From positions 1,229,153 to 1,293,152 of the forward strand of contig CAVTNP010000004.1 in NCBI GenBank assembly GCA_963736195.1: a stretch of 64,000 nucleotides of DNA, given 5' to 3'. The notes beneath the pieces are model-generated. The model saw nothing but the letters and a program-made list of their open reading frames with translations. It had not been told where the DNA came from and ran no database searches. Source of the DNA: Ignavibacteriota bacterium. Lineage in GTDB: Bacteria; Bacteroidota; Ignavibacteria; Palsa-1295. Below, piece by piece: positions 1 through 64,000 of this stretch. The first letter of the stretch is position 1; every line of letters begins with the position of its first letter. The translations under genes were made by a program, and so were the position numbers.

Positions 1-125
1 CCGTTCGGCGTTGTAAACGTCATGCCAATATCGCGAAGTTCGATCAGATCCTTCCCAGGAGGCGGCGGCACGACCTGCGGCACAGGGATACGCGGAGCGC
101 GAGTTGCAACGGGGGTGATTGCCAT
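1..125 (-). CDS. Partial CDS (N-terminal 41 codons; gene continues past window start), hypothetical
   Basis: Manual reverse-complement translation from ATG at 125-123 reads MAITPVATRAPRIPVPQVVPPPPGKDLIELRDIGMTFTTPN with no stop through position 1. It lies downstream and co-oriented with the permease gene, so probably the same operon. Confidence 0.25.
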   Translation of the reverse strand, partial: MAITPVATRAPRIPVPQVVPPPPGKDLIELRDIGMTFTTPN

Positions 126-137
126 ACGATGATTGGA

Positions 138-1046
138 TTATGCGTTACGTAAAATTTTATTTTCAGCTATCGAGAACACCGCAATGATAAAAAACAGCAC
201 ATACGCCACTGCGCAGGCATAGCCCATAGTATCCGCAGATTCAAATGCGTTAGAATAGACCTGATAGACGAGCGTAGTCGTGCGTCCCAGCGGACCGCCG
301 CGCGTCATCACATATATTTCTGTAAACACCTGGAAGCTTTTGATCGTGTTCAGTACCAGCGCAAACAGCAGCGTAGGCCGGATGAGTGGAAGCGTTACCG
401 TAAAAAACTGTTTCCACTTCGGTGTTCCTTCGAGTTCTGCGACTTCGTAATAATCTTTCGATACTCCTTGCATCGCAGCAAGAAACAGCACGGCGTAATA
501 TCCGATCGAGATCCAGATATCCATCGCCATGATCGCTGGCAACGCAAGCCCCGGCTCCAACAGCCAGCCGCGCGCAGGCGCTCCAAAACCCGCCATCGTT
601 AACAGAGAATTAATATAGCCGCCGGAGCCATACAAATTCGTGAAAATGAGCGCAATAACCACAAGGGACGTAACGCTCGGTAAAAAAAGTGCGGATCGGT
701 AAAAATGTTGGAATCGCTCGACCCGTACTAATAGAGCTGCAAACAATAGCGCAAAGATCATCGTAAACGGAATTGTCCCGATCACAAATATTCCGGTATT
801 CAACAATGCCTGCCAAAAGATGGGATCGTGCGCCAATTTTATGTAGTTCCCGAACCCGATCCACACTGTTCGATTCGTCAGCGTGTAATACTTCGTGAAA
901 GAAAGATACAGCGCATAGATCAGCGGATACCCCCAGAATAGCACCAGCGTAATAACCCACGGCGCAAGCAGCAACCAGGTTTCGACGCTCCCCCTCCTAA
1001 AGAAGGAGGGGGAAGGAGGGTGGTTAGGTGTGATAGACATTGCCAC
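138..1046 (-). CDS. Carbohydrate-type ABC transporter permease (MalF/UgpA-like, binding-protein-dependent inner membrane component)
   Basis: 302 aa, multiple TM helices. Permease signature region is TLPLIRPTLLFALVLNTIKSFQVFTEIYVMTRGGP. The ORF starts with GTG at 1046; an ATG lies at 1040. The first ~20 codons are encoded by a GC-rich palindromic element. Confidence 0.8.
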   Translation of the reverse strand: MAMSITPNHPPSPSFFRRGSVETWLLLAPWVITLVLFWGYPLIYALYLSFTKYYTLTNRTVWIGFGNYIKLAHDPIFWQALLNTGIFVIGTIPFTMIFALLFAALLVRVERFQHFYRSALFLPSVTSLVVIALIFTNLYGSGGYINSLLTMAGFGAPARGWLLEPGLALPAIMAMDIWISIGYYAVLFLAAMQGVSKDYYEVAELEGTPKWKQFFTVTLPLIRPTLLFALVLNTIKSFQVFTEIYVMTRGGPLGRTTTLVYQVYSNAFESADTMGYACAVAYVLFFIIAVFSIAENKILRNA

Positions 1047-1075
1047 CCCCTTCCCCCTCCCTCTTTAGGATGGGG
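990..1075. repeat. GC-rich palindromic element copy A (CCCCTCC-loop-GGAGGGG hairpin arms, ~30 bp imperfect inverted repeat around the loop TTAGGTGTGATAGACATTG)
   Basis: Seen directly. Left arm cccctcctaaagaaggagggggaaggagggtgg is the near reverse-complement of right arm ccacccccttccccctccctctttaggatgggg. It shares an ordered set of blocks with the element at 1846-1965. Confidence 0.7.
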
Positions 1076-1722
1076 TGAAAGAATAGATCCGGCGCGAATG
1101 ATTTCAACGCCAGGTACAAACTGCACAGTGGCAAACCTACTACATTATAATAATCGCCATCGATGCGCTCGACGAACACCGCGCCGAAATCTTCCTGAAT
1201 GCCATACGCGCCTGCTTTATCCATCGGTGAACCTGTTGCGATATAGTCCTGAATTTCGTTTATTTCAAGTTTGCGAAAGGTCACGTCCGTTGCTTCGACA
1301 AAGGAGAGTTCCTGCTTCGTTTGGATGTCATATAAAGCGACTCCGGTATAGACCGTATGCGTCCTGCCGCTTAACGCAAGCAGCATGCGCTCGGCATCCT
1401 CCGCATCGACTGGCTTTTCGAGCATCGTGCCAGCGATCCAAACCGTTGTATCAGCGCCAAGCACTATTCCTGGCGCGCCGCTTAATTCCTCTGAAACGCT
1501 CAACTGCTCTGCCACGCTCAACTGCTCGGCCACGCTCAACTGCTCGGCAACGCTCTGTGCTTTATGCCTCGCCAGCCGCTCGACATTTTCTGCAGGTCCC
1601 TGCGCAGGATCCATCACCTCATGCAGGTTCGCCGGACGAATGTTAATCCGCTTTACCCCAAGCAGCTTCACGAGCGAAGCCCGACGTGGCGATTGCGATG
1701 CAAGAAAAAGAGTGCGCAGCAT
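1024..1722 (-). CDS. maf: Maf-like nucleoside triphosphate pyrophosphatase / septum formation protein
   Basis: MLRTLFLASQSPRR...LGADTTV...YGIQ...NVVGLP are Maf family hallmarks. The ORF-track start at 1788 is probably too far upstream; the internal Met at 1722 gives a canonical Maf N-terminus. The gene carries an in-frame (SVAEQL)x3 tandem repeat, and its 3' end reads through a palindromic element. Confidence 0.8.
   Translation of the reverse strand: MLRTLFLASQSPRRASLVKLLGVKRINIRPANLHEVMDPAQGPAENVERLARHKAQSVAEQLSVAEQLSVAEQLSVSEELSGAPGIVLGADTTVWIAGTMLEKPVDAEDAERMLLALSGRTHTVYTGVALYDIQTKQELSFVEATDVTFRKLEINEIQDYIATGSPMDKAGAYGIQEDFGAVFVERIDGDYYNVVGLPLCSLYLALKSFAPDLFFHPILKREGEGGGNVYHT
1497..1550. 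repeat. 18-nt in-frame tandem repeat x3 inside maf (encodes SVAEQL x3)
   Basis: gctcaactgctctgccac / gctcaactgctcggccac / gctcaactgctcggcaac in direct tandem. Confidence 0.85.
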
Positions 1723-1845
1723 TATTCTGCAAAAATACGCTTCTTCTTGCACGGTCTGGCTGAAATGCCCGTCGCGGTGGATTAGCATACATCTGGCACA
1801 GCAAGAGCCAATCGCATAAATCCCTCAATAATATCGAGTTCACTG

Positions 1846-1965
1846 AATCCCCCCGCCTTTCCAAGGCGGGGGTTGGGGGGTGGTTGGGTGCATTTGGATG
1901 AAATTGCGATTGCGGTTAATTCAGGACCCCCCCTGCCCCCTCCTTCTTGAGGAGGGGGAGTAATT
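1846..1965. repeat. GC-rich palindromic element copy B (homologous to 990-1075), in the maf upstream intergenic region
   Basis: It shares ordered blocks with copy A: hairpin ccccgcc-tttccaa-ggcgggg, then ggtggttgggtg (copy A has ggtggttaggtg), then ccccccc tgccccctcc, then hairpin cccctcc-ttcttga-ggagggg. A G-rich run ggcgggggttggggggtggttgggtg is also present. Confidence 0.65.
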
Positions 1966-2044
1966 CAGTGAACGCATCTCATGAATCTCAGTCCGGGTAG
2001 CGGGCACTTTTACCTTCCCGCGCGGCTTTCCATAGCATATCGCC

Positions 2045-4198
2045 ATGTTCCCGAAACGGCTTCTTGTACTCACCCTCTTCGCCGCGCTCGCGGTGATGCC
2101 GCCGTGTGTTCTGCGTGCGCAGTGGGTGCAAACGAATGGGCCTTCGATGGGAAGTGTGGGTTGTTTTGTTTCGAGCGGTACGAATCTCTTTGCAGGAACT
2201 TACGGCGGTGGTGTTTTCCGTTCCACTGATTCAGGGATAACGTGGAAGGCAATTAATAATGGCTTGGCAAAGGGACTTGGAGCAGCGCTTATAATGAGTG
2301 GGAATTATCTATTCGAGGGGTCGAATGATGGGATCGTCTCCCGTTCTAGTGACACTGGAGCAAGCTGGACCGCCTGTCCGATGGGATTGGGGTCGCCTAT
2401 TTATTCATTTGCGGTTAACGGGCAGTATCTCTTTGCAGCGACTTTCGGCAACGGTATCTTTCGCTCCTCCGATAACGGCATGAGCTGGATAGCATTGAAT
2501 ACTGGATTTGATTATGAGCGTATTGAGGCACTTGCTAATCTAGGCTCATATATATTCGCCGCAACGGAAGAGGACGGTATCCTCCGTTCCTCGGACAATG
2601 GTACAACTTGGAGTCACGGCTCTGGGACATATCCCCCATATTACACGATTGCCGTGAGCGGCACGAGCCTGTTTACAGGGACTTCTCCGTCAGGCAGTCA
2701 ATCTGAAATTTCTGGCATATATCGCTCAACGGACAGTGGTTCAAGCTGGATCCAAGTTTGGAATGGTTCGATATCCCCCAATTTAAGGTCACTCACGATC
2801 CAAGCAATCGCCGCATTTGGGACAACGCTTTTCGCAAGCTCCGTGGGCACGGGGATTTACCGATCAACAAATAATGGTGTAAATTGGTATCCGGATACGA
2901 GTGGTTTGCCAGACCATTATATTGTTGACTTTGGCCAGATTGGTTCAAATCTGTTTGCCGGATCCGAATATAATGGAGTCTTTCGATCCATTGACAGCGG
3001 TGCTACCTGGACCGAAAGCAATAAGAATATGGCAAATGCTGATGTTCTTGCTCTTGTCCAGACTGACACTTTCCTTTTTGCGGGTACTGAATATCATGGA
3101 GTTTTTCGTTCTTCAGATGATGGTGAAACTTGGGCCGAGGTGGATAGCGGCTTGACGAGAGGATTTGTAGATGCTTTTGCAGCGCGTGGCGCGACTATCT
3201 TCGCGGCTACTGACGTTGGCGTCTTCGCTTCCTCGGACAACGGTTCAATATGGGTTGCACGCGAAAAAGGCTTGCCTGAACTTCGAGTTTATTCTCTTGC
3301 TGTTAATGACTCCTTTGTCTTTGCGGGAACTGATGGTGGAGGTGTCTTTCGTTCCTCCGACGATGGCAATACTTGGGCGCAAGTTAATAGTGGATTGACC
3401 GACGACACAGTATACTGTCTTGCTATCTATGGGCCATATCTGTTTGCAGGTACCTACAGCACTGACTTCTATACCGGCGGTAGCACACCGGGAGTCTTCC
3501 GTTCGAGCAATAACGGCGCAAGTTGGGTGCAATTTAGTACCGCACTGGTTGATAATAATATATACTCCCTATCTGCTCTCGGCAGATATGTATTCGCCGG
3601 AGGAAACGGAGTTTGCCGCTCCAGCGACAGCGGCGTGCATTGGGAGAGCGTTGACAGCGGATTGACTTATCTTGGGGTGGTCACCCTCAGTGTGGTTGGA
3701 TCTAATCTCTTTGTTGGAACTAACGCCGAGGGCATTTTCCATTCTACTGACAGCGGTTCGACCTGGACACCATTCGATAGTGGTCTCATAAATGAATATG
3801 TATATGCACTTGTGGCAAGCAAAACTAATCTCTTTGCCGGGACGCTTGGTGCAGGCGTTCTCCGCAGTCCCTTGTCTGAATTAGGAATCAGTTCAGTGGC
3901 CCAAACTCCGACGAACAATCCGGCCATTCGTTCCTACCCCAATCCCTTCTCTCAATCCACTGAAATCACCTTCACCTCGCAAGCTGCCGGGTATGCGGAG
4001 GTATCCATCGTGAATATGCTTGGCGTGGAGGTTGCGCGGCTGTTTTCGGGGGAGTTGGGTGCGGGTGAGCACAGCTTTATGTGGGGCAAGCCCACAGGCT
4101 TGCCCGATGGGGCGTATGAGTGCCTCGTCCGCATGAATGGGCAGATGGATGATCGCTCATCCACTGTGCAAACGCTGCCGGTGGTGTTGATGCGTTGA
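2045..4198 (+). CDS. Secreted BNR/Asp-box repeat beta-propeller protein with T9SS C-terminal sorting domain
   Basis: N-terminal signal peptide. More than 12 repeats of ~45 aa are present, each containing S-x-D-x-G-x-T-W (for example GVFRSSDDGNTW, IFRSSDNGMSW). The C-terminus YPNPFSQSTEITFTSQ...ECLVRMNGQMDDRSSTVQTLPVVLMR is a typical type A T9SS CTD. Confidence 0.7.
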   Translation: MFPKRLLVLTLFAALAVMPPCVLRAQWVQTNGPSMGSVGCFVSSGTNLFAGTYGGGVFRSTDSGITWKAINNGLAKGLGAALIMSGNYLFEGSNDGIVSRSSDTGASWTACPMGLGSPIYSFAVNGQYLFAATFGNGIFRSSDNGMSWIALNTGFDYERIEALANLGSYIFAATEEDGILRSSDNGTTWSHGSGTYPPYYTIAVSGTSLFTGTSPSGSQSEISGIYRSTDSGSSWIQVWNGSISPNLRSLTIQAIAAFGTTLFASSVGTGIYRSTNNGVNWYPDTSGLPDHYIVDFGQIGSNLFAGSEYNGVFRSIDSGATWTESNKNMANADVLALVQTDTFLFAGTEYHGVFRSSDDGETWAEVDSGLTRGFVDAFAARGATIFAATDVGVFASSDNGSIWVAREKGLPELRVYSLAVNDSFVFAGTDGGGVFRSSDDGNTWAQVNSGLTDDTVYCLAIYGPYLFAGTYSTDFYTGGSTPGVFRSSNNGASWVQFSTALVDNNIYSLSALGRYVFAGGNGVCRSSDSGVHWESVDSGLTYLGVVTLSVVGSNLFVGTNAEGIFHSTDSGSTWTPFDSGLINEYVYALVASKTNLFAGTLGAGVLRSPLSELGISSVAQTPTNNPAIRSYPNPFSQSTEITFTSQAAGYAEVSIVNMLGVEVARLFSGELGAGEHSFMWGKPTGLPDGAYECLVRMNGQMDDRSSTVQTLPVVLMR

Positions 4199-4213
4199 TC
4201 GAGAGGATGCAGC

Positions 4214-4507
4214 CTACGTTCGCTTGCGCCAGTACCCTGGCTTCCGTTTGGCATGAGCAAAGGCATATACCCTCACAGTATCGCCAATGCATTCGTAAAT
4301 AAGGACGAAGGGATATGGGGCAAGAACCTTCGATCGAATGTTCTTTTCAGCCTTTGCAAATCGCTCCGGGAACTCGGTGATTTCTTCGAGCGCCGCAGCG
4401 ACGGAAAGACGGAATTCGTTGGCGACGCCCTCGCCGAATTCTAGCGTTGTGTACGCTTCGGCCTCCAGCAATTCCCGCAATGCTTCAGGATCGACCCGGA
4501 GCTTCAC
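4214..4507 (-). CDS. Type II toxin, RelE/ParE family
   Basis: 97 aa. MKLRVDPEALRELLEAEAY...FPERF...YPFVLIYECIGDTVRVYAFAHAKRKPGYW matches the ParE/RelE fold pattern. It overlaps the upstream antitoxin ORF by 4 nt. Confidence 0.7.
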   Translation of the reverse strand: MKLRVDPEALRELLEAEAYTTLEFGEGVANEFRLSVAAALEEITEFPERFAKAEKNIRSKVLAPYPFVLIYECIGDTVRVYAFAHAKRKPGYWRKRT

Positions 4508-4728
4508 TGATTCGCTCGCTCGCGGAGGCCACGAATCACTTCATTTCCATCGATACCCTCAACAGATCCAGAGTCCCAGGCGGCCTTCCGGCGCTCAGCC
4601 TCACCCAACCATGAGCGCATAATTTCATCTCCGGGCACACTTTCGTATAACCTCTCAGCAATTTGCAACCGTTCTTCGGGAGGTAACTGCAATCCTTCCT
4701 GAATGATGGTTTCTACTTCTCTAAACAT
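4504..4728 (-). CDS. Antitoxin, putative addiction module component (TIGR02574-like)
   Basis: 74 aa. LQLPPEERLQIAERLYESV...RRKAAWDSGSVEGIDGNEVIRGLRER is the classic pattern of this antitoxin family. It lies immediately upstream of, and is translationally coupled to, the ParE-like gene. Confidence 0.6.
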   Translation of the reverse strand: MFREVETIIQEGLQLPPEERLQIAERLYESVPGDEIMRSWLGEAERRKAAWDSGSVEGIDGNEVIRGLRERANQ

Positions 4729-4825
4729 AGAATCTCAACCCTTACATGGGTTGGTTAGTGCCGCATCATGGTTCAGACATTATCCCCTTCCGAACGAAGC
4801 ACTGCCTGCGGCGCGTTATCTCCAA

Positions 4826-5248
4826 ATGTCATTCGAGATGGATGGAAATGCGGATGATATTCGCCAGCCGAAGGGATCATCGGTGGTGCGGCTATCGCGT
4901 ATCGAGCTTGCGAAGCTTGGCGAGGAGCATGCTGCGAAGCTTGTGGCTTCGCTGGGCTACCGCATCGTGAAGAGAAATTTCCGGTTCGGTAAAGTAGGCG
5001 AGATCGATATTGTTGCCTACGATGGCGAATGCTTGGTTTTCGTCGAAGTGAAGGCACGTCAGGATCATAGCCATGGCACGCCGGAAGCTTCTGTAGATTT
5101 TCGGAAGCAAGCGCAGTTAAAGCGTGTTGCCCGAGCGTATTATTACGTGAATGCCATTCAGGAAGCCGTCTGCCGATTCGATGTGGTGGCCGTTGATATT
5201 TTTGGAAAGAAAGTGGATATTCGTCATCATAAAAATGCGTTTTATTGA
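4826..5248 (+). CDS. yraN: YraN family (UPF0102) predicted endonuclease
   Basis: GEEHAAKLVASLGYRIVKRNFRFGKVGEIDIVAY...LVFVEVKAR...RFDVVAV are YraN motifs (GEIDLI, VFVEVR, RFDVVA). The ORF-track entry begins at 4703; an internal Met near 4826 gives a family-typical length of about 140 aa. Confidence 0.7.
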   Translation: MSFEMDGNADDIRQPKGSSVVRLSRIELAKLGEEHAAKLVASLGYRIVKRNFRFGKVGEIDIVAYDGECLVFVEVKARQDHSHGTPEASVDFRKQAQLKRVARAYYYVNAIQEAVCRFDVVAVDIFGKKVDIRHHKNAFY

Positions 5249-5271
5249 TCCATGACTGCCCAGTTTAATCC

Positions 5272-5934
5272 ATGACGGACGTTATTATGCTCTCCGATAT
5301 TCTCGTGCGGAACGGGGAACTCCGTATTCTGGATGGTTTCGCGCTTCGCGTCGAAAAGGGAAGTTTGCGTGTACTGCTTGGTTCCGGTGGCTCAGGAAAA
5401 ACGACGATCTTCAAGCTTTTGTCCGGCGAGATAAACCCAGAGCGTGGTGAAGTGATCGTTGGCGGCGAGGATGTAACCTTGCTTAAGCGTAACAAGCTCG
5501 CAAAATTTCGACGGTCTGTTGGGGTGATCTCGCAGGATGAACCGCCGCTTGAGACCCGAACGGTCGAGGAGCAAATCGCATTACCTCTGGAGATCGATGG
5601 GATGAATGCGGCACGGCGTCATGCGCAAATCGAGGCAGTGATCGAACGGTTCGGATTGCAATCGGCACGGACTCGAAAGCCGGCTTCGCTTTCGAGAAGC
5701 GAACGCCAGCGGGTTGCGATAGCGCGTGCTGTCGTTCGGGAACCGCTTGTATTGCTCGCCGATGAGCCGGCCGCACATTTGGATTTGAAAGATTCGCAAG
5801 AGATCGCTCAACTATTGCTTCATGAAAATCTGCGTGGCATGACGGTTCTGATCGGCACCAGCGATGAGCATTTTGCTTCGAATTTCCCGCAGGCAGCGAT
5901 CCACCACATGGAAGCTCAGAGCTTACAATCTTAA
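5272..5934 (+). CDS. ABC transporter ATP-binding protein, FtsE-like
   Basis: Walker A is GSGGSGKTT. ABC signature is LSRSERQRVAIARA. Walker B is LLLADEP. The run RRSVGVISQD resembles FtsE. No ftsX follows. Confidence 0.65.
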   Translation: MTDVIMLSDILVRNGELRILDGFALRVEKGSLRVLLGSGGSGKTTIFKLLSGEINPERGEVIVGGEDVTLLKRNKLAKFRRSVGVISQDEPPLETRTVEEQIALPLEIDGMNAARRHAQIEAVIERFGLQSARTRKPASLSRSERQRVAIARAVVREPLVLLADEPAAHLDLKDSQEIAQLLLHENLRGMTVLIGTSDEHFASNFPQAAIHHMEAQSLQS

Positions 5935-6028
5935 AATCGACCTTTTTAGCACGGAGCCGAGTAGTCATTCTGGCTGTTCAACAGAATGTCATTCGACGAA
6001 GCAATCCATTGAGATTGCGTTTGCATTT

Positions 6029-6607
6029 ATGAGATTGCTTCACCGTCCATCTTGGATACCTCGCAATGACGATTTTGAGAATCACTTAACTATATTTTCA
6101 GGGATCAGGAACTCATTGGAAACTTTCAATCGAATAAAGGGTGTGCTGGATGGCCGCGAACTACGTGTGGGCATCGTCGTGAGCCGTTGGAACGAAGAGA
6201 TCACGAACAATCTGCTAAATGGCGCTTTACGTGGCCTTATCGCATGTGGCGTGCCCACCGATCAAATAACCATCCTCGAAGTACCCGGCGCGCTGGAAAT
6301 TCCGATTGCCGCTGAACGAATGGCCGCAATGGGGATGGATGCTGTGGTCGCAATAGGCTGTGTGATCAAGGGTGAAACAGCCCATTTTGAGCATGTTAGC
6401 AGGCTCGCCCTCGATGGCATCGCTGCAATTTCCAGGGACTACGAAATACCCGTAACTTGCGGGATTCTGACCACGTATGACCTCGCTCAAGCAGTCGCGC
6501 GGTCAGGCCCGGACGAGGATAACGCCGGCAGTCAGGCAGCGCTCGCCGCGGTCGAAACCACAAATCTTCTCCGTTCGGCGGAGATTGGGAACTCCGCCTA
6601 TTTATGA
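6029..6607 (+). CDS. ribH: 6,7-dimethyl-8-ribityllumazine synthase
   Basis: LRVGIVVSRWNEEITNNLLNGA...EVPGALEIPIAAERMA...DAVVAIGCVIKGETAHFEHV...GILTTYDLAQAVARSG is a strong RibH signature. The start is uncertain: ATG at 6029, TTG at 6116 or GTG at 6143. The ORF-track start at 5864 overlaps ftsE-like and is unlikely. Confidence 0.85.
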   Translation: MRLLHRPSWIPRNDDFENHLTIFSGIRNSLETFNRIKGVLDGRELRVGIVVSRWNEEITNNLLNGALRGLIACGVPTDQITILEVPGALEIPIAAERMAAMGMDAVVAIGCVIKGETAHFEHVSRLALDGIAAISRDYEIPVTCGILTTYDLAQAVARSGPDEDNAGSQAALAAVETTNLLRSAEIGNSAYL

Positions 6608-6617
6608 TACTTTTCAG

Positions 6618-8915
6618 ATGCGCATTTTATTAGCATACGTTCTTACACTCCTTCTCATCGTGCCACCGTCGGGTCGGTCGCAGACGCTGAAGCCAGGTCA
6701 GTGGCAGACCTACACTTCCATGCGCGCTGTGGCAGATATTGCGATCAGTGCCGATTCGAACTATGTGTGGGCAGCGACCGGCGGCGGAGTATTCCGTGCA
6801 GATCTGCACAATGCGCAGGCGGCGCCACTTGCGCTTCACACCACTGAGGGACTGACCGAGAATGATGTTACCTCCGTTGCAGCAGACACCCATGGTAATA
6901 TCTATTTTGGCGAGGGTGGTGGCGGATTCGATATTTATGACACCGCAAGCGGGACGATTCACCGTTTGAGTGACATCAAGGATCAGAATTATTCCAATGC
7001 ATCGATCGACGGTATTACTATTTTCCGCGACACTGTGTATCTTGCGACGGCTTATGGCATTACCGTTTATCTTCCACAAAAAGGAGTCTTCGGCTACACC
7101 GCGACCCAGCTTGCATCGCTACCGCAGCAGGATAGTGTGCGGCAAGTCATCGACGATGGCACCTTTGTGTATGCTGCAATGCATGAGGGAATTGTCTGGG
7201 CACGGAACTCCTCGGATCTCCATGCCAGCACAAGCTGGACTTTCCTTCCCGATACCGGCGGATCCGTGCGTGCGATTGCGAATTTTAACGGCAAGATATA
7301 CGCCGGTGCGCTCAATGGCCTCTTTGCGATCGTGCCCGGCATCGATTCCCTTGTGAGAGTTCCACTTCAGAATTCGCTTGGTGTGAGCCGCATGTTGGTG
7401 GCTAATGACTCGCTGTATCTCTTGGATACTGCCGGGAACGTATATTCCACACAGGATATGATCCATCTTTCAACTGGTTTGATCAATCCGGTTGCCGGTG
7501 AGACGGTGTCGGCAATTGCCTTCTGCTCGAATAACGGCATTATTACTGGTTCCCTTGCTAATGGTCTCTCGTTTTCGGTGGATCAATCGGTTCGAAATAA
7601 TATTTACCCGCCGGGCCCTATCATCAATAGCACCGTTTTCCTGCATTTCGCTACGGCCACCGACCAGCTTTACGTTACAAATTTCAGTGCAGGTTTCGAT
7701 GTGTTCCAACCAGCCACTGATGTGTGGCAAGACTATCAAAGTGGAGTCGGCACTACACCGTCGAGTTCCTACTATAAAGTATTGTATGATTCGATCCGTC
7801 ATGTAACCTGGCTTTCGACGTTTCTTGGCCCACTCTACAAAGTGGACTCGCTTGGTTCGAGTTCGAGCCAGCCGGTCTGGACCGGTTTTGATGGCACCCA
7901 AATTCCAAACTTCAGTGGGCCGGGTAGCAGCAGCGTAACAAGCGGAATGATGTTGGATGCTGCCGGAAATTTTGTAGTAACCGATTGGGCTGCGAGCGGT
8001 CAGGGCCTTTGCATTTCAAGCGACGGGAGCCATTTCAACTTCTACAGGCTTGGCAATACTGGTGCGGAACCCTGGGGTTGCGTAACTCAGGATTTTAACG
8101 GCAATTATTGGGTGGGCAATGAGGAACACCAACAACCCGCATCGAATGGTTTGTATTGGTACGACACTACCACAGGCGCCGCCGGAAATCTCCAGGGCGG
8201 TTCCAGCGGGACGCTCGGGCCTGCCGTGGATGGAACCCAGATCGTGAATGCCGTTCTCACCGATCAGGATGATGGCATTTGGTGCGGAACCGAAGGCGGC
8301 GTTGAGATCGTATCCGATCCTGAATGGATCGCTCAAGGCGTAAATCCAACTTCCATTCGCAGCGTACAATTTACGGCAAATCAGGTGGTGCATACCATGG
8401 TGGTCGATGGGGTCGGCAATAAATGGGTGGGAACCGAAAATGGTATCTTCGTAGTCTCCCCCGATGGCTCCGACAGCATCGCGCATTTTACTGCAGAGAA
8501 TTCCCCACTGATCGACGACAAAGTTGTTGCACTGGCAATCGACCCCATTCGTGGGGAAGCCTACGCCGGCACTGCCTCGGGTATCTCCCGATTCAGCACC
8601 ATTTTTAAGCAGGGGCAGCCTGACTATACCCACATTCGCGTATATCCTAATCCTGTCGTCCAAACGGCTGAGCAAAGCCCGATGGTGTCTATCGATGGCT
8701 TGGTGGCCGGATCGACCGTACAAATTTTCTCGCTCGCGGGGAAACTCATCAATACTATCGATGGCACAGCCCTTGGTTCCACCGTGCTCTGGAATGGTCG
8801 CGATGCGCTGGGGCGTCAGGTTCCCAGCGGCATGTATCTCGTCAGTGCAACCTCTCCACAAGCCGGAGGGAATGGTGAGACCAAAGTGATCATCGTTCGG
8901 AAGCCTTCCAATTGA
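6618..8915 (+). CDS. Secreted beta-propeller (two-component-regulator-propeller / YVTN-like repeats) protein with T9SS C-terminal sorting domain
   Basis: Signal peptide MRILLAYVLTLLLIVPPSGRSQT (internal Met at 6618). Propeller-like repeats follow. The C-terminus VYPNPVVQTAEQSPMVSIDGLVAGSTVQIFSLAGKLINTIDG...SGMYLVSATSPQAGGNGETKVIIVRKP is a T9SS CTD. Confidence 0.7.
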   Translation: MRILLAYVLTLLLIVPPSGRSQTLKPGQWQTYTSMRAVADIAISADSNYVWAATGGGVFRADLHNAQAAPLALHTTEGLTENDVTSVAADTHGNIYFGEGGGGFDIYDTASGTIHRLSDIKDQNYSNASIDGITIFRDTVYLATAYGITVYLPQKGVFGYTATQLASLPQQDSVRQVIDDGTFVYAAMHEGIVWARNSSDLHASTSWTFLPDTGGSVRAIANFNGKIYAGALNGLFAIVPGIDSLVRVPLQNSLGVSRMLVANDSLYLLDTAGNVYSTQDMIHLSTGLINPVAGETVSAIAFCSNNGIITGSLANGLSFSVDQSVRNNIYPPGPIINSTVFLHFATATDQLYVTNFSAGFDVFQPATDVWQDYQSGVGTTPSSSYYKVLYDSIRHVTWLSTFLGPLYKVDSLGSSSSQPVWTGFDGTQIPNFSGPGSSSVTSGMMLDAAGNFVVTDWAASGQGLCISSDGSHFNFYRLGNTGAEPWGCVTQDFNGNYWVGNEEHQQPASNGLYWYDTTTGAAGNLQGGSSGTLGPAVDGTQIVNAVLTDQDDGIWCGTEGGVEIVSDPEWIAQGVNPTSIRSVQFTANQVVHTMVVDGVGNKWVGTENGIFVVSPDGSDSIAHFTAENSPLIDDKVVALAIDPIRGEAYAGTASGISRFSTIFKQGQPDYTHIRVYPNPVVQTAEQSPMVSIDGLVAGSTVQIFSLAGKLINTIDGTALGSTVLWNGRDALGRQVPSGMYLVSATSPQAGGNGETKVIIVRKPSN

Positions 8916-8984
8916 AAGACATGGATTAAAGATCGCACGACACATAACCACCCTTGCCACTACCGCTGTTTTTATCTCCTACTA

Positions 8985-9356
8985 TTGCCATCGAACATGC
9001 CGACCTACGAATACCGCTGCAAGTTCTGCCATCAAGTATCTGACGCATTCCAACGCATGTCGGATGCCCCACTCCTTAAATGCGCCCATTGTGGCAAGGA
9101 CGGGCTGGAGCGCGTGGTCTCCGGTGGCGCGGGCGTCATCTACAAAGGTGAGGGATGGTACGTAACCGACTACTCCAAAAAGTCCTCTGGTGGCAGGGAA
9201 ACGGAAGGCAAGTCTCAAACCAAGTCTGATGCTTCTAAGCCTGATGCAGCTAAGCCTGATGCAGCTAAGCTTAACAGCCCTAAGCCAGATACCCCAAAAA
9301 CCGAAACTACATCCGCCGAGACAAAGTTCGACCGACCCTATTTCCAAATGAAATAG
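8985..9356 (+). CDS. FmdB-family zinc-ribbon protein with low-complexity Lys/Pro/Asp/Ala-rich tail
   Basis: MPTYEYRCKFCHQVSDAFQRMSDAPLLKCAHCGKDGLERVVS has two CxxC pairs and the MPxYEYxC start. The tail carries the 15-nt tandem repeat gcagctaagcctgat (KPDAAKPDAAK). Confidence 0.6.
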   Translation: MPSNMPTYEYRCKFCHQVSDAFQRMSDAPLLKCAHCGKDGLERVVSGGAGVIYKGEGWYVTDYSKKSSGGRETEGKSQTKSDASKPDAAKPDAAKLNSPKPDTPKTETTSAETKFDRPYFQMK

Positions 9357-9527
9357 ATGCCATTTCTCTCGGAAAAAGCGGATGGATTGAGCATCCTTGC
9401 AACGGAGATGGAATAATTCGATAAACTCCTGAGGATTGCCGCACTTTTTCCACGGTGGTTGCTGTTGTCCGCTCCTGTTTACTCGATATTCGGTTCATAT
9501 TTTAATTACGACAGAAAGTTTGATTCT

Positions 9528-11666
9528 ATGCCAGTAATGACTAAGATGCGCGATTCGATGCCGGTGGTTTTTGCCGTGCTCGCCGGCATCTTCCTGATCA
9601 TGATCATCTTCCAATGGGGCGGCCAGGGGACTATTTTTTCTCCTAAAGGCGAAACCGGGGTCCTCGGGACTGTCAACGGTTACCCGATCACGCAGAAGGA
9701 TTACAACAAATCCCTGGATGCGATAACCTCTGAAATGAAAGCGAAAGATAAGGACTCGCTGGAAACTTTGTCCGAGAAATCAGAAGCAGAAGCAGAGGAT
9801 AACGCGTGGGATCAATGCGTTTCCAATGCGATCATGTTGCAAAGCGCGGACAAGATGGGCATCATGGTCACCAACGATGAAGTTCGCGACATGCTGTTTA
9901 ATAGCCCTCCAGCTGACATCAAAAAAGCGCTGACAGACTCGACCGGGCATTTCGATCAGCAACTGTATTTTAAAGAGCTTCGAGATCCTCACAACGATTC
10001 CATCGTGCGCGTCATGGAAGAAAATGCACGAGATCAAATTCGTCAAATGAAATGGCAGCAATCCATGGCCGCCACCGTTCGAGTTACCGATACCGAAGCA
10101 TTCCTCCGATACATGTCCGATAGCGCCAAAGCGATCGTGCAGGTCATCAAGATCCTTCCGCAGCAGAACCCTCAAATGGGTGGTAGTGTATCCGATCAGG
10201 AAATTCAATCCTATTATGACACGCATTCGTGGTTGTACCCTCAGCCGGAGTTGCGTAGGTTCAAGTTTGTCCGATTCCCTCTCATACCGAACGCTCGCGA
10301 CACAGCATTGGTCATGGAGACAGCAAATACTCTGAAGTCGCGCCTGGCGGAAGCCCCCATGGACAAGATCGATACAGTGGCAAGAGAACTCTGTCAGGAT
10401 TATAGCGACCAGCCGTTTGCGCCACGACATGTCATCACTATGATGGAATTAGCTGACGACACATCCTTAATGTCGGCCAAGGCGGGTTATGTTGCGGTCG
10501 CGAATGTGAGCGGAAAAATAACGGCGCTCCGAGTGCTTCAGGTATTCGATACATTAGGAGACACGTTGTTCCGCGCTCGACATCTTACCGTCGAATATCC
10601 GCAATCCGTGATCACTCCCACCCAGCAAGAGAAGGATAGCCTGCGGGCCGTTGCAGACCAAATTCTTGGACAGCTTAGAGCAGGAGCCAACTTCGCAGAA
10701 ATCGCTCGTACCCGCTCGACAGATCCCCGAACATCGAACAAAGGTGGTGATATGGGTTGGCAGCACCTGACCCTGTATGCTCCTTATATGCAGGAGGGAA
10801 TTCGAACTGCAAAGCCCGGTGATTTGCTGGGACCGTTTGAATCGCCGCGAGGGTACGATATTGCGCAGTTAGTGCGTAGTGCACGAAAGGCTTGGGCCGT
10901 CGTGGGTGTTCCCTTGCAGGTTAAGCCGAGCCATCAAACGCTCGATCTCGAATCTCAGATGGCCAACATCTTTCGAGAACAGGCACAGAAAAATGGCTTT
11001 GACCAGACCGCTACTTCTTCTGGCGATCATGTCATCACGGATGCCCCTCCTGCCACCCGTAAAAGCTCGCCGGTTTTTGGAAGTCATCTTTTTGTAGATT
11101 GGATCTTCAACGCATCTAAGGGAGATATCTCGCAGCCCTTCCGGCTCGTGAAGACAGGTGCAATTATCGTTGCACAACTTACGGATATCGTTCCGGCCGG
11201 CCCGAAACCTTTCGCGGAGGTTAAACAGCAAATTGGCCAGAGTCTTGCGCTCCAAAAGGCTGTTGCATCGCTCGCACCGCGTGCTCAGCAAGTGCAAACT
11301 ATTGTTGCTTCCTCCGGCGATCTTTCTGCCCCGGCAACAACCTTATCTGACCCATCTCTAACCCCTGTGACCGTGTTAATGGGACCAACAGAATCCGTGA
11401 ATGGATTGCCAAGCGCTGAGTATGTTGTAAATAACTGGGCGTTTTCGGCACAGCCTGGATCTGTTAGCCCGATCCTCAAGGGTGAGCATGGATATTACAT
11501 TGCAAAACTGATGGGACGAAGTATTCCAACCCAGAAGCAATTTGCAGACGCAAAGCTAGCGATAGTAAAGCAGATCACCCAGGAAAGAGAGCAGCGACTG
11601 CTTATGGAATGGATAAGCAATCAAAAGGAGCACGCAACGATCGAGGACTTTCGCTTGAGGAAGTAG
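9528..11666 (+). CDS. ppiD: Periplasmic chaperone / peptidyl-prolyl cis-trans isomerase, PpiD/SurA-like (membrane-anchored, parvulin domain)
   Basis: N-terminal TM helix VVFAVLAGIFLIMIIF. A parvulin PPIase domain lies around FAEIARTRSTDPRTSNKGGDMGW. Length is ~700 aa. The start is among Mets at 9528-9560; the ORF-track start at 9459 is probably too early. Confidence 0.7.
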   Translation: MPVMTKMRDSMPVVFAVLAGIFLIMIIFQWGGQGTIFSPKGETGVLGTVNGYPITQKDYNKSLDAITSEMKAKDKDSLETLSEKSEAEAEDNAWDQCVSNAIMLQSADKMGIMVTNDEVRDMLFNSPPADIKKALTDSTGHFDQQLYFKELRDPHNDSIVRVMEENARDQIRQMKWQQSMAATVRVTDTEAFLRYMSDSAKAIVQVIKILPQQNPQMGGSVSDQEIQSYYDTHSWLYPQPELRRFKFVRFPLIPNARDTALVMETANTLKSRLAEAPMDKIDTVARELCQDYSDQPFAPRHVITMMELADDTSLMSAKAGYVAVANVSGKITALRVLQVFDTLGDTLFRARHLTVEYPQSVITPTQQEKDSLRAVADQILGQLRAGANFAEIARTRSTDPRTSNKGGDMGWQHLTLYAPYMQEGIRTAKPGDLLGPFESPRGYDIAQLVRSARKAWAVVGVPLQVKPSHQTLDLESQMANIFREQAQKNGFDQTATSSGDHVITDAPPATRKSSPVFGSHLFVDWIFNASKGDISQPFRLVKTGAIIVAQLTDIVPAGPKPFAEVKQQIGQSLALQKAVASLAPRAQQVQTIVASSGDLSAPATTLSDPSLTPVTVLMGPTESVNGLPSAEYVVNNWAFSAQPGSVSPILKGEHGYYIAKLMGRSIPTQKQFADAKLAIVKQITQEREQRLLMEWISNQKEHATIEDFRLRK

Positions 11667-11700
11667 ATCGGGTATGGCGGTCGTGTGATCGGATCACGAT

Positions 11701-12447
11701 TCAGGGATTTGGCGTAAGACTAGCGGAGGGTAATGCCTGTGAACTGCGCTCAGCCTGGAGTTCAAAGTGCAGGCCATCGCCATTCGCGTGAACATCTCGA
11801 GGATCGCGGGCATCGCCCAAAACAAATAGACTCTCGCCCTCCTCAACGGCTTCTCCCGCCAGGTGAACGAGCCAATCCATGCCGAAGATCGATTTGAGCC
11901 AACCACTTGCAAAGAAGTGCTGAATTTTGTCACGATCATCCTCAACAATGTGGTAAAGGTGGGTTGGCAAATGCGAAAAGCGCACAAGAAAGTGCTTGTG
12001 ATCTTCGCTGGTGAGCGGCAGATCGACCTCAGCTCCGAGTAGATCCAAGGGGATATATTCGTGCTCAAATGAACCAACTGAAGCAGCGAGCATCGCATCC
12101 GCGATCTCTCCATGAGAGATGGTAAGCGCCTCAAAATAGATCTCGTCGAAGGCTTCTTCCGGTTGTACACGACCATTGAACGCACCAAATTCCTCGCTTA
12201 TGATATACGCGCGCATGTCATAACCAAGACGAATGCCCTTCGGAATTAACAATGAGAACGGGAATGGAATTGTCCCGCGAGCATCGCGGTCCGCTCGCAT
12301 CAGCGGTACTGTTCCTGAATCTTCAACGCTTTGAGCTGCGCAATTGCTTCCAGCAGTCATAACGATCGCTATCGATAGAACTGAAAGCGCCCGCACATGC
12401 TTAAAGTTAACCACGAGTTCCCTTCGTGGATGTGTGATCAGTTGCAA
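11701..12447 (-). CDS. Hypothetical secreted protein
   Basis: Signal-peptide-like VRALSVLSIAIVMTAGSNCAAQ. No motif recognised. The called start overlaps the glycerate kinase 3' end; a GTG at ~12414 would shorten the overlap. Confidence 0.4.
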   Translation of the reverse strand: MQLITHPRRELVVNFKHVRALSVLSIAIVMTAGSNCAAQSVEDSGTVPLMRADRDARGTIPFPFSLLIPKGIRLGYDMRAYIISEEFGAFNGRVQPEEAFDEIYFEALTISHGEIADAMLAASVGSFEHEYIPLDLLGAEVDLPLTSEDHKHFLVRFSHLPTHLYHIVEDDRDKIQHFFASGWLKSIFGMDWLVHLAGEAVEEGESLFVLGDARDPRDVHANGDGLHFELQAERSSQALPSASLTPNP

Positions 12448-13588
12448 GTACGCTTTGCAGAGACTCGACTGCTAACGGAATGACTTTTTCGAGACGCGCG
12501 AGCATGTCACGACGCTTCTCTTCCGTGCTCGATCCTTCTGTGAGCGGACTCTGAAAGATTTGAACATTCGATAAGTAAAAACATGATTCCTGAACCGTCC
12601 CATTTTCGTTAGTCGGCAAGTGGCTGTTGGATTTTCCTTCCGTTACGATGATCGCTCGCCGCTTTATCCTGGACCGTGTAAATTCCATAAACTCGGACAT
12701 TGCAGAGTTTGCAAGTGCTTCGCGTGAGGGCGTAAGAACGATCATTCCTGAAAACTCGCCTCGGTCGATCGCCTCCTTTATTCTCGAGGCCTCTAACACA
12801 AGTGACCATCCATCATGGATCTCGGCTCCAAGCAAAGCGGTAAGTCCAAACTCCACGGCACTGGAACTCAGTTCGGCTATGGATGGACGAATACCCACAT
12901 CGCGCTGTACGATCTCCTCAAGATGCTTCAGGCTATCGAGGTGCAAAGAGCTTTCCGGCACCGTGGGTGATGCGCGCTCTGCTTTGCCATCTGGATCATT
13001 AACACTTCGGGCAATAAAGATCCTTGAGCTAAGCAGAGAAAAGCTTCTGCCGGAAGCATCTACATGCATAACATCCAGCGGATCGACCCCCGGTTTAGTG
13101 AAATCCAGTTCGTTCTTCTCCGAATTTAAGAAACGAATACCAAGTGCCGCCGCCGCACCGAGACCGGCATCGTAAGCAATTGGTTCCTTAAGGCCAAGTA
13201 GAATGGAAAACGCTCCTTCGTCTAACGCATCCTGAATGAGCTGTCCGATTCCAGCGGTCGTGCCGGGATCACCGGGACGCGCCACTCCAGCAAGGCGAGC
13301 CATCTCGATCACAGCGAGTTTTCCATCCTCGCCTGCAAATCCAAGCGGAACGACTACATTCTCCCCGTTCGCTCCGGACGCCTCAACCTCGAGGAATGAA
13401 CCGAGCGTGGTTGAAACAAGGAAGTCAATGGTTCCTCGTCCACCATCGACCATCGGAAGCTGAACGAGATTCGAACTGTTGAGCGTACGGTCATGAGCGC
13501 GCACAAGGCGAGCAAGCTGCGATGCAGCGTCCGTTGAGTCGCAGATCGCTGGGATGGGCAGTGTGAGCAGTAGTAGTTTGTTCGGCAT
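12407..13588 (-). CDS. glxK: Glycerate kinase (GlxK/GarK family)
   Basis: PMVDGGRGTIDFL, VIEMARLAGVARPGDPGTTAGIGQLIQDALDEGAFSILLGL and family-typical length of 393 aa. Confidence 0.75.
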   Translation of the reverse strand: MPNKLLLLTLPIPAICDSTDAASQLARLVRAHDRTLNSSNLVQLPMVDGGRGTIDFLVSTTLGSFLEVEASGANGENVVVPLGFAGEDGKLAVIEMARLAGVARPGDPGTTAGIGQLIQDALDEGAFSILLGLKEPIAYDAGLGAAAALGIRFLNSEKNELDFTKPGVDPLDVMHVDASGRSFSLLSSRIFIARSVNDPDGKAERASPTVPESSLHLDSLKHLEEIVQRDVGIRPSIAELSSSAVEFGLTALLGAEIHDGWSLVLEASRIKEAIDRGEFSGMIVLTPSREALANSAMSEFMEFTRSRIKRRAIIVTEGKSNSHLPTNENGTVQESCFYLSNVQIFQSPLTEGSSTEEKRRDMLARLEKVIPLAVESLQSVLATDHTSTKGTRG

Positions 13589-13629
13589 GGTTGTCTTCGA
13601 TTAAAACCTATGGAGCGATAAACAAGCAG

Positions 13630-15231
13630 CTACCGATCCAAGATAAATGTTCCTTGAGATGGGAACGGCCCACGAAGGCGATAGTCACCAAGCATATACT
13701 CATCCACGAAGGTGTAGCGTGCGTTCAATCCGGTGTATTGCCAGATTTCATAGGGCTTTTGCATCGCTTCCATAGGATGGCTATCGATTAGGTCCGGCTG
13801 GCCGAGTGCAATATACACCCGGCCTCGGTCAGTCTTCCATCCAGGTTGATAACTGGAACCGAAATGAGCATTTGCGTAAGCGACGCGCGTGTAGAATACT
13901 TCCATTGGCCGATTTACGTCCTGCGCCGATGATTGTGATCCGTTTGCTGACATGAACTTTCGATTCCAAAACGCGATGATCGCACTACGCTTCTGTTTTG
14001 GGGTACGCGCAGCTAGAAGTGAGTCCTCCTCGGTGGGATCAGCGATAAACCGCAATTGCTCAATTGCTTGATCGAGGTCTTTTGCAGTTTGCGGAATTCC
14101 TCTGGCAATGCGAGCCTGGATGTTTCGATCCACTTTGAGCATAGCTCGGCCATCGAGAGCCGCAGGATCGGTCAGGGTTGTATCGGCAACAGAGGGAAGG
14201 ATATACATGCGTACGGTATAATGGCTCTGCCAAAGTTCATCAAATCGTAGTGGGATCAGAAGCGGCATTTCAGGAATCATTGTTGGTGCCGTCATGCCAA
14301 CCGAGCCGGCGTGGACGGTTCTGAACGTTGAAGAAGATTTCTCGATCACAATCGATTGCTTGGATGCTTCCTCATCGGTCGGTTGTTCCTTCTGCATGAT
14401 TTCAGCTACCACTCCAAGTGTTGAATCGGCAGGCAGATCATACAACTCCGCAAACAAACCCGCATCATGGTTGATACTTCCATCCTGGATGGCACCAGTC
14501 TCGACTATTTCTCCGCCCATTTCAGTGCCGCCGGCGCTTTCAGCCCATTCCGACACATCGGAACCGATCGCCGGAATGATTCTCATACCCTTTCGATCGC
14601 GATAGATCAGAAGATCGCTTACAGAAGTTGTATTCGGCGGGAAGCTCCTTAAAATAAAGGTGACCGTTGTATCAAAATCGCGCCGCGATGACAGATCGTG
14701 TACGTTGAGGCTCATTTCTAATTTTCTGGACGGATATTCACCTCCAGGCAACATCTGAAATGAGATTTGTTCCGCATCTGCTCGCATCGCCGACTTCATC
14801 GCGGGCGATGAAGCATTCATCGTGGGCGATGAAGATGAGGATGCGAACGCTCCGTGCGAAACGCGCGCCTTATGCTCGTCCAATGTTTCGAGCACATTAT
14901 ACGATTCATATCGATCGATCAGAATGCGTTCGCCATCGCGAATGGTGATTCGCACAGCATAATCTGCCACATACTTATCAACCGCATACAGAAACTCTAA
15001 TGAAGCATAGGGCACAGCGATGTAAAGATCCATTCGAGTGCTATCGAAGGTTTTTCCGGAGTCTTCGAAACTGGATCCTTTGAACGCCAGCAGATCGAAC
15101 ATTGCGCGCGGCACTTTAGCTGTCAATTCTTCGCTTCGGAATTCAGATGGCATTCTTCTTTGTGCGATCAGAGATGCCGCATTGCACAAAAAGAGAACTG
15201 CAAGGAATATGCTGAGGAGCCTGCGGGTCAT
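13630..15231 (-). CDS. GWxTD domain-containing secreted protein
   Basis: Signal peptide MTRRLLSIFLAVLFLCNAASLIAQ (Met at 15231). The C-terminal motif GWKTDRGRVYIALGQPD matches the GWxTD family signature. It contains an in-frame palindromic-repeat insertion (SSSSPTMNASSPAMKS). Confidence 0.65.
   Translation of the reverse strand: MTRRLLSIFLAVLFLCNAASLIAQRRMPSEFRSEELTAKVPRAMFDLLAFKGSSFEDSGKTFDSTRMDLYIAVPYASLEFLYAVDKYVADYAVRITIRDGERILIDRYESYNVLETLDEHKARVSHGAFASSSSSPTMNASSPAMKSAMRADAEQISFQMLPGGEYPSRKLEMSLNVHDLSSRRDFDTTVTFILRSFPPNTTSVSDLLIYRDRKGMRIIPAIGSDVSEWAESAGGTEMGGEIVETGAIQDGSINHDAGLFAELYDLPADSTLGVVAEIMQKEQPTDEEASKQSIVIEKSSSTFRTVHAGSVGMTAPTMIPEMPLLIPLRFDELWQSHYTVRMYILPSVADTTLTDPAALDGRAMLKVDRNIQARIARGIPQTAKDLDQAIEQLRFIADPTEEDSLLAARTPKQKRSAIIAFWNRKFMSANGSQSSAQDVNRPMEVFYTRVAYANAHFGSSYQPGWKTDRGRVYIALGQPDLIDSHPMEAMQKPYEIWQYTGLNARYTFVDEYMLGDYRLRGPFPSQGTFILDR
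14786..14836. repeat. Palindromic 18-mer family copies (TTCATCG-N4-CGATGAA) inside GWxTD gene
   Basis: cttcatcgcgggcgatgaagca ttcatcgtgggcgatgaaga. Translated on the minus strand as SSPTMNASSPAMK. Confidence 0.8.
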
Positions 15232-15235
15232 CGCT

Positions 15236-16804
15236 TCAGATAAGCACAGCTTCGGCACATAGCTCATCGTTCTCGACGCCTGTGAAGCGAGCTCCGATCA
15301 TCTCTCCGAGCGCAAGCTCCCTGTTAGACCTTACGCGAACTTCGCCATCGACTTCCGGCGCCTGTGTGGCGGTGCGACCGTAATAGACTCCGCGATCATC
15401 AAGGTCTTTACGTTCGATCAATATTTTGTCTATGGAACCAAGCTTCGTCGCAGATTCTACCTTTAAGAGATTCTTCGCAAGAAATATCTCCGCCTGAATA
15501 TCATACAGACGCGCTTGCCGACGGCGCTTCTCCTCTGCCGGCACCGGATCGCCCAGCGGATGCGCCGTCGTGCCATCCTCTTGACTGTACGTAAAAACAC
15601 CGAGATGGTCAAACTGCATTTGCTCTACGAATTCCTCCAGTTCCTCAAATTCGCGATCGCCCTCTGCAGGATAGCCTGTGATCAGCGTCGTGCGCAGAGC
15701 AATACCAGGAACGCGATCGCGAATTGTGCCGATCAGTTCTTCGGTGGCCCGGCGGGTAATGCCGCGGCGCATCGATTTCAACACAGCAGTCGATGCATGC
15801 TGTACCGGTATATCCAAATACGGAACGATCTTTTCCTCGCTCGCCATGACATCCAGCAGATCGAGTGGGAATTGTGCCGGATACGCGTACATCAGGCGTA
15901 TCCATTCGACGCCCTTTACTTTTGCCAATCTCGAAGCAAGCTTTGCGATACTTCGTTCGCCATAAAGGTCGAGACCATAGTTGGTGGAGTCCTGCGCTAT
16001 GAGAACGATCTCTTTCACGCCCCTCATCGTCGGCGATGAGGTCATCGTCGGCGATGAAATCGTCGGCGATGAGTTTGATGCGAGCATCATGGCCTCGAAT
16101 TCCAGCTCTTCGATGCTACGCGAACGATGGCTGCCGCGCATGATAGGGATAGCACAAAACGAACACGGATGGTCACAGCCTTCCGAGATCTTCAAGTATG
16201 CATAATGGTGCGGCGTCGAAAGCTTCCGCTCCAAAAGTAACGAGTCGTGGGAACCGCAATGCATCGCCGACGATGCTTCGTTACTCGTTACTCGTCCACT
16301 CGTTACTTGTTGGAGTATTTGTTCGAAGTCCTGCGTGCCGAAATAGCGATCCACGACGGGCCCAGCGTTTGCGCTGAACTCCGCCTCCAACTCACTGCGA
16401 TAACGTTCCGATAGACATCCAGCCACATAGACGTTTTTTACAACGCCAGCTTTTTTCAGTTCCAGAGCTTCTAAGATCGCGCTGATGGATTCTTTTTTTG
16501 CATGGTCGATGAATCCGCACGTGTTGATGATCACCGTCTCTGCCGGTGATGCATCCGTTTCCTGGGTGATCTCATCGCTGACGATCTCATCGCTGACGAT
16601 CTCATCGCCGACGATCTCATCGCTGACGATGAAGCCACGCCGCGTAAGCATACCGGCGATCACTTCGGAATCCACCGTGTTCTTCTCACAGCCTAACGAA
16701 ACCACGCAGACCTTGCCTAACGCCCTTGGGCGGTCGTTAATGGCCATCGTGGGGTCTTTAGGCGCCGTCACTGGCAGCGTAGAGTTTGTTGCGCTTATCT
16801 TCAT
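15236..16804 (-). CDS. rimO: Ribosomal protein S12 methylthiotransferase RimO (radical SAM MTTase), carrying three in-frame low-complexity insertions
   Basis: VVSLGCEKNTVDSEVIAGML...INTCGFIDHAKKESI is the MTTase N-domain. The radical SAM core is ISEGCDHPCSFCAIP. A C-terminal TRAM-like region follows. Inserts are VSDEIVGDEIVSDEIVSDEI, VTSGRVTSNEASSAMH and SSPTISSPTMTSSPTM, about 80 extra residues relative to a canonical ~440 aa RimO. Confidence 0.8.
   Translation of the reverse strand: MKISATNSTLPVTAPKDPTMAINDRPRALGKVCVVSLGCEKNTVDSEVIAGMLTRRGFIVSDEIVGDEIVSDEIVSDEITQETDASPAETVIINTCGFIDHAKKESISAILEALELKKAGVVKNVYVAGCLSERYRSELEAEFSANAGPVVDRYFGTQDFEQILQQVTSGRVTSNEASSAMHCGSHDSLLLERKLSTPHHYAYLKISEGCDHPCSFCAIPIMRGSHRSRSIEELEFEAMMLASNSSPTISSPTMTSSPTMRGVKEIVLIAQDSTNYGLDLYGERSIAKLASRLAKVKGVEWIRLMYAYPAQFPLDLLDVMASEEKIVPYLDIPVQHASTAVLKSMRRGITRRATEELIGTIRDRVPGIALRTTLITGYPAEGDREFEELEEFVEQMQFDHLGVFTYSQEDGTTAHPLGDPVPAEEKRRRQARLYDIQAEIFLAKNLLKVESATKLGSIDKILIERKDLDDRGVYYGRTATQAPEVDGEVRVRSNRELALGEMIGARFTGVENDELCAEAVLI
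16020..16080. repeat. Palindromic 18-mer family copies inside rimO (site 1)
   Basis: ctcatcgtcggcgatgag gtcatcgtcggcgatgaa atcgtcggcgatgag. Translated SSPTISSPTMTSSPTM. Confidence 0.8.
16255..16310. repeat. Palindrome gcatcgccgacgatgc plus tandem cgttactcg repeats inside rimO (site 2)
   Basis: gcatcgccgacgatgc ttcgttactcgttactcgtccactcgttact. Translated VTSGRVTSNEASSAMH. Confidence 0.7.
16553..16633. repeat. 15-nt tandem repeat x5 of the palindromic family inside rimO (site 3)
   Basis: gatctcatcgctgac repeated in tandem (catcgctgacgatg is a near-palindrome). Translated IVSDE/IVGDE x5. Confidence 0.85.
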
Positions 16805-16929
16805 GGATGCTCTAACACTGCCGCATACGCTCCGTTCCTATTCCTGCGCGAGCTAATTTGTCCTTTTTTGCCTTTCGATAGATTTTCGGAGGTATATTGT
16901 ATTCATATTATTAATCGTCCCATTAGCCT

Positions 16930-19236
16930 ATGTTGCATCGAAGACTTTTTAGAGACACACGGGGGATCTTTATAGCCGCCGCGCTTTTCGCGCTCATCCT
17001 GCCCGACAAGCTCAGGTCTCAAAATGGGGTCGTGATCAACGAGATAATGTATGCGCCTAAAAGTCCTGAGCCAGAATGGATCGAACTTTTCAACACAGAT
17101 AGTATTGCCATTGACCTGACCAATTGGGAAATTGCAACGGCCTCCAAATCGGGAGTTCTTCCTGACATTACGATAGCTGCTGGAGGTTACCTCGTTATTA
17201 CCAAGGATTCGCTTGAATTAATCACACTCCGGCCCGGGAATTATGCTCCATCGTCGGCGATGGAACTCTCGCAAATCGCGTTGCCGGATCTTGACAATAT
17301 CGGCTCAGAAGTCATACTTCGAAATGCAGCACTTCAAACAATTGATAGCTTAGCCTACCTTCCTTCGTGGGGTGGTTCGACGGGCAGTTCACTCGAAAGG
17401 CGAAATGCGCTTACATCGGCAACTGTCGTAAGCAATTGGGGCACATCCAAAGCAGCGACAGGGGCAACGCCCGGCGTCCGCAACAGTCTTGCTGGGCCAG
17501 ACTCCACACCGGTCATTATTGCTCGGCACCCGCTTGATATAGTTCTGAACGAGGTCATGTTTGCTCCGGTCAGCCCTGAGCCAGAATGGATCGAACTGCT
17601 AAACACGACCCTTGATACGATCAATATAGCAGGGTGGATTCTTTCCGTGCAAGGACACCCGTCCGTTACAATTCCAGCGACAAATACCGTTGTTCCTCCT
17701 GATTCTCTGATCGTCATTTCCGGCAATGATACTGAACTGGCTGCCATTCGAAAGGTGGACATTCAGCGCATCGTTCGTATCAACTTACCTGATCTGAGCA
17801 ATAGTGGCTCGACGCTTGCGCTCCACGATCCAGCCGGGAATTTTATAGACAGTTCCTATTATGAAGGGAACTGGATCAAGGCCGATGGCTTTTCGATCGA
17901 ACGCATCGATCCATACGTCATTGGTTACGAATCCTCGAATTGGAGTACCTGCAAGGATACGAGCGGCTCGACAATTCTTCGCCCAAATTCCGTCCGCATA
18001 CGGAACTATGATCTCGCAGTGACAGATGTTAGCGTATCCGACACGTCTGCTACGGTTACGATCGTCAACATGGGCCTTGATACGATCCATCGCACCGAGG
18101 TTGGTCTTCAAATAGGCTTAGCATCGTCGGTCTCATCGCCGGCGATGCAGGTGCAGTTCACTCCAGTCATTCAGCAATTATCACCCGGTCTTGCAAGTCG
18201 TGACTCTATGCGGGTTTTTTTCGATGTTCCGCAAAACCTCTATGGCCTATTTCCTGCAACGGCCTATATTTTGGATTCTTTAGATGAGAATCCCTTGAAC
18301 GATACGCTTCGGTTTAGTATTGCGCCACTCATCCCGGAAGATAGCCTGGTTATCAATGAGATCATGTTCGATCCGCAGCCAAACGGTTGTGAATGGATCG
18401 AGCTGTATAACCTTTCGGATAAGTGGATTTCGATGGATTCGACGCGGCTACTCACCGGAGAATCACGTCCGGGCGAATATACGCATGTGATCCCACCACT
18501 GTTGATAGCACCCGATTCATTCGGAATTGTCACCGCTAACGATTCCATTTACTCCATCTACCCAGCGTTGGCTGGGCGGAATAGCATAGCGTCCGTTGGC
18601 GCATCTTCGCTCGATCTTGGCAAAGATTCCAGCTCCGTCGTTTTTCAAGCTCTGGATTCTTCCACAATTGATTCCGTTCTCTATCTTAAAACATGGCAGC
18701 AAAGTATTCTTAAAAAGACGTTCGTGGGAATTTCTCTGGAGCGCAAGAACCCGCGCGGCGGGAGCAATGATCCACAAAACTGGCAGGCATCGCTGGATAG
18801 CGCTACCCCACTGGCGCAAAACTCCGTCGATACATCTTCAACAGCAACAACGCCTCCGCTCGGAACCTTATTTACCGCAAGCTTTTCACCGAATCCATTT
18901 TCGCCGGATGGGGATGGCTTTCAAGATCTTAGCATACTCACGGTCCAAACTGGGAATAGCAGCCAATGGGCTATGCAGGTGCAGATATTCGATGCGGGCG
19001 GAAGAATGGTGCGCTCGCTGGTAAATGCGGTATCGGTCTATCAAACCGCAACAGTAACATTCGATGGAAAACGCGATAACGGTCAACCGCTTCCGCTGGG
19101 ATTGTACACAGCTTTAATCCAGCTTACGTCTGCATCGTCGGCTATGAAATCTTCATCGTCGGCTATGAACGCAAGTCCCGAACAGAGCATGAGGCAAGAG
19201 ACGGGCATCGCGATCGCAGGCAAGCGTGCCCACTAA
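16930..19236 (+). CDS. Secreted lamin-tail-domain (LTD) repeat protein with T9SS type B-like C-terminal domain
   Basis: Three LTD cores: VVINEIMYAPKSPEPEWIELFNT, VLNEVMFAPVSPEPEWIELLNT and LVINEIMFDPQPNGCEWIELYN. The C-terminal FSPNPFSPDGDGFQD resembles the FSPNGDGxND type B sorting motif. In-frame palindromic-repeat insertions give SSVSSPAMQ and SASSAMKSSSSAMNASP. Confidence 0.7.
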   Translation: MLHRRLFRDTRGIFIAAALFALILPDKLRSQNGVVINEIMYAPKSPEPEWIELFNTDSIAIDLTNWEIATASKSGVLPDITIAAGGYLVITKDSLELITLRPGNYAPSSAMELSQIALPDLDNIGSEVILRNAALQTIDSLAYLPSWGGSTGSSLERRNALTSATVVSNWGTSKAATGATPGVRNSLAGPDSTPVIIARHPLDIVLNEVMFAPVSPEPEWIELLNTTLDTINIAGWILSVQGHPSVTIPATNTVVPPDSLIVISGNDTELAAIRKVDIQRIVRINLPDLSNSGSTLALHDPAGNFIDSSYYEGNWIKADGFSIERIDPYVIGYESSNWSTCKDTSGSTILRPNSVRIRNYDLAVTDVSVSDTSATVTIVNMGLDTIHRTEVGLQIGLASSVSSPAMQVQFTPVIQQLSPGLASRDSMRVFFDVPQNLYGLFPATAYILDSLDENPLNDTLRFSIAPLIPEDSLVINEIMFDPQPNGCEWIELYNLSDKWISMDSTRLLTGESRPGEYTHVIPPLLIAPDSFGIVTANDSIYSIYPALAGRNSIASVGASSLDLGKDSSSVVFQALDSSTIDSVLYLKTWQQSILKKTFVGISLERKNPRGGSNDPQNWQASLDSATPLAQNSVDTSSTATTPPLGTLFTASFSPNPFSPDGDGFQDLSILTVQTGNSSQWAMQVQIFDAGGRMVRSLVNAVSVYQTATVTFDGKRDNGQPLPLGLYTALIQLTSASSAMKSSSSAMNASPEQSMRQETGIAIAGKRAH
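18121..18150. repeat. Palindromic family copy inside LTD gene (site 1)
   Basis: gcatcgtcggtctcatcgccggcgatgcagg. Translated ASSVSSPAMQ. Confidence 0.6.
19131..19172. repeat. Palindromic family copies inside LTD gene (site 2)
   Basis: gcatcgtcggctatgaaatcttcatcgtcggctatgaacgc. Translated SASSAMKSSSSAMNA. Confidence 0.6.
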
Positions 19237-19254
19237 GAAAGGAGCCGTGCTTCT

Positions 19255-19316
19255 TCACTTAAAAGGATGCCGGTGAGCATCGATGCCGGTAAGCATCAAT
19301 GCTGGTGCATCGGCAC
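19255..19316. repeat. Intergenic degenerate copies of the CATCG...CGATG palindrome family
   Basis: gatgccggtgagcatcgatgccggtaagcatcaatgctggtgcatcggcacgg. Direct repeats of gcatcRatgccggt units are immediately upstream of the bidirectional terminator. Confidence 0.6.
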
Positions 19317-19321
19317 GGATA

Positions 19322-19357
19322 AACCCTTTATAGGAATTGAGAAGCCTATAAAGGGTT
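19322..19357. terminator. Bidirectional rho-independent terminator hairpin between convergent genes
   Basis: Perfect 13-bp stem aaccctttatagg / cctataaagggtt with a 10-nt loop. It is flanked by A/T on both sides, between the + gene ending at 19236 and the - gene ending at 19362. Confidence 0.7.
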
Positions 19358-19361
19358 AGGA

Positions 19362-22300
19362 TCACTTAGCAAGGATAACGCGCTCAGAGCATACCATCCC
19401 ACCACCCTGAAGCCGGATGAAATAAGTGCCCTGCTGCAACCCATGAGCATCGAGGATGATACGATAGGTGCCCTGGCTGAGTGCAGCATCGACGAGTGTT
19501 CGGACGTTTTGTCCGAGTGCGTTAAAGAGCTCCATCTTCACGTTCATCGTGGGCGATGAACCATTCATCGTGGGCGATGAAGCGTTCATCGTGTTGGAAG
19601 CATTCCCGCTGCTGCTCACAGTTGTCGAGTTAATCGTTGGCGATGAAGCGTTCATCGTGGGCGATGCAGCATTCATCGTTGGCGATGCAGGAACTGTATA
19701 TTGGATGAGGGTGGTGCCGTTGAAGGGGTTAGGGATAGCAGGAGCAATGGAAAGGATCTGCGGTTTGGTACCATTGCCAACGATTGTTGCACAGGAATCC
19801 ATGAAGATAACCCTTCCACCATTGAGAAGGCCGGCAGGCGCAGGCAGCGTAATGGAGTAATTGGTATCGCCGTTGGCATCAATGCCATCGGAGACGATGG
19901 GCATCCCGACGACGTCGTTGCCTCCATTATACAAGACCTGCTCGCCGCAAGGATCGGTTAGGACGTTGATATCGGCCTCCTGCACACCGACACTCTTCGC
20001 GGCCTGGAACAGCAGATATCCAATGGTGTCGTGCAGTTGCAGATCGGTCAAGGCTGGGCCTTGTCCACTGATGGTGTACGTTCTGTTCCCGTCGTTAGCA
20101 TCAGAGATATTCCACCCGGCAGCGACATTGGTGCCGGCGGGGTTTACATTGGCGGTTCCGGTAAAGGTCAGGAGGTTACTTCCGGTGATTTGGAAGGTAA
20201 ACTGGAACTGATTGAGATTCTTTTTGCTAAGTGGGAACGCATCGGTGGAATCGAGATAAATGGGAACCTGGAATGCGGCATTAGAAGAGTCGATGCCGGT
20301 TGCATTCATGGCCAAGTTTTGGCGATAGATAGCGATGGGCAGGGTATCGGTATGGAGCGCCTGCACGGATGTGTCAGTGGATTGCCTTCCCCAAACATCG
20401 GACGCTAATAGGGTTCCGGTCGCGGAGGTTTTTGGATCGATCAAACCGAGATCAAACGTAAGAGAAATGGCAGGTGAATCTATTCTGGAATAGTTGGACA
20501 GGTTTTGGGTGAGCGTATCCCAGACGCGATAGATACCCCGGTCATGCCTTCGCAGATCGGTGACCGTAACGGCGATGGAATCGCAGACTATTGAATCGTA
20601 TTTGAGATCGACAAAAGCCGGAGTGGAATCGATCGGGAGGTAATAGGTCCAGCAGAAGGTATCGCCGGCGCAAAGCTCATTTCCGGCGCCATCGACGGCT
20701 TGCCAGCAGATCTTTGCCGGGAGCGTATCGTGCGCAAGGGTATCGGTTACGAACAAGATCACGCTGTCGAATTTGGTGTAGCGCGGGAGTCCTACGCCTG
20801 GGAACGTATCTTCCTTGATGGTATGAATGGAGCTAATGGTACCGTGGTACAGCATGGAATAATTATGGACGTTTGAGAACCAGATCGAGTCAATGCCGTC
20901 GTCATAATTGATACTATCGTGAATATCGGAAAAGAAAACCTTGATGGTGCCGGAAGAGTCTAAGACATAGATAGTGTCATGCGGGCAAAACGTATCTGCG
21001 AGACTATCCTTCACGACTCTTTGCTGATTATTAAAGTTACCCGCACAATCCCATGCTTGGAGCGTAAAACCTGCACTCGCAAACGTATCCCTGATCTGAA
21101 TTCGGAACAAGAATGTAGCTGCGCAGTTAGGTATGGGGCGAAGGCTGCACGTTGTATCGTTAATGCTGTCGATCAAATACAGCGAAGGGTTCGCAATGGG
21201 CCAGCAATTCTGGATCCTCGAGACCAGCACGGAATCCACTCCAGTATCCCAGGGCCTGTCGTCGGTAGCGGAGACGGACCATCCACCTGTCTGTGTCTGG
21301 ACAACCACGAGCGGCGGAACAGTATCGGGGATCGAGCAATAACGGATAGTGTCATACGTCGGAACATTACCAGCAGAATCGATCGCTTCAATAATGATAT
21401 TCCCGCCAAGCGACGACATAGAATCGGTGACGCAAACCGTAAACGTATCCTCTTTCATCCCAAGCGTGAGAGGATGCAACTGCGTGAAATTCATATTCGA
21501 AGAATCGACCACAATGACGGAGCGAAGCCCACCATCGTGCTGAAGACCGGGGAGCGGCTCCTCAATCGAATCCGTAATTACCCATTCACTGCACTGGAAT
21601 TCACATGGCGCTCCCGAAGTATCCGTGTAATTCTGATCATATCGTTTCAGGAGCCGGAAACGAGGCGGAAGCGTATCGAATGGCACCGGAGGCGAACAAC
21701 TTTGAAAGCAGAATGTGTCGTAGCTAACGTTGGCCGCGCAATCCGTGAATGTGAAATAGACGCAGGAAGAAAGCAGGGAATCGACTTGCGTCACAGTTAC
21801 CTTGACGCTATCGGTGTGGTCGCATTGCGGGTAAGTCGCAATGGTAACTTTATCGGCATTCGGAGGAACCACCTTCCATGTGATGGAATCTATGCCCTGA
21901 TCAATCGCTCGGCTATCATAAACGGAATCGACGAATGTCGTATAATTCCCACAATGATTGGTCGCTCCAACGCCGACATGCTTCGTATGGCGTGGGGCTA
22001 AAAGATCCCTTTGCTGACAATCCACGATGATCGGGCAAATATATGGGCTCGAGCTACAGGTGGTAGGACCAACCCCATTTGCACCAACGGAAAACGCAAT
22101 ATCATATATTGAATCGGTGGAGCAATTCGTGAGAACACTCTGAAGAACCGTATCTTCCCATGTAATAGAAGCTGAGCTTTGTCCAAGAATCGAGCCTAAC
22201 CCTCCTGCGCCTGTAAGCTTGTGGTTCTGTGTACTTACGAGAGCAGGCGGAGGATTGGGAGACTCGATCATCACGGGGAGATTTGTGGAAGCGCCCGTGG

Positions 22301-23513
22301 CATCGTTGGTGATCGTCTGTGTACCATTCGCGCTCGTCGCAGTGAGAGTATTGAGATTCCAGACAATTCCATCGACGGGAAAATGGTTGGGAACATAAGT
22401 CGAAAGGGTTGGATCCCAAAAAACATGGTCCGGATGAACCAGCATCGCGTCCAGGTTACCGAAGCAAATGGGCTGGCAAGCCGCGCTGCCATAGCTAAAG
22501 CTTCCCAGCACTACGGTTTGTCCCTGATTGGCGCCGCTATTCGGCCATTGAATAAGCAGGGCCTCATCTCCGATAGTTGGGTATTGCGTTCCCTTATTTG
22601 GCGAGCCAAAAGTGTATCCAGTTACTATTTCTCTCCAATCGGTGTATGCAAATAGCGAAGGCTGCATGAGTCCCATTGGTTCTGGCGCAAGGCTGTCATT
22701 CAAATATCCCTCGGCGATAAGCCCTGGAAAGACCTCGCCGGGGACATCGTTATTCAGATCCTGCAACGTCGCAATAAAATACGGCGGAATGGAATTAGCC
22801 GGTGGATCCTCAGCCCATTGTGTGCTCCAGTACCCATACCGTGTGGTAATAGGTGCATTATCATTTGAAGGAGGTGGATTGCCACCCGTAGAAAGATCGA
22901 CGTCCAGAAGGTATTGTGCCTGAGCCGACAAAAACCCGTTCTCGTGACTGATCAGTTTGAACTTGAGCACTATTTGCCCTGTACCAGAAATTGGATAACC
23001 GGTGGCAAATTCGACGGGATACACATCCTGAATGATGTCAAAACCATTCGGACCCTCTGGCTGCCAGTCCGTCTCGATCGTATCCCCGATCTTGCGCGTA
23101 ACACCGTTGTTCAGGAACGATGGATATACCGGTGAGGCCGAAGAACTCAGGCGCGAAACATTATTGGTAAAATAAGTTCCATTCACGAGGACGGTCAGGA
23201 ACGACGTTTGAGCCGGAAAAACGATCGCATCGTTGTGGCTCGCCGGCGTGGTGTTGAGAAAAATTGAAACCAATCCATCGGTGCTCGAAACATCGGCCTC
23301 GACGTAGGCATTGCTCGTCACGAAGGTCGATTGCGCGCGCGCAGTCGTGGAAAAGGTCAGAAGTGCCATCGCAAGTGGTAGGCACAGCAAGCCGAACCGG
23401 CGGAGGGGCCACCGTTGGGTGGCTCGGTCACTCAGAAAAAGGAAGAATAACTTTAGAAGCATTAGAGGTGGAACGAGAGGAGCCTTGGAAACTCCGAACG
23501 TCGATTGGATCAT
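19362..23513 (-). CDS. Giant secreted surface protein (~1380 aa) with T9SS type A C-terminal sorting domain interrupted by a repeat insertion
   Basis: Signal peptide MALLTFSTTARAQ, so the true start is probably 23369-23513. The C-terminus PNPFNGTTLIQYTVP[ASPTMNAASPTMNASSPTINSTTVSSSGNASNTMNASSPTMNGSSPTMN]VKMELFNALGQNVRTLV...GTYFIRLQGGGMVCSERVILAK is a T9SS CTD with a ~50 aa insert between its first two beta-strands. Confidence 0.6.
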   Translation of the reverse strand: MIQSTFGVSKAPLVPPLMLLKLFFLFLSDRATQRWPLRRFGLLCLPLAMALLTFSTTARAQSTFVTSNAYVEADVSSTDGLVSIFLNTTPASHNDAIVFPAQTSFLTVLVNGTYFTNNVSRLSSSASPVYPSFLNNGVTRKIGDTIETDWQPEGPNGFDIIQDVYPVEFATGYPISGTGQIVLKFKLISHENGFLSAQAQYLLDVDLSTGGNPPPSNDNAPITTRYGYWSTQWAEDPPANSIPPYFIATLQDLNNDVPGEVFPGLIAEGYLNDSLAPEPMGLMQPSLFAYTDWREIVTGYTFGSPNKGTQYPTIGDEALLIQWPNSGANQGQTVVLGSFSYGSAACQPICFGNLDAMLVHPDHVFWDPTLSTYVPNHFPVDGIVWNLNTLTATSANGTQTITNDATGASTNLPVMIESPNPPPALVSTQNHKLTGAGGLGSILGQSSASITWEDTVLQSVLTNCSTDSIYDIAFSVGANGVGPTTCSSSPYICPIIVDCQQRDLLAPRHTKHVGVGATNHCGNYTTFVDSVYDSRAIDQGIDSITWKVVPPNADKVTIATYPQCDHTDSVKVTVTQVDSLLSSCVYFTFTDCAANVSYDTFCFQSCSPPVPFDTLPPRFRLLKRYDQNYTDTSGAPCEFQCSEWVITDSIEEPLPGLQHDGGLRSVIVVDSSNMNFTQLHPLTLGMKEDTFTVCVTDSMSSLGGNIIIEAIDSAGNVPTYDTIRYCSIPDTVPPLVVVQTQTGGWSVSATDDRPWDTGVDSVLVSRIQNCWPIANPSLYLIDSINDTTCSLRPIPNCAATFLFRIQIRDTFASAGFTLQAWDCAGNFNNQQRVVKDSLADTFCPHDTIYVLDSSGTIKVFFSDIHDSINYDDGIDSIWFSNVHNYSMLYHGTISSIHTIKEDTFPGVGLPRYTKFDSVILFVTDTLAHDTLPAKICWQAVDGAGNELCAGDTFCWTYYLPIDSTPAFVDLKYDSIVCDSIAVTVTDLRRHDRGIYRVWDTLTQNLSNYSRIDSPAISLTFDLGLIDPKTSATGTLLASDVWGRQSTDTSVQALHTDTLPIAIYRQNLAMNATGIDSSNAAFQVPIYLDSTDAFPLSKKNLNQFQFTFQITGSNLLTFTGTANVNPAGTNVAAGWNISDANDGNRTYTISGQGPALTDLQLHDTIGYLLFQAAKSVGVQEADINVLTDPCGEQVLYNGGNDVVGMPIVSDGIDANGDTNYSITLPAPAGLLNGGRVIFMDSCATIVGNGTKPQILSIAPAIPNPFNGTTLIQYTVPASPTMNAASPTMNASSPTINSTTVSSSGNASNTMNASSPTMNGSSPTMNVKMELFNALGQNVRTLVDAALSQGTYRIILDAHGLQQGTYFIRLQGGGMVCSERVILAK
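19538..19690. repeat. Array of ~6 palindromic 18-mers (ttcatcgtgggcgatgaa) inside the T9SS CTD of the giant gene
   Basis: Perfect copies are at 19543-19560 and 19564-19581. Variants (ttcatcgtgttggaag, aatcgttggcgatgaa, ttcatcgtgggcgatgca, ttcatcgttggcgatgca) run through 19689. Each arm TTCATCG / CGATGAA is a perfect 7-bp inverted repeat around a 4-nt spacer. Confidence 0.9.
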
Positions 23514-23659
23514 GAAAACCGAAGCCCTTGCGTTCGAAAGAGCCCGACCTGCCTTGCTCTATGACCGCCAAACCATGGGGATGGTTCCGGCAGGTCAAGA
23601 ACATTGCTGCGAGCCGCGCGGAGAATGTGCCTGGGATACAAGGAACAAGGGGGCATCCG

Positions 23660-24500
23660 TTAGTTCAGTTGAAATTTTAGAAGTGCAGAAGCATACAGCG
23701 TAGCAATCCTCCAGGGTGAGCCACCGGTATTGCCGGCTGCTGTGAGTGGAAAGTCGTACGTGATCAGTGGCGAGAACACCGAGCGCTCCAATACCTGAAT
23801 ATTATATCCCGCCGAAAGCAGAAGCCCAAGCCTCAACGAGGTTATCCCAGGTACGGCGCCAGATTGAATGGTTTCGGTGAGCGTGCCGTTCGTGAAGGTT
23901 AGATTATTGAGTGGCACGCCGCCAACGGTAACGCTTTGGCCAGCTGGTAATTGGCGTGTTTGACTAAGGCTGTTTGCAATAAGAAACCCGAAATCAAGTC
24001 CTGCTTGAACGAACGGCCCCATGCGGAAGAATTGGTATTGTGCATAGGGTGCGAAATCCAGGTAGGTGGTTTTGATATTGGCAGTCCGGCTCACGTTCAT
24101 CGGCAGGGTGGTATCCTGGCTGGAGTTCGGAGCAGCAACTACAACAAGATCGGTGGCAGGCGCTACCGTCGAAAAATTCTTAAAGTCAATCCCTGCTTTG
24201 ATTCCGATGGCCCAACTGTAGTCAAGAGGAAGTTCAAAAAACAGTGAGGCGACCAAGCCGTCGCCACTTCCGCTTTTAAACGAGGAGCCGCAGTCGCAAT
24301 CCAGGGTACCGATCTCGGCATGCTGGCCGATGCCGATCTCAATTCCAGCAAGCGGTGGTGGTGCGCCCGGGCCAAAAAAGATCGCCACGGCTCAGAAGCT
24401 GCGCGCGAGCTACGGGCAGAAAAGCCCCGACTGATAGTGCTTCGGCAGCAACGATCAGCAAAGCAGACATTAAGAAACGTTTCAGAATTTCATTATTCAT
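23660..24500 (-). pseudogene. Outer-membrane beta-barrel protein gene disrupted by a +1 frameshift in a homopolymer tract
   Basis: The signal peptide MNNEILKRFLMSALLIVAAEALSVGAFLPVARAQ is in ORF 24339..24560. The barrel body is in ORF 23660..24388 in another frame. The frames reconnect (…SRGDLFGPGAPPPLAGIEIG…) if one base is removed from the A6 (T6 on coding strand) run at 24374-24379. Confidence 0.5.
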
Positions 24501-24525
24501 ACTTCCTACCTCCATGACTGGGGCA

Positions 24526-26463
24526 TCAGTCCTTTCTTCCCACAATTTGAACTTCCACACGGCGGTTTTTCGCTAAATTATTCGGATCGAGCGGTTGTGA
24601 TTTTCCAAATCCCTGAACCACTGCGATCTGATCGCGCGGAATGCCTTGATCAAGCAAATAATCCGCAACGGCCTTTGCGCGATGCTCCGAAAGTACCTGA
24701 TTGAGGCCTTCCGATCCGGTCGAATCGGTATGGCCGTTAATTTCGAAACGCACTTCCGGATTTTCTTTCACTTGCCGGACAAAGTCAGGAAATTTCGAAA
24801 GTTCTTCCGGCTTTATGTCATACTTGTTGACATCAAAAAAGATCATAAATCCTTGCACGGCCTCGGGCGTAAGCCGAATTTCCTTTTCGATCAAGACCAA
24901 TTTCGCGCGCCCTGCCGGAACATCAACCTTATCTTCGTATGGCTGATAATCGGCAACTTTTGTAGAGATCCGATAGGTAATAAGGGGGTTCACGTTGAAG
25001 GAATAGGCGCCCGTTGCAGGATCGGTCTCGACAGAAACGGGTGGCGCCCCCCCTGCTAATTGTTCCAGAACAACCGTAGCTTTCAGCGGAGCCTTATTGT
25101 AGGAATTTATTACGTGACCATCGATTCTGGCACGGGAGGGAGTCAGCGAAATATCCTGCGTGATCACCGGTTGAGCATCCGTCGGAGGGGCCTGGATTTC
25201 AAGCGAGTTCGAAACGAAATTTTCAGCGCCCGCACTGATATGCACCAGGCTTCCCGCCAGCACCTTAACGCTGTATGCGGGCCCCGTGGCATCGTTCGTT
25301 AGCTGTTGGCCATTGTTCGAGAACGTAATCGTGATCTCCGGTTTCGTTGTGATCGGCTGATTCGTTTCCGCATCGATAAGACGCCCTGAAAGCGTCACAT
25401 ACTTCGCCTTTGGAGGCGGCGGCTGTACCGACAACCGATACAGATCGAAACCTCCGGATCCCCCAGGACGATTGCTCGAAAAATAAAGTGCATCTTCTTT
25501 GCTCGGTATGCTAAAAAAAAGCTCGTCGTACTTCGAGTTTACCGTTGGCCCAAGATTCTTCGGCTCGGACCATTCATTTTCCCCTTGGCGATGCGTGACA
25601 TATATATCGTAGCCACCCATTCCACCTGGAAGATGGTCCGCAGCAAAATAAAGCGTCTGATTATCCGGTGCAATGAACGGCGATAACTCATTACCACCTG
25701 TATTAAAGCTCAAATTGACGGGAGCGCCCCATTTGCCGTCCGCCGATTTGGAGCACATATAAATATCAACCCCGCCATGTCCGCCTTTACGATCACTGGC
25801 AAAGAAAAGGAGCTGCCCATCCTGGCTGATACACGGCTGGCCCTCCCACCATTCCGTATTGATCGGCGCACCAAGCGGCATAAAGTTCTCAAGCTTGCCA
25901 TCGATGATCTGGCCCTGATAAATATCGCACGAAAGTGCGATCGCATCCGACCGATTACAGATCCCCATGATCGCCGTCACGCCATCACCAGCGATAGAAA
26001 GTGAACTGATATTCTGCTTCTCCGGTAGTTCGGCGAATATTTCCGGAGCACTCCAATGGGAGGTATGATCTTTTGAATCCTGCGCCGGAAGACGCTTTGC
26101 AAGGTAAAGACACTGCTTTCCTGAACGCGCACTTGTAAAACACATCGAGCCATCTGCCATTATGAATGGCGTGGCATCATCGAACATGGAGTTGAGGTCA
26201 CTGAGATTTTCGAAATGAACCTCCTCCTTGGCAGCATTAAGCACCTTATTCGTGCTGGTGTCGGATTGGGAAGCGAACTGCGCCAGAAGCGGCGTTGCTC
26301 CAAAACTTATGAACACAAGACATGCCACGGCACAAGAAAGAACCGTTCGCACGGAGCACGGAATATGGAGTTCAGGCCAAATTGTTCGCCACGGCGAGTC
26401 GCCAATGCGCGTTGCCCTACGAGGGGTCGGGTTCAGAAACGTCAGTTGAGGCATCGATTGCAA
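24526..26463 (-). CDS. OmpA-family protein with TolB-like beta-propeller repeats and C-terminal OmpA peptidoglycan-binding domain
   Basis: The C-terminus VRFEINGHTDSTGSEGLNQVLSEHRAKAVADYLLDQGIPRDQIAVVQGFGKSQPL...NRRVEV is an OmpA-like domain. Upstream WD40-like/TolB repeats include YFAADHLPGGMGGYDIYV. An N-terminal signal is present. Confidence 0.75.
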   Translation of the reverse strand: MQSMPQLTFLNPTPRRATRIGDSPWRTIWPELHIPCSVRTVLSCAVACLVFISFGATPLLAQFASQSDTSTNKVLNAAKEEVHFENLSDLNSMFDDATPFIMADGSMCFTSARSGKQCLYLAKRLPAQDSKDHTSHWSAPEIFAELPEKQNISSLSIAGDGVTAIMGICNRSDAIALSCDIYQGQIIDGKLENFMPLGAPINTEWWEGQPCISQDGQLLFFASDRKGGHGGVDIYMCSKSADGKWGAPVNLSFNTGGNELSPFIAPDNQTLYFAADHLPGGMGGYDIYVTHRQGENEWSEPKNLGPTVNSKYDELFFSIPSKEDALYFSSNRPGGSGGFDLYRLSVQPPPPKAKYVTLSGRLIDAETNQPITTKPEITITFSNNGQQLTNDATGPAYSVKVLAGSLVHISAGAENFVSNSLEIQAPPTDAQPVITQDISLTPSRARIDGHVINSYNKAPLKATVVLEQLAGGAPPVSVETDPATGAYSFNVNPLITYRISTKVADYQPYEDKVDVPAGRAKLVLIEKEIRLTPEAVQGFMIFFDVNKYDIKPEELSKFPDFVRQVKENPEVRFEINGHTDSTGSEGLNQVLSEHRAKAVADYLLDQGIPRDQIAVVQGFGKSQPLDPNNLAKNRRVEVQIVGRKD

Positions 26464-26676
26464 TCACGATAGTCCATGAAGAACAACACCCAGCGTCCGA
26501 GGGGGCGAAAAAGCACTCAAGAACCCGCGAGGGTCTTTGTTGGGCAGTGCTTTTTATGCATCAAGGAGGATGCGCGCGACGCTGAATGCAGCATTCGGGG
26601 CTTCGGACCTTCCGAAACCTTGGGCTGTATAACAATAGGAAAGCAAAAGCGTTTCGGGCGTTATCGCAATTTCAAA

Positions 26677-27837
26677 TCAATGCTTGCACGCAGTCGTGAA
26701 GGTAAAAGCATACGCACCGAAGCTTGGAGTGCTCGCGGTAAGCTTGAGCTTGTGGCGCGCAAATCCCTGATTATTGGTGATGCGGTACATGCGGGCATTT
26801 TGAACCAAGATGAAAGTATGCCCGTCGGCCTCCTGAATATCTGCGCCGCGATCGGCTTTTGGCACAGGCTTATCATCTTGTGTCACAATTAGCTTGAAGC
26901 CACTTTCTGCCAGAGGATGAATCACGAGATTAGCCTCCTTCGCCTGATAATCAAAGAGGAGGCTGGCAGGAGCACTCCCGCTGGGCTGAGCATATTCTTT
27001 TCGAACTGTCCACTTCCCATCGAGATAGAGCAAGTCTTTCTTCAAAAGCTTCGGCGCATGGAAATCATGCGAAATGTTGTCGGTATCTTCCACCTCATTA
27101 CCTAGATGATTTCGAGAATAACCGACATACGTCTCTGGTGTTGCCCTGTAGCATGCTGCTCCGGGCTTATCCGTCTCCCGGACCGGCGCCAGCGGCACCG
27201 GCAGATCGATCGTGCTATCGCGTTCGAGCAGGATCTTCTGAAGAAATGCTTCGAATGCTTCGTAATCACCTTCTCCGAAGTGCTCAGCACGAAGCACGCC
27301 ATTTTTATCGAAAAGATATTTCGCCGGCCAATACTGATTTGCCAGTGAATTCCATATCTCGTAATCGTTATCGGCAATGATCGGATAGTTGAGCCCAAAT
27401 TCCTTCACAGCACTATCGAGATTTTTCGGATCTTTCTCGAAATCGAATTCCGGAGAGTGGACTCCAATCAACACAAGCCCCTTATCCTTGTATCTTTCGT
27501 TCCAGGCCTTTATATAAGGAAGCGTCTGAATACAATTAATACACGTATAGTCCCAAATATCGATCAGAACCACTTTCCCCTTCAGTGAATCGCGAAGATA
27601 CTCTGGCGTTACATGAATGAACCGATCTGAGGCATAAGTAATCGGCAGCGGCGGCATGTGGATGTGCTGGCCGCCTACATCCTCGATCTCCTTTGCAAGA
27701 ACCGCACGCTCAGGGGGAAATTTATCGTTCGGCACGCCCTGTCCTCTTCCGCATGATGAAATAACGATACTACTTACCACGACGAGCAGCCATTGGCTTG
27801 CCCGGTATAGCTGGTTTGGTGCGCGAGATATATTCAT
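26677..27837 (-). CDS. Thioredoxin-fold lipoprotein (TlpA/ResA-like redoxin domain, CINC active site) with C-terminal beta-rich domain (DipZ C-terminal-like architecture)
   Basis: Lipobox IVISSCG. The redoxin domain is VVLIDIWDYTCINCIQTLPYIKAWNERYKDKGLVLIGVHSPEFDF. The start is probably Met at 27837; the ORF-track start at 27879 overlaps the upstream glycosylase gene. Confidence 0.7.
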   Translation of the reverse strand: MNISRAPNQLYRASQWLLVVVSSIVISSCGRGQGVPNDKFPPERAVLAKEIEDVGGQHIHMPPLPITYASDRFIHVTPEYLRDSLKGKVVLIDIWDYTCINCIQTLPYIKAWNERYKDKGLVLIGVHSPEFDFEKDPKNLDSAVKEFGLNYPIIADNDYEIWNSLANQYWPAKYLFDKNGVLRAEHFGEGDYEAFEAFLQKILLERDSTIDLPVPLAPVRETDKPGAACYRATPETYVGYSRNHLGNEVEDTDNISHDFHAPKLLKKDLLYLDGKWTVRKEYAQPSGSAPASLLFDYQAKEANLVIHPLAESGFKLIVTQDDKPVPKADRGADIQEADGHTFILVQNARMYRITNNQGFARHKLKLTASTPSFGAYAFTFTTACKH

Positions 27838-28405
27838 TCCCGGTAATATAAAATCTCCAAAGATGCTCCTGAGCGACATTGATGCCTATACGGGTGGAAA
27901 CTGCTATATGATTCGTCGAGATGGGGCTTTCCCCACGAGTAAGGAAGAGTGACTCGCTTTCGATCAGGTCGATTCCATTCTCCTTGCGTGAAAGCGACAT
28001 CGCCTGACAAACTTTGCCAGGGCCATTCGTTAGGTCGCGATCGTGAATCGCCTTAGGACGCATTTTGCGCATTGTTTCGATCCCCTTCACCGGCTCAACG
28101 GCGCGAACGAGCACAGCTTCTGCTAATCCCTCCATATTTGCTGTAATATTAAAGCAATGGTGCATTCCATAGGTGAAATAGACGTACGAAAACCCTCCCT
28201 CGCCGAACATCACGGCATTGCGCGGAGTCTTGCCGCGATAGGCATGGCACGCTTCATCATCAACACAGTAAGCCTCTGTTTCAACGATCTTGCCGATAAG
28301 TTCTCTGCCATCGAATACGCGATGCAAGTACGCGCCAAGTATTTCTTGGGCAACGATGGTGGCTTTCTGTTGGAAGAAAGAGCGTGAAAATCGTTTATAT
28401 GTCAT
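27770..28405 (-). CDS. mpg: DNA-3-methyladenine glycosylase (MPG/AAG family)
   Basis: FFQQKATIVAQEILGAYL...GKIVETEAYCVDDEACHAYRGKTPRNAVMFGEGGFSYVYFTYGMHHCFNI are MPG family motifs. Start is the internal Met at 28405. Confidence 0.8.
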   Translation of the reverse strand: MTYKRFSRSFFQQKATIVAQEILGAYLHRVFDGRELIGKIVETEAYCVDDEACHAYRGKTPRNAVMFGEGGFSYVYFTYGMHHCFNITANMEGLAEAVLVRAVEPVKGIETMRKMRPKAIHDRDLTNGPGKVCQAMSLSRKENGIDLIESESLFLTRGESPISTNHIAVSTRIGINVAQEHLWRFYITGNEYISRTKPAIPGKPMAARRGK

Positions 28406-28562
28406 TGCGAGGAGTCTTTTCTGAGCGAAGCCGTATGACCGATCATACGCAAGAAACGACGACAAAGCGATCTCTCGTTTGAACGAACGGATTGCTTCGT
28501 CGAATGGATCTCCCTTCGGTCGATCCATTCTCCGCGCAATGACATAAAATGATCTTCCTCAT

Positions 28563-29186
28563 CTAATTCCTCCACGCCTTGACAAACTTATTCCGCTTCG
28601 GATCCCAGATCAGCCCATACCAATAATCGCGGCTGCGATACACGCTATACATCACGCGCGGTGAACTAAATATATCGGATGCTTCCGCAGAATGGGGATG
28701 CAGATCGGCTTCTGTAACTTGCTTGATTATCGTATCAAAATCATTGGAATCGACTACCTCGAAATTCTCGTTGGCGAAGAATACGGTGACCAGCGCTCGC
28801 AATCGCTTGAGCTTAATACTATCGGGTAAATGATCTGCTGTATCGAAATACCCACCTGCCAGCCACGAATCTTCGAATAAAGTCTTGCTTCTTGATTTGA
28901 TCGTGAAAGTCAATCGTGTATCATCGACTTTCCCTTTAACATATCCTTCAAACCGGAGCACTTCAGGAATGCTATCGCCGGTAAGATCGAGAGAACGTTG
29001 CGTAGCGAGTTGTTTTGTTCGCTGGAAGCGGCGTTCAGCTTCAAGCTGTAATGCCCGGTCAATGGAATCGAGCTTTAGGAGAGAATCGATGTAATGTTCG
29101 GGTGCGCGAAGCGAATCGGTTGCAACGTATGCATTGGATGGAGACTGCTGTGCAATAGATTGTGAAACAAAAAGAATAACAGTCAT
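28563..29186 (-). CDS. Hypothetical secreted protein (paralogous C-terminal domain shared with the 29330-30217 product)
   Basis: Signal-like MTVILFVSQSIAQQ. The C-terminus ...YWYGLIWDPKRNKFVKAW resembles ...GIVWLPSEKKFVVVW of the neighbouring gene. Confidence 0.4.
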   Translation of the reverse strand: MTVILFVSQSIAQQSPSNAYVATDSLRAPEHYIDSLLKLDSIDRALQLEAERRFQRTKQLATQRSLDLTGDSIPEVLRFEGYVKGKVDDTRLTFTIKSRSKTLFEDSWLAGGYFDTADHLPDSIKLKRLRALVTVFFANENFEVVDSNDFDTIIKQVTEADLHPHSAEASDIFSSPRVMYSVYRSRDYWYGLIWDPKRNKFVKAWRN

Positions 29187-29329
29187 TGCGAGAAGGAATT
29201 GCGAAGCGGAGCGGAGCAATTCCGACGAAGCAATCTCCGGATAGATCAACGAGAGCTTGCATCGTCGAATAAATCTCCCTCCGTTCGATTCATTCTCCTC
29301 GCAATGACAGGGAAAAACCATTGCCTTCA

Positions 29330-30217
29330 CTAACTGTGCCAAACCACCACAAATTTCTTTTCTGAAGGCAGCCATACAATCCCCTTCGAGCCGCGCACAC
29401 CCTCATAAAAATCAAACATGGTTCCTCCGGAGCGTGCGAGTTCCGACATCTCCGCCGACCCTGGCTGAACTTCATCCCAATGCGGCCATTGCTGATAGTT
29501 AATGGAGTCGGTACGAACGAATGCGCCGGCACTGAAAAAGCGGTCAAGCTCTGCCCGAACGACCCGCTTGCGCTCATCGCCACTCAGTTCTGGTCGGCCC
29601 TTGAAATATTCCGATAGTGCCCACTCCTCGCGATACTTCAACGTGTCATGCCGCGTGATTTCAAAGATAACGGAATCGCGATTGATGTCCGGACCAGTAC
29701 GAATAAGGCGCAGCTGGTCGGGAGTGCCATTGTTCTGAAGATCAAAACGGCGCTGGCGTTCGAAATGGCGCGCGCTGTCTGCGGGTTGCCAGGCATCGAC
29801 GTCATCACCCTCGCCTTCTTCATCTACGCCGTTCGGACCAACCCAATAAAGCGTGTAATCGCCAATGCCGACGGTCGGAGGGTAGCGGTAAACGATCTTT
29901 TCCGAGCGCGCGCCAACAGCAATGAAATATCCCTTGCCGTTATCGTTGCGATACAGGTCGATTGGATCGATCTGATTGGGAATGTAATTCCGAATGGAGT
30001 CATAAAGATACGCTTCCGTCGTCTCGGGATAGCGGTGCTTAGACTCATAGAAAAAATGTAACCCCTGCTGAATTTGCGCCATGACATCCCGCGCCGTCTG
30101 CACCGAAGCCCGACTCTTCGCCGAAACATCGATCTCGCGGAAACCAATGTCCTTGCAGCCGGAAACGCCAAGCGCGGCAAACAGCAAAATGGCGAACGGA
30201 ATCGAAAAATATTTCAT
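29330..30217 (-). CDS. Hypothetical lipoprotein with pseudopilin (GspG)-like segment
   Basis: Lipoprotein signal MKYFSIPFAILLFAALGVSGC. The segment KIVYRYPPTVGIGDYTLYWVGPNGVDEEGEGDDV resembles the conserved C-terminal GspG pseudopilin motif. The C-terminal domain is shared with the 28563 gene product. Confidence 0.45.
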   Translation of the reverse strand: MKYFSIPFAILLFAALGVSGCKDIGFREIDVSAKSRASVQTARDVMAQIQQGLHFFYESKHRYPETTEAYLYDSIRNYIPNQIDPIDLYRNDNGKGYFIAVGARSEKIVYRYPPTVGIGDYTLYWVGPNGVDEEGEGDDVDAWQPADSARHFERQRRFDLQNNGTPDQLRLIRTGPDINRDSVIFEITRHDTLKYREEWALSEYFKGRPELSGDERKRVVRAELDRFFSAGAFVRTDSINYQQWPHWDEVQPGSAEMSELARSGGTMFDFYEGVRGSKGIVWLPSEKKFVVVWHS

Positions 30218-30265
30218 CGAGGATTCAAACGCAGATAGGGCGATGAATCATTTCAGATATTACTA

Positions 30266-30715
30266 TCACTTGATTGTGAACCGTAAAATCAGCTCTTCCG
30301 TCATCGACTCTCTATCGTGCCGCCTTCGCTCATATTCGACAAACCCCATTTTGTAATAAAAATTGCGAGTTCGATCATAAGGTGGGTAATCAACAGAGTC
30401 GCCCAAAGTGCTTACCTCGATAATTGATACATTACCTCGCTTCATTTCATCGACTAACTCCTTGAACATAGCGGTTCCCATTCCCTGGCGTTGATTGCTT
30501 GGTAAAATACCCATCCAACCTATGTGGGATATTCCTTGATTGACAAAATAGGTCAGAAACCCAACAATATTCGAATCTTTCTCGGCGACAAAGCCAAATT
30601 GATATTTGCCATCGCGCTCGATCATTTCTCTTCCCTCTTCGGTGAACCATTCGGGAAGCAATTCAGCAATTTTCTGAACAGCAGGTCGGTCGCTGGGAAT
30701 TAGTTGGCGGATCAT
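30266..30715 (-). CDS. GNAT family N-acetyltransferase
   Basis: 149 aa. Acetyl-CoA binding motif region is IGWMGILPSNQRQGMGTAMFKELVDEM. The upstream small gene overlaps by 1 nt. Confidence 0.75.
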   Translation of the reverse strand: MIRQLIPSDRPAVQKIAELLPEWFTEEGREMIERDGKYQFGFVAEKDSNIVGFLTYFVNQGISHIGWMGILPSNQRQGMGTAMFKELVDEMKRGNVSIIEVSTLGDSVDYPPYDRTRNFYYKMGFVEYERRRHDRESMTEELILRFTIK

Positions 30716-30933
30716 TAACCTTCGGCAAGCAATTCCTCTAAAGTCTTTAGTTTCTTCCTGCCCTGGCGGTGCGATTTCACTTCTTGGAGCGCCTCGGTGT
30801 ATGAAGAGCGGAGATTTGTAAGAAACTCCGCCTCGCGGAGCCGCTGCTCGACTTTTTTCCAGTCTTTCATCGGTATCTGAACCGCTGTGTGTTTGCCCTT
30901 TGAATCGCTGATATAACTAAGGCTGTACGTCAT
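30715..30933 (-). CDS. Small hypothetical protein (72 aa), possible antitoxin partner of the GNAT gene
   Basis: TAVQIPMKDWKKVEQRLREAEFL...KKLKTLEELLAEG has a Phd/YefM-like or RHH-like character. It is translationally coupled (ATGA overlap) to the downstream GNAT. Confidence 0.35.
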   Translation of the reverse strand: MTYSLSYISDSKGKHTAVQIPMKDWKKVEQRLREAEFLTNLRSSYTEALQEVKSHRQGRKKLKTLEELLAEG

Positions 30934-30980
30934 GCTGATTTAACCAACAATGAGGGAATATTATTCCGTTGAGCGATGAA

Positions 30981-31940
30981 TCATTTCGCTACGATCACAA
31001 AAGGCTGCACTTGCCCGCCATGCTCCGTTTGCAAGCGGGCGAAATAGACGCCACTCGGAAGCGATGCCGGCAAAGCAACACGGCTCGTGCCAGCGCCAAC
31101 CGAAGCATGGTAAACCGTAGCACCCAGCGCGTTCGCTACTTCGAGCGTGCCTATTTCTTCATCCACGACAACAAGGCTGGTGCTAACGCCATCATTCACC
31201 ACGCGGAAAGTGGCTGCGGGAACTGCCTGCGGTGCCTCCTTCACCGCATCAGCGCACAGGCCGAAGTAATCGCAGAGAACGCGAGTGAGGAAAGGTTGAT
31301 AATATTTGAGATACACTGCATGGTGCATCAAAGCATGAATGCTTGTATCGGGCGGAATCCAGGCAATCGCATCATCGAGTCCACCGTCAGTTTCTTCACC
31401 GTATAGAACAGGAGTAAAATTCCCACGCGGGAAATCGGTTCCAGGGCCCTCAGGATCCAAAGTGTCATAAGAATTACCAACATCAAATCCATTCGTGAAT
31501 TCGGAATCCACACCAAAAAAACGTTCAAAAGTATATACGAGGTCATCGACACTCTCATTTTCTAATCCTAAGAATCTTGCCAAAGTGTCATGGGGCGTAT
31601 CCTGAAAAAAATCTGTAAGGAAATAGTACCCCTCCCAATAGAACTTTCCGCCGTTGTGTATGTACGCAATAAGACGTTGCTGATCCAATATTGACATGGT
31701 GCTAGAATCCACGCGGTTCGGTGTGACCATCAAAATCGCATCATAATCAGATAAATTGACCGGCAATGAATATTCGCTATCGACTTGGCCGGTGTAATCT
31801 GATTTAAGGGCAGCTTGCAAACTTCCATCGCTATTAACAAGTGAATCGCGGAGAAGCAAAATCTTCCCATGCAGCCCTTGCGCGCCAACCGGCGCGAGCG
31901 GAACCATTAGAAAAAGAAGAAGCAGGATGAGTTTTTTCAT
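30981..31940 (-). CDS. Secreted protein with T9SS C-terminal sorting domain
   Basis: Signal peptide MKKLILLLLFLMVPLAPVGAQG (Met at 31940). The C-terminus LEVANALGATVYHASVGAGTSRVALPASLPSGVYFARLQTEHGGQVQPFVIVAK is T9SS CTD-like. Confidence 0.55.
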   Translation of the reverse strand: MKKLILLLLFLMVPLAPVGAQGLHGKILLLRDSLVNSDGSLQAALKSDYTGQVDSEYSLPVNLSDYDAILMVTPNRVDSSTMSILDQQRLIAYIHNGGKFYWEGYYFLTDFFQDTPHDTLARFLGLENESVDDLVYTFERFFGVDSEFTNGFDVGNSYDTLDPEGPGTDFPRGNFTPVLYGEETDGGLDDAIAWIPPDTSIHALMHHAVYLKYYQPFLTRVLCDYFGLCADAVKEAPQAVPAATFRVVNDGVSTSLVVVDEEIGTLEVANALGATVYHASVGAGTSRVALPASLPSGVYFARLQTEHGGQVQPFVIVAK

Positions 31941-32183
31941 AAAAACACCTACCTTGCAAACACCCTTGCCGCAGGAAGGTTGCGGCTGCAAAAAACACCA
32001 ACAATGAACGAGCATCCCACCTATTACTCGTGGTTCACAATTCGAGCGTTGTGTCGCTGTGACTGTTAAGTCACGGTGTAATAATTTCTCCGTACCCTAA
32101 AAGGTACGGCTATGGGTTTCCGTTCTTTGCTTTCACATCTTCGGAGCCGAACGGCGCTCATTTACGTTTGAGGCGTTTCATTT

Positions 32184-33185
32184 ATGGAAGTTCGCAGCAC
32201 CCACCCTTGGATTCACTGGTTCGCTATTTTTACAGCAGCGTGCTGTTTTATGCTGCTATTTATCGGGGGGTTGGTGACAAGCCATCAGGCGGGGCTTTCC
32301 GTCCCCGACTGGCCGACAAGCTACGGGTGGAACATGTTCACCTTCCCAATGAAAGATTGGACGGGTAATATATTTTATGAGCATACGCACCGGTTGTTCG
32401 CTTCGTTCGTGGGTTTTCTGATTCTTTCGCTCGCGATCGTTCTGCAAGTTTATGAGCCGCGTAAGTGGGTGAAGCGCCTTGGGTGGTTTGCGCTTGGTTG
32501 CGTGGTAATGCAAGGCGTGCTCGGTGGGATTACTGTGCTAATGTATCTTCCTCCTGCTGTTTCCAGCGCACACGCCGGGCTTGGACAGACGGTGTTTTGT
32601 TTAACGATCGGTATTGCAATGGTTACCGGCAAACGTTGGGAGCAAACCACCAAACGGATCGAAAACTCAAAATTTGGAGTGCGAACACTTTCGCTGATCA
32701 CCGTGATCGCGATTTTTTGTCAGCTAATGATCGGAGCTGTGATGCGCCACACCTTCTCTGGGCTTGCGATACCAACGTTTCCATTTGCTCCGAACGGCAG
32801 TGTGATTCCCGATTTCTCTTCGTTCGGCGTGGCGATTAACTTTACTCACCGCGTGGGAGCATTTGTGGTTACGGTCATGATGTTCCTGACTGCTCGCAGG
32901 ATCTTTCGTTGGTATCCACGGGAGCGCGCATTTGTGTTTCCAATGATCTTTGCCATGCTATTGCTCGGCATTCAGATCATGCTTGGCGCAATTACGATAT
33001 GGAGCCAGAAAGCGGTTACGCCAACGACGCTGCACGTCTCCAGCGGCGCCGCAATATTGGGAACGATGGTTTATATAATGGTAAAGAGCCGGCATTTGCT
33101 CTCGCCAGTGGCGGCGCATGCGACCCATATGACCGATGGATCACACGCTGTGCAAGAGAAGTTGGTTTCCGCCGAGCTCAACTGA
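32184..33185 (+). CDS. ctaA: Heme A synthase (CtaA/COX15 family)
   Basis: Polytopic membrane protein. Conserved His pairs in TM helices are HRLFASF, HAGLGQTV and FTHRVGAFV. It lies immediately upstream of ctaB. Confidence 0.8.
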   Translation: MEVRSTHPWIHWFAIFTAACCFMLLFIGGLVTSHQAGLSVPDWPTSYGWNMFTFPMKDWTGNIFYEHTHRLFASFVGFLILSLAIVLQVYEPRKWVKRLGWFALGCVVMQGVLGGITVLMYLPPAVSSAHAGLGQTVFCLTIGIAMVTGKRWEQTTKRIENSKFGVRTLSLITVIAIFCQLMIGAVMRHTFSGLAIPTFPFAPNGSVIPDFSSFGVAINFTHRVGAFVVTVMMFLTARRIFRWYPRERAFVFPMIFAMLLLGIQIMLGAITIWSQKAVTPTTLHVSSGAAILGTMVYIMVKSRHLLSPVAAHATHMTDGSHAVQEKLVSAELN

Positions 33186-33186
33186 G

Positions 33187-34092
33187 ATGGAAAACACTGC
33201 GAGACTTAACACCCAGGTTGCACCACCATCGTTCGATTGGCGGCAGCTTCTGCGCGATTTCTACGATCTCTCGAAGCCGGGCATTGGGTTCTATTCTTTG
33301 CTCACAACTGCAACGTCGTTCTGGCTGGCTTCTATTCAATTCAACCTTCCGCTTTTCATTCACACCATGATCGCTACCGGGTTGGTGACGTGCGGCGGTG
33401 GCGCGCTCAATCAAGTGATCGAGATCGAAGCGGATTCACAGATGCGGCGCACCGAAAAACGTCCGCTTCCATCAGGGCGCGTCTCAGCAACGACAGGGCT
33501 TTTATTTGGCGTTCTAACTTCCCTTGCTGGCGCGATCTATATGCTGATGTTCGTAGGCAGCCTTGCAAGCATCCTTGCCGTTGCGACCCTGGGCGGATAT
33601 TTGTTCGTCTATACCCCACTCAAGAAGAAAACGCATCTTTCGACATTAGTGGGAGCTTTTCCCGGAGCGGTTCCCATTCTGATCGGATGGGCAGCGGTGC
33701 GTGGCTCGCTGGATCTCGCGGCGTGGTCGCTGTTCGCGATTCTGTTCTTGTGGCAAATACCTCACTTCCTTGCCATTGCCTGGATGTATCGTAAAGATTA
33801 CGCTCGCGCAGGTTTCCCTATGCTGGCCGTCATCGATCCTGAAGGCTCCCGCGTGGCTTTTCAGGCATTGAGCTACGCGCTGGCGCTTATTCCAGTTAGT
33901 TTGCTTCCTTCGCTGCTGAAACTAACAGGTCCTGTCTATTTCGTAGGTGCGTTGCTATTAGGGATCGGATTTGTAGTGGCCGCCGTTCGAATTACAAATG
34001 CGCGCACCAATACTACGGCGAAACAACTGCTGTTTGCCTCTATCATCTACTTGCCTGTCCTGCTTGTGCTGATGGCCTTGGATAAGGCTTGA
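33187..34092 (+). CDS. ctaB: Protoheme IX farnesyltransferase (heme O synthase, UbiA family)
   Basis: LSKPGIGFYSLLTTATSF...GGGALNQVIEIEADSQMRRTEKRPLPSGR... are UbiA/CyoE motifs. The start is the Met at 33187, right after the ctaA stop. Confidence 0.85.
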   Translation: MENTARLNTQVAPPSFDWRQLLRDFYDLSKPGIGFYSLLTTATSFWLASIQFNLPLFIHTMIATGLVTCGGGALNQVIEIEADSQMRRTEKRPLPSGRVSATTGLLFGVLTSLAGAIYMLMFVGSLASILAVATLGGYLFVYTPLKKKTHLSTLVGAFPGAVPILIGWAAVRGSLDLAAWSLFAILFLWQIPHFLAIAWMYRKDYARAGFPMLAVIDPEGSRVAFQALSYALALIPVSLLPSLLKLTGPVYFVGALLLGIGFVVAAVRITNARTNTTAKQLLFASIIYLPVLLVLMALDKA

Positions 34093-34165
34093 GCGTGTCC
34101 TTTGTGCACTAATACGGGGTGTGAACGAAATCAGGGAATAACGGCTTTCACCTTTCAGATATACT

Positions 34166-34717
34166 ATGATGGAAACCCTCGAACAACGGGCTACGGTGCA
34201 AGACTATGAGCGTCTGGAAGAAGGCGCCCCATACCAACTTATTGGTGGAGAATTAATTATGACCCCAAGTCCTACGCCGTTTCACCAATCGATAGTGCTG
34301 AATATTGGCTCAGTATTAAGTCCTTTCGTCGTCAGAAATCGACTCGGAAAAGTATTCGTATCGCCGATCGCTGTTTATCTAAGTGAAGAAGATGTCTATC
34401 AACCCGATCTCATCTTTATTCGAGCAGATCGCGTGCAGGGAATTCGCAAAGATAAGCTGCGGGTTATGCCCGATCTCGTGATCGAAGTGCTTTCTCCATC
34501 CACGGCCTATTATGATCTGACGCGAAAGCAGGAAATCTACTGCTCCTCTGGTGTGGCGGAATATTGGGTCATTGACCCCGAAGCCGAGACCATCGAGATC
34601 CTGGTCAAGCGTGGCGATCTCTACCAAACCGAACACCTGCTGCACAAAACAGAAACACTCCGCTCGGCGATGTTCCCCGGATTTTCCTTAAATGTTGAGG
34701 ATGTATTCGAGTTTTGA
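34166..34717 (+). CDS. Uma2 family (DUF820) putative endonuclease
   Basis: YQLIGGELIMTPSPTPFHQ...QPDLIFI...PDLVIEVLSPST...AEYWVIDP is the Uma2 family pattern. Confidence 0.75.
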   Translation: MMETLEQRATVQDYERLEEGAPYQLIGGELIMTPSPTPFHQSIVLNIGSVLSPFVVRNRLGKVFVSPIAVYLSEEDVYQPDLIFIRADRVQGIRKDKLRVMPDLVIEVLSPSTAYYDLTRKQEIYCSSGVAEYWVIDPEAETIEILVKRGDLYQTEHLLHKTETLRSAMFPGFSLNVEDVFEF

Positions 34718-34784
34718 GCACCTCTCAAATGTATACGCATTCACGAACCACGACAGGTTTCCGCATGTTTGAAAAACTGTCATT

Positions 34785-35174
34785 ATGAAACGCAAACACA
34801 TTATAGCTCTCGCGGTAGCCGTCGCATTTATTGGTATTGCTGCGTTCGCGCTGGTTGATAACAAGATCGACTATTCCGATTTCGAGAATGCCGCCTCGAG
34901 CGGACGCCGCGCGCAGGTTTCCGGCACGTATGATAAGGAGAAAGGTTCTCATTACGACCTGAATTCCAATACCTTCTCGTTCTATATGAAGGATCGCGCA
35001 GGCCACGAGATGCCCGTAAAATACGCAGGAATGAAACCAAACAATTTTGAGATCGCGCCGAGCGTGGTATGTGTGGGCAAGGTCGAGGGCGGAGTATTCG
35101 AAGCCTCTGACATCCAAACGAAATGCCCTTCGCGCTACGAGGGATCAGGAAAGATGCAAAATCCTGCTTCGTAG
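34785..35174 (+). CDS. ccmE: Cytochrome c-type biogenesis heme chaperone CcmE
   Basis: N-terminal TM anchor, then OB-fold with FYMKDRAGHEMPVKYAGMKPNNFEIAPSVVCVGKV. 129 aa, immediately upstream of ccmF. Confidence 0.75.
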   Translation: MKRKHIIALAVAVAFIGIAAFALVDNKIDYSDFENAASSGRRAQVSGTYDKEKGSHYDLNSNTFSFYMKDRAGHEMPVKYAGMKPNNFEIAPSVVCVGKVEGGVFEASDIQTKCPSRYEGSGKMQNPAS

Positions 35175-35249
35175 GAATTGCTTAGGTAGATCGCTGGAAA
35201 GTAGATCGCTGGAACCGTCCAAAGTCATCATCCTTTTTCTTAATACGCT

Positions 35250-37877
35250 ATGCTTGGTAATATTGCTCTTGCGCTCACATTCACCGGCTCTGTAGCGGGG
35301 ATGGTTCTCTATACTCTTGTGGCGCGTGGCCGCGTAGAACTTACACAAGCCGCGCGTACATGCACCCGATTGGCGTTGCTTGGGATGTTCGTTGCGTGCG
35401 GCACTTTGCTCTATTATATCTTCAATTATCACTTCGAGATCAACTACGTGTATGAGCACGCTTCTCGCAAGTTAAGTAAATTCCTGCTCTTCTCCACATT
35501 CTATGCGAGCCAGGAAGGCAGCTTCATGCTCTGGGGATTGTGGACTTCCGTCATTGCTATTTTCCTCATCGGGTACGCACGGCGCCAGCGATACGAAGCA
35601 CACGTGATGGCGATATTCCTTTCTGTGCTTGTTTTCATCTCTATCATGCTGCTTGCAAAGAGCCCGTTTGAGACGATCTATGCGGCAAACCCAGGTGAAG
35701 CGGTCAAGGGTTTTATTCCAGCAGATGGCAAAGGGTTAAATCCTTCCCTGGAAAATTTGTGGATCGTGATCCATCCGCCGATGCTGTTTCTCGGTTTTTC
35801 TCTTCTTGCCGTACCGTTCGCGTTTGCGCTTGCCGGGCTTATCAAGCGTGATTATCAGGGGTGGGTCGTTACCTCAATGCCGTGGACATTAGGCGCGGCG
35901 ATGGTCTTAGGATTTGGCGTAATGCTCGGTGGATTTTGGGCGTATGAAACACTCGGCTGGGGTGGTTTTTGGGGATGGGATCCGGTTGAGAATGCCAGCT
36001 TATTGCCCTGGCTTGTCACGGTCGCTGCGGCGCACACAATGCTTACCCAGAAGCGTACCGGCGGGTTGATTCGAACCAACATCGCTCTCACGCTGCTTGC
36101 GTATGCGTTGGTGCTGTATGGTTCGTTCCTGACCCGTTCCGGCATTCTTGGGGATGCGTCGGTGCATTCGTTTGCCGATCCGGGTAATCTTGCGTTCACG
36201 ATGCTCGTTGTTGCGCTCGGGATCTTTATTGTGGTTCCGTTCAGCATTTTCTTCTGGCGTTGGCGCGAAATGTCGGGCTTCGCTCAGGATTACAAAATTC
36301 TTTCCCGCGAAACAGGGCTTTCGATTGCATCGGCGCTGTTAGGATCAAGTGCACTTGTGGTTTTTATCGGCACCAGCGCACCCTTGCTTAAGAAAAAGGT
36401 TGAGACCGGGTTTTACAATAATCTTCATATCCCGCTCATCACGGTTTTGCTTGTGGTGAACGGGCTTTCGCTATTGCTCAAGTGGCGGCAATCGAGCTGG
36501 AGTGAGGTGATGAAGAAATCGGTCACCGCACTGATCGCGGCGGCTATTTTTACGGTTGGCGTTGTGTTTCTCGGAGTTCGCGACCCAAGTTTTATTGGCG
36601 TTTGTGCGGCAGCGTTTTTTGCGCTGTTCGTCAATCTCGAAATTGGCTGGAAGATCCTGCGCGGCCATTGGCATGTCTCGTTCGATCGATCGTCACCAAC
36701 GCGACATGATTATCTTCGGCGGCTCACGACCGCGCTTTGGATTACTCTATTGCTTGCGCTCGTCGCTCTTCTGGCCGGTACCGCCGGCGATTACAATTTA
36801 TTCGGTTCGGCGATCACGCAATTCTGGCCTTATTTTGCGATCCTTTTTGCTTTGCTGATCACGGCCTTTGTGCTGGCTGGTTATCCGAAATTTATTTTCG
36901 ATACTAAGTTCCTGGGAGCATACGTTGCACATATCGGGCTTGCGGTATTCGTGATCGGCGTCATTGCCGCCAACGGATATACCAAGCGCGATGTGATCCG
37001 ATTGCCGATCCATAAGCCGGTTGCTGCATTCGGTGGCAAGTACACGCTCACTTTTCGTGGGATCGAAAGCGCACCCAACGAACACACCTATTGGCTCATC
37101 GATATTGCGGATCCGCACGGGTATTTGGGAACTGCGCGCCCGCTTTCGTTCATGACGGATTTCAACCAGCATCAGTCGCCGATTTTGAATCCCGGCATTG
37201 TGAAGTACGCATCCCACGATCTTTACTTTACGCTGATGGCTGCCGAATATGAAGGCGGTGTCCCGAAAGATACTCTTGGCAAACTTCAGGAGGCGAACGT
37301 CCTGGATGGCAAGCTCAAAATCAAATTCATCAACTTCGATTTTTCGCCGGCCGAGCGCGCGAAAATGATGTCCCAGCAGCCATTTCATGTGAAAGCAACC
37401 GTGGTCGCAAGCGCTGCTACAAAGCCTGCCGGCGACACGCTGATTCTCGGTGTAACGCGCAATCCCGTCACCGATGAAGCGCAGGAAGACGATGTGCTCG
37501 TGCCCGGCACCAGTTTTCATGTCCAACTCGGGCAGTTAATGCCGGACATGCAGAATCCTGCGAACTCGAAAGTGGTCCTTCGCTATTTCGACGATCAGCA
37601 TTTACCTCCTCCACCCACAGAGGTGATAACGGTCGAGGCATTTGTCAAACCTTATATCAATCTGGTGTGGGGTGGAATCCTCACGCTGGTATTAGGATTT
37701 GGATTTTCGGTAATCCGCCGCCGGCGCGAGGCGCTGGTAGCTCTAGACCGCGCGGAGCGCATGTATGAAAAGCTGGTCGCAAGCGATCATGCCAGGATGA
37801 GTCCGGACGCCCCTGCGCTCGAAAGCCCTCGAAGCCCAATAGTCTTAATCAAAAAGAAACACGAGAAAAGGGCGTAA
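35250..37877 (+). CDS. ccmF: Cytochrome c-type biogenesis protein CcmF / heme lyase family (extended, 875 aa)
   Basis: YASQEGSFMLWGLW and the WD/tryptophan-rich motif WAYETLGWGGFWGWDPVENASLLPWL. There are more than 12 TM helices. The C-terminal ~200 aa extension goes beyond canonical CcmF. Confidence 0.8.
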   Translation: MLGNIALALTFTGSVAGMVLYTLVARGRVELTQAARTCTRLALLGMFVACGTLLYYIFNYHFEINYVYEHASRKLSKFLLFSTFYASQEGSFMLWGLWTSVIAIFLIGYARRQRYEAHVMAIFLSVLVFISIMLLAKSPFETIYAANPGEAVKGFIPADGKGLNPSLENLWIVIHPPMLFLGFSLLAVPFAFALAGLIKRDYQGWVVTSMPWTLGAAMVLGFGVMLGGFWAYETLGWGGFWGWDPVENASLLPWLVTVAAAHTMLTQKRTGGLIRTNIALTLLAYALVLYGSFLTRSGILGDASVHSFADPGNLAFTMLVVALGIFIVVPFSIFFWRWREMSGFAQDYKILSRETGLSIASALLGSSALVVFIGTSAPLLKKKVETGFYNNLHIPLITVLLVVNGLSLLLKWRQSSWSEVMKKSVTALIAAAIFTVGVVFLGVRDPSFIGVCAAAFFALFVNLEIGWKILRGHWHVSFDRSSPTRHDYLRRLTTALWITLLLALVALLAGTAGDYNLFGSAITQFWPYFAILFALLITAFVLAGYPKFIFDTKFLGAYVAHIGLAVFVIGVIAANGYTKRDVIRLPIHKPVAAFGGKYTLTFRGIESAPNEHTYWLIDIADPHGYLGTARPLSFMTDFNQHQSPILNPGIVKYASHDLYFTLMAAEYEGGVPKDTLGKLQEANVLDGKLKIKFINFDFSPAERAKMMSQQPFHVKATVVASAATKPAGDTLILGVTRNPVTDEAQEDDVLVPGTSFHVQLGQLMPDMQNPANSKVVLRYFDDQHLPPPPTEVITVEAFVKPYINLVWGGILTLVLGFGFSVIRRRREALVALDRAERMYEKLVASDHARMSPDAPALESPRSPIVLIKKKHEKRA

Positions 37878-37908
37878 AACTAAAAGATGAAGTGTTGAAG
37901 GCCTTCAA

Positions 37909-37998
37909 GTAGTGGATAACGGATAGTGGATAGTGAAACCGAGCTCTCATCGGATTCTTTTCCTTCGTTATCCACTACAATCTATTCACTATCCACTA
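37909..37998. promoter_or_regulatory. Cluster of four DnaA-box-like 9-mers in the promoter/5' region of the downstream ABC permease gene
   Basis: agtggataa (37911-37919) and agtggatag (37926-34) are TGTGGATAA-like. ttatccact (37968-76) and ctatccact (37989-97) are TTATCCACA-like. Two point inward and two outward, with 7/9 to 8/9 matches to the consensus. Confidence 0.4.
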
Positions 37999-38003
37999 CG
38001 TAG

Positions 38004-39755
38004 ATGAGCTTCGTACGCGACGTTTTTAGCCTTCCACGGCGCCTGAGCTATGCCGACCTCGTGGTCTTCGGCATTCTTGGCGGCATGATCTATTGGCTCA
38101 TGCTGGTTTCGCGCGAGTGGTCGCAAGCGCTTCAGCCGCACACGGTCATTCATTCCGAGTTTATCTATTTGCCGCTGTACACGCTGTATTCGCTTGCTCG
38201 CGGGTTGGGAGCTTATGTGCTTTCGCTGCTCTTTACCATCGTGTATGGCTATGTGATGGCCCACTCCAAGCGCGCGGAGAAATTCATGCTCTCGCTGCTC
38301 GATATTTTGCAGAGTGTCCCGATCGTCGCATTTCTACCCATGTTGGTGCTGGTGTTCGTCACGCTTTTTCCGCACGCAAATTTCGGTTTGGAGATTGCTT
38401 CCGTGATAACCATTTTCACGGGTCAGGTCTGGAATATGACGTTTGCCTTTTATCATTCGATCAAGTCGATTCCGCAAGATTTACAAGATGCCTCCCAAAG
38501 TTACCACCTGAATAAACGCGAAACACTTTTGCGATTGGAACTGCCGGCCAGCGCCATTCCGCTGATATGGAATTCGATGATGTCCATGGCGGGAGGATGG
38601 TTTTTTCTCTCGTTAAGCGAAGCCTTCCAGTATGGCGGGAAGGATTTTCGGCTCCCCGGTATTGGCAGTTACATGGCGATGGCCGTCGATCAAGGCAACG
38701 TCCCGGGCATGATCGGTGCTGTAATCGCGATGGGCCTGATGATCATTTTTCTCGATCGCGTGCTTTGGAAGCCCCTTGTGATTTGGAGCCGAAAATTTCG
38801 TGTCGAGGAACTATCGAGCGAGCCGGAAGGAAAATCCTTTATTCTTACGATCGTCCAGCGATCCGAGTTAATTCAATCCATCAGCCGGTGGATTGCCCGC
38901 CGGCGGCGCGAAAACGAGGGAGCCAGCGAAGCGGCGTTCCTGGCCGCAAAGGAGGAACTAAACCATGATGCCTTCGACCAAAAGGTCGAAGTAGAAACTC
39001 CGTTGCGCAAAGCTATTGGCATTGGTTTGATGGCGGTCATTTTGGGATTACTCGCCTACGGTGTTTTCCGGTTGTACATCGTCTTTACACAGGAGGTAAC
39101 GGGCGCGGAATGGCTTACCATCGTCGGCGATTCGCTGCTGACCTTCCTTCGCGTGCTTGCTGCGCTGATAATCGGGGCAGCGTGGGCTGTGCCGATCGGC
39201 GTTATTATCGGCATGAATGCACGGTGGTCGCACCGGTTGCAGCCGGTCGTACAATTTATTTCATCCTTTCCTGCCCCGATGTTTTTCCCGCTTTTTATTT
39301 TTCTTTTCCGGCAATGGGGTATTTCGATCGAGTACGGTTCGATCGTGCTCATGCTGTTAGGCACACAATGGTATTTACTATTCAACGTCATCGCAGGCGC
39401 GAGCGCCATTCCAACCGATTTGCAGGAAATGTCAGCAAGTTACAGGATCACGAAAAAGTCGCTATGGAGAAAGTTACTCTTGCCAGCGGTCTTTCCCTCG
39501 GTGGTTACCGGTGCGATCACAGCGGCTGGCGGCGCGTGGAATGCGAGTATTGTAGCGGAGATTGTGGCGTATGGCCACGAAACGTTTGCGGCGCATGGTA
39601 TCGGCGCCTTGCTTTCCATGGCATACGACAAAGGTAACTATGCACTTTTGGGTGCGGGCATTTTTGCGCTATGCCTGATGGTCGTCTCGATCAATAAATT
39701 CGTCTGGCGTAAGTTATTTGCCATCGCGCAGGACCGGTTTGCTCTGAATTCGTAA
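38004..39755 (+). CDS. ABC transporter permease, duplicated/fused two-domain inner membrane component
   Basis: 583 aa with two homologous halves. Each half has ~6 TM helices and a binding-protein-dependent permease signature loop. Confidence 0.65.
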   Translation: MSFVRDVFSLPRRLSYADLVVFGILGGMIYWLMLVSREWSQALQPHTVIHSEFIYLPLYTLYSLARGLGAYVLSLLFTIVYGYVMAHSKRAEKFMLSLLDILQSVPIVAFLPMLVLVFVTLFPHANFGLEIASVITIFTGQVWNMTFAFYHSIKSIPQDLQDASQSYHLNKRETLLRLELPASAIPLIWNSMMSMAGGWFFLSLSEAFQYGGKDFRLPGIGSYMAMAVDQGNVPGMIGAVIAMGLMIIFLDRVLWKPLVIWSRKFRVEELSSEPEGKSFILTIVQRSELIQSISRWIARRRRENEGASEAAFLAAKEELNHDAFDQKVEVETPLRKAIGIGLMAVILGLLAYGVFRLYIVFTQEVTGAEWLTIVGDSLLTFLRVLAALIIGAAWAVPIGVIIGMNARWSHRLQPVVQFISSFPAPMFFPLFIFLFRQWGISIEYGSIVLMLLGTQWYLLFNVIAGASAIPTDLQEMSASYRITKKSLWRKLLLPAVFPSVVTGAITAAGGAWNASIVAEIVAYGHETFAAHGIGALLSMAYDKGNYALLGAGIFALCLMVVSINKFVWRKLFAIAQDRFALNS

Positions 39756-39793
39756 AGTGGAACTAACAAGAACGGAATGCGATTGTTTCTCGA

Positions 39794-40645
39794 ATGAAAC
39801 TTTTCACTCTCTCGACCATTGTTCTCCTAAGCTGCGTCGGCTGTACGGTCGAAGTTCACGAAGCTGAACTGCTTCACCCAAGCAGGGCATCTGTTCTCCC
39901 AGCAGACTCGCTATCCTTCGGAGAACTTACTGGTGAAAATATTAGCATAAACATGGAGCCTGGCGTCACGCTCCGAGGCATTCTCCTCCGAAACCCCTCC
40001 TGCAAGAGAACGATCATTTACTTCTATGGAAATGGCGGGGAGCTAATACATCAGGACATACGCACCACGCTGGATAGCCTGTCGATAATGCTCAATGCGA
40101 ATCTTATCTCTTTCGATTTCAGAGGGTACGGTTTCAGCGATGGCGACGCCTCACTCTCAGCACTTATGACAGATGCATTGAAAGTTTACGATACCGTAAA
40201 AGCTCGTTGGAGTGCAGATATGCCGATCTATGTGTTTGGGAGATCGATTGGGGCAGCGCCAGCAATGCTTGTCGCAAGCGAGAAAAGTTGTGCGGGGATG
40301 ATCCTTGAGTCCCCACCAGCGTCGACGTCTGAAGTCATTCCTGAGTGGTCAGGAATGCTTCCATGGTATGAAAGCATTTTCATTTCGACGAGGCCAGACA
40401 GCGCTCTCGCTAATCTCAAACCACAGACTACCGATCTCGCCAGCAAAATTAGCGTTCCTGCTCTAATTATTCACGGCTCTAAAGATGATTTTATATTACC
40501 GAAGTTTGGCAAAGAACTATTCGAGAAGATCATGTCCAAAAATAAGGACTATATCGAGGTTCCGGGGGCTGGTCACTGGGATTTAATCCCCTATCGATCG
40601 CCCGTGGTTGACAGCATACGTTCATTCCTGGACCGTTCCAATTAG
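39794..40645 (+). CDS. Alpha/beta hydrolase fold protein (secreted/lipoprotein)
   Basis: Signal MKLFTLSTIVLLSCVGC. Nucleophile elbow region is VFGRSIGAAP. Followed by HGSKDDFILP ... GAGHWD, a catalytic Asp/His arrangement. Confidence 0.6.
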   Translation: MKLFTLSTIVLLSCVGCTVEVHEAELLHPSRASVLPADSLSFGELTGENISINMEPGVTLRGILLRNPSCKRTIIYFYGNGGELIHQDIRTTLDSLSIMLNANLISFDFRGYGFSDGDASLSALMTDALKVYDTVKARWSADMPIYVFGRSIGAAPAMLVASEKSCAGMILESPPASTSEVIPEWSGMLPWYESIFISTRPDSALANLKPQTTDLASKISVPALIIHGSKDDFILPKFGKELFEKIMSKNKDYIEVPGAGHWDLIPYRSPVVDSIRSFLDRSN

Positions 40646-40665
40646 TCTTCTAATCGCATAAGCTC

Positions 40666-41661
40666 TCACTTTTCCCGCTCGATGACATACTGTGCAAATA
40701 GTCGAAGCGCTTCGCGAGATGGGGATTCCGGCAATACCATAAGCGCTTGTGACGCAGCCGCTACTTGTTCTTCAGCCTTTGCTCGTGCGTAGGCAATGCT
40801 TCCATTCGAGGTAACGAACTCCATTATATCACCGTAGGATTCTTTCGCGGCTTTGCCACTTTTTACAAGGCTGAGCATCCGCTTTCTATCGCTGTTGGAT
40901 GCTTTGGAGAGCGCATGGATGAGCGGAAGGGTGAGCTTTTTTTCTTTTAGATCTGCTTCGACAGGTTTGCCGATCTTACCATTCGACGTTTCAAAACCGA
41001 AGAGATCATCTCGAATCTGGAATGCAATTCCCACGGCTTCGCCATAATTTCGCAGGGCATCATGATAAACCTTCCCAACTCCTTCATGCTTATTTGGATA
41101 AATGCTTGCACAACCGAGTTCGCAGCAGGTACTTATTAGCGAAGCCGTTTTGTCCGCGATGATGCGGAAGTACGCTGCCTCATCAATGTTAAGCTGACGG
41201 GCTTTTTGCAGTTGATACAGCTCGCCTTCCGACATTCTTCGCACTGCGTTCGACGTGATCTCTAAAAAATGGTATTCGTTCGTTTGGACGGTACGCAACA
41301 AACCCTGGGCCAGCAGGTAATCCCCCATCAGCACACCAACCTTATTTTTCCAGAGTGCTTTAATACTTGCAAGCCCTCGGCGGAGTTCTGAATCATCGAC
41401 TACGTCATCGTGAATAAGCGTAGCTGTATGGAGTAGCTCTACAAGCGTAGCGGCACGATAGGTTGCATCGTTGACTTGACCGCAGGCTTTCGCAGAAAGC
41501 AGCACCAGCATTGGGCGAAGTTGCTTACCCTTCGTTCGAATAAGATATTTCGCCACCAGATTTACGAGCGGAACGTCCGAGATCATGGCGCGACGGAATT
41601 CGGCATTGAATTCCTTCATCTCACGTTCGACGGGCTGAAGTATTTCCTGGAGTTGGGACAT
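40666..41661 (-). CDS. ispB: Polyprenyl diphosphate synthase (IspB-like, trans-isoprenyl diphosphate synthase)
   Basis: First Asp-rich motif is LIHDDVVDDSELRRG. Second is FQIRDDLFGF. Length 331 aa. Confidence 0.85.
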   Translation of the reverse strand: MSQLQEILQPVEREMKEFNAEFRRAMISDVPLVNLVAKYLIRTKGKQLRPMLVLLSAKACGQVNDATYRAATLVELLHTATLIHDDVVDDSELRRGLASIKALWKNKVGVLMGDYLLAQGLLRTVQTNEYHFLEITSNAVRRMSEGELYQLQKARQLNIDEAAYFRIIADKTASLISTCCELGCASIYPNKHEGVGKVYHDALRNYGEAVGIAFQIRDDLFGFETSNGKIGKPVEADLKEKKLTLPLIHALSKASNSDRKRMLSLVKSGKAAKESYGDIMEFVTSNGSIAYARAKAEEQVAAASQALMVLPESPSREALRLFAQYVIEREK

Positions 41662-41670
41662 AGGATCAGA

Positions 41671-42450
41671 TCAAGACATGGCAGCGGCTTCGGCCTTGCG
41701 CCGCTGCCGTGCCGCAAGCGCCGTGGCTCCGATAGAAAGCTCGAAGAGCGCCCACAGCGGGCCAAACAAAATGAGTTGCAATATGGGATTTCCACCGGGC
41801 GAGAGCACAGCCGCAATAGCAAGCAGGATCACGATCGCATGGCGGCGATAATGCCGCATGAACGTTGGATTAAGAATTCCCAACCGTCCGAGAAAATAAG
41901 CCACCAAGGGAAGCTCGAAAACAATGCCGGATAATAGGATGATCTCCAGAAAAACGGACAGGTACTTATCGATCTGGATCATGTTCTGCACATTGCCGAT
42001 CACGAATCCCATGGAGAAGCTGAGCACCATCGGAAGCATCACCCAATACGCAAATGCAAGACCGCATAAGAAACTGAACACGGTAAAGAAGGTGATCTGG
42101 CTTACATACTTGCGCTCGTTCTCTTTAAGTCCGGGAGACACAAATTTCCAGATCTGCACCAAAGTATAGGGGAAGGAAACGATCACCCCACCCCATAGCA
42201 CGATCGACATCCACACCGAAAGCTGACCGTACACCTCTGTGTTTAGCAGCTTCATCGGAGGATTGGTTTGCATCGTGGGCAGAAGGATCACGTATTCCAT
42301 GATCTGATCGAAAAAGATAGCACACAGCCCCATGCCAACACCGATCCCGATTACCGCGCGGACGACAACCCAGCGCAGCTCTTCGAGATGCTCCCATACG
42401 GACATCTCCTGGTCGGCTTTATTGGGTTCGTTGTTATCCTTTTCGCTCAT
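41671..42450 (-). CDS. tatC: Sec-independent protein translocase subunit TatC
   Basis: MSVWEHLEELRWVVVRAVIGIGVGM N-region, six TM helices, and TatC-conserved LSPGGNP / FELP segments. Confidence 0.85.
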   Translation of the reverse strand: MSEKDNNEPNKADQEMSVWEHLEELRWVVVRAVIGIGVGMGLCAIFFDQIMEYVILLPTMQTNPPMKLLNTEVYGQLSVWMSIVLWGGVIVSFPYTLVQIWKFVSPGLKENERKYVSQITFFTVFSFLCGLAFAYWVMLPMVLSFSMGFVIGNVQNMIQIDKYLSVFLEIILLSGIVFELPLVAYFLGRLGILNPTFMRHYRRHAIVILLAIAAVLSPGGNPILQLILFGPLWALFELSIGATALAARQRRKAEAAAMS

Positions 42451-42549
42451 TGCCCGCGATAAACGCGCAGGCGAGGGCTTTCGTCCCGTTTTTCCCGCGA
42501 TCTCCCCTCTCGACGGAAAACTACGTTGTCATCGTGTGCAACGCTTCAT

Positions 42550-42888
42550 TTATTTTGAGAATCGAGCGTGAACGCTCCCACTCTCCTTGATCACCACCTC
42601 ATAGCCATCTGCATTTGTGGGCAATTTGGATCTTAAGCTATCGGTTAGAACATCTACGAAAATGACGATGGCCGGCTTGCCATCGTTTTGTCCTTCGCCG
42701 GTTCCGGTCACGCCCGGAATGCTCACCCAGCTCGCAGTGTGGTTAGCGAGGACTTCCGAGATCGGCTTGAGCGAGTCACGCAAGGGTTGGCTGGATTGGA
42801 TCTGGGCTGGACTTGAAGGCTGCACATTCGCCGGTTTCGGAGCACACGCTCCGATGAGCAGTACGAAAAATACCCAGACCGTTTTCAT
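42550..42888 (-). CDS. Small lipoprotein homologous to the N-terminal pro-like domain of the adjacent serine protease
   Basis: Lipobox LLIGAC. SWVSIPGVTGTGEGQNDGKPAIVIFVDVLTDSLRSKLPTNADGYEVVIKESGSVHARF aligns with LMAIPGVIGDGVGIDKTNPGKATIVVFTSRDGVEGIPASIEGINTDIKMVGKVTARS of the upstream gene product. Confidence 0.4.
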   Translation of the reverse strand: MKTVWVFFVLLIGACAPKPANVQPSSPAQIQSSQPLRDSLKPISEVLANHTASWVSIPGVTGTGEGQNDGKPAIVIFVDVLTDSLRSKLPTNADGYEVVIKESGSVHARFSK

Positions 42889-42959
42889 GCCTCATCTAAA
42901 AAAAATGGCTCCTGAAAAGCAGGAGCCATTTGTTAAAATTCCAACTCAGGATGGTCTAA

Positions 42960-44213
42960 TTAGAATGACTGTATGAAGGTCAGCCCGAAATCCTTTGCTA
43001 TGTGATCCATTCGGTTCATGAAGGAAGCCTTGGAACTACCGGCGAAATCCAGCCCGACCGGGTCGTTGTTGGTGCTGCCCGTACTATTAACCACTGACAT
43101 CGATCCGCTGTCGCCAGACTCGATGTAAGTTCCGTTATCTACATAGAACTGATCGACAAAGACTGCATTGTAATTCTGGTATCCCACCGTAATCGTCACG
43201 TTGATCGCGTATATGGAGCCGGTGGTGTATCCAGTAGTTCTACCCGTCTTTTTGATCGCCATACCTACACTCGGAGCTACGGGAGTGTTTGAAGGAGTAT
43301 AAGATAATTTGTACGGCTTGGTATTCGGATTCGACATCATTGCAGGAGACCATCCTCCAGAAAGATTAGGATTGCACTCTGCAAGCGCTGCATCGTAGTA
43401 ATTCTTCGTGGCGATGATAGTATTCCACGAGTGGAGATTGCCAACCGCTCCGGCTGAACCGCAGCTCTGATCGGCACGCCCGGGCTGAACCTGCTGCACC
43501 GGCCCGTTCACTGAATCTTCATTGGCAAAGACGTGATTACAGCTTAGCATGTAAACGGGAGTTTTTGTGCCCCAGGAGAACTGGTTGTTATACACCGTCA
43601 TTTTGCCGCCATAGGTGGCTGTTCCGCTCTTGGCGAGCGTGCTGTTCACGAGCGCCCCGATCGAGCCCGCAATACAATATTCGTTCGACACCAGATTGGT
43701 ATCGCCTACTGTGACACCGCATGGAAGGGGTGAACGATAGCTGCCGGTAAACGAACGCGCAGTCACCTTCCCTACCATCTTGATATCGGTGTTGATGCCT
43801 TCGATCGAAGCGGGAATTCCCTCGACGCCATCGCGGCTGGTGAATACGACGATCGTTGCCTTGCCTGGGTTCGTCTTATCGATGCCGACGCCATCACCGA
43901 TCACGCCGGGAATGGCCATCAACGACGCCTCATGGCGGCCCTGAACAGCTATGGCTTGCTGGATGAATACCGGCTGCCCCGACCATTCGGTCGCTCCGGT
44001 GGATGGACCAACGGACGAGGGCAGCGTCCCCGAAGGCGAATTCGGCGCCCCGCTCTGGTCACAGCTTCCCACAACAAAGGAAATGATAAGGAGGCTCAAG
44101 CAGAGACTCGAGCGATTCAAACGTGTAATGTTAGCCATAAGAGTGATAGAATAAACACTAACTTTCAGATTGAGGATGCCGAGCCGTTTGTAGTAAGACT
44201 CATCATTCATCAA
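42960..44213 (-). CDS. Secreted trypsin-fold (S1-like, alpha-lytic-protease-like) serine peptidase, putative
   Basis: Signal/TM LCLSLLIISFVVGSC. Candidate catalytic His is in LSCNHVFAN. Catalytic Ser is in ESGDSGSMSV (compare GDSGG). An N-terminal pro-like domain is present. Identification is motif-level only. Confidence 0.45.
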   Translation of the reverse strand: MMNDESYYKRLGILNLKVSVYSITLMANITRLNRSSLCLSLLIISFVVGSCDQSGAPNSPSGTLPSSVGPSTGATEWSGQPVFIQQAIAVQGRHEASLMAIPGVIGDGVGIDKTNPGKATIVVFTSRDGVEGIPASIEGINTDIKMVGKVTARSFTGSYRSPLPCGVTVGDTNLVSNEYCIAGSIGALVNSTLAKSGTATYGGKMTVYNNQFSWGTKTPVYMLSCNHVFANEDSVNGPVQQVQPGRADQSCGSAGAVGNLHSWNTIIATKNYYDAALAECNPNLSGGWSPAMMSNPNTKPYKLSYTPSNTPVAPSVGMAIKKTGRTTGYTTGSIYAINVTITVGYQNYNAVFVDQFYVDNGTYIESGDSGSMSVVNSTGSTNNDPVGLDFAGSSKASFMNRMDHIAKDFGLTFIQSF

Positions 44214-44423
44214 ACAGAAGGCGAATGTGTGAACGTAAATTTGGATAAGGTAATCCTCGGAAGCAACAATTTTTCCACGAATGGATTCCCTCAGGATTCA
44301 TAAAAGTTTGCTTACGATATTGTTACCCAAAAGGGCATTTCCTGCACAAAATCCCTCAACAATCCGCTCCCCGCTAGGTGAAGAGGAATTGGAAAGAAAC
44401 TCCTCTCCTCCAGCAGGATGAGA

Positions 44424-44456
44424 GAAAAAAAAACTCCTCTCCCTCTTGTGGGAGAG
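44424..44456 (-). terminator. Rho-independent terminator downstream of the 44489-45496 gene
   Basis: On the minus strand the stem is cctctccc-acaaga-gggagagg, followed by T9 (forward A9 at 44424-44432). Confidence 0.7.
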
Positions 44457-44488
44457 GTTGGGTGAGGGGCCAGCAGTGCTGCGAACAA

Positions 44489-45496
44489 TTATTCCTTCAC
44501 CAATTTAACGGATTGCGCTTCACCATACGCGGTTTGGATGCGCGCGAAGTACGTGCCCGAGGGCAGCCCTGCCAGCGAAAGCGGAACCGATTTATTCCCC
44601 GGCTCGAACAATCCTTCAAACCCGGACCCCGGACCCGGACCCCGGTTCCCGGAACCCGAAACAAGATGCCCCAACACATCGAATAGTTCTATTTTCACAT
44701 ACGCCTCTTTGCTGATGCCAAACGATATTACCGTTCCCTCGCCCGAGGGGTTGGGATACGCGGCGGCGTTGGAGATAATGCCCGGCTGTGGCGTTTCGCT
44801 CACGCTCTCATATAGAAGATGCTTTGCAAGTAGCGTGTCGAGGCCAAGACCAAGCGAAGCGATGGATGGTATGGTGGTATCGAGCGGCACCGACGTGTCA
44901 TTTAGCCAGTCTTCGTATTGAGATGCCCTGGCTCCTTTTATCTCATTTTCTATAAATGGCGTATCGCAGGTAGTGTTCTGAACTAACCATTCATCTATTG
45001 CAAGGGCTTTATTCAGATTAATCCAACCCTGCTCTTCACCACCGGTATCATTCGGGTCGGCAACCTGCATCGCTTCAACACACGCACAGAAGTATTCTGG
45101 GTTCGTCGTATTGAGATAGAGCACCGATTCGAGCCATAGCTGGGCCTGTAGCCAAAGAGAAGTGTCTGACACCTCAAGTGTTTGACGGCTGGCACTGAAC
45201 TCCTGAAACATGGATGGTGCGAAATAATCATTATAGCAAGTTTCGATAAATTTCATGGTTGTATCGTAACATTGCTGCACCTGTCCCGGGCCAGTATAGT
45301 TCCATATCTTAAAGCGCAAGGAATCGCAAGACTCTGTGTCATCTAAGACTTTCCCCATCTCTTCCTCTACCGCCGAGAGATTCCCGCGACCATGGTGTGC
45401 CGGCGCGTTGCCAATCCCTTGCGACTGCGCGAACGAGGAACCGCTCTGCTGCATCAGCAAGAGAAGAAGGGCTATCGTTCTTAATTGATGTACCAT
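44489..45496 (-). CDS. Secreted protein with T9SS C-terminal sorting domain (tandem paralog 1)
   Basis: Signal MVHQLRTIALLLLLMQQSGSSFAQ. The C-terminal ~110 aa AYPNPSGEGTVISFGISKEAYVKIELFDVLGH...SGTYFARIQTAYGEAQSVKLVKE is nearly identical to the 45553-46683 product. It carries an extra SGNRGPGPGSG low-complexity insert. Confidence 0.6.
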   Translation of the reverse strand: MVHQLRTIALLLLLMQQSGSSFAQSQGIGNAPAHHGRGNLSAVEEEMGKVLDDTESCDSLRFKIWNYTGPGQVQQCYDTTMKFIETCYNDYFAPSMFQEFSASRQTLEVSDTSLWLQAQLWLESVLYLNTTNPEYFCACVEAMQVADPNDTGGEEQGWINLNKALAIDEWLVQNTTCDTPFIENEIKGARASQYEDWLNDTSVPLDTTIPSIASLGLGLDTLLAKHLLYESVSETPQPGIISNAAAYPNPSGEGTVISFGISKEAYVKIELFDVLGHLVSGSGNRGPGPGSGFEGLFEPGNKSVPLSLAGLPSGTYFARIQTAYGEAQSVKLVKE

Positions 45497-45552
45497 GAAT
45501 GATAATTCCCGGGCTCTGGGCTTGTTCTGTGTACTCTATTATCAATTGCTGG

Positions 45553-46683
45553 TTATTCCTTCACCAATTTAACGGATTGCGCTTCTCCGTAGGCGGTTTG
45601 GATGCGCGCGAAGTAGGTGCCGGAGGGCAACCCTGCAAGCGATAAGGGAACCGATTTATTCCCCGGCTCGAACAGGCTTTCGAAACCAGCCGAGCCAACT
45701 TCATGCCCGAGCACATCGAATAGCTCTATTTTTACATACGCCTCTTTGCTGATCCCGAACGAGATTACCGTTCCCTCGCCTGTGGGGTTGGGATAGGCGG
45801 CGGCGTTGGAGATAATTCCCGGCTGTGGCATTTCACTCACGCTTTCATAAAACACATGTTTTGCCAGCAGCGTATCGAGCCCATAACCAATTTGAGATAG
45901 CGTGGGAATTGTTGTATCGTAAGGGTAATGAATTCCATCTAACGAATCCTGAGACCACTCCTGAAGTTGCTGCTTTCTAATGCTTTGCCAATCAGCCCAT
46001 TCCTGAGATGAGTCGCAATCAGTGTTAAGAATAAGCCATTTTAGAAATGCTATGCCTCGATTTTGATCCCTGATTCGTTGCTGATTCGTGGTATCATTGT
46101 TGACGTAACCGAAGGATCCAAAGATTTGACCAACGTCGGCGCAAAAATATTCTGGGACAGCGGTGTTCAGATACAGCACCGAGTAAAGCCAGGAACGGTA
46201 TTGTGCGTAAGTGGATGAGTCTTGCGAATAGTTACCGGTCAAGAAATTCTGCACGTCGCTGCCTAAAGCTCCAAACGCCTGCCAGGAATCTGTCCCATAG
46301 GCACATCTATCTATGAATAATTGAAGCGTGTCGTAAGAATCTTGCCACTCCTGAAATTGGGACAACGACTGGCCCACACCAAGAAGATAACTGCAGGTAT
46401 CGTGATTAATAATGGTATCCATGATGGATAGAGTGTTATTGCCATTTTTCTTTTTGGCAGATGTTGCAAGCAAGGTAACCCAATCTTGACACCCCGTTGC
46501 CCATGAAGGGAGAGATGATTTTGCAACTGTGGAACCGGAATCTGCACAATAAGTATTACCATACGCATTTGGCGCACTACTTCTCGCCGACAATTTAGAG
46601 GTATCCAGAATGAATGAGGCGCTGGAAATCGCGAAGACTACCAGAAGGACCAAAGACGCTGTTGTTGAAAGTCTTTTTCTCAT
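45553..46683 (-). CDS. Secreted protein with T9SS C-terminal sorting domain (tandem paralog 2)
   Basis: Signal MRKRLSTTASLVLLVVFAISSA. The central and C-terminal regions are homologous to paralog 1 (LYLNT..PEYFCA.V, DTTIP...GLDTLLAKH..YESVSE.PQPGIISNAAAYPNP.GEGTVISFG). Confidence 0.6.
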   Translation of the reverse strand: MRKRLSTTASLVLLVVFAISSASFILDTSKLSARSSAPNAYGNTYCADSGSTVAKSSLPSWATGCQDWVTLLATSAKKKNGNNTLSIMDTIINHDTCSYLLGVGQSLSQFQEWQDSYDTLQLFIDRCAYGTDSWQAFGALGSDVQNFLTGNYSQDSSTYAQYRSWLYSVLYLNTAVPEYFCADVGQIFGSFGYVNNDTTNQQRIRDQNRGIAFLKWLILNTDCDSSQEWADWQSIRKQQLQEWSQDSLDGIHYPYDTTIPTLSQIGYGLDTLLAKHVFYESVSEMPQPGIISNAAAYPNPTGEGTVISFGISKEAYVKIELFDVLGHEVGSAGFESLFEPGNKSVPLSLAGLPSGTYFARIQTAYGEAQSVKLVKE

Positions 46684-46860
46684 ACGTTAAGATGAGCGAT
46701 GCATATCACGATGATTTCGAACATGGGAGTTCACGGTTTTCGTGCCATCCCTTTAGGGTGCGCAGGGACCAGAGCTTCCATTTCTCAAAGAAATATTCGA
46801 CTATTTTCAACAATCGCTTGACATCGTCCTTTTAATTGCGTAGATTGTATGTGCTATGAT

Positions 46861-46990
46861 AGGCACCCTCTTGGGAAAAGATGAAATATGAAAGATGAAA
46901 GATGAAACGGGGAGGGTTCGGGGAAAAGATGAAATATGAGAGATGAAAGATGAATCCGCCGCGGCGGAGAAAGATGAAATGAGGAAGGGC
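46861..46990. repeat. A-rich short direct-repeat array (AAGATGAAA units, about 8 copies) in divergent intergenic region
   Basis: gaaaagatgaaatatgaaagatgaaagatgaaacgggg...ggaaaagatgaaatatgagagatgaaagatgaatccg...gagaaagatgaaatgagg. It has a two-block structure, each block ending in a G-rich run. Confidence 0.6.
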
Positions 46991-47176
46991 GGGGTTCATT
47001 GACAATCGGCAATAGGTGACTCAAATACTCTACAGTTTATGAATTCCTAATGCAAAAAAAATATTTTGGGAGGCACAAATGGCGAAATTGGCTCAGAATC
47101 GATGGTGTATCGGGAACTCAGAAGAAAGAAAAACGGCACCTATTGCCACAAGAAAGGGGTTGCATGACATTCAAAA

Positions 47177-48844
47177 ATGATGAGCCGCCGCAACAGATAC
47201 TTACTTGCCATACTTACCGGGCTTTTACTGGGCCTTGCGTTTCCTCCAACCGGTTTGGCGGGGGGCCTGCTGGCATTCGTGGCGCTGGTACCGCTTCTCG
47301 TAGCGCTCGAAGAGGGCACACGGCTTCGTGAGGCATTCAAGCTTGGCTGGGTCGCTATGTTCGTGCTGGGGCTGGTCTCGAATTATTGGGTCGGCGGGTG
47401 GAAATCGATTGGCGAGGTCGATCCATTTTTGATGGTCGGCGGTGTGCTGCTGGCGATCGTGCATCCGTTCTTTCTGGTAGTTCCCTGGCTGTTATACGAT
47501 TCGGTTCGGCGCCGGTATGGGCGCACGGCAGCGCTGTATTCGCTGCCGATCTTCCAGGCAGGCTTTGAATATGCACATTCGTTCGGCGATCTGGCGTATC
47601 CGTGGCTGAACCTGTATAACACGCAGACGTACAATCTGGCGTTCGATCAGTTCATCGAGTTCACGGGACCGTATTTGCTGAGCATGGTCATTGTGCTGGT
47701 GAATGTGGAATTGTTCCAACTTTTTTTTCCTTCGCGCAGGACGGATGGGCCGAATGGGACAAGATGGGTTATCCGGCATTCGGTGGTGCTTGGGCTTTTG
47801 ATTTTGCTGCCTTATCTTTACGGGGTGCTAGCAATGCAAGGGCATGAAGATTCCCGCTCCTCGCTTCGGGTTACGATCGTGCAGCCGAATATCGATCCCT
47901 GGGCTAAATGGTACACAGATGAAGAGCGAACACTGGATACGAATTTCGAGGCAACGGTTACTGCAATACGGGCTAATCATGATTCGACCGATCTTGTTGT
48001 ATGGCCCGAAACAGCGATCACGTTCTACATTACGTCTCCTGCGAAATCGTATGAACTTGGTGAACTGAATAAGTTTGTTTCCTCCATGCACCATGCATTG
48101 TTGACGGGTTTCCCGGATCGAGAGACCTATTTGGCGGGGCAAGATTCGATCCCAAGGGATGCGACACCTGTTGGAATCGGCGGAGTTTATTATCGAAGCT
48201 GGAATGCGGCAATGATGCTGTACCAATCACCAGATGGGACGATGCACCGCCAGGCGTATCATAAGCAGAAGTTAGTGCCACTTGGGGAGCATATTCCTTT
48301 CGTGCAATACTTTCCATTTCTCGGCAAGTGGTTTCAATGGGGCGTTGGGATCGGAAGTTGGAACTACGGCACTGGGTACGAGCCGCTTGCGCTGCCGATT
48401 TCAACTGCGCACGATACGCTGCGTATCACACCGACGATCTGCTATGAATCGATCTATCCAAGCTTTGTCCGGCATTTTGTCGATCATGGTGCGAACATGC
48501 TGGCCGTCATCACGAACGATGGCTGGTATGGCAGAAGCTCCGGTCCATATCAGCATGAGCAGTTCTCAGTACTTCGAGCGATCGAGAACCGGCGCTGGGT
48601 AGTTCGCTGCGCGAACACCGGTATTTCAACGATGATCGACGATCGGGGGCGGTACGTGCAATCGCTACCGCTGTTCACCTCGGGTTCCATCACGGAACGG
48701 GTTCCACTCATCGAGCGAAAGACGCTTTATGTGCAATGGGGTGATTACATAGCCGTTCCGTCAGTGATCTACTCTATTCTGGTATTACTTTTCGCATTAG
48801 GTGGAAGGATCCGGTTGCGATTCGTAGTGCGAGGGGAGAAGTGA
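47177..48844 (+). CDS. lnt: Apolipoprotein N-acyltransferase
   Basis: N-terminal polytopic domain plus C-terminal CN-hydrolase domain with ...ETAITFY..., ICYESIYP (catalytic Cys) and NDGWYG. Confidence 0.85.
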   Translation: MMSRRNRYLLAILTGLLLGLAFPPTGLAGGLLAFVALVPLLVALEEGTRLREAFKLGWVAMFVLGLVSNYWVGGWKSIGEVDPFLMVGGVLLAIVHPFFLVVPWLLYDSVRRRYGRTAALYSLPIFQAGFEYAHSFGDLAYPWLNLYNTQTYNLAFDQFIEFTGPYLLSMVIVLVNVELFQLFFPSRRTDGPNGTRWVIRHSVVLGLLILLPYLYGVLAMQGHEDSRSSLRVTIVQPNIDPWAKWYTDEERTLDTNFEATVTAIRANHDSTDLVVWPETAITFYITSPAKSYELGELNKFVSSMHHALLTGFPDRETYLAGQDSIPRDATPVGIGGVYYRSWNAAMMLYQSPDGTMHRQAYHKQKLVPLGEHIPFVQYFPFLGKWFQWGVGIGSWNYGTGYEPLALPISTAHDTLRITPTICYESIYPSFVRHFVDHGANMLAVITNDGWYGRSSGPYQHEQFSVLRAIENRRWVVRCANTGISTMIDDRGRYVQSLPLFTSGSITERVPLIERKTLYVQWGDYIAVPSVIYSILVLLFALGGRIRLRFVVRGEK

Positions 48845-50022
48845 GCACGGTGGGCAAACGGCTTGCGATCGTCACACAGGATCCAGCCAATTATGGCGGA
48901 GTCCTTCGATTGGTGGAATTTATCTACCGTCGTGCTGAAGCGGCCGGCATGGAACCGACTATCCTTCATTATGCGAAATTCTCGGAACATCCGGAACTGC
49001 ATTGTTCGATCAGTAATCTTTTTCGAGGGGAGTTAAATCTAATCGCACGAGAGAAGGAGTACGATTTCCGAGGAATGAGAGCATGTGCCATCGGCGCATG
49101 GATCCCCGAGTGGGAACCGCAACGAATTCGATCGAATCGCACATGGCGAAAGGTACTCGATGAGTATGATACCTATATTCTTGTGACTGGCTCGGCCCAG
49201 ACAGGGCTTCCGCTCGTGCAAAGTGGGAAGAAGTTTATCGCATGGGTTTCGGCGGCTGTTGAAGACGACAGACGCAAGCGCCTATCGGGAAGCCTCACTA
49301 TTTCCGCGAGGTTCGAAAAGCTTGGCTTACCCACGATTTTGCGCGCCGAGAGTCTTGTACTCGGGTCTGCCTCGCACTTAATGGTGGTAAGCAATGATAC
49401 TCAGCAGCAGGTTTCAAGAATTTCAGGAGTACGCTCAGAAGTCTGGCCATTCCCTGTTGATACTGTTAAGTTCTCACCCGGTAGCGAGCAAGCAAGATTA
49501 TCATCGCCAAATTTTCTTTTTGTTGGGCGAGCAAATGATCCTAGAAAACGGATCGACCTGTTTCTTTCTGCTGCCGCAGGCCTCCGCAACGCACATCCTG
49601 AGCTTGATTTTTCCTTAACGATCGTTTCCTCAGTTCCACCCGATAGTAAGGAGGCTTATTTTCGAACAGAAGTTCTATCGCACGTCTCAGAAGAGCAATT
49701 GATAGCGTTATATCGAAGATCGACTGCATTGATTCTCACCAGCGAGCAGGAGGGTCTGGGTATTGCAGCCATGGAAGCGATGGCTTGTAGCCTGCCTGTA
49801 ATCTCCACCCGTTGCGGCGGCCCAGAAACATTTATCGAAGATGAGCTCAACGGGTTTTTCGTATCAGACGATCCGGAGGCAATCGCCAAGTATATGTATG
49901 AACTGGCGATAGATCCATCTCTGCGAACTCGCACTGGAGCCGCAGCAAGAAAGCGAATCGAGGATGAATTTAGCGAACAGGTTTGGAATCAAAAATTCGA
50001 AGATCTATTTCGAGATAATTAA
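48841..50022 (+). CDS. Glycosyltransferase family 4 (GT-B, RfaG/GT1 superfamily)
   Basis: EGLGIAAMEAMACSLPVISTRCGGPETFIEDELNGFFV is the EX7E region. The GTG start overlaps the lnt stop (GTGA), giving translational coupling. Confidence 0.8.
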   Translation: MSTVGKRLAIVTQDPANYGGVLRLVEFIYRRAEAAGMEPTILHYAKFSEHPELHCSISNLFRGELNLIAREKEYDFRGMRACAIGAWIPEWEPQRIRSNRTWRKVLDEYDTYILVTGSAQTGLPLVQSGKKFIAWVSAAVEDDRRKRLSGSLTISARFEKLGLPTILRAESLVLGSASHLMVVSNDTQQQVSRISGVRSEVWPFPVDTVKFSPGSEQARLSSPNFLFVGRANDPRKRIDLFLSAAAGLRNAHPELDFSLTIVSSVPPDSKEAYFRTEVLSHVSEEQLIALYRRSTALILTSEQEGLGIAAMEAMACSLPVISTRCGGPETFIEDELNGFFVSDDPEAIAKYMYELAIDPSLRTRTGAAARKRIEDEFSEQVWNQKFEDLFRDN

Positions 50023-50277
50023 ATTGCAAATGCGCGTGAGTTCTTGATGTATCGAGTGTTTTAATGTTGTTTGATCGCAAGATGAGCGAACGCAGGAATG
50101 TATTTGGCTGTTAAATTTTATTCTAAGATCATCCATACCATTCCTTTTGCCAATATTTGAATGGTTAAACCTGAGTGCTCCATCATCACTCAAAGATCCG
50201 AATCCTCCAGCTTTGCCATTGCCGATCATTCAGCCTTACCACAAAGCTCGTTATTCTTTAATAGCCACCGATCCGTT

Positions 50278-51390
50278 ATGCCAACTCCTAACCGGGGAAA
50301 AAATAAGCTTCGAACGTGTTCCGTTTTACTTTTTTTCTGCATCCTTCTGACACATTCGCAAGCGAACTCGCAACCAAGCGAGGCCTTTGAATTTGTCCGT
50401 GCAGACTGGCATTTGGCTGGGATCTCCGAGTTTCATGGCGACTGGCAAGCTGCAATTGGGTACTATCAAAAGGTAATACAAGAAAGTCAGTCATTGCCGA
50501 TCGATGTCCGTGAGTGGTACCGGGGCACTGCTCAGTACGGTATTGCGCGATGCGATTGCAGGCTGGGGAAAGATTCGGTCACCATTCGTACAGCATTATC
50601 GAAAGCATTCTCTCACCATTTTTGGAATTTTGCCCTTGCTGGAACTGATCCACAGATCATGCTCGACTGTGGGCGAAGGTGGCTGGACTCGCTCTCAAGT
50701 CTGTGGAGCAGCATTTCAAACGAGGAACGCCCGCTATGGCTACCGCAGGCCCCGATCATTTTTTATCCGGTTGGATATGATTCTACATCTCGGTGGCCGC
50801 TCATTCTCGCATTGCATGGCGGCAATGACAATTACGAAAGCTTCGCCGAGAATTGGCTTGGGATGGCTACTGATCTGCATGCAATTATCGTAGTACCAGC
50901 CGGAGTCATTCGTGAATCTCAGATCACCAACTCATGGGGATCGGACATGGGCGTGATCGAAAAGCCGATCATCGATCTTGTGAAGACGTTCACATCAAGA
51001 CATCTGGCCGATCCAGAGCAAGTCTATCTTGCTGGCTTTTCGCAGGGTGCTCAAGCTTCGCTTGAACTTGCTGTTCGGAGACCTGACCTTTTCCATGGCA
51101 CGATTGCTATGTCCGGATTTGTAGATAGTCCAATAACCGATTCAATGCTATCGCAGGCTCATCATCATGGGCTGAAGATCTATGCTATCAGTGGTGAGAA
51201 TGAAAATCAGACGTTTAGAGCTGAACTCAGTTCTTTTGATTCATCCTGCACCAAAGCAAAAATCCCGTTTGAGATGGAGACGATATCTGGTATGATCCAC
51301 GAGATCCCACTTGATTTTCACACGCAAATTCTTCAAGCATGGCAGTGGCTGCGGCCAACCACCCAGGCAACCATTCAAGGCGAGAAATAA
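50278..51390 (+). CDS. Secreted esterase/phospholipase-carboxylesterase family alpha/beta hydrolase with N-terminal helical (TPR-like) region
   Basis: Signal MPTPNRGKNKLRTCSVLLFFCILLTHSQA (Met at 50278). LALHGGNDNYESF. Nucleophile elbow GFSQGAQ. The C-terminal His is in MIHEIPLDFH. Confidence 0.6.
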   Translation: MPTPNRGKNKLRTCSVLLFFCILLTHSQANSQPSEAFEFVRADWHLAGISEFHGDWQAAIGYYQKVIQESQSLPIDVREWYRGTAQYGIARCDCRLGKDSVTIRTALSKAFSHHFWNFALAGTDPQIMLDCGRRWLDSLSSLWSSISNEERPLWLPQAPIIFYPVGYDSTSRWPLILALHGGNDNYESFAENWLGMATDLHAIIVVPAGVIRESQITNSWGSDMGVIEKPIIDLVKTFTSRHLADPEQVYLAGFSQGAQASLELAVRRPDLFHGTIAMSGFVDSPITDSMLSQAHHHGLKIYAISGENENQTFRAELSSFDSSCTKAKIPFEMETISGMIHEIPLDFHTQILQAWQWLRPTTQATIQGEK

Positions 51391-51473
51391 ATCGAACCCT
51401 CTCCAGCAAATCCACGTTTGACGCCAACGCCCGCAAAAGTATGCAGGCAGAAACGAAGATTTTAGGCTAGAAT

Positions 51474-51677
51474 ATGGCAAAACAACAAACTTTCGGTGAT
51501 AAATTAAAGAAGCAATCCGTCGAGCGAGTCGAATTCGTACCTCAGCTCGGCAAAAAAGCGAAATTAAGCCCAGTTCGCCTTATTGGCGTATCAAAAAGCG
51601 CTGCTGGCTATAAATTCGAGGATCGCATTGCACGCATCGCTGAACCTGAGGGTGGGGGCGAGGCTATTATTATCTAA
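51474..51677 (+). CDS. Small conserved protein adjacent to ribosomal protein genes (DUF4295-like?)
   Basis: 67 aa beginning MAKQQ with basic residues and a GYKFEDR segment. It lies directly upstream of rpsR-rpmB. Family assignment is from memory only. Confidence 0.3.
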   Translation: MAKQQTFGDKLKKQSVERVEFVPQLGKKAKLSPVRLIGVSKSAAGYKFEDRIARIAEPEGGGEAIII

Positions 51678-51780
51678 ATAGCTCGGATTATAATAATCAA
51701 CTCCAGAATCTAGAAATTTTCTTACCCCAGAAACGGTTAACTGGCCTCCCATCCTACAGGATACCAGAAGAAATTATTTT

Positions 51781-52125
51781 ATGGCTCAACAACGAACAAC
51801 ATCGATGACCGGTGGCCGGAACGGGCAGTCCCGACCCGGTAGCCGTGATTCTCGCCAGGGCGGCAATAATCCAAATGCGTACGGACGCAACCAAAACCAG
51901 CGTGAGCCGGTCAAGAATAAACCAGATCCGCTGAAACTGCGTGACATCACCTATCTTGATTACCGCGACATCCGTATTCTGGAGCGTTTTCTGAACGATC
52001 GGGGCAAGTTGCTTCCGAATCGCATCACTGCGGTCAGTGCGAAGGGTCAACGAAAGCTTGAAATTGCTGTGAAGCATGCCCGGCATCTGGCACTCTTGCC
52101 ATTCGTAGCCGAAGGAATGAAATAA
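51781..52125 (+). CDS. rpsR: 30S ribosomal protein S18 (with ~45 aa Gly/Arg/Asn/Gln-rich N-terminal extension)
   Basis: [53 protein letters not shown] is the S18 core. Confidence 0.85.
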
Positions 52126-52150
52126 GAATTACGATTAGAAAAGAAATATT

Positions 52151-52366
52151 ATGTCACGAGTCTGCGAATTAACGGGTGCGAAGACCCATGCAGGTAACCA
52201 CGTATCGCACGCGGTGAACCGATCGAAGAAGCGCATCCTTCCTAACCTCCAAACCAAAAGGGTGTGGGACGATCAAACTGGCAAGTTCGTTACCATTCGT
52301 GCAACTGCGCGAGCATTGCGAACGCTTGATAAGAAAGGCCTTCGCGCAATGCGCGCAGCGATTTAA
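52151..52366 (+). CDS. rpmB: 50S ribosomal protein L28
   Basis: MSRVCELTGAKTHAGNHVSHAVNRSKKRILPNLQTKRVWDDQTGKFVTIRATARALRTLDKKG is an L28 signature. Confidence 0.85.
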   Translation: MSRVCELTGAKTHAGNHVSHAVNRSKKRILPNLQTKRVWDDQTGKFVTIRATARALRTLDKKGLRAMRAAI

Positions 52367-52381
52367 GATTTTCTTCGATTG

Positions 52382-52438
52382 CGACTGAACCGTCAGTCGA
52401 TCTAATAGATGGCGCGATGCATCCCAAGATGCCGCGCC
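52382..52438 (+). terminator. Tandem GC-rich hairpins downstream of rpmB (putative terminator)
   Basis: cgactg-aaccgt-cagtcg (52382-52399) and ggcgcg-at-gcatc-ccaa-gatgc-cgcgcc (52411-52438). The following U tract is weak (actagtgttt). Confidence 0.35.
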
Positions 52439-52442
52439 ACTA

Positions 52443-53483
52443 GTGTTTATGGCAATTCCTTCGCTTAAACCTGTCGAATTGCGCTTTCGCAGGGCGTTCC
52501 TTTGGTGCTTGGGAAGATTGGGCCGATCAAGACAACAAGCGAGTAAGACTATTCCCAATTCCCCTTCCATTCTAATCCTGCGTCAGGATCGACTTGGGGA
52601 TGTGCTCATGAGCACCTTCTTTCTTGTAGCATTGCGCGAAAAATATCCGAACTCACGAATTGCGATTCTGCTTGGAAAGAATAATGAGCAAGTTATTCCT
52701 TTGCTCCCATTTCCGTGCGAATGTTTTATCTATCGAAAGAAAATTTTCGAAGATATTGCGACAATCAACTTAGTACGCCACAGTCACTTTGATGTCGCGA
52801 TCGATATGACAGATAAGGCGAGCGTGACTTCCTCGATCTTGCTGAGTGTGATCGGTGCGAAGATTCGGGTGGGTATCGAGAAGGAGAATAGTGTAGTCTA
52901 TGATATTACAGTTCCACGTCCGAGCCAGACAGAAGTTCATATTACGGAACGCGTTGCGGAACTGCTTAGTCCTTTTGGAATAGATCCAGCAATGGTGGAT
53001 CGCAGACCACGATTGAATTTATCTGTTAAAAGACACAATGGGCGAATAGGACTAAATGTGTCTTCCCGTACAGCTGATCGCTCCGCGCCAACACTTTCAA
53101 GCGCGCAAATTGCGAAGGGCACTTTAGATCTGGGCTTTTCCGAAGTGCTGGTGTTTTCGGCACCTCATGATCGGCAACGCGGCGAAGAGACTGTCCGGCT
53201 TTCCAACGATCCGCGCGTCATTCTTGCTCAAAGCAAGCCAACATTTGCGGAATTCGCCGAGCAGATCGCAAGCTGCGAATATCTCATTACGGTCGATACT
53301 TCTGTCATCCAGGTAGCTGCAGCGGCAGGAATTCCAATGGTGCTCATGTTCAAACCAATGTTCGATGAGCACCCGTGGACACCCATCGGGGTACCATTCG
53401 AGATTCACACCCAATATCCCACTCTCGAAGCCCTCGAACCACAGCCTGTCCTCGACCTGTTTAAGAAACTTATTGCCCGCTGA
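52443..53483 (+). CDS. Glycosyltransferase family 9 (LPS heptosyltransferase-like)
   Basis: ILILRQDRLGDVLMSTFFLVALREKYPNSRIAILLG is the GT9 N-terminal signature. Length 346 aa. Confidence 0.75.
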   Translation: MFMAIPSLKPVELRFRRAFLWCLGRLGRSRQQASKTIPNSPSILILRQDRLGDVLMSTFFLVALREKYPNSRIAILLGKNNEQVIPLLPFPCECFIYRKKIFEDIATINLVRHSHFDVAIDMTDKASVTSSILLSVIGAKIRVGIEKENSVVYDITVPRPSQTEVHITERVAELLSPFGIDPAMVDRRPRLNLSVKRHNGRIGLNVSSRTADRSAPTLSSAQIAKGTLDLGFSEVLVFSAPHDRQRGEETVRLSNDPRVILAQSKPTFAEFAEQIASCEYLITVDTSVIQVAAAAGIPMVLMFKPMFDEHPWTPIGVPFEIHTQYPTLEALEPQPVLDLFKKLIAR

Positions 53484-53508
53484 CACGCTAAAGGTGTTCA
53501 CACTATAA

Positions 53509-55356
53509 ATGCTTATCCGCCTATACAAAAAGCTTCTACCTTTCGCGAAACCGTATCGCGGAAAGATGATTCTGTCTTCTATATTAAATATCCTCAGCAA
53601 TGCAGTTGGCAGTGTTAATATGCTTGCGTTGCTGCCGATCGTGAGTGTTATACTTGGCGAGCAAAGTGTAATGCCAACCGGCAATTCTTCCACACCGACT
53701 ATTCTCCAACGATTTAGTAATCTTTTTATTATCAGAGATTCCCATGCTGTGCTGAATCAGATCGGATCACTGGGACGCATTTGCATTTTTATTTTTGCTA
53801 CCTATGCTGTTAAAAACATCTTCCAATATGCAAGCGGGTACTTAATGGCGCTTGTGGAAAATGGCATGGCGCGAAGCTTACGAGATACTGTTTTCGAAAA
53901 CCTCTCGAAGCTTTCGCTTGATTATTATTACGATCGCAAATCCGGACATTTACTCAGCCGACTCACAAACGATGTGAGTTCGGTGAACGCAACCCTTTCA
54001 AGCAGTATTATGACCGCCGTCGGTCAGCCGGTTCAGATCGCTATTTTCATAACAACTATGGTCCTCATCAATGTCAAGATGACGATCGTATCGATTCTCA
54101 TTGCGGCGCTCTCGCTTTATCTTGTTCGTCTTTTTAGGACAACGATCAAAAAAATGTCGCATCGCTTACAGGACTTGCAAGGTGACATCCTAAGCGTTGC
54201 ACAGGAAATGATCTCCGGAATTAAGGTGGTGAAATCCTTTGGTATGGAAAAATATGAGGTACGCCGCTTCAATGCCGAAACAGCAAAGCATTATGACGGC
54301 AGCCGCCGACTTGCACGGATAAGACTTGTTACCAGTCCGATCAATGAAACGCTTGCAACACTTGGGTTTATTGGCATTCTTTGGTTCGGCGCGAATGCCG
54401 TATTTGCCCATGAAATGATGGGAAGCGAAGTTATCTATTTCCTCGCTGCTCTTATATCTCTGATGCAGCCGATCAAATCGCTCAGTGAGTTAAATTCTCG
54501 CCTCTATGAAGGCTCAGCAGCGGCAGAAAACCTATTTGCGATCTTAGAGGCAGAGCCAAGCGTAAAGCCCGGTAACCTTTCAGCATCGAAAATCATCAGC
54601 CATCCCATTATTTTTGAGGACGTCACCTTCCGGTATAAATCCGTGACTGAAAATGCGATCGATCATATCGACCTGGAAATTTTTCCGAACGAAGTGCTGG
54701 CGCTTGTCGGCCCAAGCGGGGCGGGAAAGACTACGCTTGTCGACCTGCTCGTCCGCTTTTATGATCCGACCTCTGGCACAATAAAGCTTAATGGACACGA
54801 CATTCGTGAGTACGATTTCGAAAGCCTTCGCGCACTTTTTGGCATCGTGACACAGGATACGTTATTATTCCATGATACAATCCTAAACAATATTGCCTAT
54901 GGGAACCGCGATGCTTCGGCGGGAATGATTCAGAATGCAGCAAAGGCCGCCAATGCGCACGACTTCATCATGCAAATGCCCAACGGCTACGAAACCCTAG
55001 CCGGCGACCGCGGCGTGCGCCTTTCTGGCGGACAGCGCCAGCGCATCGCCATTGCACGCGCACTCTTGAAAGACCCTCCCATCCTTATTTTCGATGAAGC
55101 CACCAGCGCGCTCGACACCGAAAGCGAAATGCTCGTCCAGGAAGCGATACAAAATTTATTGCACCATCGAACTGCGGTTGTTATTGCACATCGCCTTTCG
55201 ACGATTCAGCAGGCCGACCGCATTGTGGTTATGGATAAAGGCCGCATCGTCGAAACAGGCAGTCATTCGGAATTATTATCGAATCAGGATGGGCTGTATC
55301 ATCGGCTTTATACTATTCAATCGAGAGCTGGAACAGAAGGGGTGATTTTGGACTGA
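53509..55356 (+). CDS. msbA: ABC transporter permease/ATP-binding protein, MsbA-like lipid A/lipid exporter
   Basis: Six-TM N-domain. Walker A is GPSGAGKTT. ABC signature is LSGGQRQRIAIARALL. Walker B is ILIFDEATSALD. Length 615 aa. Confidence 0.8.
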   Translation: MLIRLYKKLLPFAKPYRGKMILSSILNILSNAVGSVNMLALLPIVSVILGEQSVMPTGNSSTPTILQRFSNLFIIRDSHAVLNQIGSLGRICIFIFATYAVKNIFQYASGYLMALVENGMARSLRDTVFENLSKLSLDYYYDRKSGHLLSRLTNDVSSVNATLSSSIMTAVGQPVQIAIFITTMVLINVKMTIVSILIAALSLYLVRLFRTTIKKMSHRLQDLQGDILSVAQEMISGIKVVKSFGMEKYEVRRFNAETAKHYDGSRRLARIRLVTSPINETLATLGFIGILWFGANAVFAHEMMGSEVIYFLAALISLMQPIKSLSELNSRLYEGSAAAENLFAILEAEPSVKPGNLSASKIISHPIIFEDVTFRYKSVTENAIDHIDLEIFPNEVLALVGPSGAGKTTLVDLLVRFYDPTSGTIKLNGHDIREYDFESLRALFGIVTQDTLLFHDTILNNIAYGNRDASAGMIQNAAKAANAHDFIMQMPNGYETLAGDRGVRLSGGQRQRIAIARALLKDPPILIFDEATSALDTESEMLVQEAIQNLLHHRTAVVIAHRLSTIQQADRIVVMDKGRIVETGSHSELLSNQDGLYHRLYTIQSRAGTEGVILD

Positions 55357-55369
55357 ACGCTCCTGTTCA

Positions 55370-56251
55370 TCATTCCCTTGTTGCTCGTTCGATCTCTTCA
55401 CGCTTCGATTGCATGGCACCAGCATGAATGCCACACGGAAAAACTGCTGCGTGGTAATCCATTGATTGCAACCTGCGAGAGTAGTACCAGTCCTCGCCAG
55501 CGTAATTTCGAATCCCTTCACCAATGGGAGGCATCCCAAACTCTCGAAAAAAGTTTGAAGAGAACAGATTGAACTGACCGTTGAACGACGCTCGTATCTT
55601 TACGTCTGCCATCCCATTCGGAAGTTCAATATGAACCTGCTTTATCGTCGGATGATTGCGTTCTTCAATCTCATCATCCGTCATACTAATGACTCTGACA
55701 TTATCTGATTGCAATGCATGGAGTAAGGTGATCGCGTCATCAAGGAATGGTCGTTGGACCGTTGTATCGTCGTCCATCCAGACGATATAATCTGGCGATT
55801 CCATGGCAAGTAATCTCAGTGCTTGATTGATGGCGAAACTTTTTTGCCATTGAGGAACTTCATTGTGCCTGTTAAGGAGAACTTTATTTATATATCGCTT
55901 GTTGAGCTTTTCAACAAGTAATTCGCAGGTTCCGTCCGTGCTCCCGTTATCGATAGCAAGAATAGGAAGCGCGGGCTCGTGAAGGTGTAACGATTCGATT
56001 GCCCGTTCGGTTAGCGATTTTCGATCATAAGAAAAAACAATAGCCCAAATATTCCTTCCCTCCGGATTCTGATGAAATTCTTGCACTCCGTGCACAAGCC
56101 GGTTCTCAATCCGAATAAAAGCATTATCCACGGAATGCTGCATGAATTCGCGGCTCCGGTTCAAAAGCCGTTTAGTTCGCCGGTAGTAGAACCATGTCGT
56201 GGTGAGTACCGCCAAAGTAAGTGCCGATAAAGCTATTGCGATGAATGTCAT
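55370..56251 (-). CDS. Glycosyltransferase family 2 (membrane-anchored)
   Basis: N-terminal TM. ILAIDNGSTDGT is the DXD-region Rossmann-like signature of GT-A. Followed by WMDDDT. Confidence 0.75.
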   Translation of the reverse strand: MTFIAIALSALTLAVLTTTWFYYRRTKRLLNRSREFMQHSVDNAFIRIENRLVHGVQEFHQNPEGRNIWAIVFSYDRKSLTERAIESLHLHEPALPILAIDNGSTDGTCELLVEKLNKRYINKVLLNRHNEVPQWQKSFAINQALRLLAMESPDYIVWMDDDTTVQRPFLDDAITLLHALQSDNVRVISMTDDEIEERNHPTIKQVHIELPNGMADVKIRASFNGQFNLFSSNFFREFGMPPIGEGIRNYAGEDWYYSRRLQSMDYHAAVFPCGIHAGAMQSKREEIERATRE

Positions 56252-57471
56252 TACAAAATATCCTTTCCGTGCATGATGTTTTCCTCAACAAGTTCTTTGA
56301 CGGCATCGAAAACTTTTCCAACAGGAATAGTAGAAACTGGCTGACCATACGTCGGAGTAAGTACACGGTTGGGGACTTTATAGGGCGGCCACTCGTGATG
56401 GAACGGATATAGACCGACCACCGGCCGGGATTCCGCCGAAGCGACATGAATTACAGAAGTATCCGGCGATATAACCAAACTTGAGCCACGTACAATACCG
56501 ATAAGTTCATGGATTGACCGCGTCGGTTGAAAGTGTATTCGTGCTATCGAATGCATCTTTAAAAAATCCTCTACGCTCTGCGCAACAATAGGCGACGCAG
56601 TCCAAATAATCGAATGATCGAAGAATTTACCTAATAATTGCTTCGACAGTTCCAGGGAATTAGCCAGCCCAAATTCCTTAAATTCCATCTTCGCATCGAG
56701 ATTGATGTGGAAATAATTACAGTTTTTATCGGCATCTAAATGAATACGAAGCAAAGACTGCACAGAACGAATCGCCGATTCATCCGGTAAGAGCGATGGT
56801 CGCCATTCTTCAGCTTTGATGTTCATCTTGAGCGTCCGCTCAAGATGCAGACGCATGAGATCGAGCAGAGGCCCATCGTCAGGCCGAATGGACGTAGGAA
56901 CACAGATAGAAAAGAGTCTTTCATACCGTTCGGCAGGATCATCGGCAAGGAGAACCATGCTGGAGAGTGCTCGGGAAGCAAACAATTTTGAAAGGATGGC
57001 CATTTTTGTTTTCTTGTTGTATATCATGGGGAAGACCAGATCCCAATCCTGTTTTCGTGTATTTCGAGCAACCCTCCATACTTCACCTATAGATGTACCA
57101 TTACATTCAAACCGGTAATCGACATCGGTATCATGAGCGACCACAGGCATATTGCGAACGCTGCCAACGATACCGATCTTTATATGCGGATACTTTTGCT
57201 TGAGGATCCTCCAAAAAGGTGTGGTTAAGACCATGTCGCCAATGGCGTCGTTGCGAATGATGAGGATGTTCTTGATCTTGTTAGGATCAAGCGGCGCAAC
57301 AACCTCTCGAGGATCGATCCATCGGCTTACCATGCGAAGAAATAATCGTTTTGCTAAGTGTTCGATCCGTTTGCCCAAACGGCGTTGGAAGGGGTCTGTG
57401 CGCAAATGTTCTTTATGCCGCCTTCGTTTGCGATACGTTTTGCGAAGCTTACGTTCGTTCACTCTGTCCAT
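56251..57471 (-). CDS. Glycosyltransferase family 9 paralog with ~80 aa basic N-terminal extension
   Basis: ILIIRNDAIGDMVLTTPFWRILKQKYPHIKIGIVGS. The start was chosen at the internal Met (MDRVNERKLRKTYRKRRRHKEH...) to avoid overlapping the upstream paralog; the ORF-track start is 57708. Confidence 0.7.
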   Translation of the reverse strand: MDRVNERKLRKTYRKRRRHKEHLRTDPFQRRLGKRIEHLAKRLFLRMVSRWIDPREVVAPLDPNKIKNILIIRNDAIGDMVLTTPFWRILKQKYPHIKIGIVGSVRNMPVVAHDTDVDYRFECNGTSIGEVWRVARNTRKQDWDLVFPMIYNKKTKMAILSKLFASRALSSMVLLADDPAERYERLFSICVPTSIRPDDGPLLDLMRLHLERTLKMNIKAEEWRPSLLPDESAIRSVQSLLRIHLDADKNCNYFHINLDAKMEFKEFGLANSLELSKQLLGKFFDHSIIWTASPIVAQSVEDFLKMHSIARIHFQPTRSIHELIGIVRGSSLVISPDTSVIHVASAESRPVVGLYPFHHEWPPYKVPNRVLTPTYGQPVSTIPVGKVFDAVKELVEENIMHGKDIL

Positions 57472-57520
57472 GGTGATTCCGTTTGAAATAGCAAAAGTAT
57501 CTTGTATAAGCGAGTATTTC

Positions 57521-58783
57521 TTATGGAGCCACCGTAACCGCAGGCTCAAGTAATAATTCCCTGCACGCTTCGAGTACTGCTTCGACCGGAATACTCGAAA
57601 CGGGTTGCTCTCGTTCCGCAAGCAATAATCTGTATGGTGTTTTATACGGCGGCCATTCATGGCGAACCGGATACAACGCCACGACCGGCCGCTCGAACGC
57701 CGATGCAATATGCACGACCGAGGTATCCGGTGTAACCACCAGAGTAGCTCCTTTTACCAGCGCGAGAAGTTCGTGAATATTGCTTGTCCTAAAATAGTGA
57801 ATTCGAGGAAGGTTGTGCTCTTTCAAGAACGCTTCTATAACCGGTGCAGCCTGTGGTGAAGAAGTCCAAAGAATTGATGTTCCCGGATATACCTCGATCA
57901 GCTTTCGTGAAAGTTCGAGCGAAGCATTCGTGCCATATTCCTTAAACGCAGTCTTCGCTTCAAGATTGATGTGAATATATCTCGTTGCACCGTCCGTTTG
58001 CAGCAATAGTTTCGTGCGCTCCTCAACGTGATGCGCTGGTTCAGGATCAGGATACAATATGGGCTTCCAGTCATTGGGATCGATCTTCATGTCAAGCACA
58101 CCCATTAAATGGATTCGCATTTGCTCGATCATTTCTATGTCTTCCGTTCGATATGGCGATTGGACGACGATGGAAAAAAGCTTGCTTCGTTTCTCCACAC
58201 TTTCGCCGGGTTTAACGAGTGTGCTCGATATGCTTCCAGGCGCGAGGAACCGGGAAACGACCGCCATCTTTGTTTTGCGATAGTACATCATCGGCATCAC
58301 AACATCCCACTTCTCCTTGGCGATCACCCTTTTCGCATTCCACATCGCTTTTAGGTCGCCCTCTGTTGCATCGAAGATTCTGTCAACATTGGGATCGTGG
58401 TCAAGCAACGCACGATTGCGAAAACTCGCTGCCACTCCAATGCGAATGTGTGGAAATTGTTGCCGAACGGCATGCCATAATGGCGTCGTCAGTATCATAT
58501 CTCCGATGGCATCGTTGCGAATGAAGAGTATGCTCTTTATGGAATTGGGATCAAGCGGCGCCTGTACATGCCTGACGCCAAGCAGTTTCCCAAGCAAGCC
58601 CGTCCATAGGGCCTTGTTCACCTGTTCTATCGCACGAATGATCCGTTTATACAACGGGTAGCCGTAGAAAAAGTCCTTATGCCGGCGGCGCTTAGAATAG
58701 ATTTTTTCGTGCTTGTCGTCGGAGATCATTTCTGCGTTTGGACGCTTAGATAGTTCGTCTGCTGAAGACTGATTGAACGCCAA
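57521..58783 (-). CDS. Glycosyltransferase family 9 paralog with ~90 aa N-terminal extension
   Basis: ILFIRNDAIGDMILTTPLWHAVRQQFPHIRIGVAAS. The extension ...KRRRHKDFF...APLDPNSIK is homologous to that of the 56251 gene. Confidence 0.7.
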   Translation of the reverse strand: MAFNQSSADELSKRPNAEMISDDKHEKIYSKRRRHKDFFYGYPLYKRIIRAIEQVNKALWTGLLGKLLGVRHVQAPLDPNSIKSILFIRNDAIGDMILTTPLWHAVRQQFPHIRIGVAASFRNRALLDHDPNVDRIFDATEGDLKAMWNAKRVIAKEKWDVVMPMMYYRKTKMAVVSRFLAPGSISSTLVKPGESVEKRSKLFSIVVQSPYRTEDIEMIEQMRIHLMGVLDMKIDPNDWKPILYPDPEPAHHVEERTKLLLQTDGATRYIHINLEAKTAFKEYGTNASLELSRKLIEVYPGTSILWTSSPQAAPVIEAFLKEHNLPRIHYFRTSNIHELLALVKGATLVVTPDTSVVHIASAFERPVVALYPVRHEWPPYKTPYRLLLAEREQPVSSIPVEAVLEACRELLLEPAVTVAP

Positions 58784-58813
58784 TGAAGGAAGGGAAGTTT
58801 GCTTTAGAACTCT

Positions 58814-59974
58814 ATGGGTATTCTTTCTCCTTTTTTGGAAATCCGTCGGCGACGAAGGACTCTTTCTACGCTGGACTCCCCTGTCAGGAAAACGCTGCGA
58901 TCCTATGAGGCGCGTGCTAAACTCGCGCTAATGGGAGCCTTGGGTAGTATACTTCGGCCCGTCAAGGAGCCGTTGCCTCTCAACCCTATGGAAACGCGTT
59001 TCGTCCTCATCCTCCGCTATGATGCTCTCGGGGATGCGATTCTAACTACTCCAGTTTGGCATGCGATCAAGGCCGCAAACCCGAACATTCATATTGGCGT
59101 GGCTGGCAGTGCGCGGAATATCGCATTTTTGCGAAAGGATGAGACGATCGACTCCAGCTATGTTTTTTCACGCGGAATGTCACCACGTCTCTTGAGGGAA
59201 CTCTGGAAAGCACGTCAGAAAAAATGGGATGTCGTCATTAACCTTTTTTTTCATGACAAAACTCGGGGAGCAATCTTTGCTAAGCTTGTCGCACCACACG
59301 CTGCAAGCGTAACGATGGTCCGAGACAACGGCGAAAAGTACGAAACGATCTATACCTGTGTGGGAAACCGACCGCGTGAACTCACTCCGATGGTACTTCA
59401 GAACATCGCTGCGACGAAGCTCGCATTGAAACTTCCGATCGGGACCGAGAACTTCGTTCCGACTCTTCCGGTAAGTTTGACACATTCGTCCGTATTCGAA
59501 CGCTCTCTACCAACGAGAGATTACATCATTCTTCACGTCGAAGCCTCGCAGGATTACAAAGAATGGGGAATAAAGCATTGTTTAGAATTTACAAAAACTG
59601 TCTTAGCTCGGCGTCCAGATCTGATTATTTTGTGGACTGGCTCCCCTGCGCGTTCTGAAACATGTTCGAATGCGCTCTCAGAATTTGATCCAACAAGAGC
59701 ACGCTATCTTTTCACACCTTCGCTTGAAGAACTTGCTACAGCAATAGCACATGCTCGGGCTATCGTGAGTCCTGATACTTCCGTGATCCATGTCGCGACT
59801 GCCCAGGAGGTGCCCGTCGTCGGTCTCTATATGGAACCCAATGAATTTCTGCCGTACAAATCTCCTTCCAGGGTCCTGTTCGCGCCTGATGGGAAACTGG
59901 CATCGGGAATACCGATCGAGGATGTATATGCCGCACTTGAAGACCTGCTTTCCGAACCCAGCCGAAAAGGATAA
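58814..59974 (+). CDS. Glycosyltransferase family 9 paralog (divergently transcribed), N-terminal extension present if start at 58814
   Basis: VLILRYDALGDAILTTPVWHAIKAANPNIHIGVAGS. Alternative starts at 58931 or 58988 (METRFVLIL...) would give a canonical GT9 N-terminus. Confidence 0.7.
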   Translation: MGILSPFLEIRRRRRTLSTLDSPVRKTLRSYEARAKLALMGALGSILRPVKEPLPLNPMETRFVLILRYDALGDAILTTPVWHAIKAANPNIHIGVAGSARNIAFLRKDETIDSSYVFSRGMSPRLLRELWKARQKKWDVVINLFFHDKTRGAIFAKLVAPHAASVTMVRDNGEKYETIYTCVGNRPRELTPMVLQNIAATKLALKLPIGTENFVPTLPVSLTHSSVFERSLPTRDYIILHVEASQDYKEWGIKHCLEFTKTVLARRPDLIILWTGSPARSETCSNALSEFDPTRARYLFTPSLEELATAIAHARAIVSPDTSVIHVATAQEVPVVGLYMEPNEFLPYKSPSRVLFAPDGKLASGIPIEDVYAALEDLLSEPSRKG

Positions 59975-59978
59975 ATCA

Positions 59979-61622
59979 CTAATAATATAAGACATAGGAC
60001 CGGTACACCTTTTCATGGGAGAAACACCTGTGGAGCTTCTTGGTTAGGCTATCCCATAAGGCAATTTCACTTACCGGTGGATGAAAGAATCGATCTTCAA
60101 AGCGCGTGATCACCGCTAATTCTCGAGCCGAATCTGCTGTGCATTCCAACGAAACAGAGCTGTCCCACGTCATAGTCCGAGATGTCTTGCCGGGTATCCA
60201 ACCGAGCGTCCAACCGTGTGTGTAGTACGCGAGCTGTGGTGCATATTTCTCGTTCGGAAAATTCGGGTGAATGACCAAAATTGAGGATTTTTCGGGAAGC
60301 AATGTAGCGATCGATGCGACGCTTTCTGCGCCATCTTGATACACATGTTCTTGGGTCGAGAACAGATGAAGAAATGCGAGGGAAAGAAGCAGTACCGAAA
60401 AGCCAACGCTGATCCTGGCATGGTTCTCTGAGGACATCGTTGCGGCAATGCCCAGCGTAACAGCGATTCCAAAGGCAACAAGCCCTTGGGGCACTGTTAT
60501 GAATTCACGCCACCTTATTCTGTGAGTAAATAGTAGCCTAACTTGCTCGCTGGAGGAATAGGCGATAACAAGAAGAAGGACGGTGAAAAAAAAAGCAGAA
60601 AGAGCGTAATGAGATTTGTTGCTCTGTCCGCTGAGGTCCGCGAGAGTGGTTCTGTTCTTTAATAGATCCCAAATGAAACCGATCAGAACTGCTCCAGGAG
60701 CTAAAAGTAGAAATGCAAAATGCGGCATCCGTGTACCCACCAACTGGAGCACAACCAGAAGAGAAAGAATCCACCCAATCGATGCACGAATGGGACGTCC
60801 GACACGAGTTATAAAAACTGCGGCCACAATTAGCGGCAGCCCAACCAACAGGCGGTTCAAGTAGTACCACCAAGCAAGCGTAGATGGCGCATAGTTCCCT
60901 TCTCGGAGTGTTTCCAATGAGCCATAAACATGGTTCCAATAGTCCGGGTGGCGCAGAGTCATCATTACAAACCACGGAGCGACCACCACCAAGGCAACCA
61001 CAAATACTGCGACCACATATCGAATGGTGCGTAGCTTGCCAAGTGCCCGCGGTAATAACAGTATGAAAGGTAAGACGAAAAGTGCCTCCGCAAACTTTGT
61101 GAGCAGCCCAAAGCCAAGTATGACGCCTGCAAGTGCAGCAAATTTCCAACTATCACGATCCAGTGCTATCAGCAAAAAGTAGATCGACGCGAGGCTGAAG
61201 CATAGGACCATGCACTCCATTTGCGCCCGATGGCTAAAGAAAAGAAAAAGGTCCGCTGTAGAAAGTGAAACCGAAGCAACCAAAGCTGCTTCCTTTGACG
61301 AAAACTTCCGAAGAATCATCCAAAGCAGCGCTACGGAAACAGAGGCCGCAACCGCAATTGGTAAGCGAATGGCAAAGGTAGAATCCCCAAGCAGAAATTT
61401 GGAAATAGCAATAAGCCAGACCCCAAACGGCGGGTGAGTTGCAGAATACAATCCTCCGACCGCGTATTTTGTCTGATCGAGCCAGGCACCAAACTTCAGA
61501 CATGACTCTGCACGAATCACGTACAATGACTCATCCCACGGTTGGATCTCTCCAAGTCCCAGCCGAATAAATGGCAATATGCACGCAATCGTCAGTAGAG
61601 CAGCAGGAATTCGACGACCCAT
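59979..61622 (-). CDS. GT-C family glycosyltransferase, ArnT/PMT-like (GT39/GT83; undecaprenyl-phosphate sugar to lipid A or protein)
   Basis: 547 aa polytopic protein. The first periplasmic loop carries IQPWDESLYV (the DE motif of PMT/ArnT enzymes). Thirteen-TM-like hydropathy. Confidence 0.7.
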   Translation of the reverse strand: MGRRIPAALLTIACILPFIRLGLGEIQPWDESLYVIRAESCLKFGAWLDQTKYAVGGLYSATHPPFGVWLIAISKFLLGDSTFAIRLPIAVAASVSVALLWMILRKFSSKEAALVASVSLSTADLFLFFSHRAQMECMVLCFSLASIYFLLIALDRDSWKFAALAGVILGFGLLTKFAEALFVLPFILLLPRALGKLRTIRYVVAVFVVALVVVAPWFVMMTLRHPDYWNHVYGSLETLREGNYAPSTLAWWYYLNRLLVGLPLIVAAVFITRVGRPIRASIGWILSLLVVLQLVGTRMPHFAFLLLAPGAVLIGFIWDLLKNRTTLADLSGQSNKSHYALSAFFFTVLLLVIAYSSSEQVRLLFTHRIRWREFITVPQGLVAFGIAVTLGIAATMSSENHARISVGFSVLLLSLAFLHLFSTQEHVYQDGAESVASIATLLPEKSSILVIHPNFPNEKYAPQLAYYTHGWTLGWIPGKTSRTMTWDSSVSLECTADSARELAVITRFEDRFFHPPVSEIALWDSLTKKLHRCFSHEKVYRSYVLYY

Positions 61623-62606
61623 TTATTGAATAACAAGCGGTGAAGGTGTAAAACAGATCACAAATAGTAGAATCGCGAAATATCCTATGACTTTTCGCCG
61701 CACATCGAGAGTACTCTCGTCCTCACTTGGCGGATGCCGGAACCGAATAACGAACGTTGTGATCAACGCCCACAGCAGCCACGTTTCGCCCCCAGGAATA
61801 GAAACAGCGCGAAGCCAGCCGGGAGTTGGGTCGATAAATTGCGAAAGAACGGAAGGAATCGAAATGCTGAAAAGTACAAGCGCAACAAGCTGACCCAATC
61901 TTCGGTGCACCCTTCGTCCGAACAGCGTATAGGTAAGATGGCCCCCATCGAGCTGACCGATCGGCAGCAAATTAAGAGCAGTCACAAAAGTCCCGAACCA
62001 TCCAGCACAGAGCATTGGGTAGTGGTATACCTCCGACATTGGTGGAACATAGCTACCTGGATTACGAAATAGTTTTTGCATTCCGCTGAAAAAAAGTGTT
62101 TTCCCAAAGGATAAGTCTAATTCCCGAGGGATGATCGTTGGAGCAGTCGGAAGCGTACTAAATCCAACGGCGAGTATGATAATACACGCTATAAACCCTG
62201 CAATAGGTCCCGCAACACCAATATCGAACATGATCTTGTTCGAAGGAACCCGCGAACGTGTCCGAATAACGGCACCCATCGTTCCAAAGCTAATAGAACC
62301 ATACTGCGCTCCCGGAAAAGGGATGTAAAACGGGAGTGTTGCATCTACACCGTGAATTCTTGCCGCTATGAAGTGTCCGAACTCATGGGCTGTCAGGAAG
62401 AACAGAACGAGCGTGGCGTATTCAAAACCCAAGTGAAGATTAGATAGGTCACCAACATCCTGAACACCAAGCCATGATTCACCGGCAAGCGTTGTCGTAA
62501 TGAACGTCGCTACAAAAAGCAGGATGTGAAGCCACAACCGCTGCTTCCCAAGCAGGCGATCAATGAGTCCATCGAGCGGATGTGGTGGATTAGAAATCTC
62601 GGACAT
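61623..62606 (-). CDS. Site-2 protease family (peptidase M50) membrane metalloprotease
   Basis: HEFGH zinc-binding motif within a TM helix (LTAHEFGHFIAARIHG). Downstream LDGGH-like motif LPIGQLDGGHL. Confidence 0.75.
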   Translation of the reverse strand: MSEISNPPHPLDGLIDRLLGKQRLWLHILLFVATFITTTLAGESWLGVQDVGDLSNLHLGFEYATLVLFFLTAHEFGHFIAARIHGVDATLPFYIPFPGAQYGSISFGTMGAVIRTRSRVPSNKIMFDIGVAGPIAGFIACIIILAVGFSTLPTAPTIIPRELDLSFGKTLFFSGMQKLFRNPGSYVPPMSEVYHYPMLCAGWFGTFVTALNLLPIGQLDGGHLTYTLFGRRVHRRLGQLVALVLFSISIPSVLSQFIDPTPGWLRAVSIPGGETWLLWALITTFVIRFRHPPSEDESTLDVRRKVIGYFAILLFVICFTPSPLVIQ

Positions 62607-63468
62607 CCATTTGTAGTTTAAGCTGGCTCACCTTCGCACCAGCATCAGTACCGGCCCATGATGCACCGTAATAATATTCGAGTTCCAAACCAAGCGCACC
62701 AAAATCAGAGGACATGCGCTCAGCACGAATCCCCCCCGCAATCGATGGCCATACCGGACCATCTCCGCTGGATATGAACATTGACACGGGATATGATTTA
62801 CCAATCGGCCCATACGGACCTTCTCCAAAAACACCTGCAATATCAACAAATCTCCAACTCAGGCTGCAAGGGGAAGCAACCCATGGTTCTATTTTTGTAA
62901 CCTGATGAAAATATCCCCGGACTCCAATCGTCCATGTTATTCCGTCGTCAAACATATTGCGTAATGGAACTTCCCTCATCAGCTCGACGAACTCCCTGCT
63001 ATACCTGCTGCTCGATCCTCCAGTAATGCTGTCTGTGCCATCCACCAGATGGGAAGATATATGGCTGATTCTGAAGCGCCAAGTGGCATTGGCGTCGTGC
63101 CAATCGGCAAAAGCACCGAAGAAATAGTCAGCTGTCTGGACAGGAAACCGGAACTGTGAGAGGGTTTCAAGCCTGCTCCAAACAATACCTTCCAATCCGA
63201 TGCCAACTCCATGTAACTCCATGAAATCCCTCCCAAATCCGAGTTTTAGCCACAGCGATGGATCAAGCATCTCTTTTTCAAAAGCAAAATTGTTGGGTTC
63301 CAGAAACAACTCGGGGTCTTGAACCCATTCGTGCTTATCATAAGGAGGAGCGAATATATAATCCACATGAACATTTCCTCCATCTTGTGCATGGCAGCGT
63401 GATAAACCAAGAAATAGCATCATGAGTGAAATCAACCATTTCAATGCTTGTACACCCTTCCCTTCCAT
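62590..63468 (-). CDS. Hypothetical secreted protein
   Basis: Probable start at the internal Met MEGKGVQALKWLISLMMLFLGLSRCHAQ (signal peptide) near 63468. The ORF-track start at 63837 would overlap the upstream GT2 gene by ~400 nt. Confidence 0.35.
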   Translation of the reverse strand: MEGKGVQALKWLISLMMLFLGLSRCHAQDGGNVHVDYIFAPPYDKHEWVQDPELFLEPNNFAFEKEMLDPSLWLKLGFGRDFMELHGVGIGLEGIVWSRLETLSQFRFPVQTADYFFGAFADWHDANATWRFRISHISSHLVDGTDSITGGSSSRYSREFVELMREVPLRNMFDDGITWTIGVRGYFHQVTKIEPWVASPCSLSWRFVDIAGVFGEGPYGPIGKSYPVSMFISSGDGPVWPSIAGGIRAERMSSDFGALGLELEYYYGASWAGTDAGAKVSQLKLQMDVRDF

Positions 63469-63998
63469 TTCACATTTTTTTGCGCGATCATGATGGGCAT
63501 GGAAAAAACGAAGAGCGCGAGATATACTTCGTAAACTGGAAAATACTTGAGAAGCGATAACTTTCCCGTCCGCGTCAGAACTGGAACGATGATCAAAAGA
63601 TCCGCGAGCCATTTCAGTCCGATCACTGCAAGTGCAGAAACGACTGGCAGAAAAATGAAGGCCGTAACCATGGCAATGTGGGCCAACATTCCTACGATAA
63701 AAATGACATACCCAACGAATTTCAATCCTTCGCCACCCTTCACCCAGCGATGCTTCTGGCGCCACCAAGCGCGAAAGTCGGGGCATGGTTCGCTCATCAC
63801 GGTAAGATCTCGGTGCAAGGGAAATCGAACCTTCCATGGTTTTCTTTTCCAGATCGCCTGAAAAAGCGCATAGTCTTCCGTAACGCTGAACGGAATATTG
63901 CGATAACCGCCGACATCCTCATAGGCCGCACGCCTCAGAGAAATATTATTCCCTATCACCGAAAGCGGGATATTCATATTAGCGCTCGCCGCAGCCAT
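63441..63998 (-). CDS. Glycosyltransferase family 2, processive type (C-terminal part; N-terminus beyond window end)
   Basis: Q-x-x-R-W motif is WRQKHRWVKGG. Preceded by ED (SVTEDYAL) and followed by C-terminal TM helices. The ORF runs to the window edge without a start codon in view. Confidence 0.6.
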   Translation of the reverse strand: MAAASANMNIPLSVIGNNISLRRAAYEDVGGYRNIPFSVTEDYALFQAIWKRKPWKVRFPLHRDLTVMSEPCPDFRAWWRQKHRWVKGGEGLKFVGYVIFIVGMLAHIAMVTAFIFLPVVSALAVIGLKWLADLLIIVPVLTRTGKLSLLKYFPVYEVYLALFVFSMPIMIAQKNVKWKGRVYKH

Positions 63999-64000
63999 CC

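Follow-up and report, generated by a model that had tools for sequence, protein, structure and literature searches.

Each of the two G/C-rich elements found beside the maf gene of an Ignavibacteriota bacterium (copies A and B) is built from a single kind of unit, ~34 nt long and sharply bounded, that occurs in it twice in inverted orientation. The elements lie in a 64-kb stretch of DNA, the whole of which is referred to here as the window. The kind of unit is already known (BoxC/PIT/TM), and copies A and B are a new form of it. A mirror tail rich in G, overlooked in the preliminary description of this DNA, would mark the unit as an intrastrand triplex motif. We consider it probable, at roughly 70%, that each copy is an inverted pair of this class II G/C-rich motif with no gene between its two members. 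Few bacterial repeats have gone unexplained for as long as those of the intrastrand triplex type, and in E. coli they have been linked only to local genome instability.

Structure of the unit and its mirror tail

Both G/C-rich elements were found where they had first been placed, and shuffle comparisons put them far above chance. The pattern CCCCTCC-N-GGAGGGG had two matches in the window, whereas shuffles predict none, and GGTGGTTRGGTG was present at positions 1019 and 1879 (0.15 occurrences expected). A position-weight scan of the window returned exactly four units, at 990-1023 (+), 1042-1075 (-), 1850-1883 (+) and 1925-1958 (-), which scored 38-46 bits, whereas no score in 20 shuffled versions of the window exceeded 4.7 bits. 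The blocks of the ordered structure proposed in the preliminary description are present, but they are better read as one unit in two inverted copies, and GGTGGTTRGGTG is the end of a tail joined to the start of a spacer.

The unit consists, in order, of a C-rich pyrimidine (Y) arm, a short loop, a complementary purine (R) arm, a linker of 2-3 nt and, last, a tail that repeats the purine arm in mirror order, with G placed for G and either A or T for A. Judged from sequence, this layout carries the hallmarks of a class II purine-motif intrastrand triplex. In a profile of 141 instances, conservation was confined to positions 1-34, including positions that the search pattern had left free. Tails follow the arm variants: an unbiased listing of hairpins gave the arm and tail pairs GGGGGAC with CAGGGGG, CGGGAGGGG with GGGGAGGGC, GAGGGAGT with TGAGGGAG, and GGAAGGGGG with GGGGGAAGG. 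Over 57 distinct purine arms, the fraction of matching triplets was 0.88 versus 0.76 +/- 0.012 after permutation, and none of 1000 permutations reached the observed value. Such natural covariation over dozens of arm variants favours a three-stranded fold. In addition, an ITxF-like search of the window (8-nt stems, no more than one bad triplet) detected four class II motifs, namely units A1, A2 and B2 and a unit at 44436, and none in 30 shuffles.

In copy A, unit A1 (990..1023, plus strand) has the Y arm CCCCCTCC (990-997), loop TAAAGAA (998-1004), R arm GGAGGGGG (1005-1012), linker AAG (1013-1015) and mirror tail GAGGGTGG (1016-1023), with one triplet mismatched. Unit A2 (1043..1075, minus strand) has the Y arm CCCCATCC (1075-1068), loop TAAAGAG (1067-1061), the same R arm GGAGGGGG (1060-1053), linker AA (1052-1051) and tail GGGGGTGG (1050-1043). 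The two units are separated by a spacer (1024..1042). The palindrome with a stem of ~30 bp reported earlier for copy A is real: its 30-nt arms are 90% complementary. Programs that consider only Watson-Crick pairs folded copy A to -68.9 and -66.9 kcal/mol as RNA (z = -8.0 and -8.6) and to -34 and -36 kcal/mol as DNA (z = -7.7 and -9.6).

Copy B extends over 1838-1973 and is longer than the interval given before (1846-1965), as it includes an outer 11-bp inverted repeat with the left arm GTTCACTGAAT (1838..1848) and the right arm ATTCAGTGAAC (1963..1973). This repeat is also found on either side of a copy in a different genome (L115) that is not related to copy B; an orthologous position was rejected because the L115 copy sits upstream of rlmN. 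Unit B1 (1849..1883, plus strand) is composed of the Y arm (C)CCCCCGCC, loop TTTCCAA, R arm GGCGGGGG, linker TT and tail GGGGGGTGG; unit B2 (1925..1958, minus strand) of the Y arm CCCCCTCC, loop TCAAGAA, R arm GGAGGGGG, linker CA and tail GGGGGGGT(CC), with only six clean triplets. The purine block is all-purine in A1, A2, B2 and the unit at 44436, while that of B1 includes a C. B1 is thus the GCC/GGC variant: at the C:G inversion its tail places a T opposite the C of the purine arm, where relatives have C. A variable spacer of 41 nt (1884..1924) separates B1 from B2, and its position is the one at which a DUF559 gene sits in the proposed full-length versions elsewhere. A fifth unit, single and intergenic (44436..44468, plus strand; CCTCTCCC tcttgt GGGAGAGG ttg GGTGAGGG), is of an E. 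coli-like type and has eight perfect triplets.

For the corresponding motifs of E. coli and other bacteria (BoxC/PIT/TMECO), we follow the account that Holder et al. 2015 (PMC4666352) give of Hoyne et al. 2000. According to Holder et al., the E. coli motif on a single DNA strand folds into a hairpin with the tail in the major groove (Tm 70-82 °C), CD and NMR imino signals identify a triplex, which by NMR is not a G-quadruplex, and the motif can block DNA polymerase in vitro and marks unstable intergenic sites. In vivo, DMS footprinting in E. coli was negative and the triplex was not seen (PMC4666352). Purine-motif triplexes do not form in RNA (PMC4666352), and the specific structure of the unit therefore belongs to single-stranded DNA.

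Distribution and association with DUF559 genes

The two sites represent a dispersed repeat family and not a local duplication: a fifth unit is present in the window, relatives hold related copies, and a genome scan detected the unit in at least 13 phyla (at least 120 loci). The range of the family thus defined reaches far past Proteobacteria and Cyanobacteria and includes bacteria of the candidate phyla radiation. Units occur singly or in pairs, and 104 of 169 were singlets without a partner. Only 7 matches were found among 2.9 M viral contigs, so the unit is not a phage feature. Heptamer tandem repeats were observed beside units in four loci (L083, L114, L125 and L126).

We identified one gene family that accompanies the unit. 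When 760 ORFs located within 700 nt of units in 8-kb blocks were clustered, DUF559 was the only family that recurred across phyla. All five DUF559 genes in the unit-selected loci (1.08 Mb) were situated no more than 73 nt from a unit. In metagenome loci picked by DUF559 alone, a motif was present within 150 nt of the gene in 51 of 80 cases. As the alignment to which these 80 loci gave the best matches had been made from genes next to units, the link could be confined to a subfamily. Motifs were 15-fold enriched near DUF559 genes (106 in 23.2 kb versus 43 in 138.5 kb farther off). The usual layout was an inverted pair around the gene, and orientation was convergent in 20 of the 27 DUF559 genes that had a motif on both sides. 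Among the 62 fully flanked DUF559 genes, 21 were without a detectable motif. Moreover, similarity among DUF559 proteins tracked the type of the adjoining motif, and the observed difference was reached in 0 of 1000 permutations. In E. coli, the end of ycjD falls within a degenerate BoxC, and an intact BoxC is located 170 nt downstream. No DUF559 gene is present within the 64-kb window. In the literature searched, this candidate partner had not been reported.

These data suggest a candidate mechanism. In its full-length version, the element would have a gene for a DUF559 nuclease (Vsr-like, PD-(D/E)XK) occupying the spacer that separates two inward-facing units. Copies A and B would be non-autonomous partners of this version, copied or maintained by the nuclease as REPINs are by RAYT genes. 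We tentatively extend this to the whole family, as a possibility with somewhat less than even odds. A selfish element spread across the bacteria may have BoxC/PIT/TM as its non-autonomous half, and its autonomous form would be a DUF559 nuclease gene of ~120 aa bracketed by inward-facing units. The nuclease would recognize the folded hairpin/triplex, and possibly its conserved G·A or A·G mismatch, in single-stranded DNA and would promote the copying or persistence of units and of pairs that lack the gene, including in-frame insertion into housekeeping genes. The association itself lacks direction, and DUF559 genes could instead be homing into existing pairs. With this candidate, the origin and upkeep of the repeats become open to direct test, and ycjD offers a way to do so even in E. 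coli K-12.

The maf-permease junction and alternative explanations

The preliminary description also held that the elements flank maf and overlap its coding ends. This is true of copy A, which overlaps the maf stop codon and the permease ATG; copy B lies outside the maf coding sequence, the likely start of which is position 1722. The maf gene (1024..1722, minus strand; Pfam PF02545 in homologs) takes its last 17 codons (FHPILKREGEGGGNVYHT) from copy A, and translation of unit A2 yields the Maf tail HPILKREGEGGG. The ABC permease gene (138..1040, minus strand; BPD_transp_1 in syntenic loci) has its start codon and the residues MSITPNHPPSPSFFRRGSV inside copy A, which encodes ~19 N-terminal residues of the permease in all; the complement of unit A1, on the minus strand, corresponds to permease residues ...NHPPSPSFFRRG. 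The maf stop TAA (complement 1024-1026) and the permease ATG (complement 1038-1040) are both located in the spacer, within which the two ORFs overlap by 17 nt. A further feature of maf is an in-frame tandem repeat of 3 x 18 bp at 1497-1550.

The suggestion that the element supplies coding sequence to gene ends was supported for both the Maf tail and the permease N-terminus. Tails of the form 'P.L.K.G.GGG' are present in those Maf orthologs that have the element and absent from the closest orthologs. Gene coordinates of the closest relatives (P0001 and P0004) place maf 1 nt from the next gene, with an empty junction. Comparison of junction sequences from the window, L001 and L002 indicated that the ancestral permease ATG was lost in the window and L002, and the start must therefore lie in the element. 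It appears that one element inserted at the tight maf-permease junction and another upstream of maf. Because copy A is open in the frames of maf and permease that cross it, Maf would have gained a 17-residue tail and the permease a new start with ~19 residues. The elements would then be tolerated passengers and not dedicated regulators.

Coding use is not limited to this junction. In relatives, units were found in frame in recF, inside maf of L125 and L126, and in a 1012-aa protein that has them at different sites in each of two genomes. Units are readable as protein, serving as gene tails, as new start codons, and in frame in recF, maf, ligA, miaB and sufS. For annotation, they explain odd segments such as 'P.L.KEG.GGG', 'PPP.EGGGRG' and 'PS..RRG', and over-extended ORF ends in metagenome-assembled genomes. 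Scans of translated units against Pfam and NCBIfam matched no family, so the unit is not an annotated domain of the kind derived from Rickettsia palindromic elements.

An alternative explanation is that the ~30-bp stem of copy A is selected on the maf-permease transcript, where it couples or gates permease translation to maf or shields the upstream mRNA from 3' exonucleases. The fold of the sense strand is very stable (-66.9 kcal/mol, z = -8.6), the maf stop and permease ATG lie in its apical spacer with their 17-nt overlap, and some long palindrome occurs at exactly this junction in five genomes, the palindromes coming from three unrelated sequence families, as selection for structure would predict. 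The junctions of L125 and L126 contain unrelated long palindromes, and hairpin selection could operate there instead of neutral insertion. However, a spacer is entirely missing in the closest relatives, and the same units occur on either strand, as single copies, in divergent regions such as that of copy B, and within coding sequences. A transcript hairpin also leaves the mirror tail unexplained, purine-motif triplexes do not form in RNA, and the E. coli family shows neither promoter nor terminator activity (PMC4666352). We therefore regard selection at the RNA level as rather unlikely. A G-quadruplex or terminator acting on transcription is extremely improbable. The preliminary description had raised both, and G runs and a strong hairpin between genes are present, but the canonical G-quadruplex pattern (four tracts of at least three G with loops of 1-7 nt) is absent at A and B, and so are a T tract and any terminator-like site; the inactivity of PIT/BoxC and the NMR evidence for a triplex in E. 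coli (PMC4666352) argue against the terminator and the G-quadruplex, respectively.

The 30-bp inverted ends of copy A and the extra 11-bp outer repeat that copy B has in common with L115 resemble a conventional IS-derived MITE moved by a transposase that recognizes terminal inverted repeats. Such an origin is nevertheless very improbable: most units are singlets, no target-site duplication is visible (empty sites being known from gene coordinates only), no IS-like gene was associated among ORFs within 700 nt of units, and the sequence is conserved across phyla in a way that IS-specific ends are not. REP/REPIN repeats are short structured units that form inverted doublets folding into a long hairpin, carry a tetranucleotide tag and have RAYT, an IS200/IS605-like Y1 transposase, as a partner. 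Copies A and B have much in common with them, as dispersed, multi-copy elements made of short palindromic units whose inverted doublets may fold as one long or two small hairpins. Yet the REP identity first suggested was not borne out and is highly improbable, since the profile of 141 units contains neither a GTAG/CGTC-type tag nor a conserved flank, the mirror tail is not part of REP definitions, and no RAYT or transposase-like family recurred in the 760 neighbouring ORFs, among which only DUF559 did.

Several other candidates were dismissed. A hairpin sequestering a Shine-Dalgarno or anti-Shine-Dalgarno sequence (AAGGAGG / CCTCCTT) was rejected as the reason for cross-phylum conservation because many arm variants without that sequence still keep the mirror tail. 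CRISPR solitary repeats, attC sites and retron or ribozyme motifs were ruled out by anatomy. Neither the window nor any of 18 related loci matched an Rfam 15 family at gathering score, and a permissive scan of 900-2100 returned only sub-threshold generic miRNA-hairpin models.

Comparison with known repeat families

Rickettsia palindromic elements, reportedly described by Ogata et al. in 2000, are said to be palindromic repeats of 100-150 bp, AT-rich and confined to one genus, that lie in frame in protein genes and are translated as extra segments. The units described here are likewise palindromic, placed in frame in genes and translated, but they are 34 nt long, G/C-rich and found in many phyla, and are unrelated to them in sequence, with no Pfam or NCBIfam match for the translated units. 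Small dispersed repeats of Nostoc, reportedly described by Elhai et al. in 2008, are said to be structured, 20-35 nt long and often located beside heptamer tandem repeats, and to recur at sites already held by other small repeats. Compared by description only, both groups are very small structured repeats with heptamer neighbours and a tendency to recur where other small repeats are already present; the triplex-type mirror tail is not known to belong to the Nostoc repeats.

With REP/REPIN sequences, the present family shares vertical persistence at orthologous sites and a candidate partner in the form of one small gene flanked by inverted units. The unit itself differs, since it has a mirror tail and lacks the tetranucleotide tag. 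Its candidate partner is a PD-(D/E)XK, Vsr-like protein instead of a Y1 transposase such as RAYT, and mobilization by it is only putative.

The closest relationship is with BoxC/PIT/TMECO. Unlike the TMECO motifs, the units of A and B have their own consensus (CCCCCTCC / GGAGGGGG / GGGGG[A/T]GG), and the strict TMECO pattern (CCCTCNCCC N3-6 GGGNGAGGG N3 GGGNGAGGG) had no matches in the window. The E. coli copies are always intergenic, whereas copy A overlaps gene ends and units of relatives lie in frame within genes. The host is also different, being a Kapabacteria-like genome, and the association with DUF559 seen here is not mentioned in Holder et al. 2015 (PMC4666352). On the other hand, both families have the same one-strand block order and the class II purine motif, and both are G/C-rich, ~33-37 nt long, multi-copy, present on both strands and without known function. 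Both often form inverted pairs, which account for 5 of 23 cases in E. coli K-12 (PMC4666352). The version of the TMECO pattern with 8-nt blocks, which does not match A or B, is fitted by the single unit at 44436.

Anatomy of the two elements and their identity

The two GC-rich hairpin elements flanking maf, copy A (990-1075) and copy B (1838-1973), were confirmed in the sequence. The 64 kb contain two CCCCTCC-N-GGAGGGG hairpins, against an expectation of zero from shuffles, and the block GGTGGTTRGGTG is common to both (at 1019 and 1879; 0.15 expected). The repeat search reported the similarity of A and B as well as the 30-nt inverted arms that make copy A palindromic. The window is otherwise poor in runs of five or more G or C. 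Relative to shuffles, copy A was stable as RNA (-68.9 / -66.9 kcal/mol, z about -8), and both elements were stable as DNA (-34 / -36 for copy A and about -39 kcal/mol for copy B; z -6 to -10). All four halves of A and B represent one unit, each read on the appropriate strand, which consists of a C-rich arm (CCCCCTCC), a 7-nt loop, a complementary G-rich arm (GGAGGGGG), a linker of 2-3 nt and a G-rich tail (GGGGGTGG). Each element is laid out as unit(+), spacer and unit(-), with tails inward, and a weight-matrix scan of the window detected exactly these four units (38-46 bits versus at most 4.7 bits in shuffles). The outer 11-bp inverted repeat of copy B (1838-1848 and 1963-1973) recurs around an independent copy that an Ignavibacteriae genome has upstream of rlmN, and is therefore part of the element.

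The tail mirrors the G-rich arm: after GGAGGGGG comes GGGGG(A/T)GG, and after GGAAGGGG(G) either GGGGGAAGG or GGGGTTAGG. In an unbiased listing of C-arm/G-arm hairpins, dozens of unrelated arms kept a mirror tail, including the arm/tail pairs GGGGGAC / CAGGGGG, CGGGAGGGG / GGGGAGGGC, GAGGGAGT / TGAGGGAG, AGGGGGAG / GAGGGGG and GGGAGAGG / GG(T)GAGGG. When each distinct arm was represented once (n = 57), the rule (G to G, A to A/T) was obeyed at 0.88 of positions, compared to 0.76 +/- 0.012 when tails were permuted, and 0 of 1000 permutations reached the observed value. [quoted passage not shown]

By sequence, the A/B unit is a class II purine-motif intrastrand triplex motif, and triplex folding of A and B is predicted. 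The motif has been named BoxC in E. coli (1990s), PIT elements (Hoyne et al. 2000) and TM or TMECO (Holder et al. 2015) (PMC4666352). The E. coli TMECO pattern is CCCTCNCCC N3-6 GGGNGAGGG N3 GGGNGAGGG; K-12 has 23 copies, always intergenic, with five inverted pairs (Holder 2015, PMC4666352). Single-strand DNA triplex folding and inactivity as a promoter or terminator are taken from the literature: the isolated E. coli strand formed a very stable triplex, not a quadruplex, by CD and NMR, in vivo DMS footprinting detected no triplex, and PIT elements are cited there as having neither promoter nor terminator activity and as able to block DNA polymerase in vitro (PMC4666352). The same study tied the E. 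coli motif to small rearrangements between strains, did not find it on mobile elements, and stated that there are no purine-motif triplexes in RNA (PMC4666352).

When the criteria of Holder et al. were re-implemented here, the window gave four class II motifs and 30 shuffles gave none. The exact E. coli TMECO pattern had no match in the 64-kb window, and a fifth unit, at 44436-44468, fits it only with 8-nt blocks; A and B thus form a new variant of the known motif, with its own consensus. BoxC/PIT/TM is already known, and what is new here is the variant consensus, the lineage and the unusual coding overlaps. The preliminary description, which had suggested a REP/MITE-like family supplying coding sequence or a regulatory or terminator structure, was correct in its observation and only partly right in its reading of the element.

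Several other repeats were seen in the window. Direct repeats about 1 kb apart (44489-44882 and 45553-45919; 82-89% identical), in or beside a 335-aa ORF (44489..45496), may mark tandem paralogs. Many 21-nt periodic repeats (TTCATCGTGGGCGATGAA and relatives) and 15-nt GATCTCATCGC(T/C)GAC repeats at 14773-19700 and 16025-16632, including inverted sets 512 nt apart (repeat-search families D1, D3, D4, D12, I1 and I3), are probably repetitive coding sequence.

Occurrence across bacteria and association with DUF559

A scan of a genome collection with a degenerate unit pattern identified at least 120 loci, and the matches listed span at least 13 phyla, this coverage being a lower bound. They include Bacteroidota, Ignavibacteriota/Kapabacteria, Armatimonadota, eight candidate-phyla-radiation lineages, Planctomycetota, Chloroflexota, Nostoc, Proteobacteria, Desulfobacterota, Binatia, Zixibacteria, Acidobacteriota and Nitrospirota. 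Viral contigs gave only 7 unit matches. Alignment of 141 instances revealed 34 conserved positions only, with sharp ends and the consensus CCCCCTCCTTnnnAAGGAGGGGGnnGGGGGrGGT, in which positions left free by the search pattern were also conserved. Most detected units were singlets (104/169); 17 pairs were divergent and 7 convergent, the latter typical of Kapabacteria/Ignavibacteria loci and some Alphaproteobacteria. A second cross-phylum hairpin repeat, tgtca TTCCCGC gaaa GCGGGAA tgaca (or TCCCCGC/GCGGGGA), often tandem and unrelated to the triplex units, was seen in the fetched loci L025 (709-1010), L031 (5245 and 5903), L125 (12426-12500) and L069 (5476).

Among 760 clustered ORFs located within 700 nt of units, a DUF559 protein of about 120 aa (PF04480, Vsr-like nuclease fold) was the only family recurring across phyla, and the 1.08 Mb of fetched loci contained five DUF559 homologs, each no more than 73 nt from a unit. 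In an independent test, 80 metagenome loci were selected only for encoding a DUF559-like protein; a class II motif occurred within 150 nt of the gene in 51 of them, and motifs were about 15-fold denser per kb in near flanks (106 in 23.2 kb) than in far flanks (43 in 138.5 kb). Among 62 DUF559 genes with at least 200 nt on both sides, 20 had unit(+) upstream and unit(-) downstream, 7 had other two-sided layouts, 14 had a motif on just one of the two sides and 21 had none. The 20 convergent loci are built exactly as A and B are, except that the spacer holds the gene; genes bracketed by inward-facing units were recorded among L135-L214, L033, L085, L091, L110 and L116. Many DUF559 ORFs terminate within the downstream unit. 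E. coli K-12 ycjD, a DUF559 gene (L215, 8207-8761), ends in …RRSPSP* within a decayed BoxC; beyond it lie part of a second DUF559 3' end and an intact TMECO. DUF559 similarity followed the type of motif next to the gene (0/1000 permutations reached the observed difference), a relationship confounded by host phylogeny. No link between DUF559 and the triplex motif was found in the paper by Holder et al. (PMC4666352) or in searchable literature mentioning DUF559, and it is apparently unreported.

The maf-permease junction and units read as protein

Maf shares 76-78% identity with its best homologs, and those with names belong to 'Candidatus Kapabacteria', indicating a Kapabacteria-like window. 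Both maf (1722 to 1024) and the ABC permease gene (1040 to 138) are on the minus strand. The maf stop (complement of 1024-1026) falls within the 19-nt spacer of copy A, as does the permease ATG (complement of 1038-1040), and the two ORFs therefore overlap by 17 nt. The divergent region that separates maf from a BNR/T9SS gene (2045-4198) contains copy B. The proposed overlap with coding ends thus holds for copy A and does not hold for copy B if maf starts at MLRTLF.

Synteny of maf and permease is conserved among relatives. L001 and L002 have the same kind of element at this junction, with arms that differ by compensatory changes (TCC/GGA vs GCC/GGC). Before ...ETW, ATG in L001 is replaced by GTC in the window and TCT in L002, and the permease start must therefore be within the element. 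Maf orthologs from element-bearing genomes have extra terminal residues ('P.L.K.G.GGG' tails), which are absent from the closest orthologs. In L134, which lacks the element, the native permease N-terminus is an unrelated 20-residue tail.

As a less likely alternative, the long hairpin might act as RNA to couple translation of maf and permease. This role is somewhat favoured by the recurrence of unrelated palindromes at the identical junction: L125 (6650-6750; heptamers GTGGATA/GTGGAAA) and L126 (6620-6725; GGCGAAT) contain long heptamer-built palindromes, through which the permease ORF is read. However, the nearest relatives argue against it, as their junction is empty: judged from gene coordinates, 1 nt separates maf from the next gene in the P0004 and P0001 contigs, and the P0001 permease has 289 aa versus 300-302 here. 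A GATGAAA-type heptamer cluster in the window (46876-46994; family D9) may belong to the heptamer-palindrome class of L125 and L047. Upstream of maf in L125, at the position of copy B, a perfect palindrome (5895-5975; stem of about 34 bp, GTAGCGCCGGCGTCCTCGCCGGTCCCCCATCCCC…) with a GTAG start and CTAC end looks like a GTAG-tagged REP-type element.

The suggestion that the element supplies coding sequence to gene ends was borne out, the Maf tail and permease N-terminus both being read from copy A. Units were also read within genes. recF of L002 contains an in-frame unit (…PPPNEGGGRGVV…), which is decayed in L001 and missing from L125. A unit in the middle of maf (CCCCTCCCG caag CGGGAGGGG, read as …PSPNPSRKRE…) is present in L125, L126 and the P0001/P0005/P0009 group, and absent from the closely related P0004. 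A 1012-aa protein has units at two different sites, in L047 and L079, and long ORFs with a unit in other phyla have flanking residues that are ligA-, miaB- and sufS-like, as recognised by eye only. The translated units matched no Pfam or NCBIfam model.

Additional cases were observed. In the window, three 18-bp in-frame tandem repeats within maf (1497-1550) encode (AEQLSV)x3 in the surface loop where close orthologs have the triplex unit and others have nothing. In L134, a complete 3.58-Mb genome, a CCCCTCCCG caag CGGGAGGGG unit with mirror tail (1940-1975) lies inside called gatB (1582-3048), apparently another in-frame case. A Porphyromonadaceae genome shows tandem amplification of the tail segment (CAGGGGGAGGT) downstream of the unit (L105, 2892-3040; L120, 3650-3721), and the amplified stretch translates as (GAGGGQ)n in a long ORF.

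A proposed DNA-level model and known systems

We propose that the units function at the DNA level, not as RNA structures, with a fold that would be transient and form when the strand is unpaired. They may spread or persist as selfish passengers, with the DUF559 nuclease as a candidate trans-acting partner. Copy A would have been co-opted as a source of a stop codon, a start codon and short peptides at the protein ends, and may be tolerated because it reads open in both frames used by the genes that cross it, maf and the permease. In contrast to E. coli BoxC/TMECO, which is always intergenic, copy A and units in relatives overlap or sit within genes; being read as protein, they resemble Rickettsia palindromic elements in effect.

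Follow-up and report, generated by a model that had tools for sequence, protein, structure and literature searches.

Short palindromic repeats in bacteria

In MITEs and Correia-like elements, terminal inverted repeats flank an internal segment, the whole measuring 100-400 bp, and insertion is accompanied by target-site duplication. The SDRs of heterocystous cyanobacteria, ascribed to Elhai and colleagues, are reportedly about 21-27 nt long and are said to be dispersed genome-wide, mostly between genes. The Rickettsia palindromic elements (RPEs) are about 105-146 bp in size and dispersed around the genome, according to the summary of Ogata et al. 2000 in PMC3184786. REPs are extragenic, measure 20-40 nt, carry a GTAG or CGTC head and occur in hundreds of dispersed, RAYT-linked copies (PMC3116915, PMC3733652); HIP1 is a palindrome over-represented genome-wide via substitution, to about one per gene (PMC5861425). 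PARCELs encode a 25-residue repeat domain, account for most of the dedicated ORFs in which they occur and are spread by horizontal gene transfer. Finally, template switching at quasi-palindromes is an established source of replication errors (PMC7202029).

The family described here, an 18-nt palindromic unit inserted into protein-coding genes, had been likened in the original prediction to RPEs and to Correia-like MITEs. The likeness to RPEs lies in its palindromic nature, its in-frame presence in unrelated protein-coding genes, housekeeping enzymes included, its lineage specificity and its tolerance as surface or linker peptides. Compared with RPEs as these are described, however, the unit is short (18 nt versus about 100-150 bp), forms tandem arrays and, in the part of each genome that was sampled, occupies one 6-14 kb neighbourhood rather than being dispersed over the genome, and membership was rejected for length and dispersal. 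A MITE or Correia-like origin was rejected as well: the whole unit is a 7-bp stem with a 4-nt centre, there are no terminal repeats and no internal segment, the flanks are unconserved, comparison of filled with empty sites reveals no target-site duplication, and no transposase, RAYT (Y1 transposase) or recombinase gene is present among the 48 ORFs of the window (the whole 64-kb stretch of DNA that was analysed). Like SDRs, the copies are tiny palindrome-containing insertions that encode no transposase and are able to sit in genes and in other repeats, but they are mostly intragenic, locus-bound and even smaller. With REPs and REPINs they share the multiplicity of short hairpin-forming palindromes, sometimes clustered, but, within the DNA sampled, none of the REP features listed above: all of the 19-20 true copies in the window lie inside ORFs, the GTAG/CGTC end tetranucleotide (a REP feature according to PMC3733652) is absent, and no bases are conserved outside the stem. 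PARCELs are likewise tandem repeats inside genes, with dyad symmetry in their DNA; the present unit, in contrast, makes 6-aa inserts in conserved enzymes. A HIP1-like origin was rejected, as no copies occur in the 59 kb of the window outside the cluster and the copies add length relative to orthologs.

Structure of the repeat unit

The core of the unit is CATCG-[T/C][C/G/T]GG-CGATG, a near-palindrome that, together with two co-varying outer base pairs, makes up 18 nt with 7-bp arms and a 4-nt centre. About 20 copies are present in the window, all between 14,795 and 19,690. The family is real: in the 64 kb, the exact pattern TTCATCGNNNNCGATGAA is matched 4 times versus 0.00 expected and, with at most 2 mismatches, 14 times versus 0.59 expected, all in 14,795-19,689. 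The shorter core CATCG-N4-CGATG is found 13 times (all in 14,797-19,886), and a loop-constrained fuzzy scan retrieves 19-20 true copies, all in 14,797-19,690. The other ~59 kb of the window contain no true copy, 2-mismatch matches there being at background (shuffle mean 5.2), and the unit is the sole repeated hairpin family in the 64 kb. The window also has in-frame tandem repeats in its Maf and Zn-ribbon genes; these are non-palindromic and single-locus.

Contrary to the first description as perfect-palindrome 18-mers, near-invariance is limited to the inner 14 nt; the outer two pairs vary, yet they co-vary (TT/AA, CT/AG, CC/GG, GC/GC). In 65 copies the outer pair is G:C in 29, T:A in 24, C:G in 4 and unpaired in 7, and the covariation score of the outer pairs was reached by 0 of 500 shuffles. 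At one orthologous LTD site this pair is T...A in one relative (L142) and C...G in another (L148); its 5' partner falls on a third-codon position of the host gene where the change is synonymous. Palindromy is kept in place by compensatory changes, beyond mere sequence conservation. The loop, T[C/G]GG, is both conserved and asymmetric. No base is conserved beyond the stem, and the flanks past the second outer pair show neither conservation nor direct duplication.

Whether treated as RNA or as ssDNA, arrays of the unit fold much better than their shuffled versions (z about -4.1). Together with the stem covariation and the location of nearly all copies in transcribed sequence, this is consistent with hairpins that act at the RNA level and are selected for their effect on mRNA stability, processing, or transcriptional or translational pausing in the cluster. 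Such a role is nonetheless very unlikely: the copies face both ways with respect to the mRNA and then differ in loop sequence, orthologs share neither the positions nor the numbers of copies, host genes lie on both strands and the spacer between convergent genes also holds copies, the window contains no match to a known RNA family in Rfam, and covariation is equally explained at the DNA level.

Copies in the host genes

The copies reside in four host genes, not in five adjacent ones as originally counted. The gene for a GWxTD-domain protein (13630..15267, minus strand) carries at 14783..14833 two full copies with a period of 21, preceded by a truncated half-copy (GCATCGCCGAC); the minus-strand reading of this stretch, SSSSPTMNASSPAMKSAM, is extra sequence inserted with respect to every GWxTD ortholog. 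The RimO gene (15236..16804, minus strand), coding for the ribosomal protein S12 methylthiotransferase, has three sites and a product of 522 aa, longer than the 433-478 aa of the clade's other 35 orthologs. Site D (16023..16075) consists of three copies with periods 18 and 15, reads SSPTISSPTMTSSPTM and aligns with a gap in the T. maritima RimO (4JC0) and in most orthologs. Site B (16259..16278) is a solitary copy in the opposite orientation (TGCATCGCCGACGATGCT) and reads ASSAMH. Site A (16568..16635), four copies with a period of 15, uses the other register, IVSDEIVGDEIVSDEIVSDE, and is a 21-aa insertion relative to orthologs.

The third host (16930..19236, plus strand) codes for a secreted protein that combines a lamin-tail domain (LTD) with a FlgD_ig/CHU_C tail. 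Its solitary site at 17247..17264 is a perfect 18-nt unit, TCCATCGTCGGCGATGGA, reading PSSAME where orthologs are short by exactly 6 codons. At 18120..18156 there is an insertion of 12 aa (LASSVSSPAMQV), in which a truncated copy is followed by a full copy with a perfect 14-nt palindrome, CATCGCCGGCGATG, and then by a flank (ATGCAGGTGCAG). The C-terminus carries, at 19131..19169, two copies of a CTATG variant with a period of 21, reading SSAMKSSSSAMN. The fourth host, a T9SS cargo gene of 1383 aa (19362..23513, minus strand), carries copies at its 3' end only: 2.4 copies (19543..19593, period 21), reading SSPTMNGSSPTMN, directly upstream of the C-terminal sorting domain, and three copies (19630..19689, period 21), reading ASPTMNAASPTMNASSPTIN. 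The sequence GCCATCGGAGACGATGGG at 19884..19901 (PIVSDG), in a window-specific extra segment, is probably a diverged copy; it is weaker than the other sites and has an atypical loop.

What had been taken for intergenic copies in the LTD/T9SS spacer (19266..19307) is a degenerate 16-nt repeat (GATGCCGGTGAGCATC x2.6) composed of element half-sites only, with a period that is not a multiple of 3. Periods of 16 or 17 occur in non-coding sequence only; those in the window's host genes are 15, 18 or 21. The copies had all been considered tandem, and arrays are indeed found in all four genes, but three copies (16259, 17247, 18132) are solitary.

Every intragenic copy in the window preserves the reading frame, as predicted, and the encoded peptides are SSPTM(N), SS(S)AM, SSPAM and IV(S/G)DE. 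Two frames are used in the window's genes (SSPTM/SSAM and IVGDE), and the stop-containing frame is never found inside a gene. Inside genes the survivors are only in-frame copies without an internal stop. The proposal that the same peptide type results on either strand failed: since the loop is asymmetric and conserved, the two orientations encode different peptides, SSPTM versus SSSAM. Across unrelated proteins, three frames and two orientations are used to read these 14-18 nt, and the evidence supports DNA, not protein, as the common denominator.

Ordinary low-complexity linkers or independent slippage events that converged on similar codons, or else an assembly or polishing artefact, could be invoked on the grounds that the same genome harbours the Maf and Zn-ribbon repeats and that several of the relatives are nanopore MAGs. 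This has next to no likelihood and is effectively refuted by the cross-frame and cross-assembly evidence. Convergence is contradicted by the sharing of 14-18 nt across frames, orientations and unrelated proteins, by the non-palindromic, single-locus character of the window's other repeats and by the lack of any synonymous variation of the core even at orthologous sites. The 14-nt core and its asymmetric centre are identical between genomes in which synonymous sites are close to saturated, identity at rimO 4-fold degenerate sites being only 34-57%. This is not the pattern of ancestral low-complexity regions with divergent DNA. As to artefacts, copies are present in short-read JGI, ENA, NCBI and Logan assemblies of different samples, the GWxTD and LTD proteins recur with their inserts exactly in Logan assemblies, and one relative's locus has 99.98% identity in a second assembly.

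Insertion and turnover among relatives

Ortholog alignments reveal the copies as discrete, lineage-specific insertions that typically add 6 aa (18 nt) and lie in loops, linkers and termini, which bears out the view that they are insertions tolerated as linkers. In LTD, the inserts PSSAME, SSPTML, PSSAMD and ASPTMLG face orthologs lacking exactly 6 codons, and GWxTD, RimO and the T9SS protein show the same pattern. Length outliers among the clade's RimO, LTD and GWxTD proteins are explained by these inserts, not by gene-calling errors. Element peptides are present in 13 of 36 clade RimO orthologs, at at least 10 positions. In relatives the unit is found in up to 7 genes, and within the same neighbourhood its positions differ between genomes. 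Arrays thus exist as they would in a VNTR formed by slippage at a single locus, but that candidate was rejected given the four host genes here, the up to 7 in relatives and the solitary copies.

Copy number within the clade ranges from ~20 in the window down to 0-1 exact cores (L149, L150). Over 7.3 kb, two relatives, L153 and L140, share 94% identity with no more than 6 gap openings, and they differ by whole units: 1 versus 2 copies at the LTD end, where the stop codon is supplied by different copies, and 2 versus 3 in the spacer, which in L140 holds three perfect copies where the window has its degenerate repeat. Arrays expand and contract, and the region is, as had been suggested, hypervariable, specifically for indels between relatives. 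Signatures of slippage include partial-arm duplications (TTCATCTTCATCG), shortened copies, and periods of 15, 18, 21 and 30. In L140 and L142, the LTD C-terminus AGKRR* has been replaced by the element-encoded AHRRR* with no change in length, an event that resembles conversion.

Two flanks match native sequence elsewhere. The 12-nt flank ATGCAGGTGCAG equals LTD sequence at 18973-18984, ~830 nt away, and the flank of the RimO site A array has 15 nt in common with a SurA gene 5 kb away. Judged from sequence matches, of which the 15-mer has roughly p = 0.03, these are suggestive of conversion-like events.

Confinement to one neighbourhood

The host genes belong to a syntenic neighbourhood comprising OmpA/PD40, OMP barrel, T9SS cargo, LTD / RimO, GWxTD and glycerate kinase genes. 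In the window and ten related loci (11 sequences, ~247 kb of clade DNA, part of each genome), 47 of 48 exact cores lie between the OmpA/PD40 and glycerate kinase genes, i.e., 47 inside (97 kb) versus 1 outside (150 kb; binomial p = 3e-18). In the window alone, 12 of 12 exact cores fall inside the 14-kb neighbourhood and none in the remaining 50 kb. Two 22-kb control loci from the same metagenomes (44 kb) contain no true copy, and element peptides occur in 0 of 20 clade orthologs of a PorZ-like control protein. Word-sharing with the array peptide is seen in only 16 protein clusters of a 5.8-billion-protein collection, and no comparable array was found among 1.84 billion representatives. Copies are confined to this neighbourhood in the sampled DNA; one pair lies at an unrelated locus in another MAG (L024). 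The window is only ~4% of its source genome, which may hold a few further clusters elsewhere.

Proliferation throughout the genome is not supported by this distribution. It would be expected of a small selfish element comparable to RPEs, SDRs or REPs that an enzyme with its gene elsewhere moves in trans, and for which the RimO neighbourhood is one among many colonised regions. In-frame insertion in both orientations, the L024 pair and flank subfamilies that are genome-specific (TT/AA vs AG/CT), as from master-copy bursts, are in line with such an element, and very small mobile palindromic repeats have reportedly been seen in cyanobacteria. We nonetheless regard it as rather unlikely in view of the confinement of the cores, the empty window remainder and control loci, the contrast between PorZ-like and RimO orthologs, the near-absence of the array peptide from protein collections, and the lack of a conserved flanking tag or target duplication.

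Proposed explanations: local spread or a binding-site array

We give about an even chance to a family of palindromes that needs no transposase: template switching or short-tract conversion would spread it locally, and slippage would enlarge it. The family would have resided in one conserved Kapabacteria neighbourhood since before the divergence of these genomes. A nascent strand or repair intermediate ending in an arm could switch to a nearby copy or half-site-like sequence, possibly when a hairpin stalls replication or is cleaved, and would thereby make new copies over kilobase distances; this amounts to replication template switching or short-tract gene conversion. Intrastrand (quasi-palindrome) switching would keep the arms complementary and let the stem grow into third-codon positions that are free to vary in the host gene. 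Slippage between arms, which are mutual direct repeats in arrays, may yield the periods of 15, 18, 21 and 30, and selection on host proteins would purge all but multiples of 3 in loops, linkers and termini. We infer template switching from its end products in the sequence.

Quasi-palindrome mutagenesis (PMC7202029, PMC6357072) perfects imperfect inverted repeats, one arm being copied from the other, and so fits the in-place compensatory changes and the stem extension into host third-codon positions. It is known as a mechanism of point-mutation hotspots in E. coli reporters but is not known to give rise to an insertion family that perpetuates itself in several genes. Drift would be expected of a family governed by mutation alone, yet the core is identical; some sequence-specific constraint therefore operates that lies outside the local-spread model. 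Most simply, only this core would propagate efficiently, perhaps via a host factor.

The main rival, which we consider unlikely, holds that the copies form an array of cis-acting sites for a dimeric DNA-binding or hairpin/cruciform-binding protein. A high local density of sites would be selected (a centromere- or parS-like cluster, a nucleoid-organising or loading site, or a regulator sink), old sites being duplicated into whichever coding sequence tolerates new ones. The unit is an operator-like 18-bp near-palindrome with a core that does not vary even between deeply diverged genomes, individual positions turn over within a locus that is itself conserved, and the LTD stop region was turned into the motif without a length change. 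About 20 sites in 5 kb also resemble the parS motifs clustered in the origin region (PMC5703909): parS clusters and plasmid iteron centromeres comprise many 16-18-bp palindromes within a few kb, often in coding sequence, at a conserved locus with turnover of sites. However, the copies here arise by insertion and slippage, not substitution, and number 0 to 20 per clade member, a range which makes a dosage-dependent function doubtful. Covariation of outer pairs at single sites and the orthologous compensatory change point to a hairpin, not to base-specific recognition; arrays of period 15 contain truncated sites; and sites inside a radical-SAM enzyme are costly. The parS consensus TGTTNCACGTGAAACA has only chance-level 3-mismatch matches in the window. 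Proximity to parAB genes or oriC was rejected as well: the ORFs of the window include no ParA, ParB, DnaA or DnaN domain, and the Pfam families given for the genes called at the relatives' loci likewise include none of these four. Nor does the window have a DNA-binding gene conserved in the neighbourhood.

Beyond local spread as such, we tentatively raise a further reading, which has a variant, at somewhat below an even chance. The unit may be the smallest self-propagating DNA element described so far, a palindrome of 18 nt that encodes no enzyme itself and would repeatedly write linkers of 5-7 residues into an essential radical-SAM enzyme and its neighbours; it would stay bound to one neighbourhood across family-level Kapabacteria divergence because its mobility is limited to kilobases. 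In the variant, a new protein-palindrome system, the invariant core would mark a non-canonical centromere-like or loading locus built of in-frame inserts.

Significance

Several features lend themselves to testing, namely the invariant 14-nt core, the self-correcting arms, the turnover between 94% identical genomes and the sharp spatial boundary. If the core proves to be a protein-binding site, it would be a new chromosomal cis-element in an uncultured phylum. If the local-propagation model is true, palindrome template switching would not only cause point mutations but also maintain a heritable, self-renewing insertion family that supplies protein linkers in conserved enzymes, and thus a transposase-independent class of "mobile" DNA that is invisible to standard repeat and mobile-element annotation.

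Distribution of the palindromes in the window

The exact palindrome TTCATCG-N4-CGATGAA occurs four times in the window against an expectation of 0, and 14 times against 0.59 when up to two mismatches are allowed, all 14 of them between positions 14,795 and 19,689. The palindrome family announced in the original prediction is thus real. Its core, CATCG-N4-CGATG, is present 13 times, always within 14,797-19,886. With the loop included, a fuzzy scan puts the number of true copies at 19-20, spanning 14,797-19,690, and returns background matches only in the other ~59 kb of the window (shuffle mean 5.2). The host genes encode a GWxTD protein (13630-15267, minus strand), RimO (15236-16804, minus), a secreted lamin-tail-domain (LTD) protein (16930-19236, plus) and a T9SS cargo protein of 1383 amino acids (19362-23513, minus). 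They are adjacent, as predicted, but number four rather than at least five. The copies proposed for the LTD/T9SS spacer proved to be a degenerate repeat of 16-nt period (19266-19307) assembled from half-sites.

No second repeated hairpin family was found in the 64-kb window, so the genome is not generally prone to such families. Repeats of other kinds were noted. An 18-nt in-frame tandem repeat (AACGCTCAACTGCTCGGC, peptide SVAEQL; 3.4 copies at 1495-1555) in a Maf-like gene (1024-1788, minus) is non-palindromic and has no other occurrence in the window. A Zn-ribbon protein (8985-9356, plus) carries 3.3 in-frame tandem copies of a 15-nt repeat (9222-9270, KPDAA) in its C-terminal tail. The heptamer CCCGGAC is repeated 5.6 times at 44620-44658 in the gene for a small T9SS-sorted protein (44489-45496, minus); since its period is not a multiple of three, gain or loss of copies would cause a frameshift. 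Two intergenic arrays of AAAGATG (4.4 and 4.3 copies, 46877-46980) are found upstream of the Lnt gene (47177) together with additional AAGATGAA units, and the repeat unit there includes GATGAA, a hexamer of the element arm.

Structure of the unit

In an alignment of 65 copies, taken from the window and from related genomes, the ten positions of CATCG and CGATG are (nearly) invariant and the 4-nt centre is nearly always T[C/G]GG once the copies are oriented alike. The first outer pair co-varies, being G:C in 29 copies, T:A in 24 and C:G in 4, with 7 copies unpaired; the second does so more weakly, and there is no conservation farther out. The observed covariation score was reached by none of 500 shuffles. 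This makes the unit a near-palindrome of 18 nt, which is also the usual size of a solitary insertion (6 codons). One copy, at 18134-18147, contains the perfect palindrome CATCGCCGGCGATG. Speculatively, C-to-T deamination of a CCGG centre would yield, depending on the strand, the frequent centres TCGG and CCGA.

Where the array period is 21, neighbouring copies meet in a further hairpin, CGATGAA-GCA-TTCATCG. As single-stranded DNA and as RNA alike, the arrays have much stronger folding than shuffles (z ~ -4.1). Such folding might be taken to denote a role at the RNA level, which we regard as very improbable. The element matches no known RNA family.

Read as TCA TCG CCS ACG ATG the unit yields SSPTM, in the opposite orientation SS(S)AM and in the +2 register IV(G/S)DE. 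The remaining register, CAT CGY CGR CGA TGA, terminates with a stop codon. No gene uses it internally, though in two relatives it provides the natural stop codon of LTD (AHRRR*). Units with GC-type flanks lack the TGA, and their HRRRC reading is found internally. Intragenic arrays have periods of 15, 18, 21 or 30; the periods of 16 or 17 are non-coding (the window spacer at 19266-19307 and the relative's contig L153, in which the repeat run takes in part of the LTD stop region as well).

Insertions in host proteins

Alignment with orthologs lacking the insert, by which the original prediction could be checked, resolves the copies as discrete insertions in RimO, LTD, GWxTD and the T9SS cargo protein. 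The window RimO has 522 amino acids as compared with 433-478 in its 35 closest orthologs. Its element stretches align to gaps in these orthologs and in the T. maritima RimO structure 4JC0, and every catalytic motif is intact. LTD orthologs display clean 6-codon presence or absence at four sites, and the same pattern is seen in GWxTD and the T9SS cargo protein. Insertions occupy loops, interdomain linkers and N- or C-termini. Because the closest available relative has a RimO only ~69% identical (BLASTP), filled and empty window sites are comparable by codon, not as near-identical DNA; an exact look-up of the window RimO returned no identical record. That the copies are convergent sequence or an artefact is refuted by the agreement across reading frames and across assemblies, and is left with a negligible probability.

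Upstream of rimO, GGAAC-N17-GTTA is conserved in the window (16805-16929) and in four relatives (L140, L141, L144 and L099). It resembles an ECF-sigma-type promoter, an unexpected feature for a housekeeping methylthiotransferase.

Confinement to one syntenic block

The nearest homologs belong to genomes named Candidatus Kapabacteria or Ignavibacteriota. Among the best 120 RimO homologs, element peptides are present in 13 of the top 36 (roughly those at 60% identity or more), at no fewer than 10 different positions, and in none of the 84 more distant ones. The rimO neighbourhoods of eight relatives were compared (contigs L140, L141, L142, L144, L148, L149, L150 and L099, the last found by chance via a pattern scan). 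Their RimO proteins are 70-76% identical to that of the window at aligned positions, or 63-69% by BLASTP.

In the element-bearing genomes the copies lie in one syntenic block, which carries OmpA/PD40, OMP barrel, T9SS cargo and LTD genes followed by RimO, GWxTD and glycerate kinase; the intragenic positions vary from genome to genome despite the shared block. There are 47 exact cores in 97 kb of block and 1 in 150 kb outside (binomial p = 3e-18), the single outlier preceding the OmpA gene by 73 bp. Counted as outside were, among other DNA, 50 kb of the window, whose 64 kb make up the sample of the source genome, and two control loci of 22 kb each, taken from the metagenomes that also gave L140/L141 and L148. 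A PorZ-like T9SS protein, whose gene lies 5 kb from the cluster, served as control at the protein level: it has element peptides in 0 of 20 clade orthologs, and the lengths of these vary little (752-779 amino acids). The remaining secreted proteins of the window with T9SS sorting domains are likewise free of copies, indicating that tolerance by the host protein does not account for the clustering. In another metagenome-assembled genome, L024, one pair is found at an unrelated locus, which shows that escapes from the block are rare but do occur. Window composition and skew give no pointer to a location of the block at the replication origin or terminus, and the positions of the locus within the relatives' contigs are inconsistent. 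In one relative a restriction-modification-like gene set with N6_N4 methyltransferase and DpnII/MboI-like domains adjoins the PorZ-like control gene (L152:13996-18315); it is unrelated to the element.

These counts bear on the kinship of the element with dispersed repeats. Like Rickettsia palindromic elements (RPEs), to which the original prediction likened it, the unit is palindromic DNA written in frame into unrelated genes; the likeness does not extend to the size and dispersal of RPEs. It is similar in size to cyanobacterial small dispersed repeats (SDRs). REP/RAYT sequences differ in their extragenic location and GTAG/CGTC head. A dispersed element of the RPE, SDR or REP kind is contradicted by the sampling of cores inside and outside the block, and appears quite unlikely. 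The suggested affinity to MITEs or Correia elements fails, since the unit is without terminal repeats and target duplication. HIP1 differs in occurring genome-wide and arising by substitution.

Turnover between genomes

The dominant flank is TTCATCG..CGATGAA in the window, L140, L144 and L153 and AGCATCG..CGATGCT in L142, L099 and L148. One dominant type per genome indicates concerted evolution within genomes. Some sites recur in more than one genome, among them the LTD site TPSSAM[D/G]G (L142 and L148), the GWxTD site PSIVGDA, and the T9SS site directly before the sorting domain, with seven copies in the window and one in L099. At the LTD site common to L142 and L148 the outer stem pair has changed from T:A to C:G, its 5' base being the synonymous third position of a host Thr codon. 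In three further solitary insertions the outermost stem base is the host's preceding third-codon base.

L140 and L153, the only close genome pair available, are 94% identical over 7.3 kb with just 6 gap openings, and their differences in the element are of whole units. The LTD C-terminus has one copy in L153 and two in L140, and the spacer has two copies of period 17 as against three of period 30. The LTD stop codon comes from different copies, AHLHRPR* (L153:7300-7430) versus AHRRR* (L140:7440-7640). Two units are apparently nested in the loop of the L153 stop-codon unit. In L141 the T9SS cargo gene (1856-5256) is broken into many small ORFs; the contig is nanopore-polished (suffix np1212) and these are probably frameshift errors, not biology.

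Constraint on the core and proposed local propagation

Three features hint at templated copying. In L140 and L142 the LTD C-terminus AGKRR* (GCAGGAAAACGGCGCTGA) has given way to an equally long element (GCTCATCGYCGRCGATGA), as if a conversion tract had been seeded on CGGCG.TGA. At 18,120-18,156, the 36-nt insertion ends in 12 nt (ATGCAGGTGCAG) that recur ~830 nt downstream, after a native GGCTATG (W-A-M codons), and the unusual CTATG arm is also present in both LTD C-terminal copies. Finally, 15 nt in the flank of the four-copy array in RimO (16568-16635) recur in the SurA gene at a distance of 5 kb (chance probability ~0.03).

We propose, with about even confidence and inferring the mechanism from its end products, a transposase-free palindrome family maintained by local copying, slippage and host-protein selection. 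The element would copy itself over kilobase distances via template switching or short-tract conversion. Arm complementarity would be maintained by intrastrand template switching, an established quasi-palindrome mechanism (PMC7202029). The family would expand and contract through slippage, with selection on the host proteins filtering the copies.

The weak point of this local-propagation model is the invariant core. Only 34-57% of rimO 4-fold degenerate sites are identical among these genomes, and the 14-nt core is identical everywhere, orthologous sites included; hence either selection holds it constant or conserved templates keep regenerating it. The main rival, an array of centromere-like or regulatory protein-binding sites, explains why the core is invariant and why the locus is conserved. 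It fails to explain the range of 0-20 copies, the truncated units and the covariation within sites, and no par or DNA-binding gene was found for it in the window; on balance we judge it unlikely. Identity with parS was rejected, the canonical consensus and the par genes both being absent from the window.

Occurrence elsewhere and distinguishing traits

A literature search brought up no description of elements of this kind from Kapabacteria. The genome-contig scan with CATCGN4CGATG-N{1,10}-CATCGN4CGATG, a loose pattern that draws chance matches from high-GC genomes, gave at least 120 matches, with the relatives L099 and L024 among those listed. A stricter tandem pattern retrieved 19 metagenome loci, nearly all unrelated repeats, though L128 and L131 (see below) have an analogous palindromic array; the scan of viral sequences gave three single matches. 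Plasmids and phages, searched by BLASTN with the array, returned no match. The 56-residue array peptide gave 16 candidates in a word-indexed search, none scoring, and HMMER against 1.84 billion representatives found only three unrelated eukaryote-like repeats.

In an unrelated organism (SDBS/SDBV contigs, L131:161-265 and L128:4473-4515) we noted a 21-nt palindromic in-frame array, TCATCGCTTCCGATGAAGCTC, with the peptide ALIASDE. Its host ORF, judged from translation alone, looks like DNA polymerase III alpha (DnaE/PHP). The arms are similar and the loop is different, which suggests that the phenomenon may recur elsewhere. What distinguishes the present family is its 18-nt unit together with a strict and evolutionarily persistent confinement to one locus.

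Follow-up and report, generated by a model that had tools for sequence, protein, structure and literature searches.

In-frame copies of an 18-nt hairpin repeat in rimO and its neighbouring genes

The rimO gene in the stretch of DNA analysed here (64 kb, "the window") has been colonised repeatedly by an 18-nt hairpin repeat, which probably spread by local, structure-dependent copying and was then subject to purifying selection. Comparison with orthologous sequences supports at least four hits of rimO by this hairpin, in separate events. The pile-up of hairpins around the gene is not readily explained by any known repeat mechanism.

The rimO gene and its inserts

The rimO ORF at 15236-16804 (minus strand) begins with ATG and is uninterrupted over 522 aa. 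Its product scores 408.7 bits against the RimO equivalog TIGR01125 (cutoff 356.95) and far under the respective cutoffs of the MiaB and MtaB equivalogs; it has the Pfam trio UPF0004 (N-domain), Radical_SAM (core) and TRAM_2, and matches the sequence of T. maritima RimO (PDB 4jc0) with E=6e-76. Orthologs have a median length of 443 aa (n=102), and the window RimO is the longest of them. The cysteines C39/C96/C130 and C210/C214/C217 (CxxxCxxC) do not vary across the 102 aligned sequences, none of the 84 invariant residues is missing, and the AlphaFold model (pTM 0.84) is matched by Foldseek to 4jc0_A with E=6.9e-36 and a target-normalised TM of 0.88. Judged from these residues and from the predicted fold, rimO is intact and probably functional.

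Three main inserts account for only ~48-54 of the 79 extra residues (Table 1). The remainder is made up of a fourth, decayed insert, a 5-aa insert, SANAG, at 16361-16375 and ~19 extra aa at the N-terminus, which may reflect start-codon choice (the alternative M20 would give 503 aa). Insert 1 lies in the N-terminal MTTase domain, in the loop that joins helix 40-55 to strand 90-95 (pLDDT 37-55 in the AlphaFold model). It consists of a full hairpin unit, TTCATCGTCAGCGATGAG, followed by three slipped 15-nt units ATCGTC[A/G]GCGATGAG, and reads FIVSDE-IVGDE-IVSDE-IVSDE in phase 2; TRF gives a period of 15 with 95% matches and 4.2 copies, rather than the five IVSDE units counted in the initial annotation. 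Insert 2 contains a single 18-nt unit, GCATCGTCGGCGATGCAT (16259-16276), in the inter-domain linker (pLDDT 53-70), where it reads ASSAMH in phase 1 and in the orientation opposite to that of insert 3. The latter, three tandem units (15+18+18 nt) of TCATCGCCGACGATG in phase 1, is a clean 17-aa gap in the alignment against 4jc0 and most orthologs, though its site is common to the window RimO and one ortholog (P0002); it lies inside the radical-SAM core, between helix 231-243 and strand 265-270 (pLDDT 53-66). Insert 4, which lies where the last core helix meets the TRAM domain, is identical at 14/18 bases to the same-site copy GCATCGGCGACGATGCAT (ASATMH) of L002/P0007. In the AlphaFold model the rimO inserts are low-confidence loops between secondary-structure elements, and they are hydrophilic. 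The RimO stretch FIVSDEIVGDEIVSDEIVSDEITQ falls within a predicted insert-spanning tryptic peptide.

The initial annotation, a 522-aa RimO with three in-frame repeat inserts drawn from one palindromic family and translated in different registers, is borne out by the TIGR01125 score and the ortholog gaps, but it overlooked the decayed fourth copy and, besides the two registers, the two orientations. Its claim of multiple independent events also stands: the units of inserts 1 and 3 are near-identical and insert 4 is decayed, so that the ages differ, and among relatives the same RimO linker is occupied in four combinations of phase and orientation. Alignment to orthologs and to the structure places the inserts in loops and linkers with the catalytic cysteines all present, and the expectation that loops tolerate them agrees with the AlphaFold model. 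The assignment to domains was only partly right: insert 2 is indeed in the inter-domain linker, but insert 1 is inside the MTTase domain and insert 3 inside the radical-SAM core, not in the core/TRAM linker, a site occupied only by the fourth copy. The label "essential-type" was overstated, rimO being dispensable in E. coli.

The neighbouring genes carry further copies (Table 1). The single insertion in the LTD gene reads PSSAME and is missing in four orthologs; the two arrays in the T9SS-tailed gene lie directly upstream of its C-terminal sorting domain and read (N[AG]SSPTM)n. The period-16 array, the sole non-coding array at this locus, has a period that is not a multiple of three and is possibly related to the hairpin family.

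Table 1. Hairpin copies, arrays and associated repeats in the window.
Feature	Position	Strand	Description	Basis
rimO insert 1	16571-16633	(-)	63 nt, aa 58-78, FIVSDEIVGDEIVSDEIVSDE	gap against 4jc0 and all orthologs
rimO insert 2 region	16250-16300	(-)	aa 169-185, SGRVTSNEASSAMHCGS	TRF, ortholog comparison
Imperfect heptamer tandem TCGTTAC x4.7	16278-16311	(-)	VTS...VTS on coding strand; adjoins insert 2 hairpin	TRF
rimO insert 3	16022-16072	(-)	51 nt, aa 245-261, SSPTISSPTMTSSPTMR	TRF, alignments
rimO insert 4, decayed 18-nt copy GAATCTGCGACGAAGCTT	15440-15457	(-)	ESATKL, aa 450-455	6-aa insertion against orthologs
Two 21-nt tandem units, GWxTD-domain gene (13630-15267)	14795-14834	(-)	reads SSSSPTMNASSPAMK	TRF
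Single 18-nt insertion, LTD/FlgD_ig gene (16930-19236)	17247-17265	(+)	perfect palindrome TCCATCG-TCGG-CGATGGA	
36-nt insertion, two units (one degenerate), LTD gene	18118-18153	(+)	reads LASSVSSPAMQV	
Two 21-nt units near LTD gene C-terminus	19129-19169	(+)	reads SSAMKSSSSAMN	TRF
Two arrays, 1398-aa T9SS-tailed gene	19543-19593 and 19632-19690	(-)	period 21, five units	TRF
Period-16 array GATGCCGGTGAGCATC x2.6, convergent intergenic gap	19266-19307	.	junctions form GCATCGATGC	TRF
Second hairpin family, single copy GGATGA-TCGC-TCATCC	4148-4161	(+)	DDRSS, C-terminus of Sortilin-like gene	

The hairpin unit and its reading phases

The repeat unit is an 18-nt hairpin, NNCATCG-CC[C/G]A-CGATGN'N', with a 7-bp stem and a 4-nt loop, equivalent to six codons. 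The pattern CATCG-N4-CGATG, with at most one mismatch, is matched 29 times against an expectation of 4.4, a count that none of 100 shuffles reached. Among 66 copies with an exact core, 28 have a CCCA loop and 22 a CCGA loop. Watson-Crick pairing is seen at the first outer stem pair in 54 of these copies (0/5000 shuffles reach this value) and at the second in 35 (3/5000), with the third and fourth outer pairs at chance level. The hairpin energies as single-stranded DNA range from -5.8 to -10.8 kcal/mol. A subtype with a GCGA loop is limited to the 3' part of rimO, where it is found at two different sites. No Rfam family matched the 13-24 kb portion of the window at E up to 1.

When empty and filled orthologs are compared, single insertions measure exactly 18 nt, occasionally 24 nt, and no target-site duplication is present at seven clean insertion junctions. 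In the arrays the copies follow each other in steps of 15, 18, 21 or 30 nt, and neighbours have the same orientation in 18 cases and the opposite one in five.

Within genes the hairpin is read in two phases only, as SS[P/S/A][T/A]M and as I[V/A][G/D/S]D[E/A]. Phase-0 copies are found in none of the called genes (P ~2.6e-5 for ~26 sites of stop-free stem types); this missing third phase would read either HRRRC or HRRR and then a TGA stop. From the preserved frame the initial annotation had argued for strong selection on frame and/or a targeted insertion mechanism, but neither special selection nor targeting at the codon level is needed, since a unit of 18 nt keeps the frame by its size and 24 of 27 spacings are multiples of three. 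Selection is visible not in the keeping of the frame but in the absent third phase and in the sites where copies survive: loops, linkers and termini. A single palindrome yields SSPTM, SSAM, IVGDE or IADDA according to how it is phased and oriented; as one DNA family is thus read in different registers, the constraint is on the DNA and not on the peptide.

Restriction to one locus and possible routes of spread

The window has 13 exact copies within 5.5 kb and none in its other 58.5 kb; counted as independent sites, 11 of 12 fall within 5.5 of 64 kb (P ~2e-11). Two relatives repeat this pattern, with nine (L002) and eight (L006) copies near RimO and none in a 21.7-kb control region of each, and in a third (L005) a second family, GGATGA-NCGN-TCATCC, has seven copies in the rimO block versus one in the control; the control sequence amounts to 58 kb of the window and one 21.7-kb region for each of the three relatives. 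The hairpin block, ~6 kb in length, consists of the T9SS-tailed gene, the LTD gene, rimO and the GWxTD gene, with rimO in a central position. Targeting exists, but on the scale of this ~6-kb locus.

The location of the cluster is conserved in at least four genomes while its individual copies turn over. Inserts occur in 10 of 102 RimO orthologs, at no fewer than eight sites and often in another phase or orientation. Relatives share almost no copies, although their four-fold sites are saturated (0.3-0.5 identity), and the shared copies are too few for a meaningful conservation statistic against the synonymous background; as the copies are mostly lineage-specific, turnover must be high. The few orthologous copies that keep perfect palindromes across this saturated divergence (in the LTD gene of L002/L008 and at the rimO C-terminus of L009/L141) hint that selection or conversion has acted on them in place of neutral decay. 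In L140 an array is also present in a convergent intergenic spacer. A tandem motif pattern matched 106 loci in metagenomes, and 80 of these were classified. The pattern, with its three Ns, was too permissive: among the classified loci, true family members were confined to the contigs L094, L098 and L099, the others being mostly unrelated two-copy duplications or a 20-nt satellite. A search of a 5.8-billion-protein set for further host proteins, with the SSPTM/SSAM peptides joined end to end, gave no match, probably owing to HMMER's composition filter. These three contigs carry the family at unrelated loci, so other clusters elsewhere in the genomes are likely. The same type of pattern gave eight matches in viral contigs, all of them coding-level chance matches in high-GC contigs.

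Two other accounts of the cluster were considered and set aside. Import of the block from a repeat-rich donor was rejected, per-gene identities showing no break between hairpin-bearing and adjacent hairpin-free genes. Tolerance alone is insufficient, other T9SS-tailed secreted proteins in the window being devoid of copies.

The explanation that we consider the best bet starts from primary events that each insert one perfect 18-nt palindrome with no target-site duplication, after which the copies grow into direct tandem arrays in steps of 15, 18 or 21 nt, as replication slippage would produce. New copies would arise by short-range, structure-dependent copy-paste between nearby copies, most likely through hairpin-promoted template switching during replication or repair. 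Such a process would explain why the family is local, why target-site duplications are missing and why copies form tandem arrays, and likewise why loops are flipped at identical sites, why stem subtypes are specific to particular genomes and why there is no transposase nearby. Template switching usually requires junction microhomology, which could not be demonstrated here. Purifying selection would then purge copies whose phase gives a stop or an Arg-rich peptide and those at structurally intolerant positions. The load may be heaviest in rimO because this gene is central in the block and dispensable in model bacteria, so that insertions in its loops would be tolerated.

Alternatively, the hairpin could be a non-autonomous miniature element of the REP/REPIN type, moved by a RAYT/IS200-like HUH transposase encoded elsewhere, which we regard as unlikely though worth serious consideration. 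Transposition of the IS200/IS605 type leaves no target-site duplication, in agreement with our junctions, and the existence of two stem families with one architecture resembles the co-evolution of an enzyme and its substrate. The single-stranded DNA hairpin is stable, its asymmetric loop is conserved and its stem varies in a compensatory manner, likewise as in REPs and REPINs (PMC3116915); REPs are also known from within genes, and those of the CGTC type are reported in Chlorobi and Bacteroidetes (PMC3733652). However, among 132 flank inspections a GTAG or CGTC tag was seen only twice (GTAG 0, CGTC 2), neighbouring copies form direct tandems instead of head-to-head dimers (18 versus 5), and the copies have no extragenic preference. 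Moreover, the ~100 kb of control sequence from three genomes is free of the family, which is hard to square with a diffusible transposase, and a Pfam scan of ~48 ORFs of the 64-kb window revealed no transposase, Y1/HUH enzymes included. A function in cis, for which we would allow a still smaller chance, would make the cluster a selected chromosomal feature of the rimO-LTD junction – sites for a dimeric protein (two half-sites of 6-7 bp set 4 bp apart) or cruciform/hairpin sites – and the rimO insertions the tolerated cost of site density. The conserved place of the cluster despite copy turnover, the filling of the same block with a different stem family in L005, the orthologous palindromes that stay perfect and the arrays in convergent intergenic spacers (L140 and possibly the window) all point this way. 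But the asymmetric loop and the covarying outer stem favour base-pairing over half-site recognition, other contigs have clusters of the family at unrelated loci, and one rimO copy is decaying freely; nor is a candidate enzyme or binding protein apparent among the unannotated neighbours (Pfam, E up to 0.1), and the window lacks a GC-skew switch as well as genes linked to an origin, a terminus or partition.

Errors of assembly or sequencing, or decay of rimO as a pseudogene, come to mind with a metagenome-assembled genome as the source, but we consider either very improbable: the family recurs, within the syntenic block, in MFD long-read bins, in a palsa bin and in JGI contigs, which come from separate projects and were assembled independently with different assemblers, and a pseudogene would hardly be expected to have an unbroken ORF, 84/84 invariant residues and a confidently predicted fold. 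Selection of the inserts as protein, that is, as Ser/Thr-rich or acidic flexible linkers of benefit to RimO and its neighbours, fits their hydrophilic character and their position in loops and linkers. Yet the several peptides encoded by one palindrome speak against it, as do the occurrence of the palindrome in intergenic DNA and its palindromy and stem covariation, which are meaningless for a protein, and we give this idea practically no credence.

Local copying followed by purifying selection remains our preferred reading. A bolder proposal, which we put forward as a speculation with a modest chance of being correct, is that the 18-nt hairpin is the unit of a self-propagating, locus-restricted system that persists at the rimO/LTD block across a Kapaibacteria subclade, its stems co-evolving by compensatory change (CATCG/CGATG versus GGATGA/TCATCC). 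If true, this would imply either dedicated, structure-specific cis machinery acting over a few kb or a selected chromosomal role of the array; no smaller insertional DNA unit would then have been described from bacteria, and the hairpin would represent a new mode of local protein-length evolution.

Relation to known repeat systems

Most known cases of palindromic repeats colonising genes in frame come from Rickettsia or are scattered instances of intragenic REPs. The rimO case extends this picture with a unit of just six codons that forms tandem arrays inside an enzyme, and with a family held to a few-kb syntenic block across species in which both the copies and the stem sequence are replaced. 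Should the local restriction hold genome-wide, it would point to copying over a short range or to a function in cis, neither of which is covered by the RAYT/REPIN, MITE and slippage models. For annotation, the caution is that housekeeping proteins of excessive length are genuine in these lineages; for RimO-type radical-SAM enzymes, the orthologs offer a natural insertion-tolerance map of at least eight permissive sites.

The RPEs of Rickettsia (Ogata et al. 2000, 2002), as they are summarised in two later papers (PMC10969869, PMC3733652), are ~100-150 bp long, encode a conserved peptide and are spread genome-wide in an obligate intracellular host. To the extent of these summaries, the rimO hairpins resemble them as palindromic repeats inserted in frame at permissive sites of unrelated, apparently functional genes, compatible with the fold and sometimes several to a gene. 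On the same basis they differ from RPEs in that the unit is of 18 nt, not a palindrome of ~100-150 bp with a conserved peptide, occurs in two phases, both orientations and direct tandem arrays, and is limited to a few-kb locus of free-living Kapaibacteria-type organisms.

REPs have an unpaired GTAG/CGTC tag and a 3-nt tail, measure 20-40 bp and are mostly extragenic, mostly as inverted head-to-head dimers (PMC3733652, PMC3116915); those of the CGTC type, known in Chlorobi and Bacteroidetes, are without a dedicated transposase (PMC3733652). The likeness lies with intragenic REPs, which are also short stem-loops with compensatory stem changes in genes of known proteins, sometimes two per gene (PMC3733652, PMC3116915). 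The hairpins of the rimO block have no conserved flank tag, and most copies lie within called genes and in direct orientation. HIP1 of cyanobacteria (GCGATCGC) is an 8-mer that arises without insertion and is enriched genome-wide in three frames; it is similarly an abundant short coding palindrome whose upkeep is not explained by a peptide, RNA or promoter function (PMC5861425). The hairpin copies, for their part, are insertions relative to orthologs, occur in two phases and are absent from the control regions.

Like intragenic tandem repeats (VNTRs) formed by slippage, the arrays of rimO (15/18 nt) and of its neighbours (21 nt) behave as in-frame minisatellites would, but slippage alone cannot seed 18-nt palindrome singletons at many unrelated sites and genes. 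MITEs have terminal inverted repeats around an internal region, a length of 50-500 bp and target-site duplications; the hairpin element is 18 nt in all and shows no such duplication at the seven clean junctions. Finally, the SDRs of heterocystous cyanobacteria are reportedly ~21-27 nt long with a consensus specific to each family, apparently mobile, able to lie within genes and associated with tandem heptamers. By this account insert 2, which adjoins the TCGTTAC heptamer tract, has an SDR-like setting, whereas SDRs differ from the rimO-block hairpins in sequence and phylum and are said to be dispersed across the genome.

RimO and its inserts

The lengthened open reading frame that the initial annotation called rimO is indeed that gene: it scores 408.7 bits against the RimO equivalog TIGR01125 (NCBIfam cutoff 356.95) and far below the respective cutoffs of the MiaB and MtaB equivalogs, Pfam detects UPF0004, Radical_SAM and TRAM_2, and the best solved relative is the T. 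maritima RimO structure 4jc0 (E=6e-76). Compared with its 102 closest orthologs, whose median length is 443 aa, the window protein is the longest. In the alignment with these orthologs all six cluster-binding cysteines (C39, C96, C130, C210, C214 and C217) and the remaining invariant columns are kept. An AlphaFold model built from the 102-sequence alignment has a mean pLDDT of 82.8 and a pTM of 0.84, and matches 4jc0 with a target-normalised TM of 0.88. With the cysteines and invariant columns intact and the fold well predicted, a pseudogene is effectively excluded; judging from alignment and model, this is an ordinary gene whose product is probably functional.

The three in-frame repeat inserts reported initially (ins1-ins3, see table) are confirmed with minor corrections, and appear as clean gaps when aligned to 4jc0 and to the orthologs. 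There is also a decayed fourth copy, ins4, at a RimO position shared with an intact copy in the relative L002 (14 of 18 bases identical). In ins1 a full unit precedes three slipped units of 15 nt each, and ins3 is made up of 15+18+18 nt. The units of these two inserts are nearly identical, so both must be young; ins4, with four mismatches, is by its sequence the older. Of the 79 extra residues, ins1-ins3 together account for about 48-54; ins4, the five residues of a SANAG insert and an N-terminal extension, perhaps an effect of start-codon choice, make up the rest. The SANAG insertion, a small hairpin unlike family 1 in sequence, is missing from nearly all orthologs, and the ortholog P0009 has an unrelated insert at that spot.

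The low-pLDDT stretches of the model are the inserts, each lying between secondary-structure elements: ins1 in the N-terminal domain (helix 40-55 to strand 90-95), ins2 in the inter-domain linker, ins3 in the radical-SAM core (helix 231-243 to strand 265-270) and ins4 where the last long helix leads into the first strand of TRAM. The inserts had been placed between the domains, which is only partly right since the modelled positions differ: ins2 is in a linker, but ins1 and ins3 are within domains. Given a (beta/alpha) topology, loops leading from a helix to a strand would point away from the cluster-binding strand ends.

Features in the window (no locus given) and in related loci or metagenome contigs (L-handles); P-handles are RimO ortholog proteins
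Feature	Position	Strand	Details
rimO	15236-16804	minus	ATG start, 522 aa
ins1	16571-16633	minus	residues 58-78, FIVSDEIVGDEIVSDEIVSDE
ins2	16250-16300	minus	residues 169-185, SGRVTSNEASSAMHCGS
18-nt unit of ins2	16259-16276		adjoins TCGTTAC heptamer tract
ins3	16022-16072	minus	residues 245-261, SSPTISSPTMTSSPTMR
ins4	15440-15457	minus	ESATKL
SANAG insertion	16361-16375		AGCG-CAAA-CGCT
Linker insert, window			SSAM, phase 1
Linker insert, L141			SSPTM, phase 1
Linker insert, L002			IVGDA, phase 2
Linker insert, L006			IAEDA, phase 2
Single insertion, LTD gene			CCATCGTCGGCGATGGAA between gct and ctc
Single insertions, L002			TCATCGCCGACGATGCTT and CCATCGTCGGCGATGGAT
Single insertion, L140			GCATCGCCGACGATGCTA
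Single insertion, L002 RimO			GCATCGGCGACGATGCAT
Insertion, L141 RimO			24-nt palindrome
Intergenic family-1 copies	L140 7448-7545
LTD gene	16930-19236	plus	no 268-aa module
LTD gene, L002	2743-5859		268-aa module
LTD gene, L008	2842-5877		268-aa module
Family-2 sites	4148-4161; L005:2635-10418; L004:5871, 10030; L008:6006, 8020; L010:3992-4121
TRAM-loop insert, L004	L004:7140-7225		81 nt (P0014)
TRAM-loop insert, L009	alignment column 553		30 nt
Period-16 array and hairpin	19266-19352		GATGCCGGTGAGCATC x2.6
Inverted heptamers, intergenic gap	37910-37998		TAGTGGA x3.7 opposite TATCCAC x4.3
Heptamer array, near 44.6 kb	44620-44658		CCCGGAC x5.6
Heptamers, divergent gap upstream of lnt	46877-46954		AAAGATG x4.4, twice
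Methyltransferase and SIR2_2 genes	L142:6906-9603		beside lnt, L006 genome

The hairpin unit and its insertion

With up to one mismatch, CATCG-N4-CGATG matches the window 29 times against 4.4 expected, a count that none of the shuffles reached. Across ten family-bearing loci, 66 copies with an exact core were pooled; they define the family-1 unit as a hairpin of exactly 18 nt in which the five stem pairs of CATCG/CGATG are invariant. Outside these, two pairs vary but keep their complementarity: Watson-Crick pairing holds at the first (T-A, G-C or C-G) in 54 of the 66 copies and at the second in 35, values reached by 0 and 3 of 5000 shuffles, respectively; no pairing extends past the second. 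The asymmetric loop, CCCA or CCGA, is conserved in 50/66. The energy of folding as single-stranded DNA is -5.8 to -7.0 kcal/mol for the units and -10.8 kcal/mol for the 24-nt variant. A search of Rfam with the repeat-bearing region (13-24 kb of the window) gave no matches.

Insertion events were read from empty versus filled ortholog sites. Single insertions are exactly 18 nt, or six codons, each being itself the perfect palindrome, and there is no target-site duplication at these junctions. Inserts of several units are direct tandem arrays; neighbours are spaced mostly by 18 nt (10 cases), 21 (5), 15 (4) or 30 (4), with 24 of 27 spacings divisible by three, and lie in the same orientation in 18 cases and in opposite orientation in 5. 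The frame is thus kept because of the unit size and of which array steps survive, and its preservation does not point to targeting at the level of codons.

The palindrome is read as SS(P/S/A)(T/A)M in one phase and I(V/A)(G/D/S)D(E/A) in another, in agreement with the different registers noted initially; the third phase gives HRRR followed by TGA (TCATCG-type stems) or Cys. No third-phase copies occur in called genes, an absence with a chance probability of about 2.6e-5 over some 26 sites with a stop-free type of stem, and selection is visible in it. Considering that two phases, both orientations and also intergenic copies are found, what is conserved must be DNA, as such or as a single strand, and not a peptide, and peptide-level selection is effectively excluded. 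The same verdict applies to a reading of the inserts as artefacts.

Distribution in the clade and along the genome

Family-derived inserts are present in 10 of the 102 nearest RimO orthologs, all ten among the closest relatives, at no fewer than eight sites, every one a loop, a linker or the C-terminus. The inter-domain linker is filled in four ways in four genomes, which implies independent hits; together with the young ins1 and ins3 and the old ins4 this bears out the proposal of several separate events. At four-fold degenerate sites the RimO, LTD and GWxTD orthologs have come close to saturation (identity 0.3-0.5), and hardly any copy is common to two genomes, so turnover must be high. A rare GCGA loop subtype is limited to the 3' portion of rimO, where different genomes have it at two separate sites, a distribution suggestive of copying across a few hundred bases.

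Divergence in this lineage is strongly gene-specific: between the window and the L002 and L006 genomes, Lnt is 83-84% identical, RimO 64-65% (70-71% over aligned columns) and the neighbouring GlyK 54%. An imported block was considered and rejected, as per-gene divergence gives no such sign. The 804-nt module of some LTD-domain proteins, an internal duplication of one LTD-containing repeat, is also missing in L140 and L141.

An unusual, locally confined hot spot of hairpins has rimO at its middle. The 13 exact copies in the window are all found from 14.5 to 20 kb, within four genes in a row (the GWxTD gene, rimO, the LTD/FlgD_ig gene and a 1398-aa T9SS-tailed gene), with none in the remaining 58.5 kb; counted as independent sites, 11 of 12 are inside 5.5 of 64 kb (P ~2e-11). 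Since all comparison loci were centred on RimO, regions around the single-copy Lnt were fetched as controls from the same relatives. Family 1 has 9 copies in 13.4 kb at the RimO locus of the L002 genome and 8 in 13.4 kb in L006, against 0 in 21.7 kb of control in each; L005, with the sister family 2, has 7 in 13.3 kb (one within RimO) against 1 in 21.7 kb. The restriction rests on this limited control, 58.5 kb of window and one 21.7-kb region for each of three relatives. In L140, 11 of 14 copies are inside 4 kb around LTD and RimO. T9SS-tailed secreted proteins elsewhere in the window have no copies, so tolerance alone is not enough for the pattern. The 64-kb window contains no transposase, partition gene, origin/terminus marker or GC-skew switch. 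Nor is family 1 exclusive to this block: tight clusters occur on three metagenome contigs without these genes, one (L098) with 8 copies in 850 nt.

Relatives without family 1 have family 2, GGATGA-NCGN-TCATCC, read as DDRSS/DERSS. It is likewise 18 nt, with the same 7+4+7 layout and loops; three of six stem pairs are identical between the families and three are altered on both sides. A variant, GCATGA...TCATGC, also occurs.

Several other repeats were encountered. An unrelated third family of palindromic in-frame inserts occupies a TRAM-domain loop of RimO in relatives (CCCCTCTCCC-TGCT-GGGAGAGGGG and CCCTGCTCCCAGCAGGG, read as ...TPTPLPAGRGALNPLLPAGRRG...). The convergent gap between the LTD and 1398-aa genes holds a period-16 array with unit junctions GCATCGATGC and, after it, an extended hairpin with perfect pairing, AAACCCTTTATAGG...CCTATAAAGGGTT, which is probably a terminator for both directions; the corresponding L140 gap has three family-1 copies at a 30-nt period. 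Metagenome contigs L066, L053, L082, L084, L088 and L104 contain long arrays, with unit numbers in the tens, of a 20-nt satellite, GATGGCATCGG(C/A)TGCGATGC; it is open in all six frames and without relation to the Kapaibacteria hairpin, and was retrieved only because it fits the degenerate search pattern. Finally, the L142 segment, which the window lacks, encodes a SIR2_2 protein and an N6/N4 methyltransferase-Mrr_cat-NA-iREase1 fusion and has the look of a small defence island.

Propagation and comparison with known repeats

What the sequences show directly is the insertion of separate 18-nt palindromes, their expansion in tandem, filtering by phase and by site, a high turnover and clustering on a local scale. 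The initial interpretation is partly supported: a palindromic DNA family inserted in separate events stands, but not the argument from frame preservation to strong selection or targeting, nor part of the placement. Propagation would be short-range and structure-dependent; the mechanism that we favour is template switching promoted by the hairpin, or gene conversion, among neighbouring copies while DNA is replicated or repaired. Such copying would account for the local restriction, the absent target-site duplication and the arrays, as well as for flipped loops at identical sites, the lack of an enzyme nearby and, as concerted evolution, the genome-specific stem subtypes.

The main rival, a RAYT-type hairpin transposase acting in trans, fits poorly with the 0 copies seen across some 100 kb of control sequence. 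It is also possible that the copies form a selected cis-acting array, which would fit a block whose location is conserved, in which one stem family has taken the place of another and a few orthologous copies have stayed perfect; however, covariation of pairing type, the clusters at unrelated loci and the free decay of ins4 within rimO speak against such an array.

With respect to known systems, REPs can lie within genes, and those of the CGTC type are found in Chlorobi and Bacteroidetes with no transposase of their own (PMC3733652). Family 1 was compared with REPs for their defining tag, dimer organisation and extragenic bias, and has none of these; it also lacks the terminal inverted repeats, target-site duplication and size of MITEs. 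The cyanobacterial SDRs (Elhai 2008) are nearest in size and are reported to share an association with heptamer repeats. HIP1 (PMC5861425), unlike family 1, arises without insertion, in all frames and genome-wide. Most similar in working are the Rickettsia palindromic elements, which make in-frame, fold-compatible insertions in many genes (PMC10969869, PMC3733652), although these are 100-150 bp long, encode a conserved peptide and are dispersed. We file family 1 with the small palindromic repeats that insert in frame, among which its 18-nt unit and conserved locus restriction are the distinguishing traits.
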